DNA of 64,000 bases, from the IMG/VR virus record IMGVR_UViG_3300025132_000025; one strand, written 5' to 3'. The stretch is from an uncultured virus (IMG/VR IMGVR_UViG_3300025132_000025) (Duplodnaviria > Heunggongvirae > Uroviricota > Caudoviricetes). Each line of letters begins with the position of its first letter. Position 1 is the stretch's first letter. The position numbers were made by a program, and so were the translations under genes. The notes beneath the pieces were generated by a model. The model did not search any database. It worked only from the letters and a program-made list of their open reading frames with translations, and was not told the DNA's origin. This document shows, piece by piece, positions 1 through 64,000 of this stretch.

Positions 1-79
1 GTTGTATAAAAACCACTTTGATTGAGAGAGATAAGTGGGAACTCCCATACTGTTCATCTGGTGTGATGATTAGTATCTA

Positions 80-322
80 CTACAGTTCAATGTATCCTTT
101 CTCTTGAAGGGATTTGTCAAGATACTGAATTACCTCTTCAGTATACTCGAACCACTCATCTCCCTTAGTTGATACGAACTTGTCAGTAACAGTGTCATAC
201 TTAAGTTGTCCGTCTCTACGAAGAACTATCTTCCTAGAACCGTCAGACTTAAGAGTAACAATGTCGTAACGACCGTATCTCTTAGGAGACTTAACTGTAG
301 TAGTATTAGAAATATTATCCAT
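80..322 (-). CDS. Hypothetical protein (80 aa), first gene of the divergent minus-strand block
   Basis: ORF track; plausible protein composition; divergent from the + strand late block across a ~210-nt intergenic region. Confidence 0.65.
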   Translation of the reverse strand: MDNISNTTTVKSPKRYGRYDIVTLKSDGSRKIVLRRDGQLKYDTVTDKFVSTKGDEWFEYTEEVIQYLDKSLQEKGYIEL

Positions 323-476
323 ACCAAGATTAAGTAATGGTTATGATCTAATTTCGACGTGGGGGGATTTGATTTGTCTTTCCTACCGGGGGGAGTTTTC
401 CATAATGGTCTGCATCTCTGAATACCTCTTAAAAAAATTTTATAGAAAAAATTATTTTTTATAGGATTTTTTTATA

Positions 477-484
477 TATCTTTG
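477..484 (+). promoter_or_regulatory. Bacteroidota sigma70-type -7 promoter element (TATCTTTG)
   Basis: Matches TAnnTTTG; intergenic, ~50 nt upstream of the first + strand gene. Confidence 0.7.
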
Positions 485-531
485 TCACCGTAATTATAGT
501 TAAGTATAAACTATAGCTAAAATAAAAGTTA

Positions 532-888
532 ATGGCAGAAAAGGAAAAGACATGGAAAGATTTGTTTTATTGTACGCATAAGCAAGCCAATGCATGTATT
601 GTAAATAAAGAGGAAGCGCTCACTTATATCGATAACCACAAACTAAAGGTTATGTTTAAAGCAGAAGCTAATGATGGTACTCCGAGGAGGATATGGACTG
701 TAATAGATCCTGCAGGAGAGACTTGTGGTTTTCTATGGACAGCCATAGGAGACTTAGGTAAAAGAAATAAAGATAATTATAAGAAGGACGCTTTTGATTT
801 TTTAGAGATAAGAGTAGATCGTGAGACATATGTAAAAGATGGAGCGAAAAACTATCCTAGAACCAACTACTTTATAGAAAAAGAATAA
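532..888 (+). CDS. Hypothetical protein (118 aa)
   Basis: ORF with A-rich leader directly downstream of a promoter element. Confidence 0.75.
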   Translation: MAEKEKTWKDLFYCTHKQANACIVNKEEALTYIDNHKLKVMFKAEANDGTPRRIWTVIDPAGETCGFLWTAIGDLGKRNKDNYKKDAFDFLEIRVDRETYVKDGAKNYPRTNYFIEKE

Positions 889-891
889 TAT

Positions 892-963
892 CGCGGGTTA
901 GAGTAATGGTGAACTCGCTGGTTTCATTAGCCAGAGCAGGAGGTTCGATTCCTTCACCCGCTA
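892..963 (+). tRNA. tRNA with CAT anticodon, initiator (fMet)-like
   Basis: Cloverleaf: acceptor CGCGGGT/ACCCGCT (C1:U72 mismatch), D stem GAGT/ACTC, anticodon stem CTGGT/GCCAG with loop TTCATTA (CAT at 925-927), T stem GGAGG/CCTTC with TTCGATT loop; no encoded CCA. Confidence 0.85.
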
Positions 964-985
964 CTAAATTTAAAAACGAAGAATA

Positions 986-1318
986 ATGGCAATAACAGAT
1001 AATAGCAAGTTAGTATCAGCAATTAACAAGCAGGGTAACTCAACAGATCCTGGATGCGGCTGTGGCGCTGTAGTAGTAGCTAAACTAGAAGCTTTACCAG
1101 CAGGAGACTACGTAGCATTTCAACACCTTGATGGTGCTTCACCATTAGCTCTTACCAGTATTGTATTTAAAGGGGAGCCTATTGTAGATATAAGTGGCAC
1201 ACCAATTACAACCTTTACTGGTGGAGAAAAAATAGGAACTACACTTTGGTATGCAAATATTGAATCGTGTACAAATTCCGGCACTGGCGCTGCAATATTT
1301 TATAAGAGGTGTAAATAA
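986..1318 (+). CDS. Hypothetical protein, possibly a small beta-rich virion protein
   Basis: ORF track; Gly/Thr-rich with CGCG motif. Confidence 0.6.
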   Translation: MAITDNSKLVSAINKQGNSTDPGCGCGAVVVAKLEALPAGDYVAFQHLDGASPLALTSIVFKGEPIVDISGTPITTFTGGEKIGTTLWYANIESCTNSGTGAAIFYKRCK

Positions 1319-1320
1319 GC

Positions 1321-1530
1321 ATGATTGATAAAGATCTAATTGAGCAACTAGCAGATGAATATGATTTACCAGACTTTGTGGTAGATAGTATAGTTAAATC
1401 CCAGTTTAAGTTTGTTCAAGAAAAAATTGCAGAAGGAAACTGCGCCAAAGTAAGATTACACCATTTTGGTGTATTCAAGGTAAAACCAAAAAGATTGTAT
1501 ATTATAAATAAAGACACCGAGAATGAGTGA
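1321..1530 (+). CDS. HU/IHF-like DNA-binding protein (short)
   Basis: KDLIEQLADEY...VRLHHFGVFKVKPKR resembles the HU/IHF helices plus the xxFGxF signature; IHF homologs are typical of crAss-like phages. Confidence 0.75.
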   Translation: MIDKDLIEQLADEYDLPDFVVDSIVKSQFKFVQEKIAEGNCAKVRLHHFGVFKVKPKRLYIINKDTENE

Positions 1531-1819
1531 TTATCAAGAAGTAAATAGATACAAAATACAACTACAAGAATCTCTAGGAGATACACAAACACAGATAGAA
1601 TTCTGGAAAAAGAATGATAATCCTGATAATATTGTAGAAATGTATGAAGAACTAGAGGCTGAGATCGAACGAGATATTAAACAGGCTGATGTAAATCTTA
1701 CTGCTTTTGCGACTAACGAGATAGAGCCAGGAACGGGTGTATTTACAAATGCAAACTTTAGTACTGCTAAAGGTTTTGAGTTTGGAAAAAGTATAACACA
1801 ACACGGGTATAATGAGTAA
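1523..1819 (+). CDS. Hypothetical protein (98 aa)
   Basis: ORF overlapping both neighbours by 8 nt (translational coupling). Confidence 0.7.
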   Translation: MSDYQEVNRYKIQLQESLGDTQTQIEFWKKNDNPDNIVEMYEELEAEIERDIKQADVNLTAFATNEIEPGTGVFTNANFSTAKGFEFGKSITQHGYNE

Positions 1820-3503
1820 GAAGTCTAGTAAACGTAGATTAAATCCTACCCCTAGGAAGAAACCACATCAGTTTACTCTTCCTGGTGGAAGTACTATGAC
1901 GTTTCGTACCAGAGAAGAAATGTTGAGAGTAAAATCTCTTTATGAGATATTTCAACTTCCTGGTAAAGACAATAAGCCTCAAAAAACTAATATGGATGTA
2001 GCAGTTCGTATGACTTCAGATAATCCGCTTTTAAAACCTAAACTCACTAAGGCTCAACAACCGATAATTGATCTTAAGGTTATACCTACTGAAGAGTTTG
2101 AAAAAAAGTATAAAAGAACTGCGGCGGGAGATATGAAAAAAGTATCATCAGTTAATCCTTATGGTAAAATTAAAGCTACCCCAAAAAAGAAAGAAGAGAA
2201 AAAAGAGACACCACCAAAGGACTGGGTAGGACCTCCGTATACAGAAGAGGAACTATTACCACAGAATATAAGGTATACAAAGGCTCTTAATAATATTCAG
2301 AGCACAACTTGTACCAGTTGTACAGGTACTGACGGGAAATATGTTGCAGTGAATGATTGTGATGGTAATGGGCCATACTTTTTTCCGTGTGCCATATTTG
2401 AAGATACTACTCCAACTAATGCTATATTAGGAATACCAGTATCTTGTGCTGGTCCAGGTAATCCATATTATTATGCTTGTCAGAACCCTTGTTGGGGATC
2501 TCAATGGGTACCAATATTAATCGATGATTGTCTGCAAGGATGGAATGAATGCGCATCATTAAAACAAGATCCTGTATGCATTACTACAGCACCTACATGC
2601 GCTACACCAGGAATAGCTCAATCAGTTAGTCCTTCTTCTTCGGCATTAGATCCTTGTGCATGTGTTGTTGGATATGTTACAAATGGTTCTTTTGCTAGTG
2701 GTTGGGACCCAAACAGAGGGTTTTGGGTTATGCCTAGCACACTAACTAATCCAGGAGTTGGTTCTCAATTAATGGGTGAACAAGATGCATTTAATCTGAT
2801 AGTTAATGCAACTTCAGGCGCTCCTTATAATCTTACTGCCCCTGTATCTTCATCTGGTAGTATTGCTAAATTTGGGACTAAAATATATACTTCATTTGTT
2901 TACTATGGTACGCAAGGTAATCCTAACATTCACAGAATGGCTGAGGTTGAAATAGATCCGGGAGGTACAACTATAGTTTTTAGTAATATGTATACTGAAA
3001 CCCCTACTGCAAGTGCTTTTAGCCCTGGTGCCGCACTTTGTGCAAAAAATGCTACTACTCTTTTCAATGTTGTGGGTACTAATGTAGAACAGTTAACCCT
3101 AGATCCAGCAACAAATTCATTTACAAGAACCGTTCTATTTAATACAGTTGCCCAAACAGCTGGTGATATAGTATATGATCCATTTACTAATACTGTATGG
3201 ATTGCACAAATAGATTCTACTATAACTCACTATAATATGTCAGGAACTGTTTTAGGAGTTGTTGCACTTCCTCCAAGTTCAACTGTAATTTCAATGTGGT
3301 GTGAAGCTGGAGAAGTTTTATTCTATGTACCAGCAGGAGCACCAGCAGGCGGATTTAAGAAAATAGATAAAACAAATTATACTTTGATTCCTCTTGGTTC
3401 TTCCACACCTCTAATAGGTGTAGGAGGAGATGCGGCATCAGATCCTAATTGCTGCGGACAAGCTGTACAACCAACAATATGTGCAACACCTGGACAAATA
3501 TAA
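1812..3503 (+). CDS. 563-aa protein: basic N-terminus, Cys-rich middle, probable C-terminal beta-propeller
   Basis: K/R/P-rich first ~150 aa; many Cys; repeated short beta strands (e.g. AGDIVYDPFTNTVWIA). Confidence 0.65.
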   Translation: MSKKSSKRRLNPTPRKKPHQFTLPGGSTMTFRTREEMLRVKSLYEIFQLPGKDNKPQKTNMDVAVRMTSDNPLLKPKLTKAQQPIIDLKVIPTEEFEKKYKRTAAGDMKKVSSVNPYGKIKATPKKKEEKKETPPKDWVGPPYTEEELLPQNIRYTKALNNIQSTTCTSCTGTDGKYVAVNDCDGNGPYFFPCAIFEDTTPTNAILGIPVSCAGPGNPYYYACQNPCWGSQWVPILIDDCLQGWNECASLKQDPVCITTAPTCATPGIAQSVSPSSSALDPCACVVGYVTNGSFASGWDPNRGFWVMPSTLTNPGVGSQLMGEQDAFNLIVNATSGAPYNLTAPVSSSGSIAKFGTKIYTSFVYYGTQGNPNIHRMAEVEIDPGGTTIVFSNMYTETPTASAFSPGAALCAKNATTLFNVVGTNVEQLTLDPATNSFTRTVLFNTVAQTAGDIVYDPFTNTVWIAQIDSTITHYNMSGTVLGVVALPPSSTVISMWCEAGEVLFYVPAGAPAGGFKKIDKTNYTLIPLGSSTPLIGVGGDAASDPNCCGQAVQPTICATPGQI

Positions 3504-3514
3504 AATAAAAAGAA

Positions 3515-4054
3515 ATGTCACTATTTGATTTAAAAAACGGAAATGTAGTATTAAACCCAGACTCATTAGTCTTGCCTGGGTTTAGAGAAATATGGAAGAA
3601 AGATAAAACAAAAGGAAAAGATAAAGCAACAAAAGAAATATCTTATGTCTTTTTTATGTGTGATTATAATAGTCCTTATGCTGTATATCCTCAGCATAAA
3701 AGAAGAGATGTGATTTGTAAGGACTTTATGCAGGACGAAAAATGGAAAGAAACTCCTGAAGTATCTGAAGCTATGATTAGATACAAAGAATTTCAAGAGA
3801 CTCATACTATGAGACTCATGAGGGCGGCAAAAGGAGCAGCTGATAAATTAGCTGGATATTTTGAGAATATAGATTTTCTTAAAATAGATGATAAAGGAAA
3901 GCCGGTCTATACTGCAAAAGATGTGGCCTACAACTTAGAGAAAGTAGGAAGCATTGTAGACAGTTTAGATAAGCTAGAAACTAGAATTAAAAAAGAAGTT
4001 AAAACCGAATCTCGTGTAAGAGGAGGTGGAGACATCGGATTATATGAACGATAA
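3515..4054 (+). CDS. Conserved crAss-like protein, candidate terminase small subunit
   Basis: Helical 179-aa protein (FREIWKKDKTKGKDKATKEISYVFFMCDYNSPY, C-terminal RVRGG) of the type recalled upstream of TerL in crAss-like phages; function inferred from position. Confidence 0.5.
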   Translation: MSLFDLKNGNVVLNPDSLVLPGFREIWKKDKTKGKDKATKEISYVFFMCDYNSPYAVYPQHKRRDVICKDFMQDEKWKETPEVSEAMIRYKEFQETHTMRLMRAAKGAADKLAGYFENIDFLKIDDKGKPVYTAKDVAYNLEKVGSIVDSLDKLETRIKKEVKTESRVRGGGDIGLYER

Positions 4055-4065
4055 AATTAATAATT

Positions 4066-4416
4066 ATGGGATGCGGATGCAACAAAAATAAAAAGGCTCA
4101 GAAGTCTACAATAACTAAACAGGGTTATACAAAACCGGCGAAAGATATTCAGCCAGTTCAAACAAATAATACTGATCAGGGTCCAAGCCTTCTAAAGAAA
4201 GCTATGAATTTTGGTGAGGCTATTGCTAATCATGTGGCAGACGGTATGACTAAAGTAGATAAGAATGAACTATCAGCTAGATTATCTATTTGTGGAAAAT
4301 GCATACATAATCATAATGGTACTTGTAATAAGTGTGGATGTATACTTACTACAAAAGCTGCCTGGAGATCATCAGATTGTCCAGAAGGCTACTGGCCTAA
4401 TGCAAAAACAGAATAA
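4066..4416 (+). CDS. Cys-rich putative zinc-binding protein (DUF6171-like)
   Basis: RLSICGKC...CNKCGCILTTKA...CPEGYW pattern; N-terminal MGCGC. Confidence 0.6.
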   Translation: MGCGCNKNKKAQKSTITKQGYTKPAKDIQPVQTNNTDQGPSLLKKAMNFGEAIANHVADGMTKVDKNELSARLSICGKCIHNHNGTCNKCGCILTTKAAWRSSDCPEGYWPNAKTE

Positions 4417-4417
4417 C

Positions 4418-4657
4418 ATGGCAATAACAAGAAAACAATTAATAGAAAATTATGGGTTTAGAGCTTCTAAAGATCATAAGAAATTACTAACCAGAAAGGT
4501 AGGAGGAGAAGACACAATAGACGTATTCGGTAATGTAATGTTTTACGAAGGTAAATCAATATGTACATTAGAGTGGATGCCGCTAGAACTCTTTTCAGCT
4601 TATCTTGAAAAATTAATCAGCAGTATAAAAAAGAAACAATATGCCGGAAAAGTATGA
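4418..4657 (+). CDS. Hypothetical protein (79 aa; start moved from 4265 to ATG 4418)
   Basis: In-frame ATG immediately after the upstream stop (4416) removes a 152-nt overlap. Confidence 0.65.
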   Translation: MAITRKQLIENYGFRASKDHKKLLTRKVGGEDTIDVFGNVMFYEGKSICTLEWMPLELFSAYLEKLISSIKKKQYAGKV

Positions 4658-4898
4658 TGCAGAAATATTAGAAGAAGCTATGGATAATGCTTATGCTATT
4701 ATCATGGGACATAAAACTTTCGATAGTATTATGGAACTGAAAGGAGAATGCTCTTTACCTTATGATATTAGACAAGAAGAACCTGATTTAGAGGGTATGA
4801 TAGAATATTTTATTGAAACAGAAGAATATGAAAAATGCTCTGTACTGCAAAAGCTATTGGATAATGATAAGTTTTTTTCTAGAATTAATAATAAATAA
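4641..4898 (+). CDS. Hypothetical acidic protein with UVR-like C-terminal helix
   Basis: EYFIETEEYEKCSVLQKLL resembles the UvrB/C (EEYExAAxxRD) motif. Confidence 0.55.
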   Translation: MPEKYDAEILEEAMDNAYAIIMGHKTFDSIMELKGECSLPYDIRQEEPDLEGMIEYFIETEEYEKCSVLQKLLDNDKFFSRINNK

Positions 4899-4909
4899 TA
4901 ATAACATGA

Positions 4910-5992
4910 ATGAAATATATAATCTCTTTACTACTAATAGTATTAATACCCTTCTTATCACAAGCACAGGGATTTTTTAAGTACAGTACTTTCTACATTT
5001 CGGGGAGTGCAAATACTCCTTTAAAGGAACAACCAAATTATCAGATTAATAGAGTGACAGGAGAATACCTAGATCTTACAGAAGTTAATCCATATAATTA
5101 TAATCTTACTATTGGAGTAAGAAAGATCGCACGGTTTGATTATGAGAATCGTGCAAATGTATTTTATGATGGTACTGAAAATACAATTAGTAATAAAGCT
5201 CCTACAGGCGCGGTCGGAGGATTTGATTATTTAGGTAATTTCTCTATGGTAAGAAATAGAGGAGAAGAATTCATGAATCATAATTATTGGGTAAGATATG
5301 TACATAAACATTTTCTTGTTAAAGTAAATTATGAAGATAACCAGGATATAGAATTAAAACATTTTGGGGGAGAGGTTAGAGCAAAAGTATCAACAGGTGG
5401 TTTTGATTTTACTGTTGGTGCAAAACATAGAACTCATCCAGTTTATGGGTATGTTCCTTTTGAAGAGAATTTTAATTTAGACGAAGATCCTTGGTGGACT
5501 ATTGCATATGATTTAGGATATGTAGATGAATATTATTATGTAGACGGAGAAGATAATGGAGTTGATGATTGGTATGATTATTATAATTGGAATTGGTATG
5601 CACCAGATGGAACGTGGATTGCTGAAACTGATGAGGAATTTATGAAATATCATTTTGGAAGAGCTATCAATCAATACAATAAACAAACATTACGCAACAT
5701 TGGATTACAACAAGAAATGTCTGCTGTATTAGGAATAGCTTATTATCATTATACACCAAAATTTTGGTTACACACGTGGGCAGATGTATTGCCATGGCAT
5801 AAAGGATTAACAGATTATGCATATAGAAATATGGTATTAGATGATCGTAAAGAAGTTGATTATGATACAGGATTGATCATCGGTACTAAATTAAGTAGGA
5901 AGCTAGGTATGTTTTTAGAAGGATCATACCAACGCTATTGGGGAATAGAAAATTACAGAATAAAAGCGGGGATTAACTTTATAATATTATAA
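4910..5992 (+). CDS. Secreted outer-membrane beta-barrel-like protein
   Basis: Signal peptide MKYIISLLLIVLIPFLSQA; alternating aromatic beta strands; C-terminal YRIKAGINFIIL resembles a beta-signal. Confidence 0.6.
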   Translation: MKYIISLLLIVLIPFLSQAQGFFKYSTFYISGSANTPLKEQPNYQINRVTGEYLDLTEVNPYNYNLTIGVRKIARFDYENRANVFYDGTENTISNKAPTGAVGGFDYLGNFSMVRNRGEEFMNHNYWVRYVHKHFLVKVNYEDNQDIELKHFGGEVRAKVSTGGFDFTVGAKHRTHPVYGYVPFEENFNLDEDPWWTIAYDLGYVDEYYYVDGEDNGVDDWYDYYNWNWYAPDGTWIAETDEEFMKYHFGRAINQYNKQTLRNIGLQQEMSAVLGIAYYHYTPKFWLHTWADVLPWHKGLTDYAYRNMVLDDRKEVDYDTGLIIGTKLSRKLGMFLEGSYQRYWGIENYRIKAGINFIIL

Positions 5993-5997
5993 CATGA

Positions 5998-6276
5998 ATG
6001 GCAAAGCAAATTGGGGAAAACACAAAAGTAACACTAGATCTAAAAACATTAGGGATCATAGTGGCAGGAATAGTATCATTGGTAGGTATGTGGTTTGCGC
6101 TACAGGCGGATATTGAGGAAGCAAAAGAATTACCAAAACCACCACCACCAGAGGTAACTAGAATGGAGTATGATTTAAAAGATCAAATGATAAGAGAAAC
6201 GATCTTAAATACTCAGGAAGATGTAACCGAAATTAAAGAAACTATTGAAAAGATAGAAGAAAAATTATATGAATAA
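5998..6276 (+). CDS. Single-TM membrane protein with C-terminal coiled coil
   Basis: LGIIVAGIVSLVGMWFAL TM segment, PKPPPP linker, heptad-like tail. Confidence 0.7.
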   Translation: MAKQIGENTKVTLDLKTLGIIVAGIVSLVGMWFALQADIEEAKELPKPPPPEVTRMEYDLKDQMIRETILNTQEDVTEIKETIEKIEEKLYE

Positions 6277-6689
6277 TGGAAGAAAAAACTACTGAGATAG
6301 GGACATACATTTATTATATTTTAATAATGATATTTGTGTTTCTTGTGAGTGTAAGATCAAGTCACGCGCAAGCAACACTAGTAGATGATAATTATAAAAA
6401 GATAAATAATGGAACATCTGTTGTTGAATTCTGGGCTCCCTGGAATGAAGTTAATATGTGTTCAAGTTGGATGGTAGATATTACAGGCGCGACCTATTAC
6501 ATTATGAGTGTGGAAAGTCAAACAGCAAAAGACTTAAAAATTAAAGTACTTCCTACATTGATTGTGTTTAATGATGGAATGGAAGTAGCGCGATTTGAAG
6601 GTAATATCAAATTCCAGCTATGTCCGAAAAGAACACCCAAAAAAGTTCAGGGTGCAATAAATGAACTTGACAATTTAAATAGATATTAA
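6276..6689 (+). CDS. Exported thioredoxin-fold protein lacking CxxC
   Basis: N-terminal hydrophobic signal; VVEFWAPWNEVNMC in place of WAxWCxxC; cis-Pro region VLPTLIVFNDGMEVARFEG. Confidence 0.7.
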   Translation: MEEKTTEIGTYIYYILIMIFVFLVSVRSSHAQATLVDDNYKKINNGTSVVEFWAPWNEVNMCSSWMVDITGATYYIMSVESQTAKDLKIKVLPTLIVFNDGMEVARFEGNIKFQLCPKRTPKKVQGAINELDNLNRY

Positions 6690-6913
6690 TGAAGAAATTT
6701 TTAGAAATATTTAAAGATGATAATGACTGGAATGAAAAAGCTATTGTAGGCTTTATTGCATTTGTGATTATGATTTTAATAATGCTAGCCGATATGATTA
6801 CAGGCTGGTGTGGTAAAGATTTAGTAATAAATGAATTTGTTTATGACTCTTTCCTATTCTTAGTATTAGGATGTTTTGGAATAGCAGGTATAGAAAAATT
6901 CGCAAAAAAATAA
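6689..6913 (+). CDS. Two-TM small membrane protein, holin candidate
   Basis: Two hydrophobic helices and a basic C-terminus; upstream of the endolysin. Confidence 0.55.
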   Translation: MKKFLEIFKDDNDWNEKAIVGFIAFVIMILIMLADMITGWCGKDLVINEFVYDSFLFLVLGCFGIAGIEKFAKK

Positions 6914-6918
6914 AAATA

Positions 6919-7032
6919 ATGAAAATTAAATTTTGTAAATGGATAAAAGCTATAACCTTTGGTTTAGTTTGTTTAGAATGGTGTATAAAACCTGAGACAT
7001 GTGATCAGGGAGATAAATGTTGCAAAGCCTAA
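6919..7032 (+). CDS. Small Cys-rich peptide (37 aa) absent from the ORF track
   Basis: MKIKFCKWIKAITFGLVCLEWCIKPETCDQGDKCCKA*; fills the gap exactly, and its TAA overlaps the endolysin ATG (TAATG at 7030-7034). Confidence 0.6.
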   Translation: MKIKFCKWIKAITFGLVCLEWCIKPETCDQGDKCCKA

Positions 7033-7505
7033 TGAAGTTGGGTAGAATTAGTACTCATGTGAGTTATCGTGAAGGAGTGCGTAGTAGAACTGCAGACAGA
7101 TTAGGATTAGAAAATAATCCTAATACTGAGCAACTAAAATGCATGAAAGATATAGCTGAAGGTTTATTTGAACCTTTAAGAAAGTGGGTTGGTGGCCCAA
7201 TAAAAATTAATAGTTTTTTCAGAGGGGAGCCACTTAATACTGCTATCGGGGGAAGTAAAAGATCTCAGCATATGAAAGGTCAAGCTATGGATCTTGATGA
7301 TACATTTGGGCATAAAACAAATGCAGAAATGTATTACTATATAAAAGATAATTTAGATTTTGATCAAATGGTTTGGGAATTCGGAGACGATGATAATCCT
7401 AACTGGATACACGTAAGTTATGTGACGCATAGGCCTAACAGAAAGAAGCTAACTGTAGCATTAAAAAGAGACGGTAAAACCGTATACGAACATAGAGAAA
7501 AATAA
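7032..7505 (+). CDS. Endolysin, peptidase M15A family
   Basis: NSFFR...N..IGGS..SQHMKGQAMD...WIHVSY zinc-peptidase motifs; start placed at 7032 because of the TAATG coupling. Confidence 0.85.
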   Translation: MKLGRISTHVSYREGVRSRTADRLGLENNPNTEQLKCMKDIAEGLFEPLRKWVGGPIKINSFFRGEPLNTAIGGSKRSQHMKGQAMDLDDTFGHKTNAEMYYYIKDNLDFDQMVWEFGDDDNPNWIHVSYVTHRPNRKKLTVALKRDGKTVYEHREK

Positions 7506-7506
7506 T

Positions 7507-9525
7507 ATGAATCATTTTCAAATAGTCCCACATTTTGTAAACACCAGAGAGTTTTCTTGTGAAGCTAAAAATTTTATTAAAAATGGATACTACACAAGTT
7601 CACCTCCTGGTACTTATGCATTTCGAGAATATTGGGATGAACAAACTCGTAGATGTATGGAAGGCTATGAGGTTGGGGGAGTTAGGATAACAGGTGCTCA
7701 CTACTTCTACCTAAATTTTACACAGATAAAAGCGACAGTAAAACAAGGTAAAATAGAGAGAAAGATCCTAACGTTTCCATCATTTCTAGATATGGATTAT
7801 TATTACTTTATGGAGGTAGAGCTAGCTAGACAAAATGGTCAAGGTATTATTGTAGCAAAAGCTCGACGTAAGGGATTCTCTTATAAGAATGGTGCATTAT
7901 GTGTATATCAGTATAATTTCTTTAGAGATTCTACAAGTATTATCGGTGCTTACCTTAATGAATATTCTGGGGCTACTATGAGTATGGCATTTGAAATGTT
8001 AAACTTTATCAATAAACATACTGCATGGGCAAAGCGTAGAAATCCTGATAGAAGAGATTTTGTTAAAGCTAGATTTAAAGAAGTAATAGATGGTCAAGAA
8101 GTTTGGAATGGTTATAATAGTGAAATATTCACATTAACATTTAAGGATAACTTCTCTGCAGCTATTGGTAAAACTGCCGATTTAATGTTATTTGAGGAGG
8201 CCGGAAAATTCCCTAATCTTATTAATGCATATATGGTAACGGCACCAGTATTTAGAGATGGTAATGTTATGATTGGTATGCCACTAATATTCGGAACAGG
8301 GGGAGATATGGATGGAGGATCTAATGATTTTGCTGAGATGTTTTATAATCCAGAAAAGTATTGGTTACGTCCTTATGAAAATATTTGGGATGATGGAGGA
8401 GCAGGAACTAATGCAGGATTCTTTATTGATGATATGTGGTATAAGCCTGGAAAGGTAACTATAGAAAAGACGGGCGAAGTAGTTAGTATGGTAGATGAAG
8501 ATGGTAACTCAAATAGAGAAGCTGCTGAAGCATTCTTAGATCAGGAACGTAGGATATTAAAAACTACAGATTCGAGAACTACTTGGGAAAAATATATTAC
8601 ACAGTCACCAAAGACTCCAAGAGAAGCTTTCTTAAAAACTAGTGGAAATATATTCCCTACTATTGAATTAAATGCTTGGCTGGCTGAACTTGAAGTTACA
8701 AAAAAAGCTCAAGACATGGCTATGGTTGGTGAGTTATATTGGGAAAAGGATACAGTAAAGTGGATGCCTAATAATGATTTAAAGCCTATAAATAAATTCC
8801 CATTAAAACCAAATGAGGATAAAGAAGGTTGTGTAGTTATATGGGAACACCCTTTTAGAGATGATAGTGGATCGAGTCCTTTTGGATTATATATTGCAGG
8901 GACTGACCCATATGATCAAGATGATTCTACAACAAGCTCTTTGGGAAGTACATTTATATATAAGACTTTCCAAAAGTTTGATAAGACTTATAATCTGCCA
9001 GTAGCAGAATATACTGGTAGACCAGAAACCGCAAAAGAATATTATGAGAATATTAGAAAACTTCTCACATATTATAATGCGCAAACCTTATATGAGAATA
9101 ACTTAAAAGGTTTGAAAATATATTTTGAGCAGAAAAAATGTTTACATTTATTAAAAGCTCAACCAAGTATACTAAAAGATATTGTAAATAGAACTACAGT
9201 AGCTAGAGGTTATGGAGTACATATGAGTCAGCCTATAAAAGTACAGGCGGAAATATATTTGAGAGATTGGTTGCTAGAAAAAAGAGCCGATGGTGAAGAT
9301 GGTAATGATAAATTAAATTTACATTCTATACTCTCTGTACCATTACTAAAAGAATTGATAGCGTATGATAAAGATGGTAACTTTGACCGCGCGATAGCAT
9401 TTATGTTATGTATTTTACATTCACATGAAAACTATCATATTGATTTAGAAGCTCAGTTTGATTATGGGCTTGGTGATAAATTCTGGCGCACTTCGCACTT
9501 TAAAAAGAGAAAAGTGCGATTTTAA
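7507..9525 (+). CDS. terL: Terminase large subunit
   Basis: Walker A KARRKGFSY, Walker B LMLFEEAG, GTGGD coupling motif, nuclease IAGTDPY...NFDRAIA; crAss-type. Confidence 0.95.
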   Translation: MNHFQIVPHFVNTREFSCEAKNFIKNGYYTSSPPGTYAFREYWDEQTRRCMEGYEVGGVRITGAHYFYLNFTQIKATVKQGKIERKILTFPSFLDMDYYYFMEVELARQNGQGIIVAKARRKGFSYKNGALCVYQYNFFRDSTSIIGAYLNEYSGATMSMAFEMLNFINKHTAWAKRRNPDRRDFVKARFKEVIDGQEVWNGYNSEIFTLTFKDNFSAAIGKTADLMLFEEAGKFPNLINAYMVTAPVFRDGNVMIGMPLIFGTGGDMDGGSNDFAEMFYNPEKYWLRPYENIWDDGGAGTNAGFFIDDMWYKPGKVTIEKTGEVVSMVDEDGNSNREAAEAFLDQERRILKTTDSRTTWEKYITQSPKTPREAFLKTSGNIFPTIELNAWLAELEVTKKAQDMAMVGELYWEKDTVKWMPNNDLKPINKFPLKPNEDKEGCVVIWEHPFRDDSGSSPFGLYIAGTDPYDQDDSTTSSLGSTFIYKTFQKFDKTYNLPVAEYTGRPETAKEYYENIRKLLTYYNAQTLYENNLKGLKIYFEQKKCLHLLKAQPSILKDIVNRTTVARGYGVHMSQPIKVQAEIYLRDWLLEKRADGEDGNDKLNLHSILSVPLLKELIAYDKDGNFDRAIAFMLCILHSHENYHIDLEAQFDYGLGDKFWRTSHFKKRKVRF

Positions 9526-9548
9526 ATGAATTTTTAAATAAATTTATA

Positions 9549-9556
9549 TACTTTTG
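9549..9556 (+). promoter_or_regulatory. Bacteroidota -7 promoter element (TACTTTTG) before the portal gene
   Basis: TAnnTTTG match in a 52-nt intergenic gap. Confidence 0.65.
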
Positions 9557-9577
9557 TAAATTAATTAAATACGGACA

Positions 9578-12073
9578 ATGGAAGATAACATGGGATCATA
9601 TATTTTGGGAGATCTGCCTAGACAGAAATTACCCCGAAGTAAGAAAGGAAAAAAGTGGGGTCGTACTTGTATAGACGAGCTCGAGAAAATTACGTACGGG
9701 GATGTACAGTATAATGGAAGATCATCTAGATTTAAAAAACAAATTAATTATGATTTGTTTAATGGTAAATTAGATCAGCAAGATTTTCAATATGTATTAA
9801 ATCCGTTTGGATTTAGTGAAGGGGAGTTCCCTGCAACAATGCAGCATTATGATATTATATCTCCAAAACTCCAATTATTAATGGGGGAAGAAATAAAACG
9901 TCCATTTAATTTTAAAGTAGTAACTCATGATCCCGAGGCTATTTCTAAATTAGAAGAGATGAAGAAAGAAATGATGATGCAGTTTCTTTATAGTGTTGTT
10001 GTTAGTCCAGAAGAAGAAGCGGCACAGCAACAAGAACTTCAACAGTTGCAGCAAACAGATCCAGAAGCTGCGGCAGCATATCAACCAAAGACTCCGGCAC
10101 AGATTGAAAAATATATTAACTATGAATATAGAGATATAAAAGAAGTAACAGCTCAGGGTATATTAGAATATCTAAAAAGAGATCAAGATCTAGAACTTAA
10201 ATTTAATCAAGGTTTTAAAGATGCATTAATTGCTGGTGAAGAAATTTATTATGTAGGAGATGTAGCAGGTAATCCTACTGTACGGTTATGTAATCCTCTT
10301 GATATTAGAGTTATATTAGATCCAGATTCTCCGTGGATAGAAGACTCTCAAGCAGTAATAGAAGAAAGATGGTTAACTTTATCTACAGTTATAGATGAAT
10401 TTTATCAAGATTTAGAGCCTGCAGAAATTGATAGACTGGAAAAAGGTCCAGGCGGTAGAAATGATAATATGGAAAGTGGTAATGGATTAAACTATCCATA
10501 TAGTGAATTTAATATTGTTAACTATGAAAGATTAGATACAGTAGGGAGCGGGGTTTTTGATCCTGGTATGATTAGAACATACAGAAGAAATGGAATGATT
10601 AGGGTTCTACAAGTAGAATGGAAGTCTATGAGAAAGATTGGTATTGTAACATATACGGATGAAGCGGGTCAGATACAGGAAGATGTAGTAGACGAAATCT
10701 TTGAAGTTCCGGACTATGCTGAGAAGAAAGGAAAGCAATGGATGTTTGATGGAGTAGTGTTGCAATGGTATTGGATAAGTGAATATTGGGAAGGGACTAA
10801 AATCGGAGAAGATATTTACGTTAATGTTCAGCCAAAGAAAAACCAGCGTAGAGATATGACAAATCCTAGTGATGTTAAATCTGGTTATGTTGGATATATA
10901 TATAATGAAAGAAATTCAGAATCTATATCATTAATTGATAGGATGAAACCTTTCCAGTACCTGTATAATATAATTTATTATAGAACAGAATTAGCTATTG
11001 CTAAATCAAAAGGTAAGGTAGCTTTAATGGATATTTCTCAAATACCAGCATCTGAAGGTTGGGATGTATCTAAGTGGATGTACTACTTAGAGTCTATGGG
11101 AGTAATGTTTATTAATTCTAGGGAAGAAGGTAATAGATCTAGAGATGCGGCTCCGTTTAATCAGTTTCAAAGTATAGATTTATCTATGGGTAATTATATT
11201 AATACTCATGTACAATTACTAGATGCAATTAAAACTGAACTTGGTGAATTATCAGGAGTTAGTAGACAAAGACAGGGTCAAGTACAAACATCAGAATTAG
11301 TTGGTAATACTGAAAGAGCTGTGGTACAGTCTTCACATATTACTGAATTCTGGTTCTATTCTCATAACGAATGTAAGAAAAGAGTATTAACTGCATTATT
11401 AGATGTAGCTAAAATGTCTTATAGAACAGGAAAGAAAATTCAATATTTAGGAGATGATATGATGAGAACTTTCTTAAATGTAGATTCAGAAGATTTTACT
11501 AATTCAAGTTATGGAGTATTTGTTTCAAACTCTTCAAAAGACGACAGAGCATTAGAATCATTAAAGTCTTTAGCACAAGCTGCATTACAAGCAGGAGTAG
11601 TAAGTTTTACAGATGTAGCTACTATTTTACAATCTGAGTCTATGACTAAGGTTAGAAAAATGTTAGAAACAGCTCAGATGGAGATGGAGCAAAAACAAGC
11701 TCAAGCTCAACAAGCAGAACAACAAGCTGCTCAACAAGCTCAACAAATGCAAATGCAGATGGAGCAAGAGAAAGAGAATAGAGAAGATGCTCGTAAAACT
11801 CAAGATAACGAAACTAAAATTAAAGTTGCTATGATTAATGCAGAAGCTAGAATGATTGATGCGGATCATAATAATGATGGTTATGTAGATCGTAAAGAAG
11901 CTCAAGCAGGAGCGGCTGATGCAAAATCAAATGTTGAGGCACAGCTTGCTCGAGAAAAAATGCAAGGAGAATTAGGATTGAAAAAAGCTGAGTTAGATGA
12001 AAAGAAAAGAGCTAATAAAGCAGAAGAGGGTATAAAGAGAACAGCAGCTAAAAACAAACCTAATGCACAGTAA
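9578..12073 (+). CDS. Portal protein
   Basis: 831 aa directly after TerL; crAss-type portal features (LPRQKLP, HYDIISPK..LLMGEE, SLIDRMKPFQYLYNI, GVSRQRQGQ) and Q-rich C-terminal coil. Confidence 0.9.
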   Translation: MEDNMGSYILGDLPRQKLPRSKKGKKWGRTCIDELEKITYGDVQYNGRSSRFKKQINYDLFNGKLDQQDFQYVLNPFGFSEGEFPATMQHYDIISPKLQLLMGEEIKRPFNFKVVTHDPEAISKLEEMKKEMMMQFLYSVVVSPEEEAAQQQELQQLQQTDPEAAAAYQPKTPAQIEKYINYEYRDIKEVTAQGILEYLKRDQDLELKFNQGFKDALIAGEEIYYVGDVAGNPTVRLCNPLDIRVILDPDSPWIEDSQAVIEERWLTLSTVIDEFYQDLEPAEIDRLEKGPGGRNDNMESGNGLNYPYSEFNIVNYERLDTVGSGVFDPGMIRTYRRNGMIRVLQVEWKSMRKIGIVTYTDEAGQIQEDVVDEIFEVPDYAEKKGKQWMFDGVVLQWYWISEYWEGTKIGEDIYVNVQPKKNQRRDMTNPSDVKSGYVGYIYNERNSESISLIDRMKPFQYLYNIIYYRTELAIAKSKGKVALMDISQIPASEGWDVSKWMYYLESMGVMFINSREEGNRSRDAAPFNQFQSIDLSMGNYINTHVQLLDAIKTELGELSGVSRQRQGQVQTSELVGNTERAVVQSSHITEFWFYSHNECKKRVLTALLDVAKMSYRTGKKIQYLGDDMMRTFLNVDSEDFTNSSYGVFVSNSSKDDRALESLKSLAQAALQAGVVSFTDVATILQSESMTKVRKMLETAQMEMEQKQAQAQQAEQQAAQQAQQMQMQMEQEKENREDARKTQDNETKIKVAMINAEARMIDADHNNDGYVDRKEAQAGAADAKSNVEAQLAREKMQGELGLKKAELDEKKRANKAEEGIKRTAAKNKPNAQ

Positions 12074-13979
12074 GAATTTTAACGAATATAGAAGAGCAAG
12101 ATTTGAGACTGGAGGAAATCCTAATGAAAATGTTACGAGTAAAAACGAGCATAAGGAAGATCAAATAACTGAGAAGGAGTATTATACAAAAGGAGATTGG
12201 TATAAACATCATGCTGCAGAATGGAAGGGAGCATTTCCTAGAATGTTTTATAGTGATCAAGAAAGAAACCCAAACTTGAATTTAAGTAAAGCGGGGTTTT
12301 TAGCTCTTGCTATGTCTAAGCATATGGGATATGGAGATCAGCCTATACACTTAACAAGTGGCGAACGTCTTGGATATGATCAGTGGAGAGTGATGAAAAA
12401 GTATCAGTATCCACAAGATATGAATTTATATGATAAAGAGTTTCGATCTCATGTAAAAGATTCAGTGAGAATTATGGGTCTTCAAAATGCTGGTCCTGCA
12501 ATAGTAGATTGGATTGAACAGCAGTATCAGGATTTCGAACAGGGCTTAATATCAGAAGAGGAATTAAAGAAAAAAGTTAGTTCTCATATTGTAGGAGATG
12601 CTGGAGATTTTGTAGGGCCTTTCAGAACTTGGTTAAGAGGTAGTGGAAGTAAAGATTTTAGGACAGCTTTTAATGTTAATCCTTTAGATGAAGGAGACCA
12701 TTATCATGTACCATTTGACGATATAGATCCTTCTACTTTATCTACAGAATTACAAGCACATTATTATCATTTTGAAGATATGTTTAATAGACTAGCAAAA
12801 GAAAATGATAGAGGAGAATTAAGAATCGATATGAATCCAAGTTCATATTCATTAAGTGAATTATCTGGTTTGGCAAATCTTCAGTTGGAATCTATTCCTA
12901 TAACTGAAATACCAACTATTAATAAAGAGCCTGAGCTTATTAAAGCAAAGCCTATAGATTTATCTACAATGCCTAAATCAAAAGGGCCTAGTATTTGGGA
13001 TAGATTAGGTTTTGAAAATGGAGGTAATCCAGAATGGAGAAAAAGAGCTAGAGCAGAATATGGTTTAAATAATCAACCACAAAGTCCAGTACATGAAAAA
13101 GAATTGCGGGCTAATGTTGGTTTGATTCAGCCTCAGAAGCCAATTACTCAAGGACATCCATTATGGGTTGGTCCTACAATTCCTTCTTTTATGTTAGAAG
13201 GATTAACAGAAAGTAAAGAGGAAGAGACTCCTACATTTAGTGTTAATAAATATGGTTGGGCAGATATAGACCATTATAGATCAAAGAAAGACGATCTTGC
13301 GTATATTACAGAACAGCAAAATCTAGCCTTAACTGAAGGCCGAGATATTAAGGTTGATGGTGCGTGGGGTAATCAAACCTATAATGCAATAAATCAAACT
13401 TTAGTAAATCAGCAATTAGACGCTTATACTAATCCATACTTCACTGATGCAGAATTCCAGGCTCAAATATGGAAAGAATCTGGTGGAAAAAATTCTACTG
13501 TATCAGGCGCAGGAGCTAGAGGTATATCACAGTTTATGCCTAAAACATTTAAGTGGGCAAAAGAAAAAGGGTGGATTCCAGAGACAGCTAAGATAACAGA
13601 TCCAGCTGCTCAAGCATTAGCTCAAAGACGTTATATGGATTATTTATATGAAGATAGAACTAATATAAAATCTGCTAAAACAACAGAGGAAAGAAAAGCT
13701 AGAACTTTTGCTGCATATAATATGGGACCTGCGGCTTTTGATGAGTTCTGGGGTGAGTTGTCCGATGCAGATAAGAAGGCGGGATGGAAGACTTGGTATA
13801 AGAAAGCAAACAATGAAAGTAAGATGTATGTTTTGTGGAATATGGATAGAGCTACATATAAAAAAGATTATTCAACTCCATATAAACATAAACGTGGATA
13901 TATGACATCTAAATGGAATGATGTAAATTATGGATTTGATGCCTTTGTAAAGAAGAATGAAATCTACAGATACAAATAA
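12063..13979 (+). CDS. Virion-associated dual peptidoglycan hydrolase (M15-like peptidase + PG-binding-like motif + SLT lytic transglycosylase)
   Basis: TSGER...SSHIVGDAGD...DHYHV; VDGAWGNQT; KESGG...SGAGARGISQFMPKT...AAYNMG. Confidence 0.75.
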   Translation: MHSKNFNEYRRARFETGGNPNENVTSKNEHKEDQITEKEYYTKGDWYKHHAAEWKGAFPRMFYSDQERNPNLNLSKAGFLALAMSKHMGYGDQPIHLTSGERLGYDQWRVMKKYQYPQDMNLYDKEFRSHVKDSVRIMGLQNAGPAIVDWIEQQYQDFEQGLISEEELKKKVSSHIVGDAGDFVGPFRTWLRGSGSKDFRTAFNVNPLDEGDHYHVPFDDIDPSTLSTELQAHYYHFEDMFNRLAKENDRGELRIDMNPSSYSLSELSGLANLQLESIPITEIPTINKEPELIKAKPIDLSTMPKSKGPSIWDRLGFENGGNPEWRKRARAEYGLNNQPQSPVHEKELRANVGLIQPQKPITQGHPLWVGPTIPSFMLEGLTESKEEETPTFSVNKYGWADIDHYRSKKDDLAYITEQQNLALTEGRDIKVDGAWGNQTYNAINQTLVNQQLDAYTNPYFTDAEFQAQIWKESGGKNSTVSGAGARGISQFMPKTFKWAKEKGWIPETAKITDPAAQALAQRRYMDYLYEDRTNIKSAKTTEERKARTFAAYNMGPAAFDEFWGELSDADKKAGWKTWYKKANNESKMYVLWNMDRATYKKDYSTPYKHKRGYMTSKWNDVNYGFDAFVKKNEIYRYK

Positions 13980-14049
13980 AAAGCTATAATAAACAATAAA
14001 AAATTTATTTTTTCCTAGCAAAAGGTTTTTTTATGTAATTAATTAAATA

Positions 14050-14057
14050 TATTTTTG
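14050..14057 (+). promoter_or_regulatory. Bacteroidota -7 promoter element (TATTTTTG) before the capsid module
   Basis: TAnnTTTG match in an intergenic region. Confidence 0.65.
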
Positions 14058-14082
14058 TCGAATTCAAAAAACTAATATTATT

Positions 14083-15279
14083 ATGTCAGAGAATACAAAC
14101 GATAATCCAAACCTAGATGGATTCAAAAATTTAGCTGCAGATATAATGCCAGCTGATAATCTAGAAGTAAAAGAAGTTGCATCAGTACCAGAAGAAGATT
14201 TAACAGAAACACTTGGAGCTGATACCGGAGTCAAGGACTTAACGGGAAGTGACTTAACTACCGATTCGGTAGAGCATATGGATGATGATAAAGAGGAGAC
14301 GGAAAAAGAGGAGAGTAAAGAAACTCTTTCAGTTGATAATTTAGAAATCGCATATAAAGAAGAAATGGGAGAAGAAGACGAAACAGAAGAGACTGTTTCT
14401 GAATCTGATTCTGAGGAAGTATCACAACTTGGGGTACTTGCTAATTACCTAAAGGAAGAAGGTGTTATTGATTTTGATGATGAAGAATTTGAAGACTCAG
14501 AAGATGGGATCAAATCTTTGATTGAGAATGAAATAAAAAAAGGTGTAAGTAAATACAAAGAAGACCTTCCTGCTTTAGCACAAGAGTTTATTGAGTATAT
14601 AGATAAAGGAGGAGATCCTCAAAATTTTGTAAAAGCTACGAGTGATGTTGACTTTAGTAGAATCGATCCAAAGATGGTTGAAGGTAAAGAAAACTTACAG
14701 AAGCAGTTAGTTGCAGAATTAATGAGACGTGAAGGTTTCTCTCAGGATGACATCCTTTCTGATATTCAAGATTTTGTAGATGGAGGTTTAATAAAGAAAA
14801 GAGCAGACAGAGCTTTGAAGAAATTACAAAGCATGCAAGCTAATGATCGAAAAAGCCTTCTTAAAAAACAAGAAGAATCTGCTAAAGCTAAAGAAGCAGA
14901 GTACACAAATTTTCTTACTAGTCTTAAAGACGACATCCAAACCAGAGAAGAAATCGCTGGTTTTCCGGTGTCTAAGAAAGCAAAGAAGGATTTCTATGAT
15001 TATATAACAAAGCCTGACAGGAAGACAGGAAAAACTAGATTGGTGATGGATTCGGAAGCTGATCAAGATTCTCAGCTTAAAATGGCTTGGTTGTATTATA
15101 ATAAGTTCGATTTTTCAAAAGTTGAAAAAAAGGCTAGAACAAAAGCAACATCTTCGCTTAAAGCAAGTCTAGAAAGAGCTTCTGGAGTTTCTTCAAAGAG
15201 ACTAAAGAGTAAAACTAGAACAAAAGCTACAGGCAATGATATTGATTTCAGCTTATTTAAAAACGTACTTAATAAGTAA
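14083..15279 (+). CDS. Putative capsid scaffolding protein
   Basis: Highly acidic N-half, coiled-coil, basic C-terminus; immediately upstream of the major capsid gene, as in crAss-like phages. Confidence 0.7.
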   Translation: MSENTNDNPNLDGFKNLAADIMPADNLEVKEVASVPEEDLTETLGADTGVKDLTGSDLTTDSVEHMDDDKEETEKEESKETLSVDNLEIAYKEEMGEEDETEETVSESDSEEVSQLGVLANYLKEEGVIDFDDEEFEDSEDGIKSLIENEIKKGVSKYKEDLPALAQEFIEYIDKGGDPQNFVKATSDVDFSRIDPKMVEGKENLQKQLVAELMRREGFSQDDILSDIQDFVDGGLIKKRADRALKKLQSMQANDRKSLLKKQEESAKAKEAEYTNFLTSLKDDIQTREEIAGFPVSKKAKKDFYDYITKPDRKTGKTRLVMDSEADQDSQLKMAWLYYNKFDFSKVEKKARTKATSSLKASLERASGVSSKRLKSKTRTKATGNDIDFSLFKNVLNK

Positions 15280-15314
15280 TTAATTAATAATGTTTAACTA
15301 AAAAAAGAAAGTGA

Positions 15315-16766
15315 ATGGCTATAAACGGATTGCAACTTTATAAAACTAAGTGGCACTCGGGATTAACCCAACAGAATCACCTTTCGTCAGCATATCTGAC
15401 TGAGCCTGAAGTAATGAGTACATTAGTAACTCGTATCTTCGGAATGCAAGGATCTAACCCTATCCAATATTTAACTAGCGGAATGGGAAGATCTTCTGAG
15501 ATCGGAAACAGAGAATATGACTGGCATTTACAAGGAGACGATGAAAAGGCAGTTCCAGTGACTGGAAACTTAGGTGACGGCGGAGCTCAACCAGGGCTTA
15601 ACCGTACAACGTTCCGAGTTAAGTTCGGAGAAAAATGGTTCGCTAACCAAGAAGTATTGGTTGCGGATGACAGAGATTACAGAGTAAGAGTAATGGAAGA
15701 TCCATATTTTGATGGATCAGATTGGATCTACACGTTAAAATTAACGAGTCCAGACCCAACGAAATTCATGGACCCAACATTGATTGATGCAGGATCACAG
15801 TTCTCGAAAGAGTATACTACAGTTCCTGAATTCTCAACTGGTGGTAACACGACTTTCAGTGCTCCATTTAAAATGAGAAATCATTTATCAACTCTACGTA
15901 AATCTTACACAGTAACAAGATCAGCAGCAACTGATGCTCTTGTTATTCAACTAGCTGACCCAGCTAACCCAGGAAAGAAAACTACAGTGTGGACAAGATA
16001 CGCTGAATGGGAAGCAATGGCTCAGTGGTATAGAGAAATTGAAAGATCATACTGGTACTCAACATTCTCTGCTAATGCTAATGGTATTACAGATATGTTA
16101 GGTAACAACGGTCTTCCAGTATACGAAGGAGCAGGTATTAGAGAGCAAATTGCTCCTGCTAACAGACGTTACTATACAGACTTATCAGAAGGAATCATTA
16201 GAGATTTCTTAATTGACTTGTCTTACAATGTAATGCCTGAGTCTTCAAGAGAGTTTGTTGCGTTTACAGGTGAGTACGGATTCGCAGAATTCGACAGAGC
16301 TATGAAAACAGCAGCTTCAAACTGGACTCTTGTAGATTCAACATTCATTACTGGTAGCGGGCAAAACTTGTCTTTAGGTGGACAATTCAAAACTTACCTA
16401 GGATTAAATGGTACTAAGATTACTCTTAAGCACTTACCATTATATGACAACACAGTTATCAACAGACAGTTACATGCTGATACTGGAAGACCATTAGAGT
16501 CTTACAGATTCACATTCCTTGACTTTGGTATGGCTGGTGGAGAATCAAACATCCAAGCAGTTCATAAAAAAGATTCTAAGGATATGATGTGGCATACTGC
16601 TGGTTCTGTAGATCCATTTGGAAATACAGCTAAATCTGTTAACACTATGCGTTCTGATAATCTTGATGGTTACTCAGTACACATGTTAACTGAGTGTGGT
16701 GTGATGATTAAAAATCCTATGGCTTGTGGTGAATTGATTTGTACTAAGGCAGCTCCAAACAGCTAA
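15315..16766 (+). CDS. Major capsid protein
   Basis: 483 aa; crAss MCP-like motifs (WHSGLTQQNHL, FKMRNHLSTLRKSY, GAGIREQI, FTGEYG..EFD, DGYSVHMLTECG); strong codon bias consistent with high expression. Confidence 0.9.
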   Translation: MAINGLQLYKTKWHSGLTQQNHLSSAYLTEPEVMSTLVTRIFGMQGSNPIQYLTSGMGRSSEIGNREYDWHLQGDDEKAVPVTGNLGDGGAQPGLNRTTFRVKFGEKWFANQEVLVADDRDYRVRVMEDPYFDGSDWIYTLKLTSPDPTKFMDPTLIDAGSQFSKEYTTVPEFSTGGNTTFSAPFKMRNHLSTLRKSYTVTRSAATDALVIQLADPANPGKKTTVWTRYAEWEAMAQWYREIERSYWYSTFSANANGITDMLGNNGLPVYEGAGIREQIAPANRRYYTDLSEGIIRDFLIDLSYNVMPESSREFVAFTGEYGFAEFDRAMKTAASNWTLVDSTFITGSGQNLSLGGQFKTYLGLNGTKITLKHLPLYDNTVINRQLHADTGRPLESYRFTFLDFGMAGGESNIQAVHKKDSKDMMWHTAGSVDPFGNTAKSVNTMRSDNLDGYSVHMLTECGVMIKNPMACGELICTKAAPNS

Positions 16767-16791
16767 TTAGTGTTTAATTTAAAAATTTATC

Positions 16792-17565
16792 ATGAAAGAT
16801 AGAACAGGAAAAGTAATTTTGAAGGCTTTAGAAAGACAGTCATGGTCAGGCTTCCATAGATTTCCTAAATGTAAAGATACGGTCATAGCTTCTCTCGGTC
16901 GAGGGGGCTATGCTACCGGTCTTACACAAAAGGAAGAAAAGGATCTTGAATCAGAACTTCAGATGAAGCCTGGTACTTTAGGTAAGTACTCAGAGTATTG
17001 GAGAGACTATACGGTTATATTAAATGACAAGGATAAAACCTTGATGTTAGAAAGACCTAGAGATTTTATTGATTATAGAATCTTAATGTCTAGTAAACGT
17101 GTAGCTAATTCAGTTAATAATTTAAAAGATTGGCCAAAAGCAGAATATGTATTGTATGATGCAGAAGAAGATGCTAAAAAGGATAATCTTAAAATTAAAG
17201 AAAAAAGGAAGGCTTATAAAACATTTAACTCAATGACAACAACTGAAATGCGTAATGTATTAAAACTAATGGGTAAGAAGTCAGAAAATGCTTCGGACAC
17301 ATTAATTGAAAATACACTTGCAGATATTTTAGATAAAGATCCAGGGAGTTTTAATGAAACTGTAGACCAACCAGATTTCAAACTTCGAGTATTTGTCGAA
17401 GATCTTAGAGGTATAAATGCTCTTCGCGTGAGAGGTGGTCACTACATGTTCGGTGATAGTGCTATTGGTCACGACTTAGAATCAGCATTATTATACTTAA
17501 AAGATCCAAAAAATCAGGATATAGTATTATCGTTAAAGTCAAAACTTAAAGCAAGTAAAAAATAA
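16792..17565 (+). CDS. Conserved crAss-like protein downstream of MCP
   Basis: Synteny; GYATGLT..EEK.LE..L and YLKDPKNQD motifs. Confidence 0.65.
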   Translation: MKDRTGKVILKALERQSWSGFHRFPKCKDTVIASLGRGGYATGLTQKEEKDLESELQMKPGTLGKYSEYWRDYTVILNDKDKTLMLERPRDFIDYRILMSSKRVANSVNNLKDWPKAEYVLYDAEEDAKKDNLKIKEKRKAYKTFNSMTTTEMRNVLKLMGKKSENASDTLIENTLADILDKDPGSFNETVDQPDFKLRVFVEDLRGINALRVRGGHYMFGDSAIGHDLESALLYLKDPKNQDIVLSLKSKLKASKK

Positions 17566-18266
17566 TGACGTTAGCAGAAATGCACATAGAATTCAAATTA
17601 GGGTTAGATAAGACAGATAGTCTTAACTACCCTAACTTTGAACCTGAAGAAATCGATCTTTGGCTTAATAGAGCTCAGGATCGTTTTGTAAAGACACGTT
17701 ATGTACACAACAACAAAACGGAAACATTTGAGGAAACGCAAAAACGTACTGATGATTTAAGAACTATTGTTACAGAAGCAACAATAATTCCGTCTGCGAT
17801 ACAAACCCCAACTAAACCAAATGGAATATTATTCGATTTGCCTGATGGGAGTATAAGTCCGGATATTTATTGGTTCGCCATTAACGAAGAATGTGAAATA
17901 CGTTATGAAGACTGCAACGGCAGTTGGGTAGACGAAAGAACAGGAGTTTATGCGACATCTCATAATGATTACGATAAGTTAGTCGATGATCCATTTAATA
18001 AACCAGACAAAGGAGTTGTCTTACGTTTAATGCATGGAAGATGGGCTGAGTTGATTACAGATGGGTCTTATACAATAAACCAGTATTTTTTGAGATATAT
18101 AAGACAACCGATTAGATTGGATATTATTAATTCTCCATTAATGTCATGTGAATTAGCAGAACATACACACATAGAAATTGTGAGTATAGCTGTTGGTTTA
18201 GCATTAGAGAATATAGCAAGTCCAAGATTCCAGAGTCATATGGTCACAGAAGTTACAGGAGAATAA
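17565..18266 (+). CDS. Head-tail connector/ring protein
   Basis: MT..EMHIEFKLGLDK..S...EEIDLWLNRAQ...YIRQP...CELAEHTHIEIV; typical of the crAss ring protein after the MCP module. Confidence 0.7.
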   Translation: MTLAEMHIEFKLGLDKTDSLNYPNFEPEEIDLWLNRAQDRFVKTRYVHNNKTETFEETQKRTDDLRTIVTEATIIPSAIQTPTKPNGILFDLPDGSISPDIYWFAINEECEIRYEDCNGSWVDERTGVYATSHNDYDKLVDDPFNKPDKGVVLRLMHGRWAELITDGSYTINQYFLRYIRQPIRLDIINSPLMSCELAEHTHIEIVSIAVGLALENIASPRFQSHMVTEVTGE

Positions 18267-18297
18267 AAAAAATTGTTTAATTTAAAAATTATGAGTA

Positions 18298-19272
18298 ATG
18301 GCAAGACATGAAAATTATAAAATTCTTATCGGAAAAAATGTAGCTAGAGCAGCAACAAGCGTTGCTGGACTAGCAGACGGTGAGGTCGCAGTAGTAAAGT
18401 CAGATATGACTTTAATGGCTGCAGGTGAAACTATCGCTAATAGCGATTATTGCTACATTGTACAAGGTACAACTGGCGCACCAAGGTTCTCGGCAAAAAT
18501 CCAAGGACTACAAGTAGAAAAGTGGGATGGAACATCTTATGCTCCAGCAGTTCAACAAGTAGCACAAGTAGGTGCAGTTGCAGCAGGTGCGGGTTCTATT
18601 AACTTAGTAAACTCAACTGAATATGTATTCTCTATCATATTTACATATGATAAAGTTATCGGATCTGAAAGACAATTAGTAAGACGTTTTTACTATACTT
18701 CAGATGCAACAGCTACACAAGCTGAGATTTCTGCAGCTATGGTTGCAGCTATCAACGCTGATGATTACGCTAAAACTTTAGTAGTAGCAGCTCAAACTAC
18801 AGGTGGTGTACCAACTGATAGTGGATTCACTGTTACGGCTTTAGCACAAACTTATGCTATCATTGATGGTTATGAGCAAGTAACATTTAAGTGTGTAATG
18901 GACGGAGGTTTCTCTGATGGTGGTTCAACTACTTACGATGAGAACTTAACTGCTGCAGTTTATGGATCAGGTACATATGAGCATGTTTCTGATTTAGAAA
19001 GAGCTGCTTTAGGATATGATGGTGTAACTAACTTAATGAGATTCCCAGTACCTTCGTACCCAGTGTACGCAGCATCAGGGGCTACTTATGATGTTTATGC
19101 AGTATCACATTCTGATAGACACGCTACAGCTAATCTTAACAAAGATGGCTTAAGCCCAGAAATGACATTGGTAGCAATACCTGTTGGAGCTGGTCAGCAG
19201 GCTGCTTTTGAAGGAGAACTTAATCCTTGGATGAATTCTTGTCCGGGTAACTTCCCAGCAGTAGCACTGTAA
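18298..19272 (+). CDS. Structural protein (auxiliary capsid-like)
   Basis: Ala/Thr/Gly-rich, MCP-like codon bias, position in the head module. Confidence 0.6.
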   Translation: MARHENYKILIGKNVARAATSVAGLADGEVAVVKSDMTLMAAGETIANSDYCYIVQGTTGAPRFSAKIQGLQVEKWDGTSYAPAVQQVAQVGAVAAGAGSINLVNSTEYVFSIIFTYDKVIGSERQLVRRFYYTSDATATQAEISAAMVAAINADDYAKTLVVAAQTTGGVPTDSGFTVTALAQTYAIIDGYEQVTFKCVMDGGFSDGGSTTYDENLTAAVYGSGTYEHVSDLERAALGYDGVTNLMRFPVPSYPVYAASGATYDVYAVSHSDRHATANLNKDGLSPEMTLVAIPVGAGQQAAFEGELNPWMNSCPGNFPAVAL

Positions 19273-19305
19273 TAAAATAAATGTTTAACTTAAAAAATTA
19301 GAATA

Positions 19306-19698
19306 ATGGCAGCACCAACAATAACAGGAAAAGGGATCAACAGATCAGTAGAGGCAGCTACAGCTAACTTTGTATTTAGTGGTACAGTAGCTGGAGATTA
19401 TGACTCAACTGTAACGATTCCTGCTGGCGCAACTATTTTAGGAAGCGCTACAAAAGCAAACGTAACTATGGCAGGTGGTACTAATTTAATTATTAAAATG
19501 GGACCAGCAGCTTCAGGAGATGCATTATCAGCAGCTATAACAACAGCTGATATGAATGCGGCTTTAAAGCAAAACTTTGAACCAGCAGTTGCACCTTTAG
19601 CAGTTACTGCGGCAAATGACGGTGGAGTAATTTCAATTACTACTACTGGAACATATGCTTCAGGTGACGTAGATGTTACAGTCTTTTATGTAGTATAA
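19306..19698 (+). CDS. Small structural protein (head decoration-like)
   Basis: 130-aa beta-rich Ala/Thr protein (TIPAGATILG...VDVTVFYVV). Confidence 0.55.
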   Translation: MAAPTITGKGINRSVEAATANFVFSGTVAGDYDSTVTIPAGATILGSATKANVTMAGGTNLIIKMGPAASGDALSAAITTADMNAALKQNFEPAVAPLAVTAANDGGVISITTTGTYASGDVDVTVFYVV

Positions 19699-19713
19699 AA
19701 GAAAATGTTAATT

Positions 19714-19757
19714 ATATGTAGATATAGAGGGGAGAAATCCCTTCTATATTTGCGTAT
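19714..19757 (+). terminator. 20-bp hairpin with GAAA tetraloop closing the capsid operon
   Basis: ATATGTAGATATAGAGGGGA-GAAA-TCCCTTCTATATTTGCGTAT pairs fully if G-U is allowed. Confidence 0.65.
19745..19752 (+). promoter_or_regulatory. Bacteroidota -7 promoter element (TATATTTG) before the tail-fibre module
   Basis: TAnnTTTG match inside the 3' arm of the hairpin. Confidence 0.55.
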
Positions 19758-19773
19758 TTAAAAAAGTATATAA

Positions 19774-20382
19774 ATGGCTGGAATAACAAAGGTAGACTTT
19801 AGAGTACATGAAGCATGCGATAACAAAAGTATTATATTTACAGATATTACAGGAACGTATAGTACGTTTACTCCTGGCGGTTGGGGTATACCTAACTATG
19901 AATTAGGAGATGTAATAGATGCTGAAATAATTGTAACCACACCTAGTGGTACAAAATATATATTAGACATGGCAACCATTTCACCAGACCTTCCAAACGG
20001 AACAAATGGTGAATTTAATATACATATGGGACTTCTTGGAGGAACTGCGGGACAAACCGTAATTCAAGGAATCTATGAATTCGAATATAGAATTTTAGTT
20101 AATGATGGAACTCAAGGCGGTTTCTTAATTACTAAACGAAAGTATGGATTAATGTCTAGTGTAATTAAATGTTGTGTTCATAAAATGTTAGCTAATCTTG
20201 ATATATGTGACGACTGTCCATGTGGAGAAGATAAGTCAAATGCTCTTGAAGCCTACACTCTTTATAAAGCTATGTTATATGCATATACTTGCGGTAGTTT
20301 AACTAAAGCCGCGAAAATGGCAAAGCAGGTAAATAAATTGTGTAATTATAAGGGGACTTGTGCATCATGCACATCTTCATAA
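19774..20382 (+). CDS. Structural protein (tail hub/fibre-attachment-like) with Cys-rich helical C-terminus
   Basis: FTDITGTY....GGWG N-terminal motif; C-terminal CC..K...CDDCPC; position. Confidence 0.55.
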   Translation: MAGITKVDFRVHEACDNKSIIFTDITGTYSTFTPGGWGIPNYELGDVIDAEIIVTTPSGTKYILDMATISPDLPNGTNGEFNIHMGLLGGTAGQTVIQGIYEFEYRILVNDGTQGGFLITKRKYGLMSSVIKCCVHKMLANLDICDDCPCGEDKSNALEAYTLYKAMLYAYTCGSLTKAAKMAKQVNKLCNYKGTCASCTSS

Positions 20383-20394
20383 AACAGATAGTTA

Positions 20395-21279
20395 ATGGCA
20401 TGTGAAAGTTGTTTAAACGGGTGTGTAACGCCCCAACATTGCTCGTGTGATTGTAACACGTGCGCAGAAGCAAATAGTTGTGACATTCCTGTAGGAGATA
20501 CAGGACCTGTCGGACCCGCTGGACCTATGGGACCTCCGGGTGTAAATGGTACAGACGGATTACCAGGATTAGATGGTGCCGATGGATGTACTATGACTGA
20601 TATATATATCTCTGATGGTTTAGATGGTAATACTCCTGGAGATATTATTGTAACTACAGGTACAGCAGCACCGTGTCCAAGTACATATAATGCAGGTAAT
20701 ATTATATCTACAGTATTAGGCCCAGGAGGAGCAGTTCCTGCTGGAGTTATAGTTATGTGGAGTGGACCAGTAGCAACTATTCCAACCGGATGGGCTTTTT
20801 GTGATGGTACAAATGGTACACCTGATTTAAGAGGACACTTCATAGGAGCTTATGGCTCACAAGCAATTCATGCACCTTTCAATGCTTTAAACGGTAGTGG
20901 AGGATCTTTCACAATTAATCTATCACCAAATCAGATTCCAGCACATACACATAGTGGAGCACCTTTAACAGCGGTAACAACTACTGCAGATGATTCTCAT
21001 TGTCATGTATTATGGGGAAGAAATGGGACGGGAACAGCAGTTGGTCAATTTAGAGACCCTGAATATGGAAGAAGTAATTCACCACCTGCTCAATGGTTTT
21101 CTTCAACAACTTCTCCAACTAGTCCATGTAATACAGATATAAATACACACAATCATGCTGCAAATACTACAATAGGAGGACAAACAGGAGATGGAACACC
21201 TCAACTATCAGCACCTAATGGAGCTAATGTTGATGTAACAAATAAATTTTACACTTTAGCATTTATTATGAAATTATAA
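20395..21279 (+). CDS. Tail fibre with collagen-like repeat and tail-collar domain
   Basis: Ten Gly-X-Y triplets (20494-20586); PAGVIVMWSG...IPTGWAFCDGTNGTPDLRGHF collar motif; HxH motifs; YTLAFIMKL end. Confidence 0.8.
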   Translation: MACESCLNGCVTPQHCSCDCNTCAEANSCDIPVGDTGPVGPAGPMGPPGVNGTDGLPGLDGADGCTMTDIYISDGLDGNTPGDIIVTTGTAAPCPSTYNAGNIISTVLGPGGAVPAGVIVMWSGPVATIPTGWAFCDGTNGTPDLRGHFIGAYGSQAIHAPFNALNGSGGSFTINLSPNQIPAHTHSGAPLTAVTTTADDSHCHVLWGRNGTGTAVGQFRDPEYGRSNSPPAQWFSSTTSPTSPCNTDINTHNHAANTTIGGQTGDGTPQLSAPNGANVDVTNKFYTLAFIMKL

Positions 21280-21959
21280 TGAGTAAAACAGGGATTACCA
21301 CAGTAATAACAGAATATGATATAACTTATAGATTAAATAAGTTAAAATGTTGCTTTGCTACAAAAGCAGCAGAACTAGTTGATAAACAACGTTTTGGAAA
21401 AGAATGTAAAGATGAACTATGTAATTTAAAACTCTTAGGAGCTTATATTGAAATCATTGAATGTTACTCTCCTCTTCCTTGTAATTGTGAGGGAGAATGG
21501 GAGTTAGATGGTAAACTTATTTGGACATCGTCTTTAACTATTCCATATGGAACAGTCGTTAAAGCATATATGCGACCAAACGCAAACCCCGGAGAATATT
21601 TATATTTAAGATGGCAAGGAGTTGCTACATTAGTTCCTCCAGCAGGTTCATGTACTAATCCTGTTACAGGATTTACTGCGCCGTGCATGTCTGGCTTAAA
21701 TGGAGTTGGTCCAGCAACATGGAGTGTCTGTGGTAATGTAAAAGAAGCATGGCAAGCCGCTGGAAGTAATGACTGGAACCCATCTGTAGTATATGGACAA
21801 GGAGATATAGTTAAATTTATGGGAGGAGGTGTAGGAGCAAATCAGACTAAAAGAGGTAAATACTTTATTAGTATTACAGATCCAAACCCACAAGGAGCAG
21901 GATTTCATGAAAGTGGACATTGGATAGAATTAAAATGTTTTCCTAAACAGGAGGTATAA
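21279..21959 (+). CDS. Structural protein with CBM5/12-like carbohydrate-binding motifs
   Basis: WNPSVVYGQGDIVKF and WTSSLTIPYGTVVK resemble W....Y..GD.V modules; Cys-rich N-terminus. Confidence 0.5.
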   Translation: MSKTGITTVITEYDITYRLNKLKCCFATKAAELVDKQRFGKECKDELCNLKLLGAYIEIIECYSPLPCNCEGEWELDGKLIWTSSLTIPYGTVVKAYMRPNANPGEYLYLRWQGVATLVPPAGSCTNPVTGFTAPCMSGLNGVGPATWSVCGNVKEAWQAAGSNDWNPSVVYGQGDIVKFMGGGVGANQTKRGKYFISITDPNPQGAGFHESGHWIELKCFPKQEV

Positions 21960-21977
21960 TTAAATAAAAGTAATAGA

Positions 21978-24900
21978 ATGGCTCAAGAAGATTTTCAAAA
22001 ATGGTTTACCGGATTTCGTATGAAGACGAGTACTGTAGGGGGAGCAACTCCACCTATAAACTCAAACGTTCCTGATAGGGAAGCCAACTTTTCTACAGCA
22101 ACAGTAACAGCTCGTACTGCTATGACTATAGGTGGTGAGACCTATAATGCTGGAGATGTTATGGCTTTTTCTGATGGTCATTATATTTACAATAGGACTG
22201 CTAATGTTATGGGCGGTGCTCTTAATACTGGAAGTATAAAGAGTATGCCACAATCTGTTTCTATTGTTCCTGTTCCTGATTTTTTAGCTCAAAATATTGG
22301 TGGTACAGATTATAGAGGTAAGTTATTTTGGGTATTTTCTAACGGTCATCATAATGGAATAAGGATTGGAGTAATTGATATGACCCAAAATAGTGGATTA
22401 GGAGAGTTTAAAAACTATGCACAATCTGCACAGACACCACCAAGCGGTATATTAGGAACATTAAAAGATTCAGAAAGAGGTATAGGAGGTCGTATGACTG
22501 TTATCTGTAGAAGAGGAATGAAAGGATCCGACTCACAGGAGGAAGGTTATTGGGTTATTGCAAAACAAGCTACTAAAGCTACTGATACATTTAATGATAA
22601 TGGATGGTATGTATGGGCAATAACTAGTATAAATACTACTACTAAATTTCCTACAATATCTTCAGGGCCTGCAATAACTCCAGTAGTAAGTAATGTAGGT
22701 ACAAACTATACTGGTTGGGAAGATAATGGGCCACATGGTATAGTTGATGCTACACCTCTAGAAATTAGCCCTACTGCTGTAAATGATCATAAACTAGCAA
22801 CAATTTATAGAGCTACAGTTGGTACATCTGTACTTACACAAGAAAATGATACTGTAGAAGTACTTACATTTAATGGTACTACAGGAGCTATAACTAATCC
22901 AACAACAAAAATTACAAAAGGTTTTGATAAGGGGCCTCTAGGGTGGCCAGCTCCAGTTAGCCAGCCCGCAAGATATTATAATATGTATGTTTGTTGGTCT
23001 CATGATAGTACAGCTACAACAGGTTATCTTTATTATGGTAATTATAATGTACCTGCAGCAGCTCCAGGAACTCCTGGATTACAAATTCTATGGAATGAGA
23101 TAAATAATTTAAATGTATGGTCTCTTACGAATTTAGGATCTCTAGAAGTAGAGGATAATTCAGGTACTAATATATGGAATTCTATAGGACCTGGTAGAAT
23201 TATTGGAGGTATTTGGAGAGATCCTCAAAAAGTGGGAAGAATATTTGTATCTACTCCTGAACAAACACAACAATATACACTAGCAGTAAGTTCTTCATCT
23301 CCAGTTTGGAGTATGGATTATCCAGAAATATATGGAACAGCCACTGTTGGAGTAGCGAATCCGATCCAGCATTGTATTATAGAAAATGCTGATGATCCTG
23401 TGACTACTAATCCAACTTTATCTATGGTTGGAACACTTGATAATGCAACATATTATAAGTATGGAGCTCCTCAATTTACTATTTGCGCTACAACAGCTCC
23501 TACATCTCCAGATATATCAATAAAAAAATGTGTTGGAAGACAGTATGTATTAGATACAGAAGGCTCACTTTATATATTAGATACAGCAGCTCCTGCTAGT
23601 ACAGTAAATCAAGTTACTACTTTTGGAGGTCTTACTAATTTAGTTGGTATGAGTATTAATCAATATACTGATCAACATTTTATATGGAGTTCTCCTACCG
23701 GAGGAAACAGTATAAGCTATTCAAAATTTAATAGTGATACAAGTTTAGTAGCAAATCCAGTAGCTATTGGGGGAGGTAACTTGGCTACATATGCAGATAT
23801 TCCAGTTATGGCATCTTCAACAGGCTGGGTTAATGCAGCAGGTTCAGGAACATCTAATGCAGCTTCGTTATGTAAAACGCAGGAAGGACTAGGATTAAAA
23901 GCTGGAAGTACTACTTTATATAGTTATGTTGAAATAGATACAGATGCTAATACAATAAACACTTATAATGCAGCCGCACAAATAGATATATCATCAGCTT
24001 TTAGTGGAGCTTTAGCTGGTAAAACCCCTACAGCAGCAGTAGTTTATAAAGATCACTCTACAGCAACGATTAAACAATTATGGGTAGCTTTTGGAGATAG
24101 AATAGCTTACCTTAACCGCTTAACTAATTCATGGACATTAGTTACAGCTACAGCCCCAGCAAATATTACTGCTTTACAAATTACGAATAGTGGAGCAACA
24201 CCAACTATATGGGTATATTCAGGGGCTGCAGGATCAACAATTAGTCATTCAGGAGTTCCTTCTGCAGGGGCTGGATTTACATTTACAGCTTTTGCAACTT
24301 CTATTATTACCGATCCTGGAAGCTTTCCATGGTTAAAACTTCCTATATCTATAGGGGGCCAAAATGCTGCCCAGTATTTTGATCATTCTCCTTTACGTAT
24401 AACTTCATCACATCCTGACTATTTAGTTTATGAATCTACTTGTGATGATGCATTAAATGACACTTGGAAACAAGCTGTTACAGGTGAACATAGAGGATGT
24501 TTTTATTGTGGTGGTGAGATTACAGACTGGAAGCATGATGTTACATGTGATTGGCTTTTACCTGATCAAACTTTTTCACAATGTAGATTTTGTGTAGAAG
24601 ATTTATTTGATGAGTGTGTTGCATTATACCCATGTTGTAATATAGAAACTGACCCACCTTTAACGAGTGGTATGGGTCCAGTAGAGCTACCTGGTATTGT
24701 AACAAATACAGGATCAGTTACTGTAGGTAATACATACTCAGCTAGTGCAGGTGGAGCTACACCTGTTTGTTCAGTAGCTGTAACTCCAGAGAATCATTTT
24801 TGGTTTACCTCTGAAGATGGTAATATATATTCAATAGATAATTCAATACTAGGAACTTGTTCAATTTCTGCATTTTCTGTACAGAATGGTCTTATACCAG

Positions 24901-27900
24901 ATTTAAAAGATGTAACTTTTGATAAGCATGGTAATGTTATATATACATCAAGTGTATCAGATATATCTTGGGCATCCGCTTTAACAGTAAATTATATATC
25001 ACCTGGAGAACTTATTTCAAATACATTTAATGTACCTCAATGTTTAGATTATGATTATTCTGCTACAGGGCATATTGTAGGAGGAGATATGGTAGCAGCA
25101 GTTGCTACATTTACTAGATATACAAATTCTTTAGGTGGAGGTTTAGCTATAGCTACTACTGTAACTAATGCTACAATTAGCTTAGGGTATGATTTAACTG
25201 TTGATTATAATAGTGGTGATTACTTTGTACTAGGAGATGAGACTGGAGGAGGAGGTTTAAATAAATTACTTAGTATCGATGATGCTAATGGTAATCATAC
25301 ATTAATATCTGATATAGCTACTGTTTGTAGTTTTGTAGCAGGTCAAAATGCATATGGTATAGAAAGAATTAGAACGGCTCAATCAACAAGTGCTATGTAT
25401 GTTCTATCTGCTATACAAATAGGATTAGGTCCTATTGAAATATACCTACACGAATTAACGGATGATGGAAGTACTCAAGTATCTGTAATACCATTAACTA
25501 ATCCAGTAACAGCAACAAATAGCTGGACTAACATTCCTACTGGACTAGGTTATAATGATGTATGTTCGAAATGGCCAAATAATATAGATCCAAATCTAAC
25601 TAATTATACTGATTGTAATACATGTATTTCTGATCCAAGCACAGAAGATTGTTGTTATAAATTAACAAACTGTGATACAGGAGCTATACAATATAGTACT
25701 CAAGGTTTATTAGATCCTTATGTTGGAGGTGTAATAAGACTTACAGGAGATACATGTTGGGAGGTAGAAAGATCTTTATACTGCAATAGTCCAGTAACAG
25801 TAATCCCAGCAACCTCTCCTGGCCCTTATGCAGACTGTGCAGCATGTGATGTACCAGACCCTATTTACTATAAATTACCTAAATGTGGAGATGCTAGTAA
25901 TGTTGTGTATACAGTTAATGGAGCAACAGCTGTATCAACTCCAGGTATAGATGGTTATTTTGCAGCAGGAGTAGTAGTTAACTTAACTGGAGAATGCTTC
26001 TGTAGAGAAGTACAACTTAATCCTTCAGGCCCACAAGGAACTGAAGCTAATTTAAGTGTAGCAAGTACACAAGTTGATTGTGCTAATTGTATATATTACT
26101 TAAGAGTTGAAGATTGTGTTACCGGTGCTATAATTAATGTTGATTATGCGTCATCAACAACACTTCATCCTTTCATAGGAGCAGCTAATGCCCATGATAT
26201 TACAATAGGAGGAGTAGCTCAAGATAACTGTTTTAAAGTATTAGTAGGCTGTATAGGCCCTACAACAGTAACATATCCTACTGCAGCTATAACTGCAAGT
26301 TACGCTGATTGTGCAGCATGTGCGACTGCAGGTCAAACATGTGTAAAAGTATCACATTGTTGTGGAACTAGTTATGTACCAGATCAAATTGTTAATGTAA
26401 CAACAGGAATTACAGCAGCAGATGTTGGAGCAGTAGTACAAGCAGATATAACAGTAGCTGGTGTTATTTATACAGGGTGTTGGACAGTAAGTGCTAATGC
26501 TGATTGTGTAGGTGTATTACCAGACGCAGATGTAAATGCAATTAATACTGCAACAGTAGGTACAGGTAATATGCCAGATTGTACTTATTGTTTAATTGAT
26601 CCATGTCCTTTAGAATGTACACTACTAGAATCATGTACTGATCCAGGTATTACTATTACTGTATCAGGAGGATTAGGAAATAGTATTGGAACAGATGTCG
26701 TAGAATTATCTGGACAATTAGGATGTTGGAAACAATGTTTAACATCAGGAAATCCAATAGCAGGTACACATTGGTTCTATGGAGAAAGGCTCGGAATAGA
26801 TTTTAGTTCGGGAGCACCTGTGTCTGATATGAATGGAATGTCTGATATGCTTACTTACAACGCTAGTAATGCTATAGGTGCTGATGCTTGGACATTTAGA
26901 GGATCAGCAGTTCACTCTGCAACAGAAGCCGCTACTCTAGGTGGACACGCTTTTGCGGCAGGAGATTTAATGTTCTATACTGACGGTCATTATATATATG
27001 ATAGAACTCATACTAAGATGAACCTTGATTCGGGAGCTGTACATAAAGGAGATGCAAATGTAGGAACAGTAGGTGATGATGGAAAAACATTCCCAGCTCA
27101 AGGAGCATTAGTTATACCAAATGCAGCAGGAGGATTAGTAGGAAATGTATGGAAACAATATTATGTTATACAAAATTCATGTCATAATGGTCCTATAAAA
27201 TGGTCTATTGTTGATATGACTTTAAACAGTGGAAAAGGAGAAGTATTAGCTGCATCGGCTAATACTACATTAGTAGCAAGTGCCGCTGAGATGATGTGTG
27301 TTAATACTACAACTGGAATAGGATCAGGAGCTTACTGGCATTTCTTCTTTATACCTCCTATGGCTAATGGTACTGACCTTAATAATCAGAATATTCAAGC
27401 TATTAAATTTAGTAACGCCGGAATAGGTACACCTTTTATGGCAGTAGATATGCCATTTGGTAGATGGGATTCTTCCAATATCCAGTTTTCAGGAGAGATG
27501 GTGGTTAATCAAACAAATGATATTATAGCAATAAGAACAAATCAGTCAAAAACTGGATTTAATCAAAACTGGATATTGCATGTTTGGGGGCTAAACCCTA
27601 CTACAGCGTTATCTGCTACAGCTACTACTGGATTAATCAGTAATGATGGCTGGAATGCAGGAGCTCAAAATGGAGCATATTCTTGGATTCTAGGAGGATC
27701 TTACCAAGAACAAAATGTTACATTTGGAGGATATACTGGATTTTTAGGTATGGATAAACCTAGGACTCTAGCATTTAGTGCGGGTGGAGACTACCTCATT
27801 TACGCATATGCAAATTATTATGAGCCTTCTGATCCATTTAATTTACCTTTAGTTCAATCTGGATGGGGTCTAAATGTGATGAAAATAAAAGACTATGCAA

Positions 27901-30900
27901 ATGAATTAATGATTACAAATGGATGGGTAACGCCTAGTTCAACTAATGATGGAAATACCTTTGATACTGATCCTAATAAATATATGTTTTCTTTCCCTGT
28001 TGTTGGTTCTTCCCCAAATACGACACTTTCCCAAAAAACATTCCCTGACGCTTCTACTGCTAGTGGATGGTTAGGAGGAACTCCGCCAGATGAAACTAGA
28101 TGTAATGTTGCAATTACAGATATGACTATGGGTCCTGATAATAACTTATGGTTATCTATGGTAGAATGGACTCAAGATGATATATATAAATTATCAATAG
28201 GACAAGGACAACAGGTTACAAATTCTCTATTAAGACTTAGTAATCCTACTAGTGGTGTATCAATAGAAGATCAATTAACATTTGTAACTCCAGTAGGATC
28301 ATTTGATATTGGTAATAGACGAATGGGAGAAAGATTCCCAGTATGGTTAAATATGCCTTGTCCGTGTGATCCGGCAAATGTTATAAGCCCAGATCCTACA
28401 ATTACAGCTACACATACTGATTGTACAGATTGTGCACCTCCACCAAACTTCTGTTATAAATTAACAGAATGTGAATGTACTGGAGGGACATCAGGATATA
28501 ATCAATGTGCTGTAAATGATCCAGCTACAATGCCTGCTCCTATGGTTACATACGGAAAGAGTTGGTCACCAACTTGTACTTCTGGAAATGTAACTCAAAG
28601 ATGGCAAGCAATAGTAAATGCAGTACAAGCATTAGGAACTACTGCATCACCAGGTATAGCACAAACAGTAAACTTTAGCTATAGCTTTATTAATGATGGG
28701 GCTACATTCCCATTAGGAGGAGGGTATCCAGGATTTGGACCAGCTAAAGCTGTAGAACAAGGGCCAGGTACAGCTAATCCAACAGGTACTAGTAGTGCAT
28801 GTGCTCCTTATAATAAAACATATCAAATTACATTTGTACAGTTTAGAGCAGAAATGGTAACAATGTTTAATAACATTAAAGCTATGTTCGAAGGAATGTT
28901 TAATACAAATTGTGGATATGGAGCTAACCTAACTGTTAACTTTACAGATTTAGGATATGAAACTGGATATACTGCAGGTGATCCAGCAATGGGAACAAAT
29001 ACTATAGCAAGTTCTAATGGAACATCTTTTACTGATAGTAATGGAGTAGCAGGAATAGGAGACTTTAGAATTGGTTTTGCAGACTTCGGAGCTATAGATG
29101 GCCCTTGTGGAAATACAGGAGCAGCGTCAGGAATATTAGGATTATGCTTTACAGGAGATATAAATAATAATAACCCAGGAATTGCTAAAACTTCTCCGTA
29201 TGTAGGTTTATTATTATTCGATGCAAATGAAGATTGGAGAAAAGCAGGAGATGCCGTAGTAGCAAATTCATTTGATTTAATCAGAGTAGGTATACACGAA
29301 ATACTACACGCATTTGGATATGGTCATGATTTCTTAACCTTTGGTCCTCAAGCTGCAAATTGTGATTGTCCTTGTTATCAATCTGATTCTACATGCCCTA
29401 GTATGTATCCAACACCAGCTGGAGTTATTCCTAATGGTGATGCTTTGATGGGACCATTTGCAACCACTGCTTCTTTTGGTACTGTATTCCCAACTGGTCT
29501 TATGGGCCCAGAAGGAATATATGATAGAAGAGCTACATGTGGTATTTACGGAAATGATGATCCAAACTATGCATGTCAAGATGGAGTATGTTTAGGTAGT
29601 GGATGTACATATATTACAGAATACTCTGATGATCCAGCGCTTTCAGCATATGTAGGAGGAATAATAACTTGGGATAATGGAGATGCAGCAGGAGAAAGAT
29701 GTTGGACTGTTGAAATAGAAAACCCATGTCCAGCAGGAGTTCCACTAGTTAATCCTGTAAATTTAGTTTCAGGAAACCCAACTGGAGATTGTGATGATTG
29801 TGATCCAGTAAGTCCATGTTGGACATTAGATTTATGTAGTTGTGATACTAGTATGGGAGCACCAGCTCAAATAATTACTACTACAGATATGTCAGGATAT
29901 TGTGACGGAACAATAGGTACAGGAACTGTAGTAGAAATAGATCTATACCCAGGAGCATGTTATGAAATAAATTGTGCGGGACCAGATCCTTGTCCTGCAG
30001 CTGGAACAGTCGCTGTTGTAGTTACAAATACATATCCAGCTTGTGTAGACTGTTGTAGTTCAACGCAAACATGTTATCAATTATGTCCTTGTACCCCTAG
30101 TTATGACTCGTGTAGTGCAGCAACTTTAATATCTACTACTATTGCAGGATATTCACAAAATTATCAGGAATATTCCGTAAATACTCCAACTGATACGCAT
30201 AACAGTAAAAAGTTAATTACTGGTTCACTGCCTAGCAGCTCAGGTGTATGTTATGATAATGTTACTGGAAACGCTATAGCTAGATTGCAAGGAATACGTA
30301 TTTATAAATGTGGTACTATGAATGATCCATTAGATGGTATGACTAATTATTATTGGAGTCAAGCTCAGAGTTGGTCTACAGCTAGAGCTGAACTAGTAGC
30401 AGCAGGTTATGGTAATGCTACTATGGATTATGATACAATGAAAGCATGGTTGCAAGCCAACTATGTTAGTCTGGATGGAACATTAGCTTGTTTTGCAATA
30501 AATGGAGGGCTTTGTTTCTGTAATAGTACTTGTACTGTAGTAACAAATGATCTATCTGGTCAATTAGGAGATGTAGTAACACTAGGAGGAGCGCCACCAG
30601 CACCATTAAATACAACTGAATGTTATGAAGTTCAGGCATGTGGTACATGTGGAACAGGTTCATGTAACCCAGTAGGAGCAGTTGTTATAAATACAGTTCA
30701 TCCAAATTGTCCAGATTGTGTAGCTGGTGGAGGATGTATTTGTTATAAATTAACAGATTGTTCAGATCCAAACATTGTTATTAATAATGTATGCCAGAGT
30801 GCGGCATTAGATACAGCATTTATAAATGGAGATATAATACAAATAAATGGAAACACTCAAACTTGTTGGGAAATAGACTGTGATGATAATAATATGTGTG

Positions 30901-32972
30901 ATCCTGGTACTTGTTTAGCTGTAGCAGTAACTGCATCGTTTGCATCATGTGCAGCTTGTTTAGGTTCACAGATGTGGGAATGTGATCCAATGGGAGGATG
31001 TAATTGTGTACCATCAGCAGGAGCAGGGTTTGCAACCCAAGCGGCATGTTTAGCAGATCCACCTTGTTGTCCTAATCCAGACTCATGGGATTGTGACCCT
31101 GTTACAGGAACATGTTATGATCCAGGCACAGGCCTTGGTCAGTACGCTAGTGTATCGGCATGTATACAAGATTGTGGTACACCAGAATCATATAATTGTA
31201 TTTATAGTGCATCTACTAATCAGTATAGTTGTTCTGATCCAGGAGATGGTTCAGGTACCTTTGCAACATTAGTTGATTGTACTACTGCAGTATCTACGAA
31301 TACACAACCGTGTTATGTAGAATCATATAACTGTGTTGTAAATAATGGAGTAACACAATGTCTAGATCCTGGAGATGGAAGTGGAGCATTCAATAATACT
31401 AATGGAGGTTTAGCAGCTTGTGCTGCATGCAACGGATGTCCAACAGATCCAACATGTGCCGGAGTAACAGTAACATATGACTGTGATCCAGCATTTGGAT
31501 GTATACCAAACTATGCAGGAACAGGACAATACCCAACCTTACAAGATTGTGCTGTAGACTGTGCTAGTTACGAACCAGAAGAAGGAACATTTGAAACTAC
31601 ATGTGAGAATTGTTTAGATGAAATAGATATGAAAAAGTTCTTTGATAAAGTAGCTGATGTATGTGATGATTGTAATGTACCATTTGGATTAACTGATCAA
31701 GAAGTAACGTGTGATACAGGATGCTTTGGTAATAGTAATATATATGTATTCCTAGATATAACTTCAACATTTGGAGGTACATTCCTAGAAAGGTTACAAA
31801 AAGCTGTACAGTTTAAAGTAGATGTAATTGAACCTGCTTTTGCTCAGATACAAACAGATAATCCAACATACTCAGGACATCTATATATTATTCCTGGGGC
31901 TTGGCCTCACGGGTCACAGTTTGGTCCTTGTAATAATTGTAATGGAACAGGAGCAGCAGCACCAGGTAGTAATACAGCACCAGAAGATTGGTTGGCTTGG
32001 GTTAACTATCCGATGAGTGGTAATGCGGGAGCAAATGGAGCCGGAGCAAACCCAATGGCAACAGGAACTTTACCTGCAAACCAGAGAACAATTATGGGAC
32101 ACACAATGGTTAATGGAGTAGGAGGAGCACCATTTGATTGTAATATACCAGCATACGAGGCTGCTGTACACGGACCTTTATTACAACAGTTAATGATCTT
32201 ACCTGGTTCTTATAACACAGATGGATTTAATCAGGTTAACCCATGGCAAGATCCTATAGGCCAAGAAGGATTTAGTGATCCTTATCATGAATTTGAGGGA
32301 GGAGATAATGACGCTATTGTGATTATATTCCAAGATGAGTCTAGAGGTAATCCAGGCGGATACCATGAAACCAATACTAATGTTAATCAGTGGGGAGGTA
32401 CTTGTGGAAATGCGTTATGGGGAGGTGCTCCAGGTATTAACTGGCACAGTATAGGAACAGGACCAGCTAATGCGCTACAGCCACAATGGAAGAATGATTA
32501 TAATAACTTTATGAGTCTTCATGAGTTTGGTTGGAATGCAAGCGGAGTGTCTAATGCTGCTTCATCATCATACAATGTTACATTAAAAACAATGATATAT
32601 GCAGGGTCTTGGGTTGATCACAGTACAACAGCTGTTGTAGATACAAGAAGAGATTTCTTATATCACTTAATGGGAGCAGTAGGAGCTCAGAGTCTTGATG
32701 CAAATATATCTTTTGCTGGTCATATAGATTGTGCAAGTTATGTAGGTGTTCCAGCAATGTACGGATTCGAGTGTTTTGTAGCAACAGATGTTACTATACC
32801 AAATCCATATATGGGAGCAGCAGGCGGGGGAGATCCTACGCTTACTACTGGTTATCTGGGAGGTTCATTAAGTAATTATAACATGACTTTCCATATACCA
32901 GATTATCCGATAATGGATCTAAGTTCTACAATGTTGTATGATTTATGGAAAGAATATTTATCAGATTGCTAA
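21978..32972 (+). CDS. Giant (3664 aa) Cys-rich modular tail fibre/adhesin with beta-propellers, matrixin-like metalloprotease and C-terminal VWA-like domain
   Basis: Uninterrupted ORF in the tail-fibre module; repeated CYKLxxC...CWxV...YxDCxxC units; HEILHAFGYGH plus ALMGP Met-turn; NIYVFLDITS...IVIIFQDES. Confidence 0.75.
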   Translation: MAQEDFQKWFTGFRMKTSTVGGATPPINSNVPDREANFSTATVTARTAMTIGGETYNAGDVMAFSDGHYIYNRTANVMGGALNTGSIKSMPQSVSIVPVPDFLAQNIGGTDYRGKLFWVFSNGHHNGIRIGVIDMTQNSGLGEFKNYAQSAQTPPSGILGTLKDSERGIGGRMTVICRRGMKGSDSQEEGYWVIAKQATKATDTFNDNGWYVWAITSINTTTKFPTISSGPAITPVVSNVGTNYTGWEDNGPHGIVDATPLEISPTAVNDHKLATIYRATVGTSVLTQENDTVEVLTFNGTTGAITNPTTKITKGFDKGPLGWPAPVSQPARYYNMYVCWSHDSTATTGYLYYGNYNVPAAAPGTPGLQILWNEINNLNVWSLTNLGSLEVEDNSGTNIWNSIGPGRIIGGIWRDPQKVGRIFVSTPEQTQQYTLAVSSSSPVWSMDYPEIYGTATVGVANPIQHCIIENADDPVTTNPTLSMVGTLDNATYYKYGAPQFTICATTAPTSPDISIKKCVGRQYVLDTEGSLYILDTAAPASTVNQVTTFGGLTNLVGMSINQYTDQHFIWSSPTGGNSISYSKFNSDTSLVANPVAIGGGNLATYADIPVMASSTGWVNAAGSGTSNAASLCKTQEGLGLKAGSTTLYSYVEIDTDANTINTYNAAAQIDISSAFSGALAGKTPTAAVVYKDHSTATIKQLWVAFGDRIAYLNRLTNSWTLVTATAPANITALQITNSGATPTIWVYSGAAGSTISHSGVPSAGAGFTFTAFATSIITDPGSFPWLKLPISIGGQNAAQYFDHSPLRITSSHPDYLVYESTCDDALNDTWKQAVTGEHRGCFYCGGEITDWKHDVTCDWLLPDQTFSQCRFCVEDLFDECVALYPCCNIETDPPLTSGMGPVELPGIVTNTGSVTVGNTYSASAGGATPVCSVAVTPENHFWFTSEDGNIYSIDNSILGTCSISAFSVQNGLIPDLKDVTFDKHGNVIYTSSVSDISWASALTVNYISPGELISNTFNVPQCLDYDYSATGHIVGGDMVAAVATFTRYTNSLGGGLAIATTVTNATISLGYDLTVDYNSGDYFVLGDETGGGGLNKLLSIDDANGNHTLISDIATVCSFVAGQNAYGIERIRTAQSTSAMYVLSAIQIGLGPIEIYLHELTDDGSTQVSVIPLTNPVTATNSWTNIPTGLGYNDVCSKWPNNIDPNLTNYTDCNTCISDPSTEDCCYKLTNCDTGAIQYSTQGLLDPYVGGVIRLTGDTCWEVERSLYCNSPVTVIPATSPGPYADCAACDVPDPIYYKLPKCGDASNVVYTVNGATAVSTPGIDGYFAAGVVVNLTGECFCREVQLNPSGPQGTEANLSVASTQVDCANCIYYLRVEDCVTGAIINVDYASSTTLHPFIGAANAHDITIGGVAQDNCFKVLVGCIGPTTVTYPTAAITASYADCAACATAGQTCVKVSHCCGTSYVPDQIVNVTTGITAADVGAVVQADITVAGVIYTGCWTVSANADCVGVLPDADVNAINTATVGTGNMPDCTYCLIDPCPLECTLLESCTDPGITITVSGGLGNSIGTDVVELSGQLGCWKQCLTSGNPIAGTHWFYGERLGIDFSSGAPVSDMNGMSDMLTYNASNAIGADAWTFRGSAVHSATEAATLGGHAFAAGDLMFYTDGHYIYDRTHTKMNLDSGAVHKGDANVGTVGDDGKTFPAQGALVIPNAAGGLVGNVWKQYYVIQNSCHNGPIKWSIVDMTLNSGKGEVLAASANTTLVASAAEMMCVNTTTGIGSGAYWHFFFIPPMANGTDLNNQNIQAIKFSNAGIGTPFMAVDMPFGRWDSSNIQFSGEMVVNQTNDIIAIRTNQSKTGFNQNWILHVWGLNPTTALSATATTGLISNDGWNAGAQNGAYSWILGGSYQEQNVTFGGYTGFLGMDKPRTLAFSAGGDYLIYAYANYYEPSDPFNLPLVQSGWGLNVMKIKDYANELMITNGWVTPSSTNDGNTFDTDPNKYMFSFPVVGSSPNTTLSQKTFPDASTASGWLGGTPPDETRCNVAITDMTMGPDNNLWLSMVEWTQDDIYKLSIGQGQQVTNSLLRLSNPTSGVSIEDQLTFVTPVGSFDIGNRRMGERFPVWLNMPCPCDPANVISPDPTITATHTDCTDCAPPPNFCYKLTECECTGGTSGYNQCAVNDPATMPAPMVTYGKSWSPTCTSGNVTQRWQAIVNAVQALGTTASPGIAQTVNFSYSFINDGATFPLGGGYPGFGPAKAVEQGPGTANPTGTSSACAPYNKTYQITFVQFRAEMVTMFNNIKAMFEGMFNTNCGYGANLTVNFTDLGYETGYTAGDPAMGTNTIASSNGTSFTDSNGVAGIGDFRIGFADFGAIDGPCGNTGAASGILGLCFTGDINNNNPGIAKTSPYVGLLLFDANEDWRKAGDAVVANSFDLIRVGIHEILHAFGYGHDFLTFGPQAANCDCPCYQSDSTCPSMYPTPAGVIPNGDALMGPFATTASFGTVFPTGLMGPEGIYDRRATCGIYGNDDPNYACQDGVCLGSGCTYITEYSDDPALSAYVGGIITWDNGDAAGERCWTVEIENPCPAGVPLVNPVNLVSGNPTGDCDDCDPVSPCWTLDLCSCDTSMGAPAQIITTTDMSGYCDGTIGTGTVVEIDLYPGACYEINCAGPDPCPAAGTVAVVVTNTYPACVDCCSSTQTCYQLCPCTPSYDSCSAATLISTTIAGYSQNYQEYSVNTPTDTHNSKKLITGSLPSSSGVCYDNVTGNAIARLQGIRIYKCGTMNDPLDGMTNYYWSQAQSWSTARAELVAAGYGNATMDYDTMKAWLQANYVSLDGTLACFAINGGLCFCNSTCTVVTNDLSGQLGDVVTLGGAPPAPLNTTECYEVQACGTCGTGSCNPVGAVVINTVHPNCPDCVAGGGCICYKLTDCSDPNIVINNVCQSAALDTAFINGDIIQINGNTQTCWEIDCDDNNMCDPGTCLAVAVTASFASCAACLGSQMWECDPMGGCNCVPSAGAGFATQAACLADPPCCPNPDSWDCDPVTGTCYDPGTGLGQYASVSACIQDCGTPESYNCIYSASTNQYSCSDPGDGSGTFATLVDCTTAVSTNTQPCYVESYNCVVNNGVTQCLDPGDGSGAFNNTNGGLAACAACNGCPTDPTCAGVTVTYDCDPAFGCIPNYAGTGQYPTLQDCAVDCASYEPEEGTFETTCENCLDEIDMKKFFDKVADVCDDCNVPFGLTDQEVTCDTGCFGNSNIYVFLDITSTFGGTFLERLQKAVQFKVDVIEPAFAQIQTDNPTYSGHLYIIPGAWPHGSQFGPCNNCNGTGAAAPGSNTAPEDWLAWVNYPMSGNAGANGAGANPMATGTLPANQRTIMGHTMVNGVGGAPFDCNIPAYEAAVHGPLLQQLMILPGSYNTDGFNQVNPWQDPIGQEGFSDPYHEFEGGDNDAIVIIFQDESRGNPGGYHETNTNVNQWGGTCGNALWGGAPGINWHSIGTGPANALQPQWKNDYNNFMSLHEFGWNASGVSNAASSSYNVTLKTMIYAGSWVDHSTTAVVDTRRDFLYHLMGAVGAQSLDANISFAGHIDCASYVGVPAMYGFECFVATDVTIPNPYMGAAGGGDPTLTTGYLGGSLSNYNMTFHIPDYPIMDLSSTMLYDLWKEYLSDC
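25650..30962 (+). repeat. About 9 degenerate Cys modules (CYKLTxC...G.V....CWxV....YxxCxxC) in the giant fibre
   Basis: Protein-level repeats: CYKLTNC, YYKLPKC, YLRVEDC, CVKVSHC, CTLLESC, CYKLTEC, CWTLDLC, CYQLCPC, CYKLTDC. Confidence 0.75.
30975..31565 (+). repeat. Five short Cys repeats ([WY]xC....C.DPGxGxGx[FY]....C...C)
   Basis: WECDPMGG..., WDCDPVTG..., YNCIYS..., YNCVVN..., YDCDPAFG... Confidence 0.7.
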
Positions 32973-32989
32973 TTATGAAAACTTTTTTA

Positions 32990-32997
32990 TATATTTG
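32990..32997 (+). promoter_or_regulatory. Bacteroidota -7 promoter element (TATATTTG)
   Basis: TAnnTTTG match just after the giant fibre gene. Confidence 0.65.
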
Positions 32998-33001
32998 CAG
33001 A

Positions 33002-33130
33002 ATGTTTAAAAATAAAAAATCAAAATACTACTGGGATGTAACACGGAATATGACGCATGAACAGGCACAGAAGTATTTAAAAAAGGGGAAAATAAAAAGA
33101 ATGTTTAACAAACTTAAAACAATAGTTTAA
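33002..33130 (+). CDS. Small basic protein (42 aa), possibly leaderless
   Basis: MFKNKKSKYYWDVTRNMTHEQAQKYLKK...; ATG 5 nt after the -7 element; TAATG overlap with the next gene. Confidence 0.5.
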   Translation: MFKNKKSKYYWDVTRNMTHEQAQKYLKKGKIKRMFNKLKTIV

Positions 33131-33447
33131 TGGGAATACAGAAAACAGATGTTTCTATGCTTGCTAAAGTTAAGTCTTTAGGTGCTTCTTTCTTTGAGAA
33201 ATTTGTATCTACTAAGACGATGAATAAGAAGCTTACGGAACTTAATAATATAGGATTACGCGATTTAATTATTGCTACTGCAGTATCACAAACTACAGAC
33301 TTTGGAAGTCTTAAAGTAGGTGACATAGTTGTTATAATATTACCAGCAGCGGGAAATGCACAATTTGTGAGTATCTCAACAGCAGGAGATTTAGGACAAG
33401 CAGCAGTGGTAGGTCAATTATATATCGTATTAACTCCTAGCATGTAA
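33130..33447 (+). CDS. Small hypothetical/structural protein (105 aa)
   Basis: ORF track; beta-rich C-half. Confidence 0.65.
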   Translation: MGIQKTDVSMLAKVKSLGASFFEKFVSTKTMNKKLTELNNIGLRDLIIATAVSQTTDFGSLKVGDIVVIILPAAGNAQFVSISTAGDLGQAAVVGQLYIVLTPSM

Positions 33448-33472
33448 TTAATATTAATTTAAAACAATAATC

Positions 33473-33898
33473 ATGAGTAAAGTAAAGACGCTAAAGGCGG
33501 AAACTACAACTAAGAAAGACTCTGTAAAAATTAAAAACAGAGATCTTCTAACTATTAGTCAAGGACTAGCTTACATTAACAGTAAGGAATCTAAAGTATG
33601 GCATACTATAACTAAAAATTTAGATAGTATACAAGAAGAGGTAATGGCTGTTAATGTAAAACACAAAGAACTAACTGATGAACTTGCAACAAAAGACGAG
33701 TTTGGTAATGCAGTTAGAACGGAGAATAATCAAATTGACTTTGGAGATAATATCGACAAAGCAACTGAGAGCTGGAATAATACACTTGATGAAGATGTTG
33801 AGGTAGTATTGTATCCAATTCAATTATCAGATCTTGAGGATCTAAATTTGGATGCTAATATAATGAAGCCTTTATTGGGATTAATTGTTGTTGAATAA
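33473..33898 (+). CDS. Hypothetical protein (141 aa), possible fibre assembly chaperone
   Basis: ORF track; helical and acidic; follows the fibre genes. Confidence 0.55.
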   Translation: MSKVKTLKAETTTKKDSVKIKNRDLLTISQGLAYINSKESKVWHTITKNLDSIQEEVMAVNVKHKELTDELATKDEFGNAVRTENNQIDFGDNIDKATESWNNTLDEDVEVVLYPIQLSDLEDLNLDANIMKPLLGLIVVE

Positions 33899-33909
33899 AA
33901 CATAAAATA

Positions 33910-34128
33910 ATGACGAAAAGAAGAATTTCAAACACAGAACTACATGAAAATATCCAGGATATTAAAGATGACGTTAGATTTATTAAAGCTAAACTTTTAG
34001 ATCCGGATACAGGAGTGACAGCTCGTGTAAATAGAAATACTTCGTTTCGTAAATCAACAACAAAAGTACTTTGGTCTATTTGGATAGCGCTTGCGGGAGT
34101 GCTTACCAAAATGCTATTCTGGGAATAA
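33910..34128 (+). CDS. Small protein with coiled coil and C-terminal TM helix (holin-like)
   Basis: VLWSIWIALAGVLTKMLFW TM segment. Confidence 0.55.
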   Translation: MTKRRISNTELHENIQDIKDDVRFIKAKLLDPDTGVTARVNRNTSFRKSTTKVLWSIWIALAGVLTKMLFWE

Positions 34129-34694
34129 TGAAATCTGATCCTAAAATATATATTATTTTAGGTCTGTTTGTATATATACTGTTCCTTCAGAATTGTTCAG
34201 ACACGCCAAAAGTTATCGATGAGATAACTACAGAAGTACATACTGATACGACTAGGATTACTGTTGTGGATACTGTTCAATTTGTTGATACAGTTATCCG
34301 CAAAGTAATCGTCAAAGTTACTGAGCCGGTTAAAATAGAAGGTAATATTAATGAATATGTTAATGAGTTTAGTGATAGTTTAATATCAGGAGAGGTTTGG
34401 ACTAGAGTAAATGGTAAGCTACTAGATCAGTCTTTTGATTATATTCCGAGTTTTCCTCAGTATATAATCCAAACTGATACAGTAATTATAAATACTAATC
34501 AAACTACTACAATTAGAAAAACTAATTTTAGTTTGAATGCGGGCATAGAGGTAGGAGGAAGTGTTGACAAATTTAACTTTTCTCCTATTGTGGGTTTTAC
34601 TACAAAGAAGAGCAATTCATATTTTTATAGATATGGAGTTCTTGATAAAACACACAGTATTGGAATAATGTATAATTTTAAAATAAACAAATAG
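34128..34694 (+). CDS. Membrane-anchored spanin-like protein (start moved to 34128)
   Basis: TAATG coupling; MKSDPKIYIILGLFVYILFLQNC hydrophobic segment ending in Cys; TDT/VDT repeats; C-terminal amphipathic beta strands. Confidence 0.5.
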   Translation: MKSDPKIYIILGLFVYILFLQNCSDTPKVIDEITTEVHTDTTRITVVDTVQFVDTVIRKVIVKVTEPVKIEGNINEYVNEFSDSLISGEVWTRVNGKLLDQSFDYIPSFPQYIIQTDTVIINTNQTTTIRKTNFSLNAGIEVGGSVDKFNFSPIVGFTTKKSNSYFYRYGVLDKTHSIGIMYNFKINK

Positions 34695-34695
34695 A

Positions 34696-35061
34696 ATGGG
34701 TGTATTAGATAAATATAGAATAAGGGGAGCAGTTAATACTCGCTTTAATCCAGGCAGAAATAATAATTGGGATTGGAATGAATTATTGACTACTATCGAA
34801 AATAACTTTGAAGCTAATTTTGATCTTGATGCTTTAGATGCTAGAGTTACAGCAAATACTGGAAAGATAGACACTAACGATGCAGCTATAGGAGTTAATA
34901 CAACTGCTATAGCTAATAATGTTAACGCTATTGCAGCTAACTTAGAAAAGAATAATATACAGGAAACTGAAATTGCAGCTCTAAATCTTAAGTTACAGCA
35001 GTTGTGTGCATGTTTAATTTCTAAAGTAGAAGGGTTCGAGTGTCCAGCTTGTGGTAAATAA
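34696..35061 (+). CDS. Coiled-coil protein with C-terminal CxxC
   Basis: N..AI heptad repeats (NDAAIGVNTTAIANNVNAIAAN) typical of trimeric coils; ECPAC. Confidence 0.6.
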   Translation: MGVLDKYRIRGAVNTRFNPGRNNNWDWNELLTTIENNFEANFDLDALDARVTANTGKIDTNDAAIGVNTTAIANNVNAIAANLEKNNIQETEIAALNLKLQQLCACLISKVEGFECPACGK

Positions 35062-35067
35062 TAAGAT

Positions 35068-36213
35068 ATGATACTACAAATAACGCACGAAGGTCAATTA
35101 GTAGGACGATATATTAGTTTAACCGAAGCGTCTGAAAGAACAGATATTGATAAAGGCAGTATCTGCAAAGTTTTAAAAGGTCAGCGTAAAAGCGCTGGAG
35201 GGTTTAAATGGGAGAGAGAAGAAGATGAAATTGATAATGATAATATAAATATCAATGATTCTGACTTTAACTCTTTATTAACCGCCGAAGGATTAGACCG
35301 ATCCAACGTCAAGTCTGTGAAGATATGGCAAACAATGAAGGGTCAAACTCGTTACTCTATAGTAACAAAAGAGGGAGATCAAGCGATGAGAGATGTGAAA
35401 GATGAGTTCTTTGAAAGTTTAAAATCTATATCCCCTACGATTCTAAAAAGATCGTATGATATAAAAAAGGAGAATCCTGTTGTATATGAAATATCTTTAC
35501 CAGATATTCATTACGGTAAGAGAACAGGTATTAGTCCTGAGCAGGCTGAGATTAATTATATGAATTCAATTCAGGAATTACATCAGCGAGCAGAAGGATT
35601 AAATATTGAAAGGTTCTTACTTCCTATAGGTAATGACGGAATGAATTCTGAAGGTGCTAGTAGGGCCACAACGAAAGGAACTCCTCAAGATGATACAATG
35701 GACTGGCAACAATCTTTTGTTGGGTATACAAAGCTAATGATAAAAGCTATAAATTATCTAAGCCAGTATGCTCCAGTAGATGTAGTAGTAGTTCAAGGTA
35801 ATCACGATCATGAGCGTATGTTTTATGCAGGTGAAGTTTTATCTGCGTGGTATATGCAAGATAAGAATGTTACTGTAGACAATAGTACAGAAGGAAGAAA
35901 GTACTATGAATACGGAACCAACATGATTATGTTTACTCATGGGGATAAAGAGAAAGCTGCACAGATGCCACTAATAATGGCTACAGAGCAGCCGATGATG
36001 TTTGCACGAACTAAATTTAGAGAAGTTCATTGCGGACATCTTCATAAAGAAATGGTTAACGAGTATAGAGGAATTAAAGTCAGATTTGTTCCTTCAATAT
36101 GCGCTAACGATTCTTGGCACAAACTGATGGGGTATTCCGCATCAAGATGTGCTCAAGCATATATATGGAATAAGGAAAAGGGATGTGAAGGTTATTTACA
36201 GGTAAATATTTAA
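35068..36213 (+). CDS. NUMOD1 domain fused to calcineurin-like metallophosphoesterase
   Basis: YISLTEASERT.IDKGSICKVLKGQRKSAGGFKW (NUMOD1); DIHYG, GND, GNHD, HGD, GHLH motifs. Confidence 0.8.
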   Translation: MILQITHEGQLVGRYISLTEASERTDIDKGSICKVLKGQRKSAGGFKWEREEDEIDNDNININDSDFNSLLTAEGLDRSNVKSVKIWQTMKGQTRYSIVTKEGDQAMRDVKDEFFESLKSISPTILKRSYDIKKENPVVYEISLPDIHYGKRTGISPEQAEINYMNSIQELHQRAEGLNIERFLLPIGNDGMNSEGASRATTKGTPQDDTMDWQQSFVGYTKLMIKAINYLSQYAPVDVVVVQGNHDHERMFYAGEVLSAWYMQDKNVTVDNSTEGRKYYEYGTNMIMFTHGDKEKAAQMPLIMATEQPMMFARTKFREVHCGHLHKEMVNEYRGIKVRFVPSICANDSWHKLMGYSASRCAQAYIWNKEKGCEGYLQVNI

Positions 36214-36217
36214 GCTA

Positions 36218-36946
36218 ATGACAAATTTAAATACAATAGTATACGATATACAAAACATAGCATATGGAGGCGAAAGCTCCGATGATGCAAGTTTAAGCTT
36301 TAGACAGTGTGCATACTGGGTAAAGCAAGAACGCTCTATGCTATTATCGCAGATGATGAGCAGAAAGGTTCGAGTACCTTCTGTTTGTGTTGAATATCTA
36401 AATTGTGTTTATTTGGAACCAGTCGACGCTTCAGAATGTTGTGAGCTCGAACTTGGGGTTCATGTGCTTAAATCTGTAAACCCTATTCCCACGACTATCC
36501 AGCGAAACGGTAGAGATAGTATATTAGCCGTAGAATCTTTAGATGGTATGAGACCTTTCTCAGAGACCACAGATACCCGCCGAAAGTGGAATAAGTATAA
36601 TAAATATACCGGCTCCAATCAAAGATGGTATCTAAAGAATGGCTACTTATATGTAAGTTGCGACATTCGTATAGAAGCAGTAAAAGTTACAGGAGTGTTT
36701 GAAGATCCAGAGGAAGTTTGGAAAATAAACCACTGCACGTCGTCACAGAATCCAATCCTTTCTGCTTGTGAATATGACTGGGAATACCCTTTTCCGATTT
36801 CATTATCTATGGCAGAACAGGTTACTAGTATAATACTTCAAAAGAGAATTAATATAATTTTAAATGCACCAAGCGATGAAGAAAACAACGCGAAAGACGA
36901 TGGGGCGCAAATGCAGCCAGCTCCTAGACAAAACTCCGCAGGCTAG
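36218..36946 (+). CDS. Tail ring/structural protein
   Basis: LN.IVYDI...SDD..LS.RQ...VFEDPEEV...YPFP pattern of crAss ring proteins; synteny. Confidence 0.65.
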   Translation: MTNLNTIVYDIQNIAYGGESSDDASLSFRQCAYWVKQERSMLLSQMMSRKVRVPSVCVEYLNCVYLEPVDASECCELELGVHVLKSVNPIPTTIQRNGRDSILAVESLDGMRPFSETTDTRRKWNKYNKYTGSNQRWYLKNGYLYVSCDIRIEAVKVTGVFEDPEEVWKINHCTSSQNPILSACEYDWEYPFPISLSMAEQVTSIILQKRINIILNAPSDEENNAKDDGAQMQPAPRQNSAG

Positions 36947-37358
36947 TTGTACCTTAGTACAAGCTTATAAGGAGTATGATGATTTTTACAATGTTGGGTA
37001 TAAGAAATACCGCAGCATCTGTGAAGCGTTTAATAAATTAATTATTGATGAAATATTATTAAAAGCAAAAGAGTTTAAGATGCCTTATAGATTAGGAAGT
37101 CTTAGAATCTTAAAAAAAGAAATGAATTATTCTTCTAGTAAGAATAAGTTAAAGATAGATTGGAAAGCTACTAATGAGAATGGTAAAGTTGTTTATCATT
37201 TAAATGATCATACTGATGGATTTAACTATCGTTGGTTTTGGTCAAAGAAAAAAGCTATAGTAAAGAATAAAACTATTTATAGCTTCCAAGCTACTAGAAC
37301 TAATAAAAGAAGACTAGCAGGATTATTAAAAACTAAACAAGTAGACTATTTTGAATGA
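36900..37358 (+). CDS. IHF-like protein (second homolog); start uncertain (36864 or 36900)
   Basis: FKMPYRLGSLRI...IDWKAT...YHLNDHTDGF.YRWFW, characteristic of the crAss IHF-like gene preceding the tail tubular gene. Confidence 0.7.
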   Translation: MGRKCSQLLDKTPQASCTLVQAYKEYDDFYNVGYKKYRSICEAFNKLIIDEILLKAKEFKMPYRLGSLRILKKEMNYSSSKNKLKIDWKATNENGKVVYHLNDHTDGFNYRWFWSKKKAIVKNKTIYSFQATRTNKRRLAGLLKTKQVDYFE

Positions 37359-38116
37359 TATATAAATTTACATCCATAAAAGAAATAATAGAAGGCGTTT
37401 ATAGAGATACTGCTATCCATGAAGAGTTAGACATTTGGGACGTGATTGAATGGGGAGGAGAAGCTTTAGAACTAATAGGAGCAGGATTACAATATGAAGA
37501 ACTTGTAGCTGAGGTTTGTGTTAAAGAGCACAGATCACAGTTACCATGCAATCTTCATTTATTAGATTCTGTTTCTTATAACGGAAGTCCTCTTAAACAA
37601 TGTACAGGAACTTTCGGAGCTATCTCTACTGATCCTGGTCCAGCAGCAACTAACCAAAACTTTATTGATGGCAAGTTAGTTGATACTGAGAACTTCCCGT
37701 TAAAGGGAGCTAGCCAGAATAGAGGAGGAGATTGTTATTATGTAAACGATAATTTTATTGTTACTTCTTTTGATAGCGGATGTCTACTACTTGCTTTCCG
37801 AGGAATTAAAATAGATGATGAAGGTTTCCCTATGGTACCTGATCATGTAAGTTATAAAAAAGCTATGAAGTCTTATATAACAATGATGATAGATCGTATA
37901 GGATGGAGAAAAGGATCTGTTCCAGAAAATCTTTATAGAGATAGTCAAAGAGATTGGGAGTGGTATGTTAAACAAGCAAGGGGTGCGGCTAATATGCCTA
38001 ACTTAGATATGGTAGATAATATTAGATTGCAGTGGATGAAATTAAAACCATCTCAAACAGCTCATGGAACTTTTTATACAGACTTAGGAAATCAAGAACG
38101 TAGATTAATCGGCTAA
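37355..38116 (+). CDS. Tail tubular protein (P22 gp4-like)
   Basis: YKFTSIKEII...IEWGGEALELIG...DDEGFPMVPD..SYKKA...WEWYVKQA; synteny. Confidence 0.8.
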   Translation: MIYKFTSIKEIIEGVYRDTAIHEELDIWDVIEWGGEALELIGAGLQYEELVAEVCVKEHRSQLPCNLHLLDSVSYNGSPLKQCTGTFGAISTDPGPAATNQNFIDGKLVDTENFPLKGASQNRGGDCYYVNDNFIVTSFDSGCLLLAFRGIKIDDEGFPMVPDHVSYKKAMKSYITMMIDRIGWRKGSVPENLYRDSQRDWEWYVKQARGAANMPNLDMVDNIRLQWMKLKPSQTAHGTFYTDLGNQERRLIG

Positions 38117-41100
38117 TGGCAGAAGAAAAGAAAAAAGGACAAGGTATACCTGTTAGCTTGAATACTTTTTACAAAGGTATGAATCAAGATATATCTAAGT
38201 ATGCTATGAAGTCTGATCAATATTACAATGCTAACAACATTAGAATTGTAGCTAACTCAGGTAAAGAAGGAGCTGCTGCAGTTAATATTGAAGGTAATGA
38301 TCATTTGTTAGATATTCCATCTTCTCCAGCAGTGTGGGAAGTAAAGCAAGATCCTGATGTAGATGTATCAGGTACGGCTTGGACACTGGGTATTACTTTC
38401 TCTGCAGGTTCTTGGGGAATATTCGATATTACTGTAAGTGGTACAGGAGGAAATCCTATTCGAGAACTTGTTAGAACAATAACTGATATTAGTGCAGGAG
38501 CTTGGAATTTAAATGGAGCAGCATTAACTGCACCTCCTTCTACTATAGCAGATGGTCTGCCTGGATTCTATTATATATTTGATGATTCTTCTAACAGATT
38601 AATTCTATGGGGTAAACCTTTAGAGGCTGACTTTAGATTATTTCCTCAATCAACTTTAACTTTAATAGGAAACCAAGTCCAACAAGTTACAAATCCTGTA
38701 TTAACTATGACGCTTGGAGGAATCCCAGCAAATTTTATAACGACTAGTAATCTGGCGGTAGCTCAGGGATCTTTATCTATTATAGGTTATGCAAATCTAA
38801 GAGAACGTATTTATTTATTTACTACTAATCTTGAAGCAGAACCTGGAGGTGCTGGACAAATTTGGGAACTCTATATAGATCCTGCAATAAATTCTGCAGT
38901 AGGTTATAGAGCATACATGGAATGTATCTATGCAAGAAACGAATGTATGAATTTCACAAAGGCTCATCCTATTGAGGCTTTGGGAAGATATGAAAAACGA
39001 GATATTCAAACTATTTATTGGACCGACTTCTATAATCCTCCAAGGAAATTAAATATAGCTAGTGGTCTTGCTATGTCTACACCATGTGCGTTTTTAGACT
39101 TAGCACCTAAAACTGGATTCTCTCAGCCTATCTTAGAAAGGATTCAATTAGGAGGAGTCCTAAATGCTGGATTATACCAATTAGCATATAGATATAAAAG
39201 TAGTGAGGGTATTACTACTGAATGGTCTCCTCTATCTAACTTAGTTCCTATATATGATTCAACAGATGATATTCCATACTGTGAAATTCAGGGAACAGAA
39301 TTAGATATGAATACAGCTCCATTAGTTGGAAAAGAAACTATTAAACGAATAGATTGGACAATCTCTGAACTAGATACATCATTTGAATTAATTGAAGTAG
39401 CAGCAGTCTATAAAAAAGATGATATTCCTGCTAATGATCAGATATATATTTTTGGAGAATATGTTAATGGATCTAGTACTTTAACTGTTACTCATACTGG
39501 AAATGAGACTAAAATCCCTGTTACACTTTTAGATTTCGTTACAGGATTAGGAGCCACGTTTGAAAAAGTAAAAACAATAGATTCAAAAGATAATAAATTA
39601 TTTTTTGGTAATATTGAAAACTCTACTTTTATTGTAGATTTTGATGCAAGGGCTTATAGATATAACGCGGGACAGGTAGCAAGATTAGATTCTCAATCTG
39701 AAGCGTCTATTAATGTAGCTACTACAGGTGCGCCTGGAACAATTTTTCCTGCCCTGGTTCCAGAACTACATGATTGTATTAATGCATTTAATGATGAAAA
39801 CCCAGACTCAAATCCAGACTGGTTCACAACAGACCAGTTTCAGTTTCAATCTGATGGACTAACTTTAGGAGGAACAGGAGTTAATGTTTCATATAAATTT
39901 ATTACTGAACAAGATGTAGGAGATTCTCAGCGAGATCATCCTAGCTTATTTTATATGACTTATTATACAGATGTATATTGCGGTACATATAATACAGAAC
40001 CAAGAAGAGCATGCTTTGTAGACCCCGCATCTTTTAATGGTGGAATACTAATTCTTCCTGCTTTCTTAGCAGGAACAGAAAATTTAGGTATACCTGTTCA
40101 GAGTTATGAAATGAATAATACTTATAACAGTATGAAGTCTCCTTATAAATGGAGTTTATATGGTAGTTATGCAAGAGGAGAAGTTTATAGGTTTGGTATT
40201 GTATTTTATAATAATAAAGGACAAGCTAGTTTTGTTAACTGGATAGGAGATATAAAAATACCTTTTAGTTATTCTGCAGGAGCCGGAACACCTCTTGGAA
40301 CATTTGCAGTGTCTAGTTGGGTACCAGACTTTAATAGTCCTACTTATTGGGCACCAGACGACGCTCAAGGAAATCCTCATACCATTAGTCCTTATGGCCA
40401 AGTACGTATGAATCAAATAGGTATAGAATTCTCAGTAGATATGACTAGTATAGATCCTGTAATATTAAACGGTCTTACTGGTTATTCTATAGTTAGAGTA
40501 GATAGAAAAGATGGAGATAAATCTAGATTCGGAACAGCTGCTGTACATACAGTAGATAGATTAGATATGAGAGGAAGTAAGTGGGATTCTCTTTCTCCTA
40601 TGCCTGGTTATAACTGGATAGTAGATAATAAACAAAGTGTATTAATACCTTCTACAGGATATGTACACTTCCCTTGTGGAGGATGGGGTATTATGTATGC
40701 TGATGGTCCTGCGGGAGCTGGAGATGAATGTGATAATCCTGTATGGAATGATGATCAGTGGACTGTAATATTTGATAATGATAATCCTTATTGGGTATGT
40801 CAGACAAGAAAAACAGAGTTATTATTATATGGTGCATTAGGTTGGAAGAATAGTGATATATCTGAAGAAGGTAATTTAGATGAAGGTTTAGAAGTAACTT
40901 TCCCTATAAAGAAAGGAGATTATCTTAAAAATGATCAAGTTTATTATCCACACTATAACGCCGATATGGGGTTAAATAATTATAGTATTCCTACAAGCGG
41001 TAGTATTGCAGGTTATATTCAAAAAAGATCTAATCATTGGAATAAATATTATATGGGGAGAACCTCTATTGGAGGTGATGCTGGGTCTACTCAATCTACA

Positions 41101-43680
41101 CAAATAGACTATACTAACGGAGTAATATCAAATCTTAATGGACAAGACCCTGCAAATAACAGATACCCACTAGAATGGGGAACATGGGTGCCTGATGGAG
41201 GATTTGTAGATAATATATCTGTACCAAGCTTGCAGTGGTCATTTATGAATGTGACTAATCCTGCTGCAGCAGCTTTAATGGATGCAATGCCTCCTGCTAC
41301 AGGATCTGCTAATGCTACTACATTAGGATATACCTGGATGTGGAATAGACCAATGTCTATAGGAAGTGAAGTTTTATTTACAAGACTTGAGGAAGATGGT
41401 AAAGAATGGCATGGAGCAGATCATTTAATGGGAGCTTCTACTGCTGGAGCAGAGTTTACTTACACACCAAGTAGATCTACTTTTAGTTATGAAAGATATA
41501 CAATACCATATGGAGGACCTACATATGCAGCAAGAACGTATAATGAATATATGTCTACTGGTCATTTCTTTCCAATTAATAGTTCTACAAATTTAAATAA
41601 TACATTTACTCACGAGGTTTTTGGGGGAGATGTACAATGTCAAGTATTTGATTTTACTCAGTTTGAGAAGAATTGGGGACAAACTGGATTTGATAATTAT
41701 GATAGTATAGTAGCGTCTGGAGGATCTGGAGCACCTAGTGATGCAGATTGGGGAGCACAAAGAAATGTATGTATTCCATTAGAATGTCACTATAAAAATA
41801 TTTTATGGAGACAAGGTTACCACTTTGCATCTAAAGCAACAATATCAGGAGCATTTCCTAACAATGGAGTTAATCTTCATGATGAATATTTAGTAAATGA
41901 AGCATACAATGCTCAGAATAATGTTAGATCATATTTCCCACTTCCTTTGGTTTTTTCTAAAGGAGACGAGTTTGATACAAGAATATACTATTCACAAACA
42001 AAGATTAATGGTGAACCTTCTGATTCATGGGCTGTATTTTTACAGGCAGATTATAAAGATGTTGAAGGTATTTATGGTCCTATAAACAAACTTATATCAC
42101 TTCATGATACAATGTACTATTTCCAGAATACAGGTTTTGGTGCATTATCAGTTAATCCTACAGCTGTAGTACAAGGTGCGGATGGAGTTGCACTTCAGTT
42201 AGGTACAGTAAGTACAGGAGCTGGAGCATTCATTCAATCATATCAATATATATCAACATCATATGGATCAAGTCAGCAATGGGCTGTAACTAAATCAGAT
42301 AATGCTCTTTATTTCTTTGATATAAAAGCAAGAAAACTCTTTAGTTATAGTTCAAAAGGAACTACTCCATTGTCTGATGTAACTGGATTACACTCATTCT
42401 TTACAGACGAACTTCAAGGTGATGTTCTTAGAAATGATAATCCGATACTTAAAAAAGGAGTAACATCAACTTATGATGTAGCTAATAGTGAAGCGTTATT
42501 TACATTCCATGATGCAGGATTTATAAGAAAATATGATCAAGCTATTATGGATAGTTCTTTAGTAGGAGTTGCTCCACTTAGAACTATACAATTAGTTTTA
42601 CGTAATGTACCTGGAAATAAATGTAATCCATGCTTTAACGCAGACTGTGAAGAGTTTGATTTAACAGGTACAGGAAACTTTGATTGGATTGTAGCTACTA
42701 ATATTTTAGTAAATGGTGTTGGTCCTTATATGGGAGTTATGGTAGGAAAAGTAGGATGTCCAGGCTTTCCAACACCAAATCCTAATCCTAACAACTTAAT
42801 GGCAGGAGATATAGTATTAGTTATTCCAGAGCAGTGGAATGATTTTAACCCGGGATGGCAACCAGATAATGTAACATTTGATGATCTATGGAACATGCAG
42901 GATTATCAAGTCGCAAATCTAGAGTGTGGTATAGGAACTAAAAGTACTACTATAGCATACAATGAATTAATTCAAGGGTTTACATCTTTCTATGATTTTA
43001 CTCCAACTATATACGTTTCATCACCAGAATTTCTTGTGACTCCAAATACACAGAATCCTTGTGAACAAGATCCTGATGTTTATGGATGGAAAGAAAATAA
43101 ACTATATATGCATAATGTAGGTGTGTATGGAAACTTTTATGATATTTATTATCCTAGTACTATTACTTTTATTACAAATATGGAGTCAGCAGTTACTAAA
43201 GTATTTGATAATGTATCATTTCATATGGAAAGTTTATGGGAAGCTGGAAGAGCTTCTACAATTTTAGATCAAGGTTTGAGTACTAATCATCCGATAAAAG
43301 GAACTGTAGGATTAAATACTGGAGGTCCTAATATTCAGCCTATAGATATAAAGAATAATACGTTTGATAAGATTAGATTCTATACCGATTATCAAATAAC
43401 AGACTATATAGATTTAACTCCAGGGACTAATATCAAAAAGAAAGAAAGAGAATGGCAAATGGCTGTTCCAAGAAATGTAATGGATGAGACTGTTTTAGAT
43501 GGTGACATATTTAATGTATTTAATTATGATCCATCAAGGCAGCATAAAGATAGACTTAGAGATAAGTATATGTTTATTGATTTAATATATAATAATTATA
43601 ACACAGAAGTAGGGCAACCAAGGAATATTAAGTTTGTTTTACACTATTTTAAAACATTTTTTAGACCTTCTTACCGTTAA
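38116..43680 (+). CDS. Tail stabilization / muzzle protein (P22 gp10-like)
   Basis: NTFYKGMNQD, IYWTDFYNPPRKLN, KDNKLFFGN, YARGEVYRFGIVF, GGD, RIYYSQTKINGE..DSW, YGPINKL, KVFDN, RLRDKY. Confidence 0.85.
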   Translation: MAEEKKKGQGIPVSLNTFYKGMNQDISKYAMKSDQYYNANNIRIVANSGKEGAAAVNIEGNDHLLDIPSSPAVWEVKQDPDVDVSGTAWTLGITFSAGSWGIFDITVSGTGGNPIRELVRTITDISAGAWNLNGAALTAPPSTIADGLPGFYYIFDDSSNRLILWGKPLEADFRLFPQSTLTLIGNQVQQVTNPVLTMTLGGIPANFITTSNLAVAQGSLSIIGYANLRERIYLFTTNLEAEPGGAGQIWELYIDPAINSAVGYRAYMECIYARNECMNFTKAHPIEALGRYEKRDIQTIYWTDFYNPPRKLNIASGLAMSTPCAFLDLAPKTGFSQPILERIQLGGVLNAGLYQLAYRYKSSEGITTEWSPLSNLVPIYDSTDDIPYCEIQGTELDMNTAPLVGKETIKRIDWTISELDTSFELIEVAAVYKKDDIPANDQIYIFGEYVNGSSTLTVTHTGNETKIPVTLLDFVTGLGATFEKVKTIDSKDNKLFFGNIENSTFIVDFDARAYRYNAGQVARLDSQSEASINVATTGAPGTIFPALVPELHDCINAFNDENPDSNPDWFTTDQFQFQSDGLTLGGTGVNVSYKFITEQDVGDSQRDHPSLFYMTYYTDVYCGTYNTEPRRACFVDPASFNGGILILPAFLAGTENLGIPVQSYEMNNTYNSMKSPYKWSLYGSYARGEVYRFGIVFYNNKGQASFVNWIGDIKIPFSYSAGAGTPLGTFAVSSWVPDFNSPTYWAPDDAQGNPHTISPYGQVRMNQIGIEFSVDMTSIDPVILNGLTGYSIVRVDRKDGDKSRFGTAAVHTVDRLDMRGSKWDSLSPMPGYNWIVDNKQSVLIPSTGYVHFPCGGWGIMYADGPAGAGDECDNPVWNDDQWTVIFDNDNPYWVCQTRKTELLLYGALGWKNSDISEEGNLDEGLEVTFPIKKGDYLKNDQVYYPHYNADMGLNNYSIPTSGSIAGYIQKRSNHWNKYYMGRTSIGGDAGSTQSTQIDYTNGVISNLNGQDPANNRYPLEWGTWVPDGGFVDNISVPSLQWSFMNVTNPAAAALMDAMPPATGSANATTLGYTWMWNRPMSIGSEVLFTRLEEDGKEWHGADHLMGASTAGAEFTYTPSRSTFSYERYTIPYGGPTYAARTYNEYMSTGHFFPINSSTNLNNTFTHEVFGGDVQCQVFDFTQFEKNWGQTGFDNYDSIVASGGSGAPSDADWGAQRNVCIPLECHYKNILWRQGYHFASKATISGAFPNNGVNLHDEYLVNEAYNAQNNVRSYFPLPLVFSKGDEFDTRIYYSQTKINGEPSDSWAVFLQADYKDVEGIYGPINKLISLHDTMYYFQNTGFGALSVNPTAVVQGADGVALQLGTVSTGAGAFIQSYQYISTSYGSSQQWAVTKSDNALYFFDIKARKLFSYSSKGTTPLSDVTGLHSFFTDELQGDVLRNDNPILKKGVTSTYDVANSEALFTFHDAGFIRKYDQAIMDSSLVGVAPLRTIQLVLRNVPGNKCNPCFNADCEEFDLTGTGNFDWIVATNILVNGVGPYMGVMVGKVGCPGFPTPNPNPNNLMAGDIVLVIPEQWNDFNPGWQPDNVTFDDLWNMQDYQVANLECGIGTKSTTIAYNELIQGFTSFYDFTPTIYVSSPEFLVTPNTQNPCEQDPDVYGWKENKLYMHNVGVYGNFYDIYYPSTITFITNMESAVTKVFDNVSFHMESLWEAGRASTILDQGLSTNHPIKGTVGLNTGGPNIQPIDIKNNTFDKIRFYTDYQITDYIDLTPGTNIKKKEREWQMAVPRNVMDETVLDGDIFNVFNYDPSRQHKDRLRDKYMFIDLIYNNYNTEVGQPRNIKFVLHYFKTFFRPSYR

Positions 43681-43681
43681 G

Positions 43682-43713
43682 TTTGGTTATTAAGAAAAAT
43701 TTTAATATTTTTG
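43682..43713 (+). promoter_or_regulatory. Complete Bacteroidota promoter: TTTG (-33) N20 TATTTTTG (-7), before the cargo/RNAP operon
   Basis: TTTG at 43682-43685 and TATTTTTG at 43706-43713, 20-nt spacer. Confidence 0.75.
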
Positions 43714-43735
43714 TGGATTTTAGAACATATCGCTA

Positions 43736-46700
43736 ATGGCAAACAAGAAGAAGAAAACCAAGAAAAGTAACTCATACTGGATGAAGTATGGGGGTGACCC
43801 TCGTAAAATGCATAAGGGAGGATTTGCTCATCCAGAACCACATCCTAAAAACGCTACTGATGCTGAGTTAAGAGGAGCACAGATTTGGTCAACAGCTTAT
43901 ACTGAAGATAATGAAGGTAATAAAAAGAATCTTGAAAAAAGAAATACTTATAACTGGGGTGACGATAAGCAATCTGATGTAAATGCTTTTACAAATAGTC
44001 AGTGGTTTAACTTTTTTCCAGATACTCTTAAGAGCGCTCCACAAACTATTCAGGATTTACAAGAATATGAAGATGCCATAGGCGCTAATAGAACTAGAAC
44101 TATTCAACTTAATGATACTGACTTTAGTTGGGATGATGCAATACTATATGGAGGAGCTCCATTAGCCGGTTGGTTAGGTGCGTCTCAAATTCCACAGTCT
44201 GTACCAACACCATGGACACAAGGACTTGGGTTATTGATGAAAGGATTAGGGGTCGGAATTGCTGGCGGTAAGATGTATTATGATATGTCAGTAAAGCGTG
44301 GAGAAAATGAGCGATTAAAACTAGAGAATCCTTATGCTACATTTGTTGATAGTGATGGTAGAATATTAAATTATGAAGATGGGGATGGTTTATTCTTTAA
44401 TGTTTTCCACCCTAATAATAAAAGCTGGCCAGTAACTAATAGAGGTATTAGAGATACTCCTGTACCGCTAGAAGACGTTACAACACCTGATAAGCAAATT
44501 ACTTTTGCTATGGGAGGAAATCCATATAGAAAAAGATACGAAGGAGGAGGAAATCCTTATCATGTATCGTCACAAAAAAACATTACTGAAGATCCTACAT
44601 TTAAGATGTGGTTTGCAAAGAATGCAACAAGATCTGATGTAATGCAAAGCAATAGCGATCCGCAAGCTTTGAAACAGTTATTTTTAAATGATATAAACTT
44701 CGCTGGTAATGAGATGCCATTATTCTCTGGTGAGATAGATGGTTATGGGAATGTAGATAAATCAAACAGAAGTGCTGAATTAAGTTCTAAAATTATAGGA
44801 GGTATGAAAAAGTTTGGAGGGCACGGACATTCTTATAAAACTTCAAGAATACCTAAAGCAGAGCTTGGTATGGGAACTGGTTTATATGAGAGTCCTTCTG
44901 AAAACTTTTCTGATTATAGTAATGTTAATCAACTTGGTTTAGATGGCCGTAACGCAAATGCAAATCAATTAATAGGATCAGCGGGAGAAGATGGCACTTT
45001 TTCTAACTATGTTTTAAAAGCCTTTAACTACGTTATTCCTGGTTTAGGAACAGGATTAGATATTGTAGCTGATATATTTGGTCATGCAGGAAATGTTCAG
45101 CAACATGAAGATATGGTCTCAGATGCTCATGAAGCTGAGGCAAATTTAAGATTGCTAAATAATCCAGAAGCTAATAAAGAAACACTTGATTTAAGTACAC
45201 GAAAATCGGGCTTAACTGCTATCGCAAGTTATAATAAATCTGGTATTGAAAGACCTACATATGATTGGGGAGAGCTTGCTAGCAATGTACTAGATATAGC
45301 CGGAAACTATGTAGGAGGAACGCCAAAGGTTGGAGACGCAACTGATAGTCCTATAGATTTTAACAATATAGGAGCTGATGACTTATTAAATACTGGTGAT
45401 GATTTACTTGTAAGGTATGGAGGTAACCCTAAGAAGATGAATCATGGAGGAGTTCCTCATGATGAAGGGGCAAACGCTTTTCAACCTGGTACTGGAATAG
45501 ATATAATAGGACATCAATTTAATCCTCTAGGACAAAGTGCAATGTTTGAGTCTCAAGGAACTGCAGGAAACTCATTTAATACTGGAGGAGACCCTAATGC
45601 AGAAATATATGAAGCAGAAGGAGGAGAAGCAATTATACATCCACCAGGAGCTATTCCTCCAACATCAGATGGTGATACAACTCAAGTAGATGGTAATCCA
45701 AATGAAGCTATGGTTTCTATGTTAAACGGACCTTCACATGAGAAGGGAGGAATAAATGTTCAGTCTGAAGATGGTCAATATGTATTTTCTAAGAGTTTAA
45801 ACTCTAAAACTTGGGGCATGAGTTATGCTGATGCAGCTGAAAAGATTGGTAAAAATATTGCTAAATTTAAAACAGAGATGGAAGAAGGTGATGAGATAAC
45901 AAAATCTACTGCAGCTTCTATGATCGAAGCTTGGACCCAGAAGTTAAATGATCTACAATCAGAGCAGGAAACCACTAGACAAACTAAGTTTATGGAGTTA
46001 TTAAATTCCGGAGCTGCTCCAGAAGAGTTACAAGAAAAGTACCCTGATATATTCCAACAATACATGCAACAACAACAGCAAGAACAGTTATCTGAAGTGG
46101 CAATGCAATCTATAGCAGGCCCTCAAGGAGGCATGCAGGATAATCCAATGGGTAATATTGATATGAGTCAGTTAAGTACACAAGATCAACAACTAGTAAC
46201 TGCTAAATATGGAGGTACTCCTAAAGCTGAAAATGGATTTGATCCTTATGATTTTAACAGATATTTTGGTGAGATATTTGATAATAATGACTTTGAATCA
46301 TTTGATTTGAATAAAAAGTATCAACCTAATAGAGGGGATGTAATGGATTGGCTTACAGCTAATTATCCAGACGGTGGTTTTGAAATAGGAGACGAAACAT
46401 TTATGAATAATAAAGATGCTTATAAAGCATTGATGTCAGGATTTGGTGATTGGAGATCTGGAGAGTTATCAGATCTAAATGTTCCAGGATCTAAACCTAA
46501 TAAATATAATGAGCCTTATATGGTAGAAACAACCACAAAGAATCCTTGGTATGTTGAGGGGGGAACTGAAGATGAGTTTATTACAGGAATGGATTGGGCT
46601 GACGGAGGAAAGGAACTATTCCAACAGGATAAAAACTTATGGAATTATTATAATATGGGCCTAGGAGTAGATTGGGATGAGAACTTTGGTATGGATGCTA

Positions 46701-47635
46701 ATCTGTCTAAGAAGCAATACTTCAAGGCTTTAGAAGCACGTTTATTATCTGAAGGTAAAGATGTTCAAGATATTAAATCTATTATAGAAAGAGAAAAAAT
46801 AGCTTATGATGAGAATCTAGTTAATCTCGAAAATATAGAAAATAATAAACCTTTAACTGACAAGGAGAAAGCGGATGCTTTAGCTAAACAGTTAAGGAAC
46901 CAAGAACTTATGAAAAAGTTTGGTAACTTTGCAAATAATGCATTAACAGATTTAAAGACATTAGCTCCATCAATTTATAACATGAAGAAATCAAAAGAGG
47001 GAGCAGAGATTGAGCCATTTGTATCTAACACAAATGAACTTAGAATAGATCGAAATCTTGATAGACTTACTAATTCTTTTGATATTCAAAGTATGCTAGA
47101 TGAGAATGAAATGAACTTTAATAACTTAAAGTATTTAATGAGAGATGTGTCTGATGGAAACAGTGGTAATGCTATGAATGCATTACTAAGAGGACAGTTA
47201 AGCCAGAACGAAGCAGATCGTAAAGCTTTCTTAACTGAAGCGCAATTAGAAACACAAGGATTACAAATCCAGAATGAATCATTATTTAACTTAGGAGAAA
47301 GAAATAGACAAGAGCAAGTCAGAGTTAATGAGGCTAATGCTATGAATAGAGCAGCACAAGAAGCGTTTGAAGCAAAAGGATGGGAAGGACTTTCTGGTTA
47401 CTCTCAATTAAAAGATCAAATGGCTAATCAAATGTCTAACGACAAGCAATTAGCTCAAATGCTTAATATGATTTATCCTGATGCTCATTTATATATGAAT
47501 AGAAATGGTACTATGGATATTAATAAGTTAATGCAGAGTGGAGATTTAGATAAACTTATGGAACAATATCCACAATTAAAGGAGTATATAGGAAATTATT
47601 TTAAGAATAATACAGATAACGAAAACGAAGAATAA
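43736..47635 (+). CDS. Virion cargo/ejection protein 1
   Basis: 1299 aa after the muzzle gene; EAEGGE...NGPSHEKGGI...YVFS motif; repeated xxGG motifs; hydrophobic Gly-rich segments; C-terminal coils. Confidence 0.65.
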   Translation: MANKKKKTKKSNSYWMKYGGDPRKMHKGGFAHPEPHPKNATDAELRGAQIWSTAYTEDNEGNKKNLEKRNTYNWGDDKQSDVNAFTNSQWFNFFPDTLKSAPQTIQDLQEYEDAIGANRTRTIQLNDTDFSWDDAILYGGAPLAGWLGASQIPQSVPTPWTQGLGLLMKGLGVGIAGGKMYYDMSVKRGENERLKLENPYATFVDSDGRILNYEDGDGLFFNVFHPNNKSWPVTNRGIRDTPVPLEDVTTPDKQITFAMGGNPYRKRYEGGGNPYHVSSQKNITEDPTFKMWFAKNATRSDVMQSNSDPQALKQLFLNDINFAGNEMPLFSGEIDGYGNVDKSNRSAELSSKIIGGMKKFGGHGHSYKTSRIPKAELGMGTGLYESPSENFSDYSNVNQLGLDGRNANANQLIGSAGEDGTFSNYVLKAFNYVIPGLGTGLDIVADIFGHAGNVQQHEDMVSDAHEAEANLRLLNNPEANKETLDLSTRKSGLTAIASYNKSGIERPTYDWGELASNVLDIAGNYVGGTPKVGDATDSPIDFNNIGADDLLNTGDDLLVRYGGNPKKMNHGGVPHDEGANAFQPGTGIDIIGHQFNPLGQSAMFESQGTAGNSFNTGGDPNAEIYEAEGGEAIIHPPGAIPPTSDGDTTQVDGNPNEAMVSMLNGPSHEKGGINVQSEDGQYVFSKSLNSKTWGMSYADAAEKIGKNIAKFKTEMEEGDEITKSTAASMIEAWTQKLNDLQSEQETTRQTKFMELLNSGAAPEELQEKYPDIFQQYMQQQQQEQLSEVAMQSIAGPQGGMQDNPMGNIDMSQLSTQDQQLVTAKYGGTPKAENGFDPYDFNRYFGEIFDNNDFESFDLNKKYQPNRGDVMDWLTANYPDGGFEIGDETFMNNKDAYKALMSGFGDWRSGELSDLNVPGSKPNKYNEPYMVETTTKNPWYVEGGTEDEFITGMDWADGGKELFQQDKNLWNYYNMGLGVDWDENFGMDANLSKKQYFKALEARLLSEGKDVQDIKSIIEREKIAYDENLVNLENIENNKPLTDKEKADALAKQLRNQELMKKFGNFANNALTDLKTLAPSIYNMKKSKEGAEIEPFVSNTNELRIDRNLDRLTNSFDIQSMLDENEMNFNNLKYLMRDVSDGNSGNAMNALLRGQLSQNEADRKAFLTEAQLETQGLQIQNESLFNLGERNRQEQVRVNEANAMNRAAQEAFEAKGWEGLSGYSQLKDQMANQMSNDKQLAQMLNMIYPDAHLYMNRNGTMDINKLMQSGDLDKLMEQYPQLKEYIGNYFKNNTDNENEE

Positions 47636-47637
47636 AA

Positions 47638-50600
47638 ATGGCTGTAAATAGATTTATGAAACCTGCGGAGCAACCGCTAATGAATACATACGTAAGACTG
47701 CCTTTTGAGCAGATGTCTCTTGCGTATGGTCAAATACAAAAAGAACATGATGCAGGTGAAAAGTTAGCAGGAACTTTAGATGATGAGATACTTAAAGTAA
47801 GAGCATCTACTCCTTTGCATACCTCAGTTTTAGGACAAATAAGAACTAAATTAGATCAGGATTTAAGTGCGCTTTATGATAAACATGGAGGACGTTATGC
47901 AGATATGGTCCCTGAATTAACAGGTCTAAAAACAGCTATTGATCAAGATCTGAATGATGGTAATTTATATGCTATTAAAGAAACTACACGTATTCTTGAA
48001 GAGGATATGAATCCTGATATTCAAGCAGCTAGAAAAGAAGGTAACTATTCAGATATTTATAATCCTATCTTTGGTGGAGAAAGAGATTGGAGAAATTTCT
48101 ATTTACAAGGATTTGAATATGATGAAAGTGCAGGTCAATATGTACCACAAGAAAATGTAACAGAAGGTTATACTATGAGAAATGGTAAGCCTGTATTAAC
48201 TACATTTACTTATTCAGGTATACATAAGCCATCTGAACAATTAAAAATTGCAAATGAACAAACATTTGATAAAGTAAAAGCAGATTACGTAAAATGGACT
48301 CAAGAGAATCCTAATTCGGGAGAAACTCAGATGCAAGAAAATAAAGCTATAACACGTCAGAAGATATACTCAGCAGCTATGACTGATATGAATTACTATC
48401 CTGATAATATGAGACAAGAAGTTAACTTTGAAGTTTCGAGTATGGCTCCAGAAGAAAGAATAGGAGCTGCAATACATGCTGTTAATGCTATATATGGAAA
48501 CCCTGAACCAGGGTCAGATGCGTTGATAGAAAAGAATAAACTAATAGAGAAGATAAAGAATGATGAGGCTGTAGCTGGAATGTGGGCTAAGGCGGATTAT
48601 ATTGGATACATGGGTGAGAAATATGTATTTGGTGAAGAAGTTACATCAAGTGTATTTGATAACTCAGTCTTTAATCAAAATAAGTACCCTATTGAAAAAA
48701 CAGATTGGGTACCTAAGATTGGAGATCAATCAAGCTTCCAAGCAGGTACTGTGAGAAATGAGAACCATGAACCTATTACTAATGTAGATAGTTATATAGA
48801 TATTGTAAATAATAATAAAGATGTTTACAATACTTTAATCAATGAATACGAGACTACAAAGGCTAACTATGACTTAGATGATCCATATCATAAAGAGTGG
48901 GCAGATAAAATCAATATGGCTAAGTATCAGTATGAAGCTTCTGCTATGTCATTATTTAATCTAACACAACAGGCTGCAACTCAATTAAATGTACAGCAAA
49001 CTAATGACGGAATTAGATGGCAAGATGGATCAGGGAATTGGAAATATGTTGATAGATTCTTACCAAACGGAAATGTTAATCCTAAATGGGAAACTGAAGG
49101 ATGGAATGCTATTCAGTTTGATGAGGGAGGTAATATAGAAAAAGTCGAGGATATTAATGCGCAAGCTAATACTCCAAATGATAATATCTATAGATATATG
49201 GATCAAGCAAAAGGATTATTTAATAATGTAGTTGCATTAGGAGGATCTGCTACTTCTCAATTAATTAAGAAAGTAAATCAAAATGTATCTAATTCTGAAT
49301 ACTTTAAAGGCCGTAGTACTTCTGCTCATACACTAACTTCTACAGGTAGTAAGAAAGTAGATGACCAGTTAGCCGCAAAAATGCCAGCATTACTAGGAGA
49401 TGAAAGTCAAAAATTCTTACGATCTAGTGGAGATCAAATAGATTGGAAGCAATTAATAACTGACGGCGTAGTTACTCAGACGACTATGGATAACTTCCTA
49501 AACGGTGAGTATAATAATAATGTTGTATGGTTATCTAATCCTAATCCAGACGGGTCTTATTATGGGGCTCTAACATTACCTAAAGGAGTAGATGGGGTAG
49601 ATGGAACAGTAGATCTATTCTTTACTGCACCTATAGAAGTGCGAAGAACTTGGAGAAACCAAATGGAAACAGAAAGACTTATTGGTGATGGTAGTGGTAT
49701 GACTGAGATAATTACTAGGCCTAGAACTGAAGAAGAAAAAATGCTATGGGATGCTAATGAGTTAGCTCAAATAGATTTCTCTAGAGCAGCTACAACTCCA
49801 GGACCTATTGCAATGAGTTCTGCAGAGGACGGAGAAAACAATCCATTAGGATATTATTACTTTAACCAAGATCCAGATGGAAGACCTATTACAAATGAGC
49901 AGTATGTATTCCAACCAAGAGCTGGTCTTATAATGGATATAGATGCTAATGGAGATTATATATATACTACAGGTAATGAGTTATTTAATGCGGATACAGA
50001 CGCTTCTAGAGTAGGTATGCTTATAACACTAAATGATCCTCAATATGCAGGAGCTAAAGCATACTGGGCTAATCAATCAAAAGCTGATCCTAACCCTATC
50101 GCAAGAGAAGGTATACCAGTGAATGTAGAATCTGAAGCTCGAGGTGTAGATATAAGCGGAGCAAACTTCTCTACTACACTAAGACCTGGACAATTAATGT
50201 TACCTGAAGCTAGATTTACTCAAACAAGAGCAGCTAATGCTAATTCTCAAGGATTTGCTTATAATAAAATGATGGTAGGATTAAATGATAGAATGGCTGA
50301 GATTGTAGGATTTACTTCAAAGAATTATAATGATCAATTTGGTGCTACTTTAGCTAATAATATTTCTACTCATATGGGTAATGAGACAGTAACCTTTGCT
50401 GATGGATCAACATCAACAATAAATGATGCTATTAACCGAGGACTTTTAGAATTAGTTCCAGTTTCTAATGTAGATGGAAACTTTTCACTATCTTTGGCCA
50501 GCGGAGCTAGATCTTTCGAACAGCAAAAAACAATGTATGATGAATGGGTAGCTGGCGGAAAAGTAGGAGATCCAGTAGCAAACCCAGAGGCAGGAGGTTT

Positions 50601-51021
50601 CCATGTAATGGGGCAGGCTATTGATCTTTCTTCTAATCCAGATATGTATGATTGGATATTAGTTGATAAAAATAATAGTATGGTAAGTATAGGTACAAAC
50701 AATTCAGTTGGAAGTCATAGCACAGTAGAAGGCTTTGACCGAACTACTGGATCTGTTAACGGAGTTAAAGTTAGTAGTTTAGTTAAAGCTAATGGTACAA
50801 ATGTATTCACTGACTTTAATAAGAAGTCACTTACTGCATTATTTGATCAAATAGGTACAACTCCACAATCTATTAAAGATGAGCAAAAACGTACAGGTCC
50901 TTGGAGAGAGGCAAGCGTTTTACCTGATCTTAAACAATTTGATCAAGAGTGGTGGCACTGGTCACTCGGAGAATTAACAGGTGCATCCAGCGGATATGTT
51001 TATCCGTCATGGGCAAATTAA
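47638..51021 (+). CDS. Virion cargo/ejection protein 2 with C-terminal VanY-like M15 peptidase
   Basis: N-terminal NTYVRLPFEQM; C-terminal SGARSFEQQ...FHVMGQAIDL...EWWHW. Confidence 0.7.
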   Translation: MAVNRFMKPAEQPLMNTYVRLPFEQMSLAYGQIQKEHDAGEKLAGTLDDEILKVRASTPLHTSVLGQIRTKLDQDLSALYDKHGGRYADMVPELTGLKTAIDQDLNDGNLYAIKETTRILEEDMNPDIQAARKEGNYSDIYNPIFGGERDWRNFYLQGFEYDESAGQYVPQENVTEGYTMRNGKPVLTTFTYSGIHKPSEQLKIANEQTFDKVKADYVKWTQENPNSGETQMQENKAITRQKIYSAAMTDMNYYPDNMRQEVNFEVSSMAPEERIGAAIHAVNAIYGNPEPGSDALIEKNKLIEKIKNDEAVAGMWAKADYIGYMGEKYVFGEEVTSSVFDNSVFNQNKYPIEKTDWVPKIGDQSSFQAGTVRNENHEPITNVDSYIDIVNNNKDVYNTLINEYETTKANYDLDDPYHKEWADKINMAKYQYEASAMSLFNLTQQAATQLNVQQTNDGIRWQDGSGNWKYVDRFLPNGNVNPKWETEGWNAIQFDEGGNIEKVEDINAQANTPNDNIYRYMDQAKGLFNNVVALGGSATSQLIKKVNQNVSNSEYFKGRSTSAHTLTSTGSKKVDDQLAAKMPALLGDESQKFLRSSGDQIDWKQLITDGVVTQTTMDNFLNGEYNNNVVWLSNPNPDGSYYGALTLPKGVDGVDGTVDLFFTAPIEVRRTWRNQMETERLIGDGSGMTEIITRPRTEEEKMLWDANELAQIDFSRAATTPGPIAMSSAEDGENNPLGYYYFNQDPDGRPITNEQYVFQPRAGLIMDIDANGDYIYTTGNELFNADTDASRVGMLITLNDPQYAGAKAYWANQSKADPNPIAREGIPVNVESEARGVDISGANFSTTLRPGQLMLPEARFTQTRAANANSQGFAYNKMMVGLNDRMAEIVGFTSKNYNDQFGATLANNISTHMGNETVTFADGSTSTINDAINRGLLELVPVSNVDGNFSLSLASGARSFEQQKTMYDEWVAGGKVGDPVANPEAGGFHVMGQAIDLSSNPDMYDWILVDKNNSMVSIGTNNSVGSHSTVEGFDRTTGSVNGVKVSSLVKANGTNVFTDFNKKSLTALFDQIGTTPQSIKDEQKRTGPWREASVLPDLKQFDQEWWHWSLGELTGASSGYVYPSWAN

Positions 51022-51043
51022 GAACTAAAATTAGTTTAACATA

Positions 51044-54000
51044 ATGAGTGAAGAAAATAAGCAATCACCGATTATTCCACCGGTGAATACGACTACGAAT
51101 TTAGATCCTATAACTAGTCTACCAGTAGAGGCTCCTCCATTTAAAGGAACTTTACTAGAAAAGATTGATAAAATTGATGGAGGTTTTTACGGCAATAGGT
51201 TTAACAGACCTACTGTTGTTCCTGGGAATCCTTATGCAAATGAGGATGTAACTTGGGACGTAAAAGATTTTTCTGATATAGACCGAAAACTTTACGAAAA
51301 CCAAAGTGGATGGGGACAGTTTGGAGGATTCTTAATGCAAGCTGGTGTAGGAGAAATTCTAGGAGGTACTATTGAAGGCTTTGGTTCTCTACTAGATATG
51401 TTGGACGGTAGCTTAATGGATGACTTTGGTCTTGATACTGGATGGAATGATCAAGACTATGGTATACTAGATGAGATGTCTTCTAGTTTAACAGGCCTTG
51501 GTAAATATTTAAGAAGTAGCGCAGAAAGCGTTGCTCCTATATATTCTAAACCAACTGCTGATAAATTTAGACCCGGTGATGGAGATTGGTGGGCTAAAAA
51601 TGGAGTAAGTGTAGTATCTACACTCTCATTAATGATTCCAGGTTTAGCAGTAACAAAAGGACTTGGTATGGCAGGTAGGATGGCACGAAGAGTAAATGTA
51701 GCTACTAAAAATTTAAAAGGGGCTAAAGCCTCATCTTGGATAGCTAATAAATTAACTCTGAGCCGTACTCAAAAGTGGTTAACTAAGTCTGCAGTTATGG
51801 GACTTAGTATGCGTCATATGGAAAATTATAGAGAGGCTGGAGAAACTTATGGTCAATCTTATGATAAAAATTATGACTTTTTTGGTAATGATGAAAAACT
51901 TGATAAGTTTTTAGAGACTGCTTCAGGAAAAGAGATGTTGGAAAGTTATGGACTATCGCCAGACGATCCAGGAACTCGAGAAGCAGCGGCTAATTGGGTA
52001 GCAGGAAAAGCAGCTTCCTCATCTTACAATACAAATTATGCTAACCTTGTATTTGATATAGCACAATCTGCACTATTCTTTAGAGGTGTAGGTAGATCTA
52101 CTAGAGCAGGATTTTTAGGACATACTAAAAAGGTTCAGAAAGCACAGAATGCTGCTCTTAAAGCGCCTAAGCTTCCTAAAACAAAAATAGGAAAGTTATT
52201 AAATAAGACTAAAAGAACTAGAAATTTTCTTTTCTGGTCTGGTACTGAAGGTATAGAAGAGCAAATTAACTTTATCTCTATGCAAGAGGGTATACGTCAT
52301 GGAGATGTACTTGCAGGAAATACTGGTTATGAAGAGAATCCAGAATTTAAAGAAGGTAATTTTGTAGACAGATTAAATGACTACTATGCTGATGGAGAGT
52401 TATGGACAGCATCTCTTATGGGAACTATTGGTGGTGGTATTTTTACAGGTATATCTATTGCTAAGAATGCTAAAGCAACAAAAGCTAGAAATGCAGAAGC
52501 AATAAAAGAAATTGGGAATAGAGTTGATTTCTTAAGAGAGTCTTTAAAGAAGAGACAAAAAGCCCAAGAAATGGGAGATGAAAATGCAGTAAAGGAGCAA
52601 GATGAATTAATGGCTCTTGAGATGGCATTAAATGCAGCAAGAGCTGGTACAACTGATCTATTAATTGATATGATTAATGATCCTGTCTATGAAGAATTAT
52701 TAGGAGAATATGGAATAGCTGCAGAAGATGTAGCTGGAAATAGAGATGCTTTAATCGATACTATCTTAAAGACAGAAAAGAAATTTAATAAGTATGTAAA
52801 TGCTATAACTGGTACCAAATATAGTTATGGTGTAGCCAATGCTCTTACTCAGATGGATATGGCAGTTGAGATTTATGATAAGCTTATTAAAAGTGTAACT
52901 AATCAAATAGAGGATTCAAGTAATAATGATGCCTATACAAATGAGATGTTTTCTACAGGGCCTAATACTAAAGCTAGGTATGAGTTAAAGGCAAAAAGAG
53001 AAGCTCTTCTTAATCAAATAGAGCAGATGAAGTTCCTTAGAGATCAGGCTGCTACTGAATCTACTAACCAAGATCCTGAAGCATCGGATAAATCCCGTCA
53101 AGAAGCTAAAGATTTGATGGAGATGTTTGATGGTCTAATGGAGGGTGCTCAAAAAGAGTTAGGTAGGATTGATGCAGAGCAGCTTAAACTTGAAAAGGAT
53201 TCTAAAGAAAGTTATGAAGATGATGCTTTTAAAACAGAACAAGAGTTTTTATCTAAAGTAAATACAAAATCTAAACAAGCTCTTGAAGCAAAGAAAAGAA
53301 ACTTTATATTAAATAGAAATGCTGCATGGCAAAGAATGCAGGATATTTTAGATGGTAAGTGGGAGAAAGAAAAGGTAGACCAAGGCTTTGAAACTGAAGA
53401 TCAAAAACAAGAACTTAAAAGAGCTATCTCTGAAGGAAGAGAGGATATAGCTAAATCTACTATGGATGAGGCTATTAAACAAGACTTTAGAGATTTAATA
53501 ACTGATAATCCAAATGTTACTGAACAAGAGATAAGAGATTTCTTTGCTCAGTATCCAGACAATGCAGAGATCCAGGAATATGGTCAAGAGATGATTGAGC
53601 GATTCCTTACTATGCAGTCTAGACAAGAATACAGAAATGCAATAGAAGAGCTTAGAAGACAGGCTGATGAAGTGGGCGCAGATGTGCAAAGTGAGTTGGA
53701 CAAAAAGATGGAGAAATTTAGAAAGGATATATTTGATCCAAAAATTTCTAGAAGAGAATCAGCTCGTAGAACTAAACTTGAGCAGGAATATCAAAAAAAC
53801 AAAAGAGATTTTAACCTATGGTTATACGGAGACGAAGCAAGTAAAGATTATTTAATTAGTGATTTATTTGATGATATAACAAAGACTGTTCAAGTAGTAT
53901 GGGGAGATAAGATTGGTAGTCTTTACAGAGATGCGCAGACAAACGAACTTATTTTTAGAGAGGCTGATACTAATAAAGAATATATAGTTACTGAGAGTCT

Positions 54001-57000
54001 AAATGATAAAGTATTTAGAGATAGTAAGGGACAATTTACTAGCGGACCTACATTAGGTTATCTAGATATGCAGCTACTTAGAAGCGCTAACTTAGATATA
54101 GTACTTGAAGCAGATGGTAGAACATTCTTAATTGATAATGAGTACTATAACAATTTACAGAGTGACCCAGCAAATGCTATCGAATATGATAGTGAAGCTA
54201 ATATAGTATCAGTTACTTTAACCAAGTGGGATGGTACAAAAGTTACATTCACTAGTCCATCTGTTACATACGAATTAGCAGATGTAATAGAAACAATGGA
54301 AGCTGTAAAGCGTACTAGATTTAGAGAGCTAGTTCAGGATGACTTCTTAATCGTTGAACATAACGGAAAAGAATATATAGTATCTTATGAACAAACAGAT
54401 CTATTTACTGAGCAGTTAGTTGCTACTGATATAGATGGTGTGGCTATGCCTGCAGGAGAAGATCTTGAAGCAGTACTTAGACAAGCAAACTTAAAGTTAT
54501 CTACTGCTATACAAAACGAAATTAATAAATTAAAAGAAGTATACAATGAGATTAGAACTACTGAACAAGCTCCTGCCTCGAGAATTACAGGAGAAACTAT
54601 CAAACAAGACGAAGTGGGATCGAGTGAAATATCTGCAGAGCCTGAGAAACTCCAAACCTCTACGGCCACTACGACCGGAACCACCAGTAACACGAGTCCA
54701 GAGCAAAAACAATCAGAATCCAGCTTAGAAGAGCAGGAAAGATTGATTGATAATGCAGAAAAGAAAGTTGATGAGAATAGCAAAATCGATGAAGAAAAGC
54801 AAGATGACGCCGCAATTAATGTGGATGCGCAAGATCAAAACTCAGGCTTACTCGAAATTGTTGAAGCTACTTCGGGTGAGACATCGGGCCAAACTTCCGC
54901 GGAACAGGCGAGACCTATAGAAACATCTAACACTCCTACAGAAACAAGTAATTATATGCTTGGAAAAACTTATCCTCAAGCGTGGGGTAAGCAGTTCATG
55001 AGTGACATGACTGAATATGGGGAGTACCAAAATTTAAGAGACAAAGATGGAAATCTGATTGAAGAACTTATGAGCCCAACGGGCAAGCCTTATAATGTAA
55101 TAAACATTGATCAGTTAACCGGTCCCCAATTAGAAGCTATGAACAATGGCGATCCTATGTACCAACAGTTGTATATTTTAGAACCTTTACTAGGACCTAA
55201 TAATAACATACAGAAAGAAGGAAATAGGATTTTAGAAAGTAACAAATTAGTACCATTTAAATTTAATGGGAAGGCTGCAGTACGTGTACAAATAAAGAAT
55301 GATGCGGTAAAGATGTCAGAAGTCTTTGATACTAAGCTACTTAACAGTCCAGAACTAGGTGTTGGTACCAAAGTGGTACTTAGAGTAGAGCCTAACTGGC
55401 CTTTCTTTAAAACAGATCAAGCGGGAATGGGGGTTATAACTGTAAGGTTGGCCTCAAATACAGACATTATATTATCTGTATTCTCTGCGGCTAGCGGACA
55501 AAAGCCTCTTAATACGGCGATCAGAAAGAAGGTCTCTAAATTTATGAGGGAGAATCCAGGCCAAGATATACCTGCTACTATTGCAGGAAAGACAGGAGGT
55601 TATGTGATTAATTTAAAACATGAAGGTAAATCTATCCAACAGAATTTAGATATTCTTGGGCCAGATGTTATTTTTGGTATTGACTTAGGAGGCCAGGGTG
55701 TTAACTATAATAATACAAATGAGAATAACTTTGAATCAGAGTTTACTGAGCAAGGGTATTTGTATGCTAGAATTAAGGCTGCTAATGGGAAGTACATTCC
55801 TGTTAGATTACAAACTAATACACTAAGCGATAAAGCTGTACAAATCCTACTTGATACATTAATAGCAGACAATCTTACAGCAGAAGATAAGCAATTATTA
55901 GTTGAGCAGATAGTCCACTTACCTAGAGGTACTAATGCTGATGCACAATTCAAACTGGGAGGTAAAACAAATAAAACATTTGCTGCTAGCTTTGATGTTA
56001 CCATGGATAACTTCCAAATCAAGTTTCCTTTTAGAGGTGGTGTGATCGGTATTCAGTATAATATGGAAGGTAAAGACGGGAATGCTCGTAATAACTTATT
56101 AAATGCATTAGAAGGGAAAGAATTTTTATACAAAGCATATGATGCGCAAGGTAATATAATTCCTATTACAGGAAATGAAATTACTTCTACACACGAGAAT
56201 ACGGGTAAAAAGAATACACTTCGTAATAGCTCGGCATTACAAGTGACTCCGACAGAAGTTAGAGATGCATTAGTAGAACACCTTAAGAGTAAAGTATATA
56301 ACATTCAGAAAAGTAAAATAAATACAAAAGAAGAATATCGAAACCCATTATCAGACACATCATTTGCAAACTATGATACATTCTTAAAAGAGATGGATAT
56401 AGTTAGTACTGATATTCCTGGAGCAGGCCAACAACAGTTTAGCCATAGTAGATTGTATTTAAATATACCTGAATCGTCCTTTACTCCGGAAGATAAGACA
56501 GCTCCTGAGTTTATAAAAGATGATTCAAAAATAGAACTTATTCCTGTCCCTGAACCAGAAGGAGAGTTTGATGTAGTATCAAGCTCAGAGCCTAGCCTAT
56601 CAGATGTATTAGGAGGAGAACCTGTAATACAAGAAGAAGGAAATGAAGTTGCACAATCTAATGAATTAACAGATGTTGTAGCAGCATGGTTACAAACTCC
56701 AGAAGGAAGTTTAGATAATCAAACTGCAGAACAATCAGCTGGTAAATTTGCTGTAGAATTCTCTAAAAGATCTGAGTTAAGTAAAAAAATTGCAGAAAAA
56801 GCAGATGAAGATGTTACAGGAGGAGATCTATTTGATATGATAGGTCAGGGAATGAATGTAATGGATAAAGTGCAAAAAGAAATAGAAAGACAAAAATCAT
56901 CTAAATTAATCTCAAGTAGTCAAAATAAAATTTCTCAACAAATTAATGAGGTAGATCCAAGCAAAGATGATGACTTTGATATTAAGCTACGTCAGTATGA

Positions 57001-60000
57001 ACAAGTAGGCCCAGGATATGATCTTATGACAGAGACTGAGAAGCAGTGGGTTCTAGATCGATTTGGTGAAGAGGCTTTAGATATAGTTAATAGAGTTAAG
57101 TATATGACTCTTAAGGATGGAAGACAAGCATGGGGTTATTATCATAATGGATTAATGACTGTTGCAGAAGGCGCTATGGCCGGTACTGCGTATTGGGAAG
57201 CGTTCCGTCGTATATATGATCTACATTTAACCGAAGATGAAAAATCATCTATTGAATTAGAAGCTATTGAAAAGTATGGCCAGAATGCAGATATTGAAAC
57301 TAAGTTAGCAGAAGACTTTAAAGATTATATGTTAACTGAGAATGCGGAAGGATTTGGTGCAGCTATAAAAAGATTCTTTAGAGATCTTATGTATCATATC
57401 AAGAACATGCTAGGTATGCGAAGTGAAATCGAATACTTATTCAGGGATCTAAATAAAAGAGAGTTTACAAAGTATACTGCTAAAGAAGCTGCAGAGTTAT
57501 CACAAGCAAGTGCCCCTAAACTTAGAGAGAAACGAGGTTATAATCTAGATCAATCAAGAGAGATTGTTAAAAATATCAATTATAAATTAGCAGAAGCTCT
57601 AAAAGCTAAGTATGCTAAGAAGGCTGAAGATGCTAAGAATGTAACTGAGGCGGAGCGTGAGCAGATCAAAGAACAGTGGAGAGAGTCATTAACTAACCCT
57701 AATGAGTTAAAGGGTGCATATGAATCTATCAGACAACAATGGGAGGCTGCGGGTAAAAGATTATCACAGAGTGAAGATGTAAACCAAAAGAACAAAGGAA
57801 TCAATGCCGTGAATGCAACAAAACCGGATGTATGGTATGATGTACTTGATGAATTTGGTAATGTTATTAGCCCAGGATTCCAATCACTTGCTGTAAGAGG
57901 TTTACGTTCTCAGTTTGGTGTGAAGTATACAATCAAGAAAGGAGGAGAAATTAATTATACTAATCCAGTAGTAGAAGAACCTATTACAGATGAGGATACT
58001 GATATAGTTGAAGAGGGATTACAGTCTAAAGAAAAGCTGCACGGAGTAAACTTTTACAATACCCCGGTTAAGCAAACGTTATCTAAAGATATTAAGTTTG
58101 AATTAGGATTTATTACAGAACAAGATAGTAAAGGAAATACTATATATGGTAAAGTTCTTGGATTACCTACATACATGGAGTTTGATGAGGTATATGCATA
58201 CTTATCAGTTAATTTAGCTAATGTACCTCAAGGTAAAGTCATTGCTAAACTTGCTGAACTAGCTGAGAGCGGTCATCATATGGTAGAACAAGTTCTTCAG
58301 ATATATACTAAAGCTAATAAACAATGGCAGAATAAGTTTGTATCCCACTTTAATAAACAAAACATTAGATTTAAGACATTAATCTTAGCTCCTAATGGAA
58401 CAGTAAAAGTAGTACACACTAATCGTAATGGTTTAGAGCAGCAGATTATACGTAGATGGGTTGATAATAGAAACGAAACAGAAATTTATAACCCTACAAC
58501 AGGTAAAGAAGACGCGTTAAGTGCACCTGCTATTACTAAGCTACAAGAGTTATATGATCTAACAACAAAGCTATCTAGAGAGAATGCTAACAAGAGAGAT
58601 TACTTAAAAGCATTTAAAAATACATTAGATTACGCAGGTATTAGATTATCAGATGAGGCTTACCTAGCAATGCTTAAGGACGAGACTCTAACAGTAAGAG
58701 ATATAAATTCTTATATGGTAGGTAATAGTTCTTTCGAGCACATCATGAAGGCCCTATTAAAATTCCAGAATCCTTATATGAAAGGATCTGCTGAGACAGG
58801 AGCGCTTAGAAGACTTGCTAAATTAGATGCTTCATTTAGAATAGATAATTATGTTGCTTCATTTATGAGCGGTGCTAAAAAACCTATCTATTCTATTAAT
58901 TTAAATACTTATGACTCTAAGACTACATTAGAATTAAGATCTGATGAGACCTATGAGAATGCTATATTAACTAGATTTAGAGATAAGTTCTATAGTCCCT
59001 CAGAAAATAACAGACATGTTATCTTAGGATTACTATTAGCATACCCAGAAGTTAGAGAAGCTTTCCAGCTAAGTACTTTTGATGTAGTAAGAGAAGCTTC
59101 TAATGGAGGTAAAGCCTCTTCTTATTCTCAAATGAGTGACTCATTATCCGCAGTTACTAGGTTTGCTATGTTCTTTAATAGCGGCCTAAGCTTTGGAGAA
59201 TTTAACACAGGAACAAAAGGGGATAAAACTCAATCAAAATATATAACGTTACCTAAAATATCACCACGTTCAAAATATAATCTATGGAGATCTAATTCTT
59301 TAGGACGAGAAGGTTATGTGGATACCGCAGTAAACCTTTTAATGCCTGCTGTATTTGGAGAATTAGCCAGAATATCTAAAGTTAACAAGCAATTATTCGG
59401 ACCAAATCCAATATCATTAGATGAACAAATAGAGTATTTACACTACGCAAAAGAAAAAGGAGATAATTTAGGACAAGGTTTAAGATTTGTTCAGTTCCCT
59501 ACACTTAATACATCTGATTTCTTTACAGAAAGCGGTAGATTAAGAGAGAATGAAACTATGAATCTATCAGTAGAGCAGCTTACTCTAATCAAAACAAAGG
59601 TAAGAGAGTATGTAGAACAGCAGATAGAAGCTACACTCGAGACCTTAGTAGAAACTGGAGCAGTTAGTAAAACTGAGGGAGGTGTATATAAGAATGAGCT
59701 TTTACCTGGGCAAGCGATAGAAGGAAAGACGACGGCTGCAGAAGGTATTCTTCCAGCATTATTAGAATTCGCTATAAATGATATAGTATATAAACCTTAT
59801 ATCAGTACTACATTTGGTCCAGACTTAGCTTATTACAAAGCAGATTCTACAGGAAATCCAATAATTGAAGCAGGGAAAAGAGCTTATCAAAGTGTAACTC
59901 CAGGGATTGATGCAGTATGGAATGAAGATAAGCAGTATGGATTACCATCTAAATTTAATCATGCTATTATAGAGGATGTATTTGTAAATAGTGAAGAGTC

Positions 60001-63000
60001 TATTCTTAAGATACTTAAAGATGCTAATGTAAGCGACAAGACAGCTAAACGAATAGCTGCTGCATATAGAAGAATTAATTCTACAGATGCTCAGGGTTAT
60101 ACTACTCTAGAGTTCCATAAAAAACAAATGGAATCTGATGGTAGTTGGACACCAGCTCATGACATTGCATATGAAAAATATTGGTCAAAAGGATTAATGG
60201 GAGACTCTAAAGCAAGAGCACTATTATTAGATCCTAGAAAGACTTATTACTTTGGAGAAAGATTAGTAATTGATTCTCAAGGAAATGAAAGTATAGTATG
60301 GGAGCAAATTAAACACTCAACTATTCCTTTACTTAGAGAATTCACAGAACAATTTAAAGAGACACCAGGAGATAAGAAAGTAACATTAAATCAATTACGT
60401 ATCCGAATGGAGAGAAAAGATAGCCCTATTGATATGGTTAACTTTGAATCTGCTGTTAAGATCGGTGCTGCAGGTAAACTAAATTTAAATATTAATAATT
60501 TAGATACCATAAAAGTAAATCAATTAGAGACTAGACATCTTAGAAGCCCACAAGTGATTGAGACTAAAACTAAAGCGCCTCTAGATGGAACACAAATGGC
60601 TAAATTAATCTTAGCAAACATTAGTCCCTCGGCTACATACAATATGTTTGGTTCTGAAATGAGTGGAGCAGATGTTTTAGATTTATATAACGCTGCTTAT
60701 GCAGAGCGTATAGCCAGATCTCATAATAAACTAGAACAGTCATTAGGAGTAACTGCATATAGAGATGCCGTGAATAATAGAAATACTATGACTGTGGATC
60801 AATTTAATAAGGCACAATTAGATTTCTTATTAAGAGTAAGAGATGTGGTTACAAACAGCCTTGAGCAAAGAGATCTACCTAGTAACTATTATGCTGCATT
60901 AGATATACAAAGATTAGTAGACGACGTTAATGCATATGGATTTGAAGCGCCATTATCTTTCCCGCCGTTCGCTAAACGATTTGAATCAATTTTATTATCT
61001 CTATTTAAAAACCAAGTACTTAAGCAGAACTTCAACGGTATGAGTGTAGTTCAAGTAGCTGAATTTGGATACGAAATAGATAATAGATTACAAATTAAAC
61101 CACATGAAAATGGAGGAGTATATGCTGAAGTAGCATTGCCGTATGAATTAGCAACGAAGATTGGATTAAAACCAGGAGAAGTAGTTGATGGGTCAGATAT
61201 ATATGATTTAATTGGATACAGAATCCCTACACAGGGTAAAAATTCTATGTTATCACTTAAGGTAGTAAAAATATTACCTGAAAATATGGGTGGTGTTATT
61301 ATGCTTCCAGCAGAGATCACTACAATGATGGGGTCTGACTTTGATATTGATAAGATGTATCTCATGATGCCTGAATTATCTAAAGACAAATCTAAGATTA
61401 GTGCTTTTGATTTAGCTAGGTATAATGAAAAGAAATCCTTTGAAGGTCTTTCAGATAAAGCATTAACAAATGTATTATTTGATTTACGACAAGGTATTAT
61501 TACATCTAGAAATCATTTAGTTGAACAACTAGATCCGCTAGACTCTCCGACGTACGAAAATAAATTAAAGGAATATGAAAGTAAAGGCTTGATTACTAGT
61601 CTAGCTAACATGAATATTAATTCATTTGCTGCAGATATATATCTAGAAAAGATTAATAAAGATGCCGGAATGTTAATTGGTATATTCTCATTACATTCTA
61701 CAGGTCACTCTGTTGCACAGCAAGTTGGATTAGAAATAAATGAAGGGTTTGGTATTAATATAAGAGTTGATGGTAAGAAGACTCACACATCTTTAAGTAA
61801 GATAGAAGGTTTTGACGGTAGATTTATATCTTCTTATTTATCAGAAGATCAAAATGAATCATTAGATAATGCAAAGTATCAAAGAATCGGGCGTGTAAAT
61901 GTAACAGTATATAATAGTAATGTAGTAGCATTATTAAATAGAGCTGGATTTAGTAATGATATAGTACTCGACTTTATTAATCAGCCTATCATGAGACAGT
62001 TCTTTGAAAAGAGATATAAAGCTGATCCAAGTGTAACAGACATACAGATAGCAAAAGAAATTGCAAACAGTTATAACTTAGGAGTTGAGTTTGATAATAT
62101 GAGAGAGGGAGATATAGGATTTACTCCTACTGCTAATTATTTGTCAGAGTCATTACGAGCAAACATGATGGACCCGGGTGTTGCAAGAGATCAAATACAA
62201 TTATTATCAGACTATTTAAATTACTCTAAAGTAGGAAGAGATTTAGCTTTATTTAATACAGTGGTATCTCCGGAAACATTAAAGAATTTATCTAGATTAA
62301 GTTTTATTGAAAACTACCAAGGTAAGATAGAGTACTTAAATGGACCTGGATCATCATTAACATTAGCAAACAGTACCGCTAGAATAGAAGCTTACCAAAA
62401 GTTTGGACTACAGGCAGCTGTTGATTTTGTATCTGAGTTCGTCCCTTACAATAAACCGGGGTACACAGAACTTAAGCATCAAATAGCTGAGGCAACAGGA
62501 CAAAGAAATAATATATTATCTCCTGAACTTACAGACGTAATTAATTCTATGGGATTATATTGGGCCCTTACAAAGAAAGGATCTCCATTCTCAAGTATGA
62601 TATACGAGAATAGTGAAGCTGTAAGAAAGCTTCTATTTACAAAAGAGAATTCTTTAATACAGCATATGGAGAAGATCAAAAATAAGTATGGATTACAAAA
62701 TGATATATTCCTAGGTATGTTATTCGGGCATGAATCAAATGTAAATGTAGATAATTACTTACAGTTGATAGCTTTTAATAATACATCTAAATTAGGAGTA
62801 GACCAGTTAGATGCTATTACAAACAGATGGGCAGAATTATTAGTGGATGAAAGATCTGAAGTAAGAACATTAGCTCAGAATTTAGCTAAGTATGCGGTAC
62901 TTACATCAGGATTTATGTTAGGCCCTAATTCGTTTGTTGATTTAGTACCCATGTCATATTGGAAAAGCTCAGGACTTACGGAATATTTCCGTAAAGAAGA

Positions 63001-64000
63001 ACGTGGTATGAGTTATGAGAATTACTTTACTGGCGCTGCAGAGCAGATCATTAGAAACATGTTTACAGAACAGGGTCTTCTTATGACAGTAGATAATAAG
63101 AATGTAGAAACTTCAGACCAAGTAAGAAAAGATTATAAGCTTGGTAAAAATGAATACTTCATACATCAAGATAGTAATCCTCAATTAATTACAGAAAAGG
63201 CAGATAATAGTAGAGGATACGTGAACTACTTTAAGTCATTTATGAATGATAAATTTAGATTATTTAAATTTAGATATAAGACTGAACGTGGAGCAGTTTA
63301 TGAAGAGATAGCACCATTAGGAGAAAGATTTAGATTGGTTGAGATGCAAGCAGATAATGCTGTTGTAGAAAGTATGAACCCTATAAATCAGGTAATAAAT
63401 CCTACAGTAGCGCCTAAAACTGAACTTACTCTAGATGAGATGACTGAAAATCAGCAAACTAATTTGACTGATTTACTTCAACTTACCCCTACAATAAAAG
63501 AAGCTACACTTAATACATTAGATCAGAGAATTGAGCAATGGTTAATGGAGCATTTCGGTATACCTGTACAGAAGTATGATAACCTTAAAAAGAAATTAGG
63601 AGTTGATGCGATAGGTATGGCAGACATGTTGAACCGTGCAGTACTTGTTGATAATAACAGAGATAAATATACATTATCTGAAGAAGCAGGACACTTCTAT
63701 GTAGAGATGATGGATAACGCTTCAATGAATAGGTTATTAGAACTAGTAAGACAAACTAAGACATTCCAAACAGTAAAAGAAGATTATAAGCATATATATA
63801 ATACAGAGTTAGATTTCCAAAAAGAAGCAGCTGGTAAAATATTATCTAAATATCTTGTAGGTCAATATGAAGGAGAAGCAGTAACGGAAGACTATGGATC
63901 AGGACTTCTCGGTACACTAGCTAAGGTATGGGATGCAATTAAAAGGTTCTTCAGTGGTAGACGAGGTCAAGTTAATGCCTTGAATGAGCAATTAACTGAG
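51044..64000 (+). CDS. Giant virion DNA-dependent RNA polymerase polyprotein (>4319 aa, 3'-truncated by the window)
   Basis: ATG at 51044; in-frame NSTDAQGY (~60080), GYRIPTQGKNSM (~61215) and catalytic GSDFDIDK (DFDIDK at 61337-61354); last codons of the window are in the same frame; absent from the ORF track, consistent with no stop before the window end. Confidence 0.9.
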   Translation, partial: MSEENKQSPIIPPVNTTTNLDPITSLPVEAPPFKGTLLEKIDKIDGGFYGNRFNRPTVVPGNPYANEDVTWDVKDFSDIDRKLYENQSGWGQFGGFLMQAGVGEILGGTIEGFGSLLDMLDGSLMDDFGLDTGWNDQDYGILDEMSSSLTGLGKYLRSSAESVAPIYSKPTADKFRPGDGDWWAKNGVSVVSTLSLMIPGLAVTKGLGMAGRMARRVNVATKNLKGAKASSWIANKLTLSRTQKWLTKSAVMGLSMRHMENYREAGETYGQSYDKNYDFFGNDEKLDKFLETASGKEMLESYGLSPDDPGTREAAANWVAGKAASSSYNTNYANLVFDIAQSALFFRGVGRSTRAGFLGHTKKVQKAQNAALKAPKLPKTKIGKLLNKTKRTRNFLFWSGTEGIEEQINFISMQEGIRHGDVLAGNTGYEENPEFKEGNFVDRLNDYYADGELWTASLMGTIGGGIFTGISIAKNAKATKARNAEAIKEIGNRVDFLRESLKKRQKAQEMGDENAVKEQDELMALEMALNAARAGTTDLLIDMINDPVYEELLGEYGIAAEDVAGNRDALIDTILKTEKKFNKYVNAITGTKYSYGVANALTQMDMAVEIYDKLIKSVTNQIEDSSNNDAYTNEMFSTGPNTKARYELKAKREALLNQIEQMKFLRDQAATESTNQDPEASDKSRQEAKDLMEMFDGLMEGAQKELGRIDAEQLKLEKDSKESYEDDAFKTEQEFLSKVNTKSKQALEAKKRNFILNRNAAWQRMQDILDGKWEKEKVDQGFETEDQKQELKRAISEGREDIAKSTMDEAIKQDFRDLITDNPNVTEQEIRDFFAQYPDNAEIQEYGQEMIERFLTMQSRQEYRNAIEELRRQADEVGADVQSELDKKMEKFRKDIFDPKISRRESARRTKLEQEYQKNKRDFNLWLYGDEASKDYLISDLFDDITKTVQVVWGDKIGSLYRDAQTNELIFREADTNKEYIVTESLNDKVFRDSKGQFTSGPTLGYLDMQLLRSANLDIVLEADGRTFLIDNEYYNNLQSDPANAIEYDSEANIVSVTLTKWDGTKVTFTSPSVTYELADVIETMEAVKRTRFRELVQDDFLIVEHNGKEYIVSYEQTDLFTEQLVATDIDGVAMPAGEDLEAVLRQANLKLSTAIQNEINKLKEVYNEIRTTEQAPASRITGETIKQDEVGSSEISAEPEKLQTSTATTTGTTSNTSPEQKQSESSLEEQERLIDNAEKKVDENSKIDEEKQDDAAINVDAQDQNSGLLEIVEATSGETSGQTSAEQARPIETSNTPTETSNYMLGKTYPQAWGKQFMSDMTEYGEYQNLRDKDGNLIEELMSPTGKPYNVINIDQLTGPQLEAMNNGDPMYQQLYILEPLLGPNNNIQKEGNRILESNKLVPFKFNGKAAVRVQIKNDAVKMSEVFDTKLLNSPELGVGTKVVLRVEPNWPFFKTDQAGMGVITVRLASNTDIILSVFSAASGQKPLNTAIRKKVSKFMRENPGQDIPATIAGKTGGYVINLKHEGKSIQQNLDILGPDVIFGIDLGGQGVNYNNTNENNFESEFTEQGYLYARIKAANGKYIPVRLQTNTLSDKAVQILLDTLIADNLTAEDKQLLVEQIVHLPRGTNADAQFKLGGKTNKTFAASFDVTMDNFQIKFPFRGGVIGIQYNMEGKDGNARNNLLNALEGKEFLYKAYDAQGNIIPITGNEITSTHENTGKKNTLRNSSALQVTPTEVRDALVEHLKSKVYNIQKSKINTKEEYRNPLSDTSFANYDTFLKEMDIVSTDIPGAGQQQFSHSRLYLNIPESSFTPEDKTAPEFIKDDSKIELIPVPEPEGEFDVVSSSEPSLSDVLGGEPVIQEEGNEVAQSNELTDVVAAWLQTPEGSLDNQTAEQSAGKFAVEFSKRSELSKKIAEKADEDVTGGDLFDMIGQGMNVMDKVQKEIERQKSSKLISSSQNKISQQINEVDPSKDDDFDIKLRQYEQVGPGYDLMTETEKQWVLDRFGEEALDIVNRVKYMTLKDGRQAWGYYHNGLMTVAEGAMAGTAYWEAFRRIYDLHLTEDEKSSIELEAIEKYGQNADIETKLAEDFKDYMLTENAEGFGAAIKRFFRDLMYHIKNMLGMRSEIEYLFRDLNKREFTKYTAKEAAELSQASAPKLREKRGYNLDQSREIVKNINYKLAEALKAKYAKKAEDAKNVTEAEREQIKEQWRESLTNPNELKGAYESIRQQWEAAGKRLSQSEDVNQKNKGINAVNATKPDVWYDVLDEFGNVISPGFQSLAVRGLRSQFGVKYTIKKGGEINYTNPVVEEPITDEDTDIVEEGLQSKEKLHGVNFYNTPVKQTLSKDIKFELGFITEQDSKGNTIYGKVLGLPTYMEFDEVYAYLSVNLANVPQGKVIAKLAELAESGHHMVEQVLQIYTKANKQWQNKFVSHFNKQNIRFKTLILAPNGTVKVVHTNRNGLEQQIIRRWVDNRNETEIYNPTTGKEDALSAPAITKLQELYDLTTKLSRENANKRDYLKAFKNTLDYAGIRLSDEAYLAMLKDETLTVRDINSYMVGNSSFEHIMKALLKFQNPYMKGSAETGALRRLAKLDASFRIDNYVASFMSGAKKPIYSINLNTYDSKTTLELRSDETYENAILTRFRDKFYSPSENNRHVILGLLLAYPEVREAFQLSTFDVVREASNGGKASSYSQMSDSLSAVTRFAMFFNSGLSFGEFNTGTKGDKTQSKYITLPKISPRSKYNLWRSNSLGREGYVDTAVNLLMPAVFGELARISKVNKQLFGPNPISLDEQIEYLHYAKEKGDNLGQGLRFVQFPTLNTSDFFTESGRLRENETMNLSVEQLTLIKTKVREYVEQQIEATLETLVETGAVSKTEGGVYKNELLPGQAIEGKTTAAEGILPALLEFAINDIVYKPYISTTFGPDLAYYKADSTGNPIIEAGKRAYQSVTPGIDAVWNEDKQYGLPSKFNHAIIEDVFVNSEESILKILKDANVSDKTAKRIAAAYRRINSTDAQGYTTLEFHKKQMESDGSWTPAHDIAYEKYWSKGLMGDSKARALLLDPRKTYYFGERLVIDSQGNESIVWEQIKHSTIPLLREFTEQFKETPGDKKVTLNQLRIRMERKDSPIDMVNFESAVKIGAAGKLNLNINNLDTIKVNQLETRHLRSPQVIETKTKAPLDGTQMAKLILANISPSATYNMFGSEMSGADVLDLYNAAYAERIARSHNKLEQSLGVTAYRDAVNNRNTMTVDQFNKAQLDFLLRVRDVVTNSLEQRDLPSNYYAALDIQRLVDDVNAYGFEAPLSFPPFAKRFESILLSLFKNQVLKQNFNGMSVVQVAEFGYEIDNRLQIKPHENGGVYAEVALPYELATKIGLKPGEVVDGSDIYDLIGYRIPTQGKNSMLSLKVVKILPENMGGVIMLPAEITTMMGSDFDIDKMYLMMPELSKDKSKISAFDLARYNEKKSFEGLSDKALTNVLFDLRQGIITSRNHLVEQLDPLDSPTYENKLKEYESKGLITSLANMNINSFAADIYLEKINKDAGMLIGIFSLHSTGHSVAQQVGLEINEGFGINIRVDGKKTHTSLSKIEGFDGRFISSYLSEDQNESLDNAKYQRIGRVNVTVYNSNVVALLNRAGFSNDIVLDFINQPIMRQFFEKRYKADPSVTDIQIAKEIANSYNLGVEFDNMREGDIGFTPTANYLSESLRANMMDPGVARDQIQLLSDYLNYSKVGRDLALFNTVVSPETLKNLSRLSFIENYQGKIEYLNGPGSSLTLANSTARIEAYQKFGLQAAVDFVSEFVPYNKPGYTELKHQIAEATGQRNNILSPELTDVINSMGLYWALTKKGSPFSSMIYENSEAVRKLLFTKENSLIQHMEKIKNKYGLQNDIFLGMLFGHESNVNVDNYLQLIAFNNTSKLGVDQLDAITNRWAELLVDERSEVRTLAQNLAKYAVLTSGFMLGPNSFVDLVPMSYWKSSGLTEYFRKEERGMSYENYFTGAAEQIIRNMFTEQGLLMTVDNKNVETSDQVRKDYKLGKNEYFIHQDSNPQLITEKADNSRGYVNYFKSFMNDKFRLFKFRYKTERGAVYEEIAPLGERFRLVEMQADNAVVESMNPINQVINPTVAPKTELTLDEMTENQQTNLTDLLQLTPTIKEATLNTLDQRIEQWLMEHFGIPVQKYDNLKKKLGVDAIGMADMLNRAVLVDNNRDKYTLSEEAGHFYVEMMDNASMNRLLELVRQTKTFQTVKEDYKHIYNTELDFQKEAAGKILSKYLVGQYEGEAVTEDYGSGLLGTLAKVWDAIKRFFSGRRGQVNALNEQLTE

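Follow-up and report, generated by a model that had tools for sequence, protein, structure and literature searches.

This analysis focused on a six-gene cassette (genes A to F) that lies directly upstream of the large terminase gene in a 64,000-nucleotide stretch of DNA from an uncultured tailed virus, here called the window. Both a 'standard' part (endolysin plus holin-type gene) and an 'extra' part (the gene pair B-C) belong to a lysis cassette, and the latter is a lipoprotein-free candidate for the outer-membrane step of lysis. The full assignment, drawn from gene context and put forward tentatively, at a little under an even chance, is that F would be the endolysin, D a holin-type protein, B-C a spanin-like candidate for the outer-membrane step that operates without a lipoprotein, A an accessory barrel, and E a clade-specific peptide. 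The features are as follows.

4910-7505, plus strand: six-gene cassette A-F, all six open reading frames (ORFs) present
4910-5992, plus strand: A, predicted exported outer-membrane beta-barrel of 360 aa, phage-only family (ORF, AlphaFold2 model, structural matches)
5998-6276, plus strand: B, putative bitopic inner-membrane protein of 92 aa (ORF, TM-like segment)
6276-6689, plus strand: C, predicted exported thioredoxin-fold protein of 137 aa, with WNxxN replacing WCxxC (PF00085, profile, model)
6689-6913, plus strand: D, two-TM membrane protein of 74 aa whose C-terminus is basic, a holin-type candidate (TM-like segments, context)
6919-7032, plus strand: E, cationic peptide of 37 aa with six Cys, TAATG-coupled to F (read from the letters)
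7032-7505, plus strand: F, predicted cytoplasmic Peptidase_M15_3 endolysin of 157 aa (PF08291, phrog_894)

The original prediction described six tightly packed genes with TAATG overlaps, and both the ORFs and the overlaps were confirmed in the letters, the stop/start overlaps falling at 6274-6278, 6687-6691 and 7030-7034. All six ORFs stood, but two starts, 6871 for E and 7017 for F, needed correction. E most likely begins at 6919, exactly the form found in the closest relative (L088), and F most likely begins at 7032 rather than at the in-frame ATG at 7017, since the L088 gene starts at the equivalent position. The close packing is common to the upstream genes and the terminase, and is not peculiar to A-F. 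At least four proteins had been expected to carry signal or TM segments, and hydrophobic N-terminal or TM segments were present in precisely four, A, B, C and D, with two in D. Relative to L088, genes B to F are under purifying selection (dN/dS 0.00-0.24). A scan for sigma-70 promoters and terminators gave 50 promoter-like sites against 45 expected, using a consensus that is not applicable to Bacteroidota, and a PADLOC search of the locus returned zero matches.

The terminase gene, starting at 7507, matched phrog_6681 at 3.2e-138 and also matched crAss-like terminases at the DNA level, and a terminase of the same type was present in all five related contigs tested; the window itself is catalogued as viral in IMG/VR. 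The source phage is a marine crAss-like virus, with a genome of roughly 66-90 kb. The host is probably a member of the Bacteroidota, presumably of the Flavobacteriia. A homologue of D in a Flavobacterium phage was counted in favor of a Bacteroidota host, and the predicted mature N-termini of A and C are both Gln, in keeping with the 'Bacteroidetes Q rule' (PMC10367356). The comparison set consisted of 133 non-redundant related loci, all from one related phage group, so that part of the shared synteny may stem from common ancestry. The gut crAss-like phage cr50_1 had no lysis genes upstream of its terminase, and provided no positional comparison.

F is, by homology, an M15-type peptidoglycan peptidase with no predicted export signal. 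It matched PF08291 (1.1e-11, 45.2 bits, cut-off 23.2) and the 'endolysin' family phrog_894 (3.1e-23), showed no TM or signal segment, and matched none of the PDB sequences at E 0.001; its H...D...H residues, read by eye, are putative zinc ligands. Among 79 loci the endolysin families were mutually exclusive, with M15 in 29, cl23 (which matches the 'endolysin' phrog_33083 at 9e-15) in 18, cl28 (DUF5675) in 15, and none in 17. Across 121 loci the endolysin gene started within 60 nt of the end of C in 41; in 32 more it started within 1.5 kb downstream, in 8 at a greater distance downstream, and in 19 upstream of C, while none was found in 21. It lay no more than 1.5 kb downstream of C in 73 of the 100 endolysin-bearing loci. 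A 3-TM holin gene (phrog_3427, 4.9e-34; PF11351) was usually next after the endolysin. It is this usual placement of B-C beside an endolysin of one of three exchangeable families, together with a 3-TM holin, that identifies the locus as a lysis cassette. The lysis reading of B-C is weakened by those loci in which the endolysin gene is upstream of C (19/100) or more than 1.5 kb downstream (8/100).

D is inferred from its gene context to be a holin or holin partner. It is small, has TM segments and a charged C-terminus, and neighbors the endolysin gene, all generic features of holins. In Flavobacterium phage immuto a homologue (gp192; 42.9% identity, 9e-15) immediately precedes the genes annotated as endolysin and holin. 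In the complete related genome G010, which of the cassette families carries only B, C, D and F and has no gene of the 3-TM holin family, D is the sole 2-TM candidate. No match was found in Pfam, PHROG or NCBIfam, holin families included. The position of D varied, directly after C in the window and in L088, and directly before B in many other loci; it was recovered by HMM in 33/80 and 13/77 loci. Near B-C, D was the only holin-type gene in 15 of 79 loci, cl7 the only one in 21, and both were present in 18. Holins are usually far less conserved than D, which was 100% identical in L088 despite a pS of 0.17, and whose 2129 homologue clusters included, among the 120 listed, identities of 72-100%. 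Being so unusually conserved, and co-occurring with a 3-TM holin in 18/79 loci, D may not be the main holin.

E appears from its sequence to be a clade-specific small cationic peptide and a candidate member of the cassette. By eye, 34 of its 37 residues were identical in L088, the selection analysis gave 92% and a dN/dS of 0.23, and a 28-aa relative was present in contig L001, between the holin and an M15 endolysin. A scan found the E motif in 5/161 loci, compared with 0 in the shuffled control, and E itself is limited to three contigs, all of the nearest clade. There was no family match in Pfam, PHROG or NCBIfam, an iterative HMM search found no relatives, and tblastn gave weak matches only (best E 0.39).

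The pair B-C was the most constant element of these loci. The two genes were adjacent in 118/121 non-redundant loci, and the pair was found in at least 382 viral contigs. B has a short N-terminus and a single TM segment, followed by an ELPxP linker and then a helix of about 40 aa with a heptad pattern, in which a conserved 3-4 hydrophobic spacing could be read from the alignment (A2). E57, K61 and R66 were invariant in that alignment and D62 nearly so, and the dN/dS relative to L088 was 0.08. Two leads from the Atlas, DUF7365 and DUF2730, were not confirmed as identities for B; its coiled-coil matches in Pfam were all below threshold, DUF7365 matching 4/38 members (best E 0.039).

C had been predicted to be an exported thioredoxin fold without CxxC, and this was borne out by family, profile and model. 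The sequence scored 26 bits against PF00085 (cut-off 23.5), its profile (A3) matched a single-domain thioredoxin among PDB sequences at 1.6e-11, and the AlphaFold2 model (pLDDT 87.6) matched the thioredoxin of S. aureus by Foldseek (E 9.7e-7, TM 0.75, rmsd 2.3). N57 and N60 align with the two active-site Cys of PDB thioredoxins and were invariant in 38/38 sequences, the CxxC redox motif being absent; Q32, P93 and T94 were also invariant, and the cis-Pro loop was kept. The predicted signal is of the signal-peptidase-I type, and the residue expected to come first in the mature protein is an invariant Gln. As both catalytic Cys are replaced by invariant Asn, C is probably not a redox enzyme but a binding module that works through the former substrate groove, made up of NxxN and the cis-Pro loop, and so is presumably a periplasmic binding protein rather than an oxidoreductase.

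Bacteroides and Croceibacter phages are named in PMC6139136 among those without an identifiable spanin, and the same source gives about 96% as the share of two-component spanins that have periplasmic Cys for intermolecular disulfides. The original prediction held that the cassette goes beyond a standard holin/endolysin/spanin set, and indeed neither the window nor the complete genome of the closest relative yielded a lipoprotein o-spanin; a strict lipobox scan came back without an ORF for both the window and the complete genome G010. A relaxed scan of the window returned only E and an ORF at 34128-34694. The latter is part of a second membrane pair, at 33910-34694, made up of a C-terminal-TM protein and a lipoprotein-like protein, and this pair may be a lysis component. 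B shows the N-terminal TM and periplasmic coiled coil of an i-spanin, though it is short (92 aa), and B-C has a spanin-like arrangement, with a TAATG overlap, adjacency and a location in the lysis cassette. C has an invariant Gln after its signal and no conserved Cys, in place of the lipobox Cys of an o-spanin, and neither B nor C showed sequence similarity to any spanin PHROG.

The B-C pair is proposed for the outer-membrane step because it stays constant while endolysin and holin are swapped, and because a lipoprotein o-spanin is missing. In the proposed sequence of events, D would let F reach the cell wall; B would be anchored in the inner membrane, with its Pro-rich linker and coiled-coil helix projecting into the periplasm; B-C would then carry out a third, outer-membrane step of lysis, spanin-like but without a lipoprotein; and A might serve as a docking or weakening partner at the outer membrane, although it would not be required. 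The spanin-like reading is weakened by the periplasmic part of B, which at only about 55 residues is short for a periplasm-spanning subunit, and by the lack of conserved periplasmic Cys, B having none and the two of C not being conserved. With no lipid anchor in C, any connection between it and the outer membrane is hypothetical. A complex prediction combining B 38-92 and C 32-137 with A 21-360 as the scored partner gave a score of 0.00 (mark 0.32), and speaks neither way on binding.

The candidate outer-membrane barrel of the original prediction, A, was upheld by modeling. Its N-terminus has a hydrophobic segment followed by SQAQ, the C-terminal residue of the family is aromatic (F in 63/79), and the AlphaFold2 model (pLDDT 81.8, pTM 0.72) is a closed antiparallel barrel, so that signal peptide, barrel and C-terminal aromatic residue agree with the generic features of outer-membrane barrels. 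Structural matches to the model (Foldseek, VIA) were outer-membrane barrels without exception, among them NanC (E 9.7e-6), OmpG (Z 10.7) and CymA (Z 10.1). The strand number, counted from the DSSP string of the model only, is about 12-14. No family was found in Pfam (E 0.1), PHROG, NCBIfam (E 0.05) or PADLOC, and named outer-membrane protein families (Ail/Lom, OmpA, porins, PorP/SprF and others) were rejected, as no profile in Pfam or NCBIfam matched. There were 511 homologues; a profile search of 1.84 billion representatives found 402, with no other family among the 150 listed, and the Atlas neighbors were unnamed viral clusters. Neither A nor C had a tblastn match among 50,697 phage records, while the A family occurred in at least 562 viral contigs.

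Within A, the most conserved motif (R71, K72, A74, R75, Y78, G88, E90) sits in a 30-residue low-confidence segment between model strands 2 and 3, which by standard barrel topology would face the periplasm. The acidic/aromatic loop pointed out in the original prediction is real, though clade-specific (13/143 A sequences). After A, in 58/80 loci, comes a gene for a secreted, Cys-rich, acidic protein (cl3). The acidic loop was found only in cl3-less loci (13/41), and the idea that it compensates for the loss of cl3 was rejected, as 28/41 such loci have a short loop. A suspected resemblance of cl3 to T9SS cargo was not sustained either, 0/34 members matching sorting-domain models of NCBIfam or Pfam at E 1; a weak, sub-threshold LDL-receptor-A match was seen in 23/34 members (best E 4.3e-4).

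A was never seen without B-C. C was in the flank of 68 loci and beyond the flank in 4/4 further A-containing contigs, so that, wherever an A-containing contig was long enough, A, B and C occurred together, and the distance from A to C was no more than 2 kb in 90/108 loci, even though gene order changes. The converse does not hold. Seven records with B-C but without a neighboring A were searched, and 7/7 had no A anywhere; three of the seven are 100% complete, and two positive-control records gave matches in the search. L088, in which B to F are all retained, has a 2OG-Fe(II) oxygenase in the slot of A. On these grounds, A is an accessory, dispensable member of the cassette.

These observations also bear on another explanation of A, as a moron-type outer-membrane protein that masks or remodels a surface receptor, for superinfection exclusion or to protect progeny from adsorbing to debris, and that adjoins the lysis genes without a part in the lysis mechanism. 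The oxygenase that takes its slot in L088 belongs to phrog_61 (1e-43), of the category 'moron, auxiliary metabolic gene', and the three complete B-C genomes lacking A, the neighboring cl3 gene, and a loop that is variable and clade-specific, as a surface-exposed element would be, all favor this explanation. There is precedent, since a report of 1,603 phage-encoded outer-membrane barrels cites lambda Lom, which blocks LamB (10.64898/2026.10.24.761521). It is nevertheless unlikely. Against it are the constant company of B-C, the short distance to C through changes of gene order, and a best-conserved motif on the presumed periplasmic side; A also had neither a PADLOC match nor any similarity to Lom-type 8-stranded barrels.

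For B-C, the alternative is a lysis-timing device, an antiholin or lysis-inhibition sensor, by analogy with a holin-binding periplasmic domain. Such a role would suit the holin-type genes that adjoin the pair (D after C, or D before B), the short periplasmic part of B and the apparent binding module in C. However, a timing device would be expected to co-vary with the holin, whereas B-C is unchanged whichever holin-type gene is nearby, and these genomes would otherwise be left without a candidate for the outer-membrane step, which makes this alternative distinctly improbable. That A to E form one envelope-spanning machine, needed as a whole, is highly improbable, for while co-localization, translational coupling and the joint occurrence of A, B and C are in its favor, complete genomes keep B-F without A, E is confined to its three contigs, and D was recovered in a minority of loci by HMM. 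The envelope module of the original prediction thus survives in its wide co-occurrence, across hundreds of marine viral contigs, but not as a unit of all six genes, A being dispensable.

A more specific version of the preferred reading, B-C as an outer-membrane disruption pair, can be offered, though it is speculative and, taken as a whole, quite unlikely. B-C would represent a new, lipoprotein-free class of outer-membrane disruption in Bacteroidota phages, in which B holds C, and the NxxN/cis-Pro groove of C grips an outer-membrane barrel, bridging the envelope after the wall has been cut; the barrel gripped would be A, by way of the conserved turn on its periplasmic side, with a host barrel taking its place in phages that lack A. 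A full-text search of the literature found no thioredoxin-fold or beta-barrel lysis component described. How phages of Bacteroidota pass the outer membrane at lysis is a question that a candidate as well defined and widespread as B-C makes testable. The contigs carrying B-C and A are all from abundant marine crAss-like phages, and the known phage envelope proteins gain an exported thioredoxin that is redox-dead and a barrel family seen only in phages.

The relationship of the cassette to known systems differs between its members. F resembles other Peptidase_M15_3/phrog_894 endolysins in matching both models, lacking an export signal and having membrane-protein neighbors, and shows nothing unusual. 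Class II or pinholin-type holins are small, with two TM segments, and D (74 aa, two TM segments, a short basic C-terminus, an endolysin neighbor) is like them, but differs in having no holin family match, in its unusual conservation, and in often being accompanied by a separate 3-TM holin. The cationic lysis peptide gp28 of phage phiKT, as presented in bioRxiv 10.1101/515445, is comparable to E, both being small and cationic and encoded in lysis cassettes of phages that have no spanin; the likeness is one of description, and E differs in being Cys-rich, 28-37 aa long and restricted to one clade. A shares a signal peptide and C-terminal aromatic residue with the phage outer-membrane barrels described in 10.64898/2026.10.24.761521 (lambda Lom and the proteins of huge phages), but has about 12-14 strands by model count rather than 8 and belongs to no Pfam or NCBIfam outer-membrane protein family, and, unlike the huge-phage proteins, is encoded in a crAss-like phage of about 66-90 kb, within a lysis cassette. 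C has its fold, sequence homology and cis-Pro loop in common with classical thioredoxin (TrxA; PF00085), and is distinguished from it by WNxxN, by its signal peptide and by an additional helix at the C-terminus. Compared with two-component spanins as surveyed in PMC6139136, B-C differs in that the second subunit is a secreted thioredoxin fold instead of a lipoprotein, in having no conserved periplasmic Cys, and in the roughly 55-aa periplasmic part of B. What it shares with these spanins, such as lambda Rz/Rz1 and T4 PseT.3/PseT.2, is an N-terminal-TM coiled-coil gene overlapping that of an exported partner, a location in the lysis cassette and exchange independent of endolysin and holin (PMC6139136).

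The window covers 64 kb of a 65,972-base IMG/VR viral record (completeness estimate 75%), and its plus strand carries all of the long ORFs. The six reported genes, A (barrel), B (TM segment and coiled coil), C (thioredoxin fold), D (two TM segments), E (Cys peptide) and F (endolysin), lie directly upstream of the terminase ORF:

7507-9525, plus strand: crAss-type large terminase (TerL; phrog_6681, 3.2e-138)

At the DNA level, the matches of this ORF were the terminases of gut crAss-like phages. The six ORFs are present as reported, and the TAATG overlaps at B/C, C/D and E/F were verified by reading the letters, but two starts most likely lie elsewhere, at 6919 for E (37 aa) and at 7032 for F (157 aa); the E and F forms of the closest relative, locus L088, match these starts exactly. 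The genes around A-F are equally tightly packed, so packing by itself does not define a module. Upstream of A-F lie a Cys-rich protein of 563 aa (1812-3503), which has no family and is conserved in L088, and a Cys-rich DUF6171 protein of 116 aa (4066-4416; PF19668, 3.2e-6; phrog_13558, 1.1e-12). Very long ORFs occur at 21978-32972 (3664 aa), 38116-43680 (1854 aa) and 51044-64000 (at least 4319 aa, continuing past the window end), and GC skew is positive over the entire window.

Genes A-F make up a lysis cassette, whose endolysin is of the M15 type. F matched Peptidase_M15_3 (1.1e-11) and phrog_894, 'endolysin' (3.1e-23), in agreement with its proposed identity, and a search for a hydrophobic segment in it saw none. 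D combines two TM segments with a basic tail, and is probably a holin-type protein. Its homologues comprised 2129 clusters, with 72-100% identity among the 120 matches listed, and, in Flavobacterium phage immuto, the homologue (42.9% identity, 9e-15) directly precedes the annotated endolysin and holin. Downstream of these in immuto (6350-7013), the TM-plus-coiled-coil gene gp187 is overlapped by gp186 (signal peptide, ending ...SFSQ), a layout resembling B-C in which the thioredoxin match is absent. The host of the phage is probably a member of the Bacteroidota.

The proposed check of gene-neighbourhood conservation found co-occurrence, B and C being adjacent in 118/121 cases among 133 non-redundant loci (A-centred loci pooled with 77 C-centred loci). 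Across 80 A-centred loci, iterated profiles recovered B and C in 69 and 68, and D and F in 33 and 29, respectively; loci without these genes were mostly incomplete, and in 4/4 full-length loci missing C it was present farther along the contig. A 3-TM holin (phrog_3427, 4.9e-34; PF11351) occurred in 39 loci, and there were two more endolysin-type families, cl23 (phrog_33083 'endolysin', 9e-15) and cl28 (DUF5675). The M15, cl23 and cl28 families were mutually exclusive in 79 loci (29, 18 and 15, respectively, with none in 17). Among the 133 loci, the endolysin started within 60 nt of the end of C in 41, and within 1.5 kb downstream in another 32. These counts identify the region as a lysis cassette with B-C as the constant part, and with an exchangeable endolysin and holin. 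In three loci lacking A (L144, L156 and L157), a second B-like gene, B', directly follows C and precedes the endolysin, giving the order B, C, B', F, holin (e.g., L156 9727-10762). Just downstream of the M15 endolysin of the related phage locus L001, a 139-aa signal-peptide protein (8764-9183) weakly matched the outer-membrane barrel family NF049866 (2.5e-5, under its cut-off).

The description of C as a CxxC-less thioredoxin was borne out by a Pfam Thioredoxin match above cut-off, by a 38-member family profile (best 1.6e-11 against solved thioredoxins) that aligned N57 and N60 to both catalytic Cys, and by an AlphaFold2 model (pLDDT 87.6; TM 0.75 and 2.3 Å on S. aureus thioredoxin). The family alignment shows no variation at Q32, N57, N60, P93 or T94, and no conservation of the two Cys of the window protein. 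Q32 follows the hydrophobic N-terminus, a position consistent with the 'Bacteroidetes Q rule' that PMC10367356 describes for substrates of signal peptidase I. In B, a single TM segment and an ELPxP linker precede a helix in which E57, K61 and R66 are invariant. E is a net-cationic peptide with six Cys.

A, put forward as an outer-membrane barrel candidate, has a predicted barrel fold (pLDDT 81.8, pTM 0.72) with 12-14 strands from the DSSP string of the model, and its structural matches were outer-membrane barrels only (NanC, 9.7e-6 by Foldseek; OmpG, Z 10.7, CymA, Z 10.1, and EstA, Z 10.1, by VIA). The signal-like N-terminus ends ...SQAQ, and 63/79 family members have a C-terminal F. No family match was found in Pfam, PHROG, NCBIfam or PADLOC, and none of the 50,697 deposited phage genomes searched contained a relative of A or of C. 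A word-indexed search gave 511 homologues and an exhaustive profile search 402 representatives, with only its own family among the 150 matches listed; at least 562 viral contigs encode A. A related terminase (35-44% identity) was present in 5/5 A-bearing contigs tested, so the family belongs to marine crAss-like phages of ~60-95 kb. Clustering of all ORFs placed cl3, a secreted, Cys-rich, acidic family, immediately downstream of A in 58/80 loci. Its members (e.g., L008 4018-4728, L057 7028-7798) are of ~230 aa, with invariant Cys and long acidic/hydrophobic repeats; a sub-threshold LDL-receptor-A-like module appeared in 23/34 (best E 4.3e-4), and cl3 is absent from the window.

A was not in the flank of 14/77 C-centred loci, and a whole-record search with its profile, which matched both positive-control records, found none in 7/7 such records (three 100% complete). 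The barrel is linked to the cassette yet dispensable, i.e., accessory. A serious rival explanation is that A is a receptor-masking or other moron-type protein, for which lambda Lom, as cited in preprint 10.64898/2026.10.24.761521, is a precedent.

The complete genome of the closest relative (G010, containing L088) has 88,720 bases with terminal repeats and the gene order of the window.

Identity between L088/G010 and the window
TerL: 98%
B: 89%
C: 73%
D: 100%
E: 92%
F: 85%

Between the two, dN/dS was 0.00-0.24 for B-F and 0.02 for TerL. In the place of A (window 4910-5992), L088 has a 2OG-Fe(II) oxygenase (9136-9690; phrog_61, 1e-43; PF13640, 3.5e-16), which indicates that the slot is a variable position for accessory genes. 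The A, cl3, 3-TM holin, cl23 and cl28 families are all absent from the whole of G010, a genome scan found no lipobox ORF, and C was the sole signal-plus-Gln protein in a heuristic scan. Also kept in G010 is a gene pair that encodes proteins of 72 aa (window 33910-34128; TM segment at the C-terminus) and 188 aa (34128-34694; N-terminus lipoprotein-like, ...LFLQNC), the stop of the first gene touching the start of the second; the only family match, for the second gene, was phrog_25644 (unknown function). It could be a further membrane pair bearing on lysis or exclusion.

Within the lysis cassette, we infer that B-C fills the outer-membrane step, because the pair stays the same whichever endolysin or holin accompanies it, because an i-spanin-like first gene is followed by an overlapping, exported second gene, and because a canonical spanin was not found. 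In the literature searched, no description of thioredoxin-fold or beta-barrel lysis components was found. Two defining features of spanins, the lipoprotein and the conserved Cys, are missing in B-C, which counts against its filling the outer-membrane step.

Follow-up and report, generated by a model that had tools for sequence, protein, structure and literature searches.

The question raised by this locus is how a single viral protein combines a small, repeated Cys module with several large domains, and whether these domains lie within the modules or merely beside them. The open reading frame is located at 21978-32972 (+) of the window, as the whole stretch of 64,000 nucleotides analyzed here is called, and encodes 3,664 aa with 152 Cys (4.1%); all features of the protein are given below on this strand. 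The coordinates had been given in an earlier sequence-only reading and are borne out, and every motif string quoted there is found in the protein. The source corresponds to a divergent marine crAss-like phage, and the ORF sits in its tail-gene block, flanked by Crass_capsid (Pfam, 486 bits), Ring 3/4, Ring 2, Ring 1, and muzzle genes, being placed by Pfam between Ring 3/4 (17565-18266) and Ring 2 (36218-36946). Upstream of it are three Cys-rich ORFs of 202, 294, and 226 aa (19774-21959, +; 4.4-5.0% Cys). The 294-aa ORF, two genes upstream, is a collagen-like tail-fibre protein (PHROGs tail-fibre families, E 1e-14 to 1e-12; Pfam Collagen). The Cys content is 4.1-5.0% across this fibre cluster, whereas 0 Cys are present in the 6,744 aa of the three large post-muzzle ORFs, a contrast that would fit exposure of the cluster's products on the virion surface.

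The giant protein has 13 orthologs of 3,202-3,844 aa, its family being found in marine phage genomes of ~87 kb; the record analyzed here is metagenomic. The protein matches 0 PHROGs families, and hence no tail family, its family profile gives 0 matches at E<=1 among PDB sequences, and a megablast of the gene against a phage collection returns no match. Also, a record-level search of the literature found no paper describing the giant protein or the Cys module. With the protease insert described below as query, two orthologous viral contigs are recovered (L002 and L003), and with P0017 as query for related loci in viral contigs, none is returned.

The repeating Cys module that had been noticed by eye is real. 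The protein contains ten tandem copies of a module of ~65-85 aa, separated by linkers of 1-9 aa, and the alignment of the six intact copies shows four invariant Cys. M1-M4 occupy 25653-26591 (aa 1226-1290, 1297-1371, 1373-1448, and 1455-1538), with CYKLTNC...YADCAAC at aa 1226-1290 as the example of an intact copy, and M7 (29817-30053, aa 2614-2692) and M9 (30741-30959, aa 2922-2994) are identified by HMM match. The module HMM, whose construction the earlier reading had suggested, finds six complete copies in every one of the 14 orthologs, M1 of P0014 being a weak copy of 3.6 bits only. Against an outgroup-only HMM (30 modules from 11 unrelated proteins), M1 reaches 55.7 bits. The profile has ~63 match positions, with Cys at positions 7, 36, 60, and 63 (frequencies of 1.00, 0.99, 1.00, and 0.95 in 100 modules) and covarying Cys at positions 1 and ~45 (C1 and C4). 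For this last pair, both residues are present in 75 of the 100 full modules, C1 only in 0, C4 only in 4, and neither in 21, counts that come from sequences that are not phylogenetically independent.

The order of elements in the module would be strand 1, strand 2, a short helix, strands 3-5, and a CxxC turn, and for M7 the model gives five strands plus a helix at the end. Five copies of the strict strand-1 motif, C[YFW].[LI]..C, are present, of which three open intact modules and two (at 2159 and 2699) directly precede inserts; in 2,000 shuffles, its mean is 0.07-0.08 and its maximum 2. Moreover, the next strand-1 motif begins 1-9 aa after every CxxC end, the insert-preceding pair included. 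The module is rare, with matches at E<=0.001 in 18 of 1.84 billion representative proteins, no Pfam or PHROGs family covers it in the 11 outgroup proteins, and it has no match among PDB sequences. Among the 33 ORFs of the window, a credible match is present only in the giant one, and the matches in four others are noise (<=2.6 bits, E >= 0.26). The Cys module is a family that has not been described.

The remaining copies include those that the sequence-only reading had described as split by large inserts that then resume. In M5, an insert of 539 aa (26739-28355, aa 1588-2126) separates an N part (26616-26738, aa 1547-1587, CTLLESC...CWKQC), corresponding to strands 1-4, from a C part (28356-28433, aa 2127-2152, CPC...HTDCTDC from 2128) with strand 5 and the CxxC. 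The N part scores 23.0 bits on positions 1-38 of the outgroup-only HMM. In hhalign, where ortholog alignments of the parts were compared with the outgroup modules and controls gave probabilities of 0.2-0.3, it aligns to columns 1-39 with a probability of 96.7. The C part is weak (7.2 bits on HMM 52-63; hhalign probability 8.7), and its Cys 2128, 2130, 2149, and 2152 are invariant among orthologs. In M6, the N part is the peptide CYKLTECEC (28452-28478, aa 2159-2167), corresponding to strand 1, with 8.2 bits on HMM 1-8 and an hhalign probability of 80.9 on columns 1-8. After an insert of 375 aa (28479-29603, aa 2168-2542), the C part (29604-29801, aa 2543-2608, CTYITEYS...CDDC), with strands 2-5 and the CxxC, reaches 21.1 bits on HMM 19-52 and a probability of 94.3 on columns 19-64. 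Partial matches of this C part that lack the first HMM positions are found in 14/14 orthologs, and splicing the N part adds 7 bits, the mean with shuffled N parts being 19.1 +/- 1.7.

These fragments could also be read as beads on a string, in which the large domains simply adjoin truncated or decayed leftovers of recombination and the strand-1-like peptides never rejoin the later parts, a possibility that we consider unlikely. If so, the coverage of the outgroup profile would not be expected to be exactly complementary across the inserts, as it is in M5 (1-38 and 52-63) and in M6 (1-8 and 19-52). Nor does it fit that two of the five strand-1 motifs lie exactly 6 aa after the preceding CxxC, directly before an insert. 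Also, C1 and C4, separated by the 375-aa M6 insert, are concordant in 13/14 orthologs (both in 10, neither in 3, and C1 only in P0012), a count that again lacks phylogenetic independence. Moreover, the same split pattern is present in the unrelated protein P0023, where HMM 1-30 matches at 209-238 and HMM 35-64 at 354-384, and the insert that separates these matches is itself module-like. On the other hand, the C parts of M6 and M8 each begin with a Cys near the C2 position, so that both could be modules that merely lack strand 1.

M8 bears on this alternative in both directions. Its N part, CYQLCPC (30072-30092, aa 2699-2705), is a putative strand 1 with the exact motif, but against the outgroup module profile its hhalign probability is 0.2, which is not significant, and splicing it onto the C part lowers the score from 23.6 to 19.0 bits. 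The C part (30531-30719, aa 2852-2914, CTVVTNDLS...CPDC), running from the C2 position to the CxxC, scores those 23.6 bits on HMM 15-63 and aligns to columns 7-64 with a probability of 97.5; it starts at column 7, the C2 position, and has its own Cys there. These observations favor recombination leftovers. Nonetheless, the N peptide is 86-100% identical in 13 orthologs, beside a hypervariable domain of ~150 aa (30093-30530, aa 2706-2851, 146 aa here) that in 10/13 orthologs is only 19-28% identical to that of P0001, which argues against a decayed remnant; the flanks of this insert are 45-100% identical.

For M0, claimed as a fourth split module (24615-25625), the strings are CVALYPC...CSVAV at aa 880-935 and, after an insert of ~265 aa (936-1200), a segment at 1201-1216 with YTDCNTC at 1210-1216. 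In hhalign against the outgroup modules, its N part has a probability of 0.2, like that of M8, and its C part is weak at 33. Cys 880, 886, 887, 931, 1196, 1213, and 1216 are invariant among orthologs. Within the M0 insert, a putative propeller in the earlier reading, a half-against-half hhalign gives a probability of 1.7, and repeated D..G strings are seen by eye only.

Structure prediction, proposed earlier as a way to check the split modules, agrees for some copies and is uninformative for another. In model 1 (mc6b47e7c7661; mean pLDDT 60.2, pTM 0.35), M6 and M8 follow the order of strands and helix seen in the intact copies M7 and M9. The first strand of M6 is predicted as a strand at pLDDT 75 and adjoins a disordered stretch. 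The matches listed for this model by VIA-align and Foldseek are filled by the protease domain. In model 2 (aa 1455-2158), both halves of M5 are left unfolded at low confidence (pLDDT 26-37), which would suit leftovers but at this confidence says nothing about M5. A complex prediction of the two halves (aa 1540-1592 and 2118-2158), run without controls, gives a score of 0.31 against a mark of 0.32 and counts for neither reading. The models were read out as DSSP strings, so the agreement is one of secondary-structure order, and the packing of the split halves in three dimensions is a proposal. Taken together, profile coverage, the 1-9-aa linkers, and the C1/C4 covariation of M6 support, at the level of sequence, that whole domains interrupt at least M5 and M6, which resume afterwards. 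M8 is probably a third interrupted module, and for M0 the claim is not supported, the probability of its N part being 0.2. We infer that the halves would reunite in three dimensions as the intact fold.

The inserts themselves are of different kinds. The M6 insert had been recognized as a metalloprotease of ~370 aa, and the data agree with a metzincin-like zinc protease whose zinc site is intact. It contains HEILHAFGYGHD at aa 2440-2451, with the zinc motif HExxHxxGxxH as HEILHAFGYGH at aa 2440-2450, in which H2440, E2441, H2444, G2447, and H2450 are invariant in 14/14 orthologs. The Met-turn ALMGP at 2489-2493 (A2489, L2490, M2491, G2492, and P2493) is likewise invariant in 14/14, and its Met would lie under the zinc site. 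By VIA, the predicted fold superposes on catalytic domains in five chains of MMP-2, -9, -12, and -20 with Z of 8.3-9.0 and rmsd of 2.9-3.7 Å over 118-150 residues. The Foldseek result is weak (best E 0.039) and the model pLDDT modest, and Pfam Peptidase_M10 and Reprolysin_5 match at E 7e-4 with 20.0-20.4 bits, below their gathering cut-offs of 24-27. The insert thus shares with metzincins (matrixins, serralysins, and adamalysins) the HExxHxxGxxH motif with the following Asp, which is also invariant in 14/14 orthologs, the Met-turn, and the MMP fold match. It is set apart from them by its length of ~375 aa, which includes long segments of low confidence, and by its place inside a loop of a module of 75 aa. 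Among shorter proteins, no relative of this protease outside the giant protein family was found. The four shorter proteins with the domain comprise three of 1,569-1,799 aa that look like partial orthologs and one fragment of 95 aa, with no sign of a free-standing donor.

The M5 insert is beta-propeller-like, in line with the propeller-like domain read within M5. Its core is predicted at pLDDT 70-89 (model m1ee9aba7063e), and Foldseek gives 48 matches at E<=0.001; among the matches listed, almost all are propeller-containing chains (GH43, TolB, sialidase, and WD40), with target-normalized TM <=0.41. The N-terminal variable domain (21978-24437, aa 1-820) is a paralog of this insert (BLASTP E 6e-14 over 117 aa; hhalign probability 98.9, E 3e-17, 257 columns) and, leaving P0002 aside, is 31-45% identical between orthologs.

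Towards the C terminus, reading of the sequence shows five further Cys repeats (30972-31577, aa 2999-3200), which are shorter, at ~35-40 aa each, and have a motif that differs from the Cys module. They find no credible Pfam match at E<=10, the one row being Epiglycanin_C (E 0.1, 13.3 bits), and return only unnamed clusters in the Atlas. They are followed by a conserved C-terminal domain of 464 aa (31578-32969, aa 3201-3664), 51-97% identical in the 11 orthologs that have it. This domain is possibly vWA-like, which should be taken as a lead only: Atlas feature matches to VWA clusters are 0.85-0.89, all under 0.9, a DxTxT variant of the MIDAS motif DxSxS is present within VFLDITSTF, and Pfam at E<=10 gives neither a vWA family nor any other credible match.

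Comparison of homologs also bears on the suggestion that inserts are swapped at the same sites, which appears to hold for one of them. The M8 insert varies and is doubled to 312-314 aa in P0011 and P0013, from two lineages. Moreover, P0014 and P0005 are 76% identical in this insert, against 43-53% in its flanks and 43.8% overall, from which it appears that the M8 insert has been exchanged between lineages. However, 14/14 orthologs keep the same inserts, and all but one of the four are orthologous throughout. Exchange is therefore indicated at one site only, and not as free swapping everywhere.

Regarding the chemistry of the module, one reading is that C2, C3, and the CxxC of each copy bind one zinc ion instead of forming disulfides, which is plausible, although we lean slightly away from it. 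Virions assemble in the reducing cytoplasm, which would suit a metal site. The four Cys are kept in 95-100% of the 100 modules and invariantly in the six intact copies, and one CxxC is predicted at the start of the terminal helix, all consistent with zinc. Against this reading, the C1/C4 pair is gained and lost together, as disulfide partners are, and this joint appearance and disappearance suggests an oxidized functional state. Disulfides are also documented in the tail of crAss001, which they stabilize according to its structural atlas (PMC10172136).

With these elements, the locus probably encodes a giant virion-surface protein of Cys modules that host inserted domains, most likely a distal tail fibre or adhesin. 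Ten small beta-rich modules in tandem would form its backbone; covalently or metal-stabilized, they could act as rigid spacers and also accommodate the passengers. The inserts would sit in surface loops, between strands 4 and 5 in M5 and between strands 1 and 2 in M6 and M8. The variable passengers (the N-terminal domain and the M5 and M8 inserts) probably contact the host surface, and the conserved M6 protease is likely to cut a proteinaceous layer there. We infer the fibre and receptor-binding roles from gene position alone; that the protein is part of the virion, binds, and is catalytically active is likewise proposed.

The same architecture could serve instead in a head fibre, a capsid decoration, or a surface appendage other than the primary receptor-binding protein, which seems quite improbable. 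In crAss001, the head-fibre genes gp21 and gp29 share the structural region with tail-fibre genes, as reported in its atlas (PMC10172136), so position by itself would also allow such a role. Also, the first 40 residues of the giant protein show 36% mean pairwise identity and no special conservation, so nothing resembling the docking peptide of crAss001 gp22 is apparent there; this absence and that of a PHROGs tail family match would both suit a non-tail role. The neighboring collagen-like ORF with its tail-fibre families, the size of 3,664 aa together with a probable protease, and the propeller-like domains being the most variable, as expected of host-contact domains, point toward the tail, each without being decisive. 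In addition, in the crAss-like contig L005, a module-bearing protein of 604 aa occupies the same slot, from a ring-3/4-like gene (phrog_15924) to Ring 2 and Ring 1, and in contig L007 a relative of this protein is likewise encoded upstream of Ring 2, Ring 1, and muzzle.

A broader reading, which we hold only tentatively and short of favoring it, is that the Cys module is a dedicated insertion-tolerant chassis used by environmental Crassvirales for surface fibres, with passengers such as that of M8 exchanged between lineages by recombination around an unchanged chassis. Insertions would then be accepted in at least three loops (between strands 1/2, 3/4, and 4/5), even of another copy of the module, as in P0023. 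If true, this would provide these phages with a plug-in means of altering their host specificity, and a module that tolerates insertions in several loops would be a natural display scaffold for protein engineering. Little is understood of how crAss-like phages recognize their hosts, and whole domains nested in small modules are a rare build for a host-recognition protein. The giant protein offers a compact, undescribed Cys-stabilized module and the repeated nesting of large domains in one chain. Moreover, the predicted and probably virion-borne metzincin points to a proteinaceous barrier on the host surface, and the hypervariable, exchangeable M8 passenger could mark a specificity determinant.

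Among known systems, a close one is the tail-fibre apparatus of crAss001, formed by gp22 and its partners on the tail hubs THA and THB, which also belongs to the structural block of Crassvirales, the giant gene being between ring 3/4 and ring 2, and which is part of a tail stabilized by disulfides (PMC10172136). The giant protein is, unlike the crAss001 fibres, far larger and without a conserved docking peptide that could be found, and no sequence similarity to this apparatus is detected (PHROGs, 0 families). In the crAss001 atlas, the tail fibres were left unresolved (PMC10172136). The BACON-repeat protein of p-crAssphage and the giant repeat adhesins are also built of tandem small domains, although the former uses another repeat family, and its description in PMC6949934 mentions no nested passengers. 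Nesting itself is reported for the 'evolved' Dit and Tal of lactococcal and streptococcal siphophages, where CBMs are inserted in a host domain (PMC6669499, PMC7533335, PMC10688798). As in the giant protein, a binding domain lies there inside another domain of a phage adhesion-device protein. According to these reports, one or few insertions occur into the galectin-like Dit domain or into Tal, with CBMs as passengers, whereas in the giant protein a small Cys module is repeatedly the host domain, with a protease and propeller-like domains of ~540 aa among the passengers; no sequence relation between the two was found. The architecture is thus of a known kind, domain insertion in phage adhesion proteins, here in a variant with repeated Cys-module hosts.

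Gene content identifies the window as part of a crAss-like phage: Pfam recognises Crass_capsid (486 bits) and a P22-like portal, together with the muzzle protein and tail ring proteins 3/4, 2 and 1, and PHROGs recognises terminase, portal and major head protein. The viral record containing it has 65,972 bases and an estimated completeness of 75%, and its capsid protein shows at most 44.6% identity to any of 149 matching phage records, mostly crAss-like phages of Bacteroides and Flavobacterium. Between the ring 3/4 and ring 2 genes lies a giant gene (21978-32972, +) coding for 3,664 aa with 152 Cys. A nucleotide search of the phage collection with this gene gave no match; 13 orthologs of the protein (3,202-3,844 aa, 37-93% identity) were found, so the ORF is a genuine gene. 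The contigs bearing orthologs measure ~87 kb and one ortholog cluster has members labelled with TARA ocean sample names, hence a marine lineage. For the whole protein, the sole Pfam match is a sub-threshold Peptidase_M10, and PHROGs gives no family. Directly upstream are three small ORFs, all Cys-rich, of which one is collagen-like and matches PHROGs tail-fibre families. From gene position alone, we infer a receptor-binding tail fibre and not a head fibre.

The Cys content of this fibre cluster is 4.1-5.0%. Striking beside it are three large ORFs 3' of the muzzle gene, with 0 Cys in 6,744 aa (43736-47635, 1,299 aa; 47638-51021, 1,127 aa; 51044-64000, at least 4,318 aa, truncated by the window's end; all +). 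They match no Pfam or PHROGs family, and their position makes them putative crassvirus proteins of the ejected-cargo or virion RNA polymerase kind; the contrast in Cys content fits an exposed role for the fibre cluster. Elsewhere in the window, a 638-aa ORF without Cys directly 3' of the portal gene (12063-13979, +) has an SLT lytic transglycosylase domain according to Pfam (E 3.5e-12) and is probably an internal, cell-wall-degrading virion protein. In the tail block, a 381-aa ORF (35068-36213, +) has, besides an I-HmuI NUMOD-like DNA-binding region, a metallophosphatase/DNA-repair-exonuclease match (phrog_704, E 6e-60). A 563-aa ORF with 18 Cys (1812-3503, +), which precedes the lysis and packaging genes and looks repeat-rich by eye in its C-terminal half, has no match in Pfam or PHROGs.

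The repeating Cys module described in the sequence-only reading is borne out, and an HMM of it was built: six intact copies, M1-M4 (aa 1226-1290, 1297-1371, 1373-1448 and 1455-1538) and M7 and M9 (aa 2614-2692 and 2922-2994), all encoded on the + strand, align with four invariant Cys. Searching 1.84 billion representative proteins with the six-copy profile gave 18 matches at E<=0.001, 7 being giant-family orthologs or fragments and 11 other proteins of 200-871 aa (the outgroup), which contain 35 module matches and no Pfam or PHROGs family spanning the module. Also, the giant-family profile has no match among PDB sequences. When the full-length modules of all proteins are pooled (100 modules), Cys frequencies are 1.00, 0.99, 1.00 and 0.95 at HMM positions 7, 36, 60 and 63, and ~0.75 at positions 1 (C1) and 45 (C4). 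C1 and C4 co-occur (both in 75, C1 only in 0, C4 only in 4, neither in 21, counts that are not independent, many modules being orthologous), as they do in the outgroup alone (23, 0, 4 and 12, respectively). Another Cys repeat, shorter (~35-40 aa) and with a different motif (W/Y-x-C near the start, D-P-G-x-G-x-G core), occurs in five copies at aa 2999-3200 (30972-31577, +), with no credible Pfam match and only unnamed Atlas clusters.

It had also been proposed that several modules are interrupted by large inserts and then resume. For M5 and M6, several lines of evidence agree with such a split. An independent HMM, built from 30 full-length outgroup modules, covers complementary parts of the module on both sides of the inserts: positions 1-38 (23.0 bits) and 52-63 (7.2 bits) for M5 (aa 1547-1587 and 2127-2152), and positions 1-8 (8.2 bits, the nine residues before the insert) and 19-52 (21.1 bits) for M6 (aa 2159-2167 and 2543-2608). 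Splicing the M6 parts gives 28.1 bits, whereas 200 shuffles of the N part average 19.1 +/- 1.7, with a maximum of 28.3. When ortholog alignments of each part were compared with outgroup modules by hhalign, where two control segments gave probabilities of 0.2-0.3, the first M5 part scored 96.7 (columns 1-39), the M6 parts 80.9 (1-8) and 94.3 (19-64), and the second M5 part 8.7. Moreover, C1 (2159) and C4 (2584) of M6 covary across the insert: 10 orthologs have both residues, 3 lack both and one, P0012, is discordant. For M0, the part after the insert reaches 33 and the part before it 0.2, as in the controls, and a split of M0 is not supported. For M8 the evidence is divided: the part after its insert (aa 2706-2851) scores 97.5 (columns 7-64), but the part before it again 0.2. 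Nonetheless, this 7-aa peptide is 86-100% identical in 13 orthologs, the adjoining insert being 19-28% identical to that of the giant protein in 10 of the 13. In addition, five copies of the strict strand-1 motif C[YFW].[LI]..C are present (shuffle mean 0.07-0.08), at the starts of M1, M7 and M9 and before the inserts at 2159 and 2699, the last two each 6 aa past the CxxC of the preceding module, with inter-module spacing of 1-9 aa everywhere. Outside the family, the unrelated P0023 matches HMM positions 1-30 at aa 209-238 and 35-64 at aa 354-384, and by this coverage is an independent case of a module split, at a third loop. A module-like segment lies in between (aa 256-315), and aa 209-384 appears to be a module nested in a module.

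An AlphaFold2 model of aa 2155-3000, built from 14 sequences (mean pLDDT 60.2, pTM 0.35), shows the intact M7 and M9 as strand, strand, short helix, three strands and terminal helix. M6 and M8 have the same order of elements, with the first strand preceding the insert. In M6 this strand (pLDDT 75) is modelled beside a disordered stretch, and because of this would pair with a sequence-distant partner. In the model of aa 1455-2158, both M5 halves are at pLDDT 26-37.

Regarding the passengers, the metalloprotease assigned to the M6 insert (aa 2168-2542) holds up as a prediction: HEILHAFGYGHD and a downstream ALMGP are invariant in 14/14 giant-family proteins, and the modelled domain aligns to the catalytic domains of MMP-2, -9, -12 and -20 (Z 8.3-9.0), with matches to Pfam Peptidase_M10 and Reprolysin below cut-offs and a weak Foldseek match (E 0.04). 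Our interpretation is a metzincin-like protease whose zinc site is predicted to be intact; a search of shorter proteins gave no relatives of this domain beyond the giant family. The propeller-like nature suggested for the M5 insert (aa 1588-2126) is likewise supported, its core being modelled at pLDDT 70-89 with 48 Foldseek matches at E<=0.001; among the matches listed, nearly all are propeller-containing chains of varied families, with low TM. The N-terminal domain is a paralog of this insert, with a BLASTP E of 6e-14 and an hhalign probability of 98.9 across 257 columns. A propeller in the M0 insert, likewise proposed from the sequence, stays a candidate, hhalign of its two halves against each other giving probability 1.7. 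The conserved C-terminal 464 aa have a vWA-like Atlas score below 0.9 and a DxTxT string, a lead towards a vWA-like domain.

Swapping of inserts among homologs, as implied by the display-chassis reading, is suggested at M8, but 14/14 proteins retain the ten positions of the modules and the same set of inserts. Conservation is highest in the protease and the C-terminal domain and lowest in the M8 insert, the second half of the M5 insert and the N-terminal domain, which, apart from the 90% identical P0002, has 31-45% identity to the giant protein. M5 inserts form three classes with 25-35% mutual identity, and in P0011 and P0013 the M8 insert is roughly double in length and looks by eye like two copies. 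The most distant ortholog, P0014, is 43.8% identical overall to P0005, with 76% in the M8 insert and 43-53% in its flanks, a pattern that would be expected from exchange of this insert; since M7 itself is well conserved, the left boundary is not sharp.

A comparable gene setting is observed for the 604-aa outgroup protein P0028 and its relatives. In metagenome contig L005, the module gene is flanked by a ring-3/4-like gene (phrog_15924) and Ring 2/Ring 1, and in contig L007 it precedes Ring 2, Ring 1 and muzzle, the same slot as the giant gene. This suggests that the module is a building block used for fibre-slot proteins by environmental crAss-like phages. Six of the 11 outgroup proteins (P0017, P0019, P0023, P0024, P0025 and P0028) consist of a variable N-terminal domain (BNR- or PA14-like, weak scores), 2-6 modules and a common, conserved, Cys-containing C-terminal region of ~80 aa (BLASTP E 6e-13 to 2e-22), which is absent from the giant family and may be a virion-attachment domain.

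Most likely, the giant protein combines a stalk with host contact: the Cys-stabilised module array would form a stiff stalk, the variable propeller-like and M8 domains would contact the host surface and the predicted M6 protease would cut a protein layer. The four invariant Cys could instead make a Cys4 zinc site, a possibility with somewhat less than even chances. The C1/C4 covariation favours disulfides in the module, as does analogy with the crAss001 tail, in which disulfides are documented (PMC10172136). Finally, domain insertion within adhesion proteins is described for the 'evolved' Dit and Tal of siphophages (PMC6669499, PMC7533335, PMC10688798), and the giant protein resembles them in this respect. 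As far as the portions of these accounts consulted go, it differs in its host domain, a small repeated Cys module absent from every library searched, in the repeated nesting within one chain and in the nature of the passengers, and it is these three features that are new.
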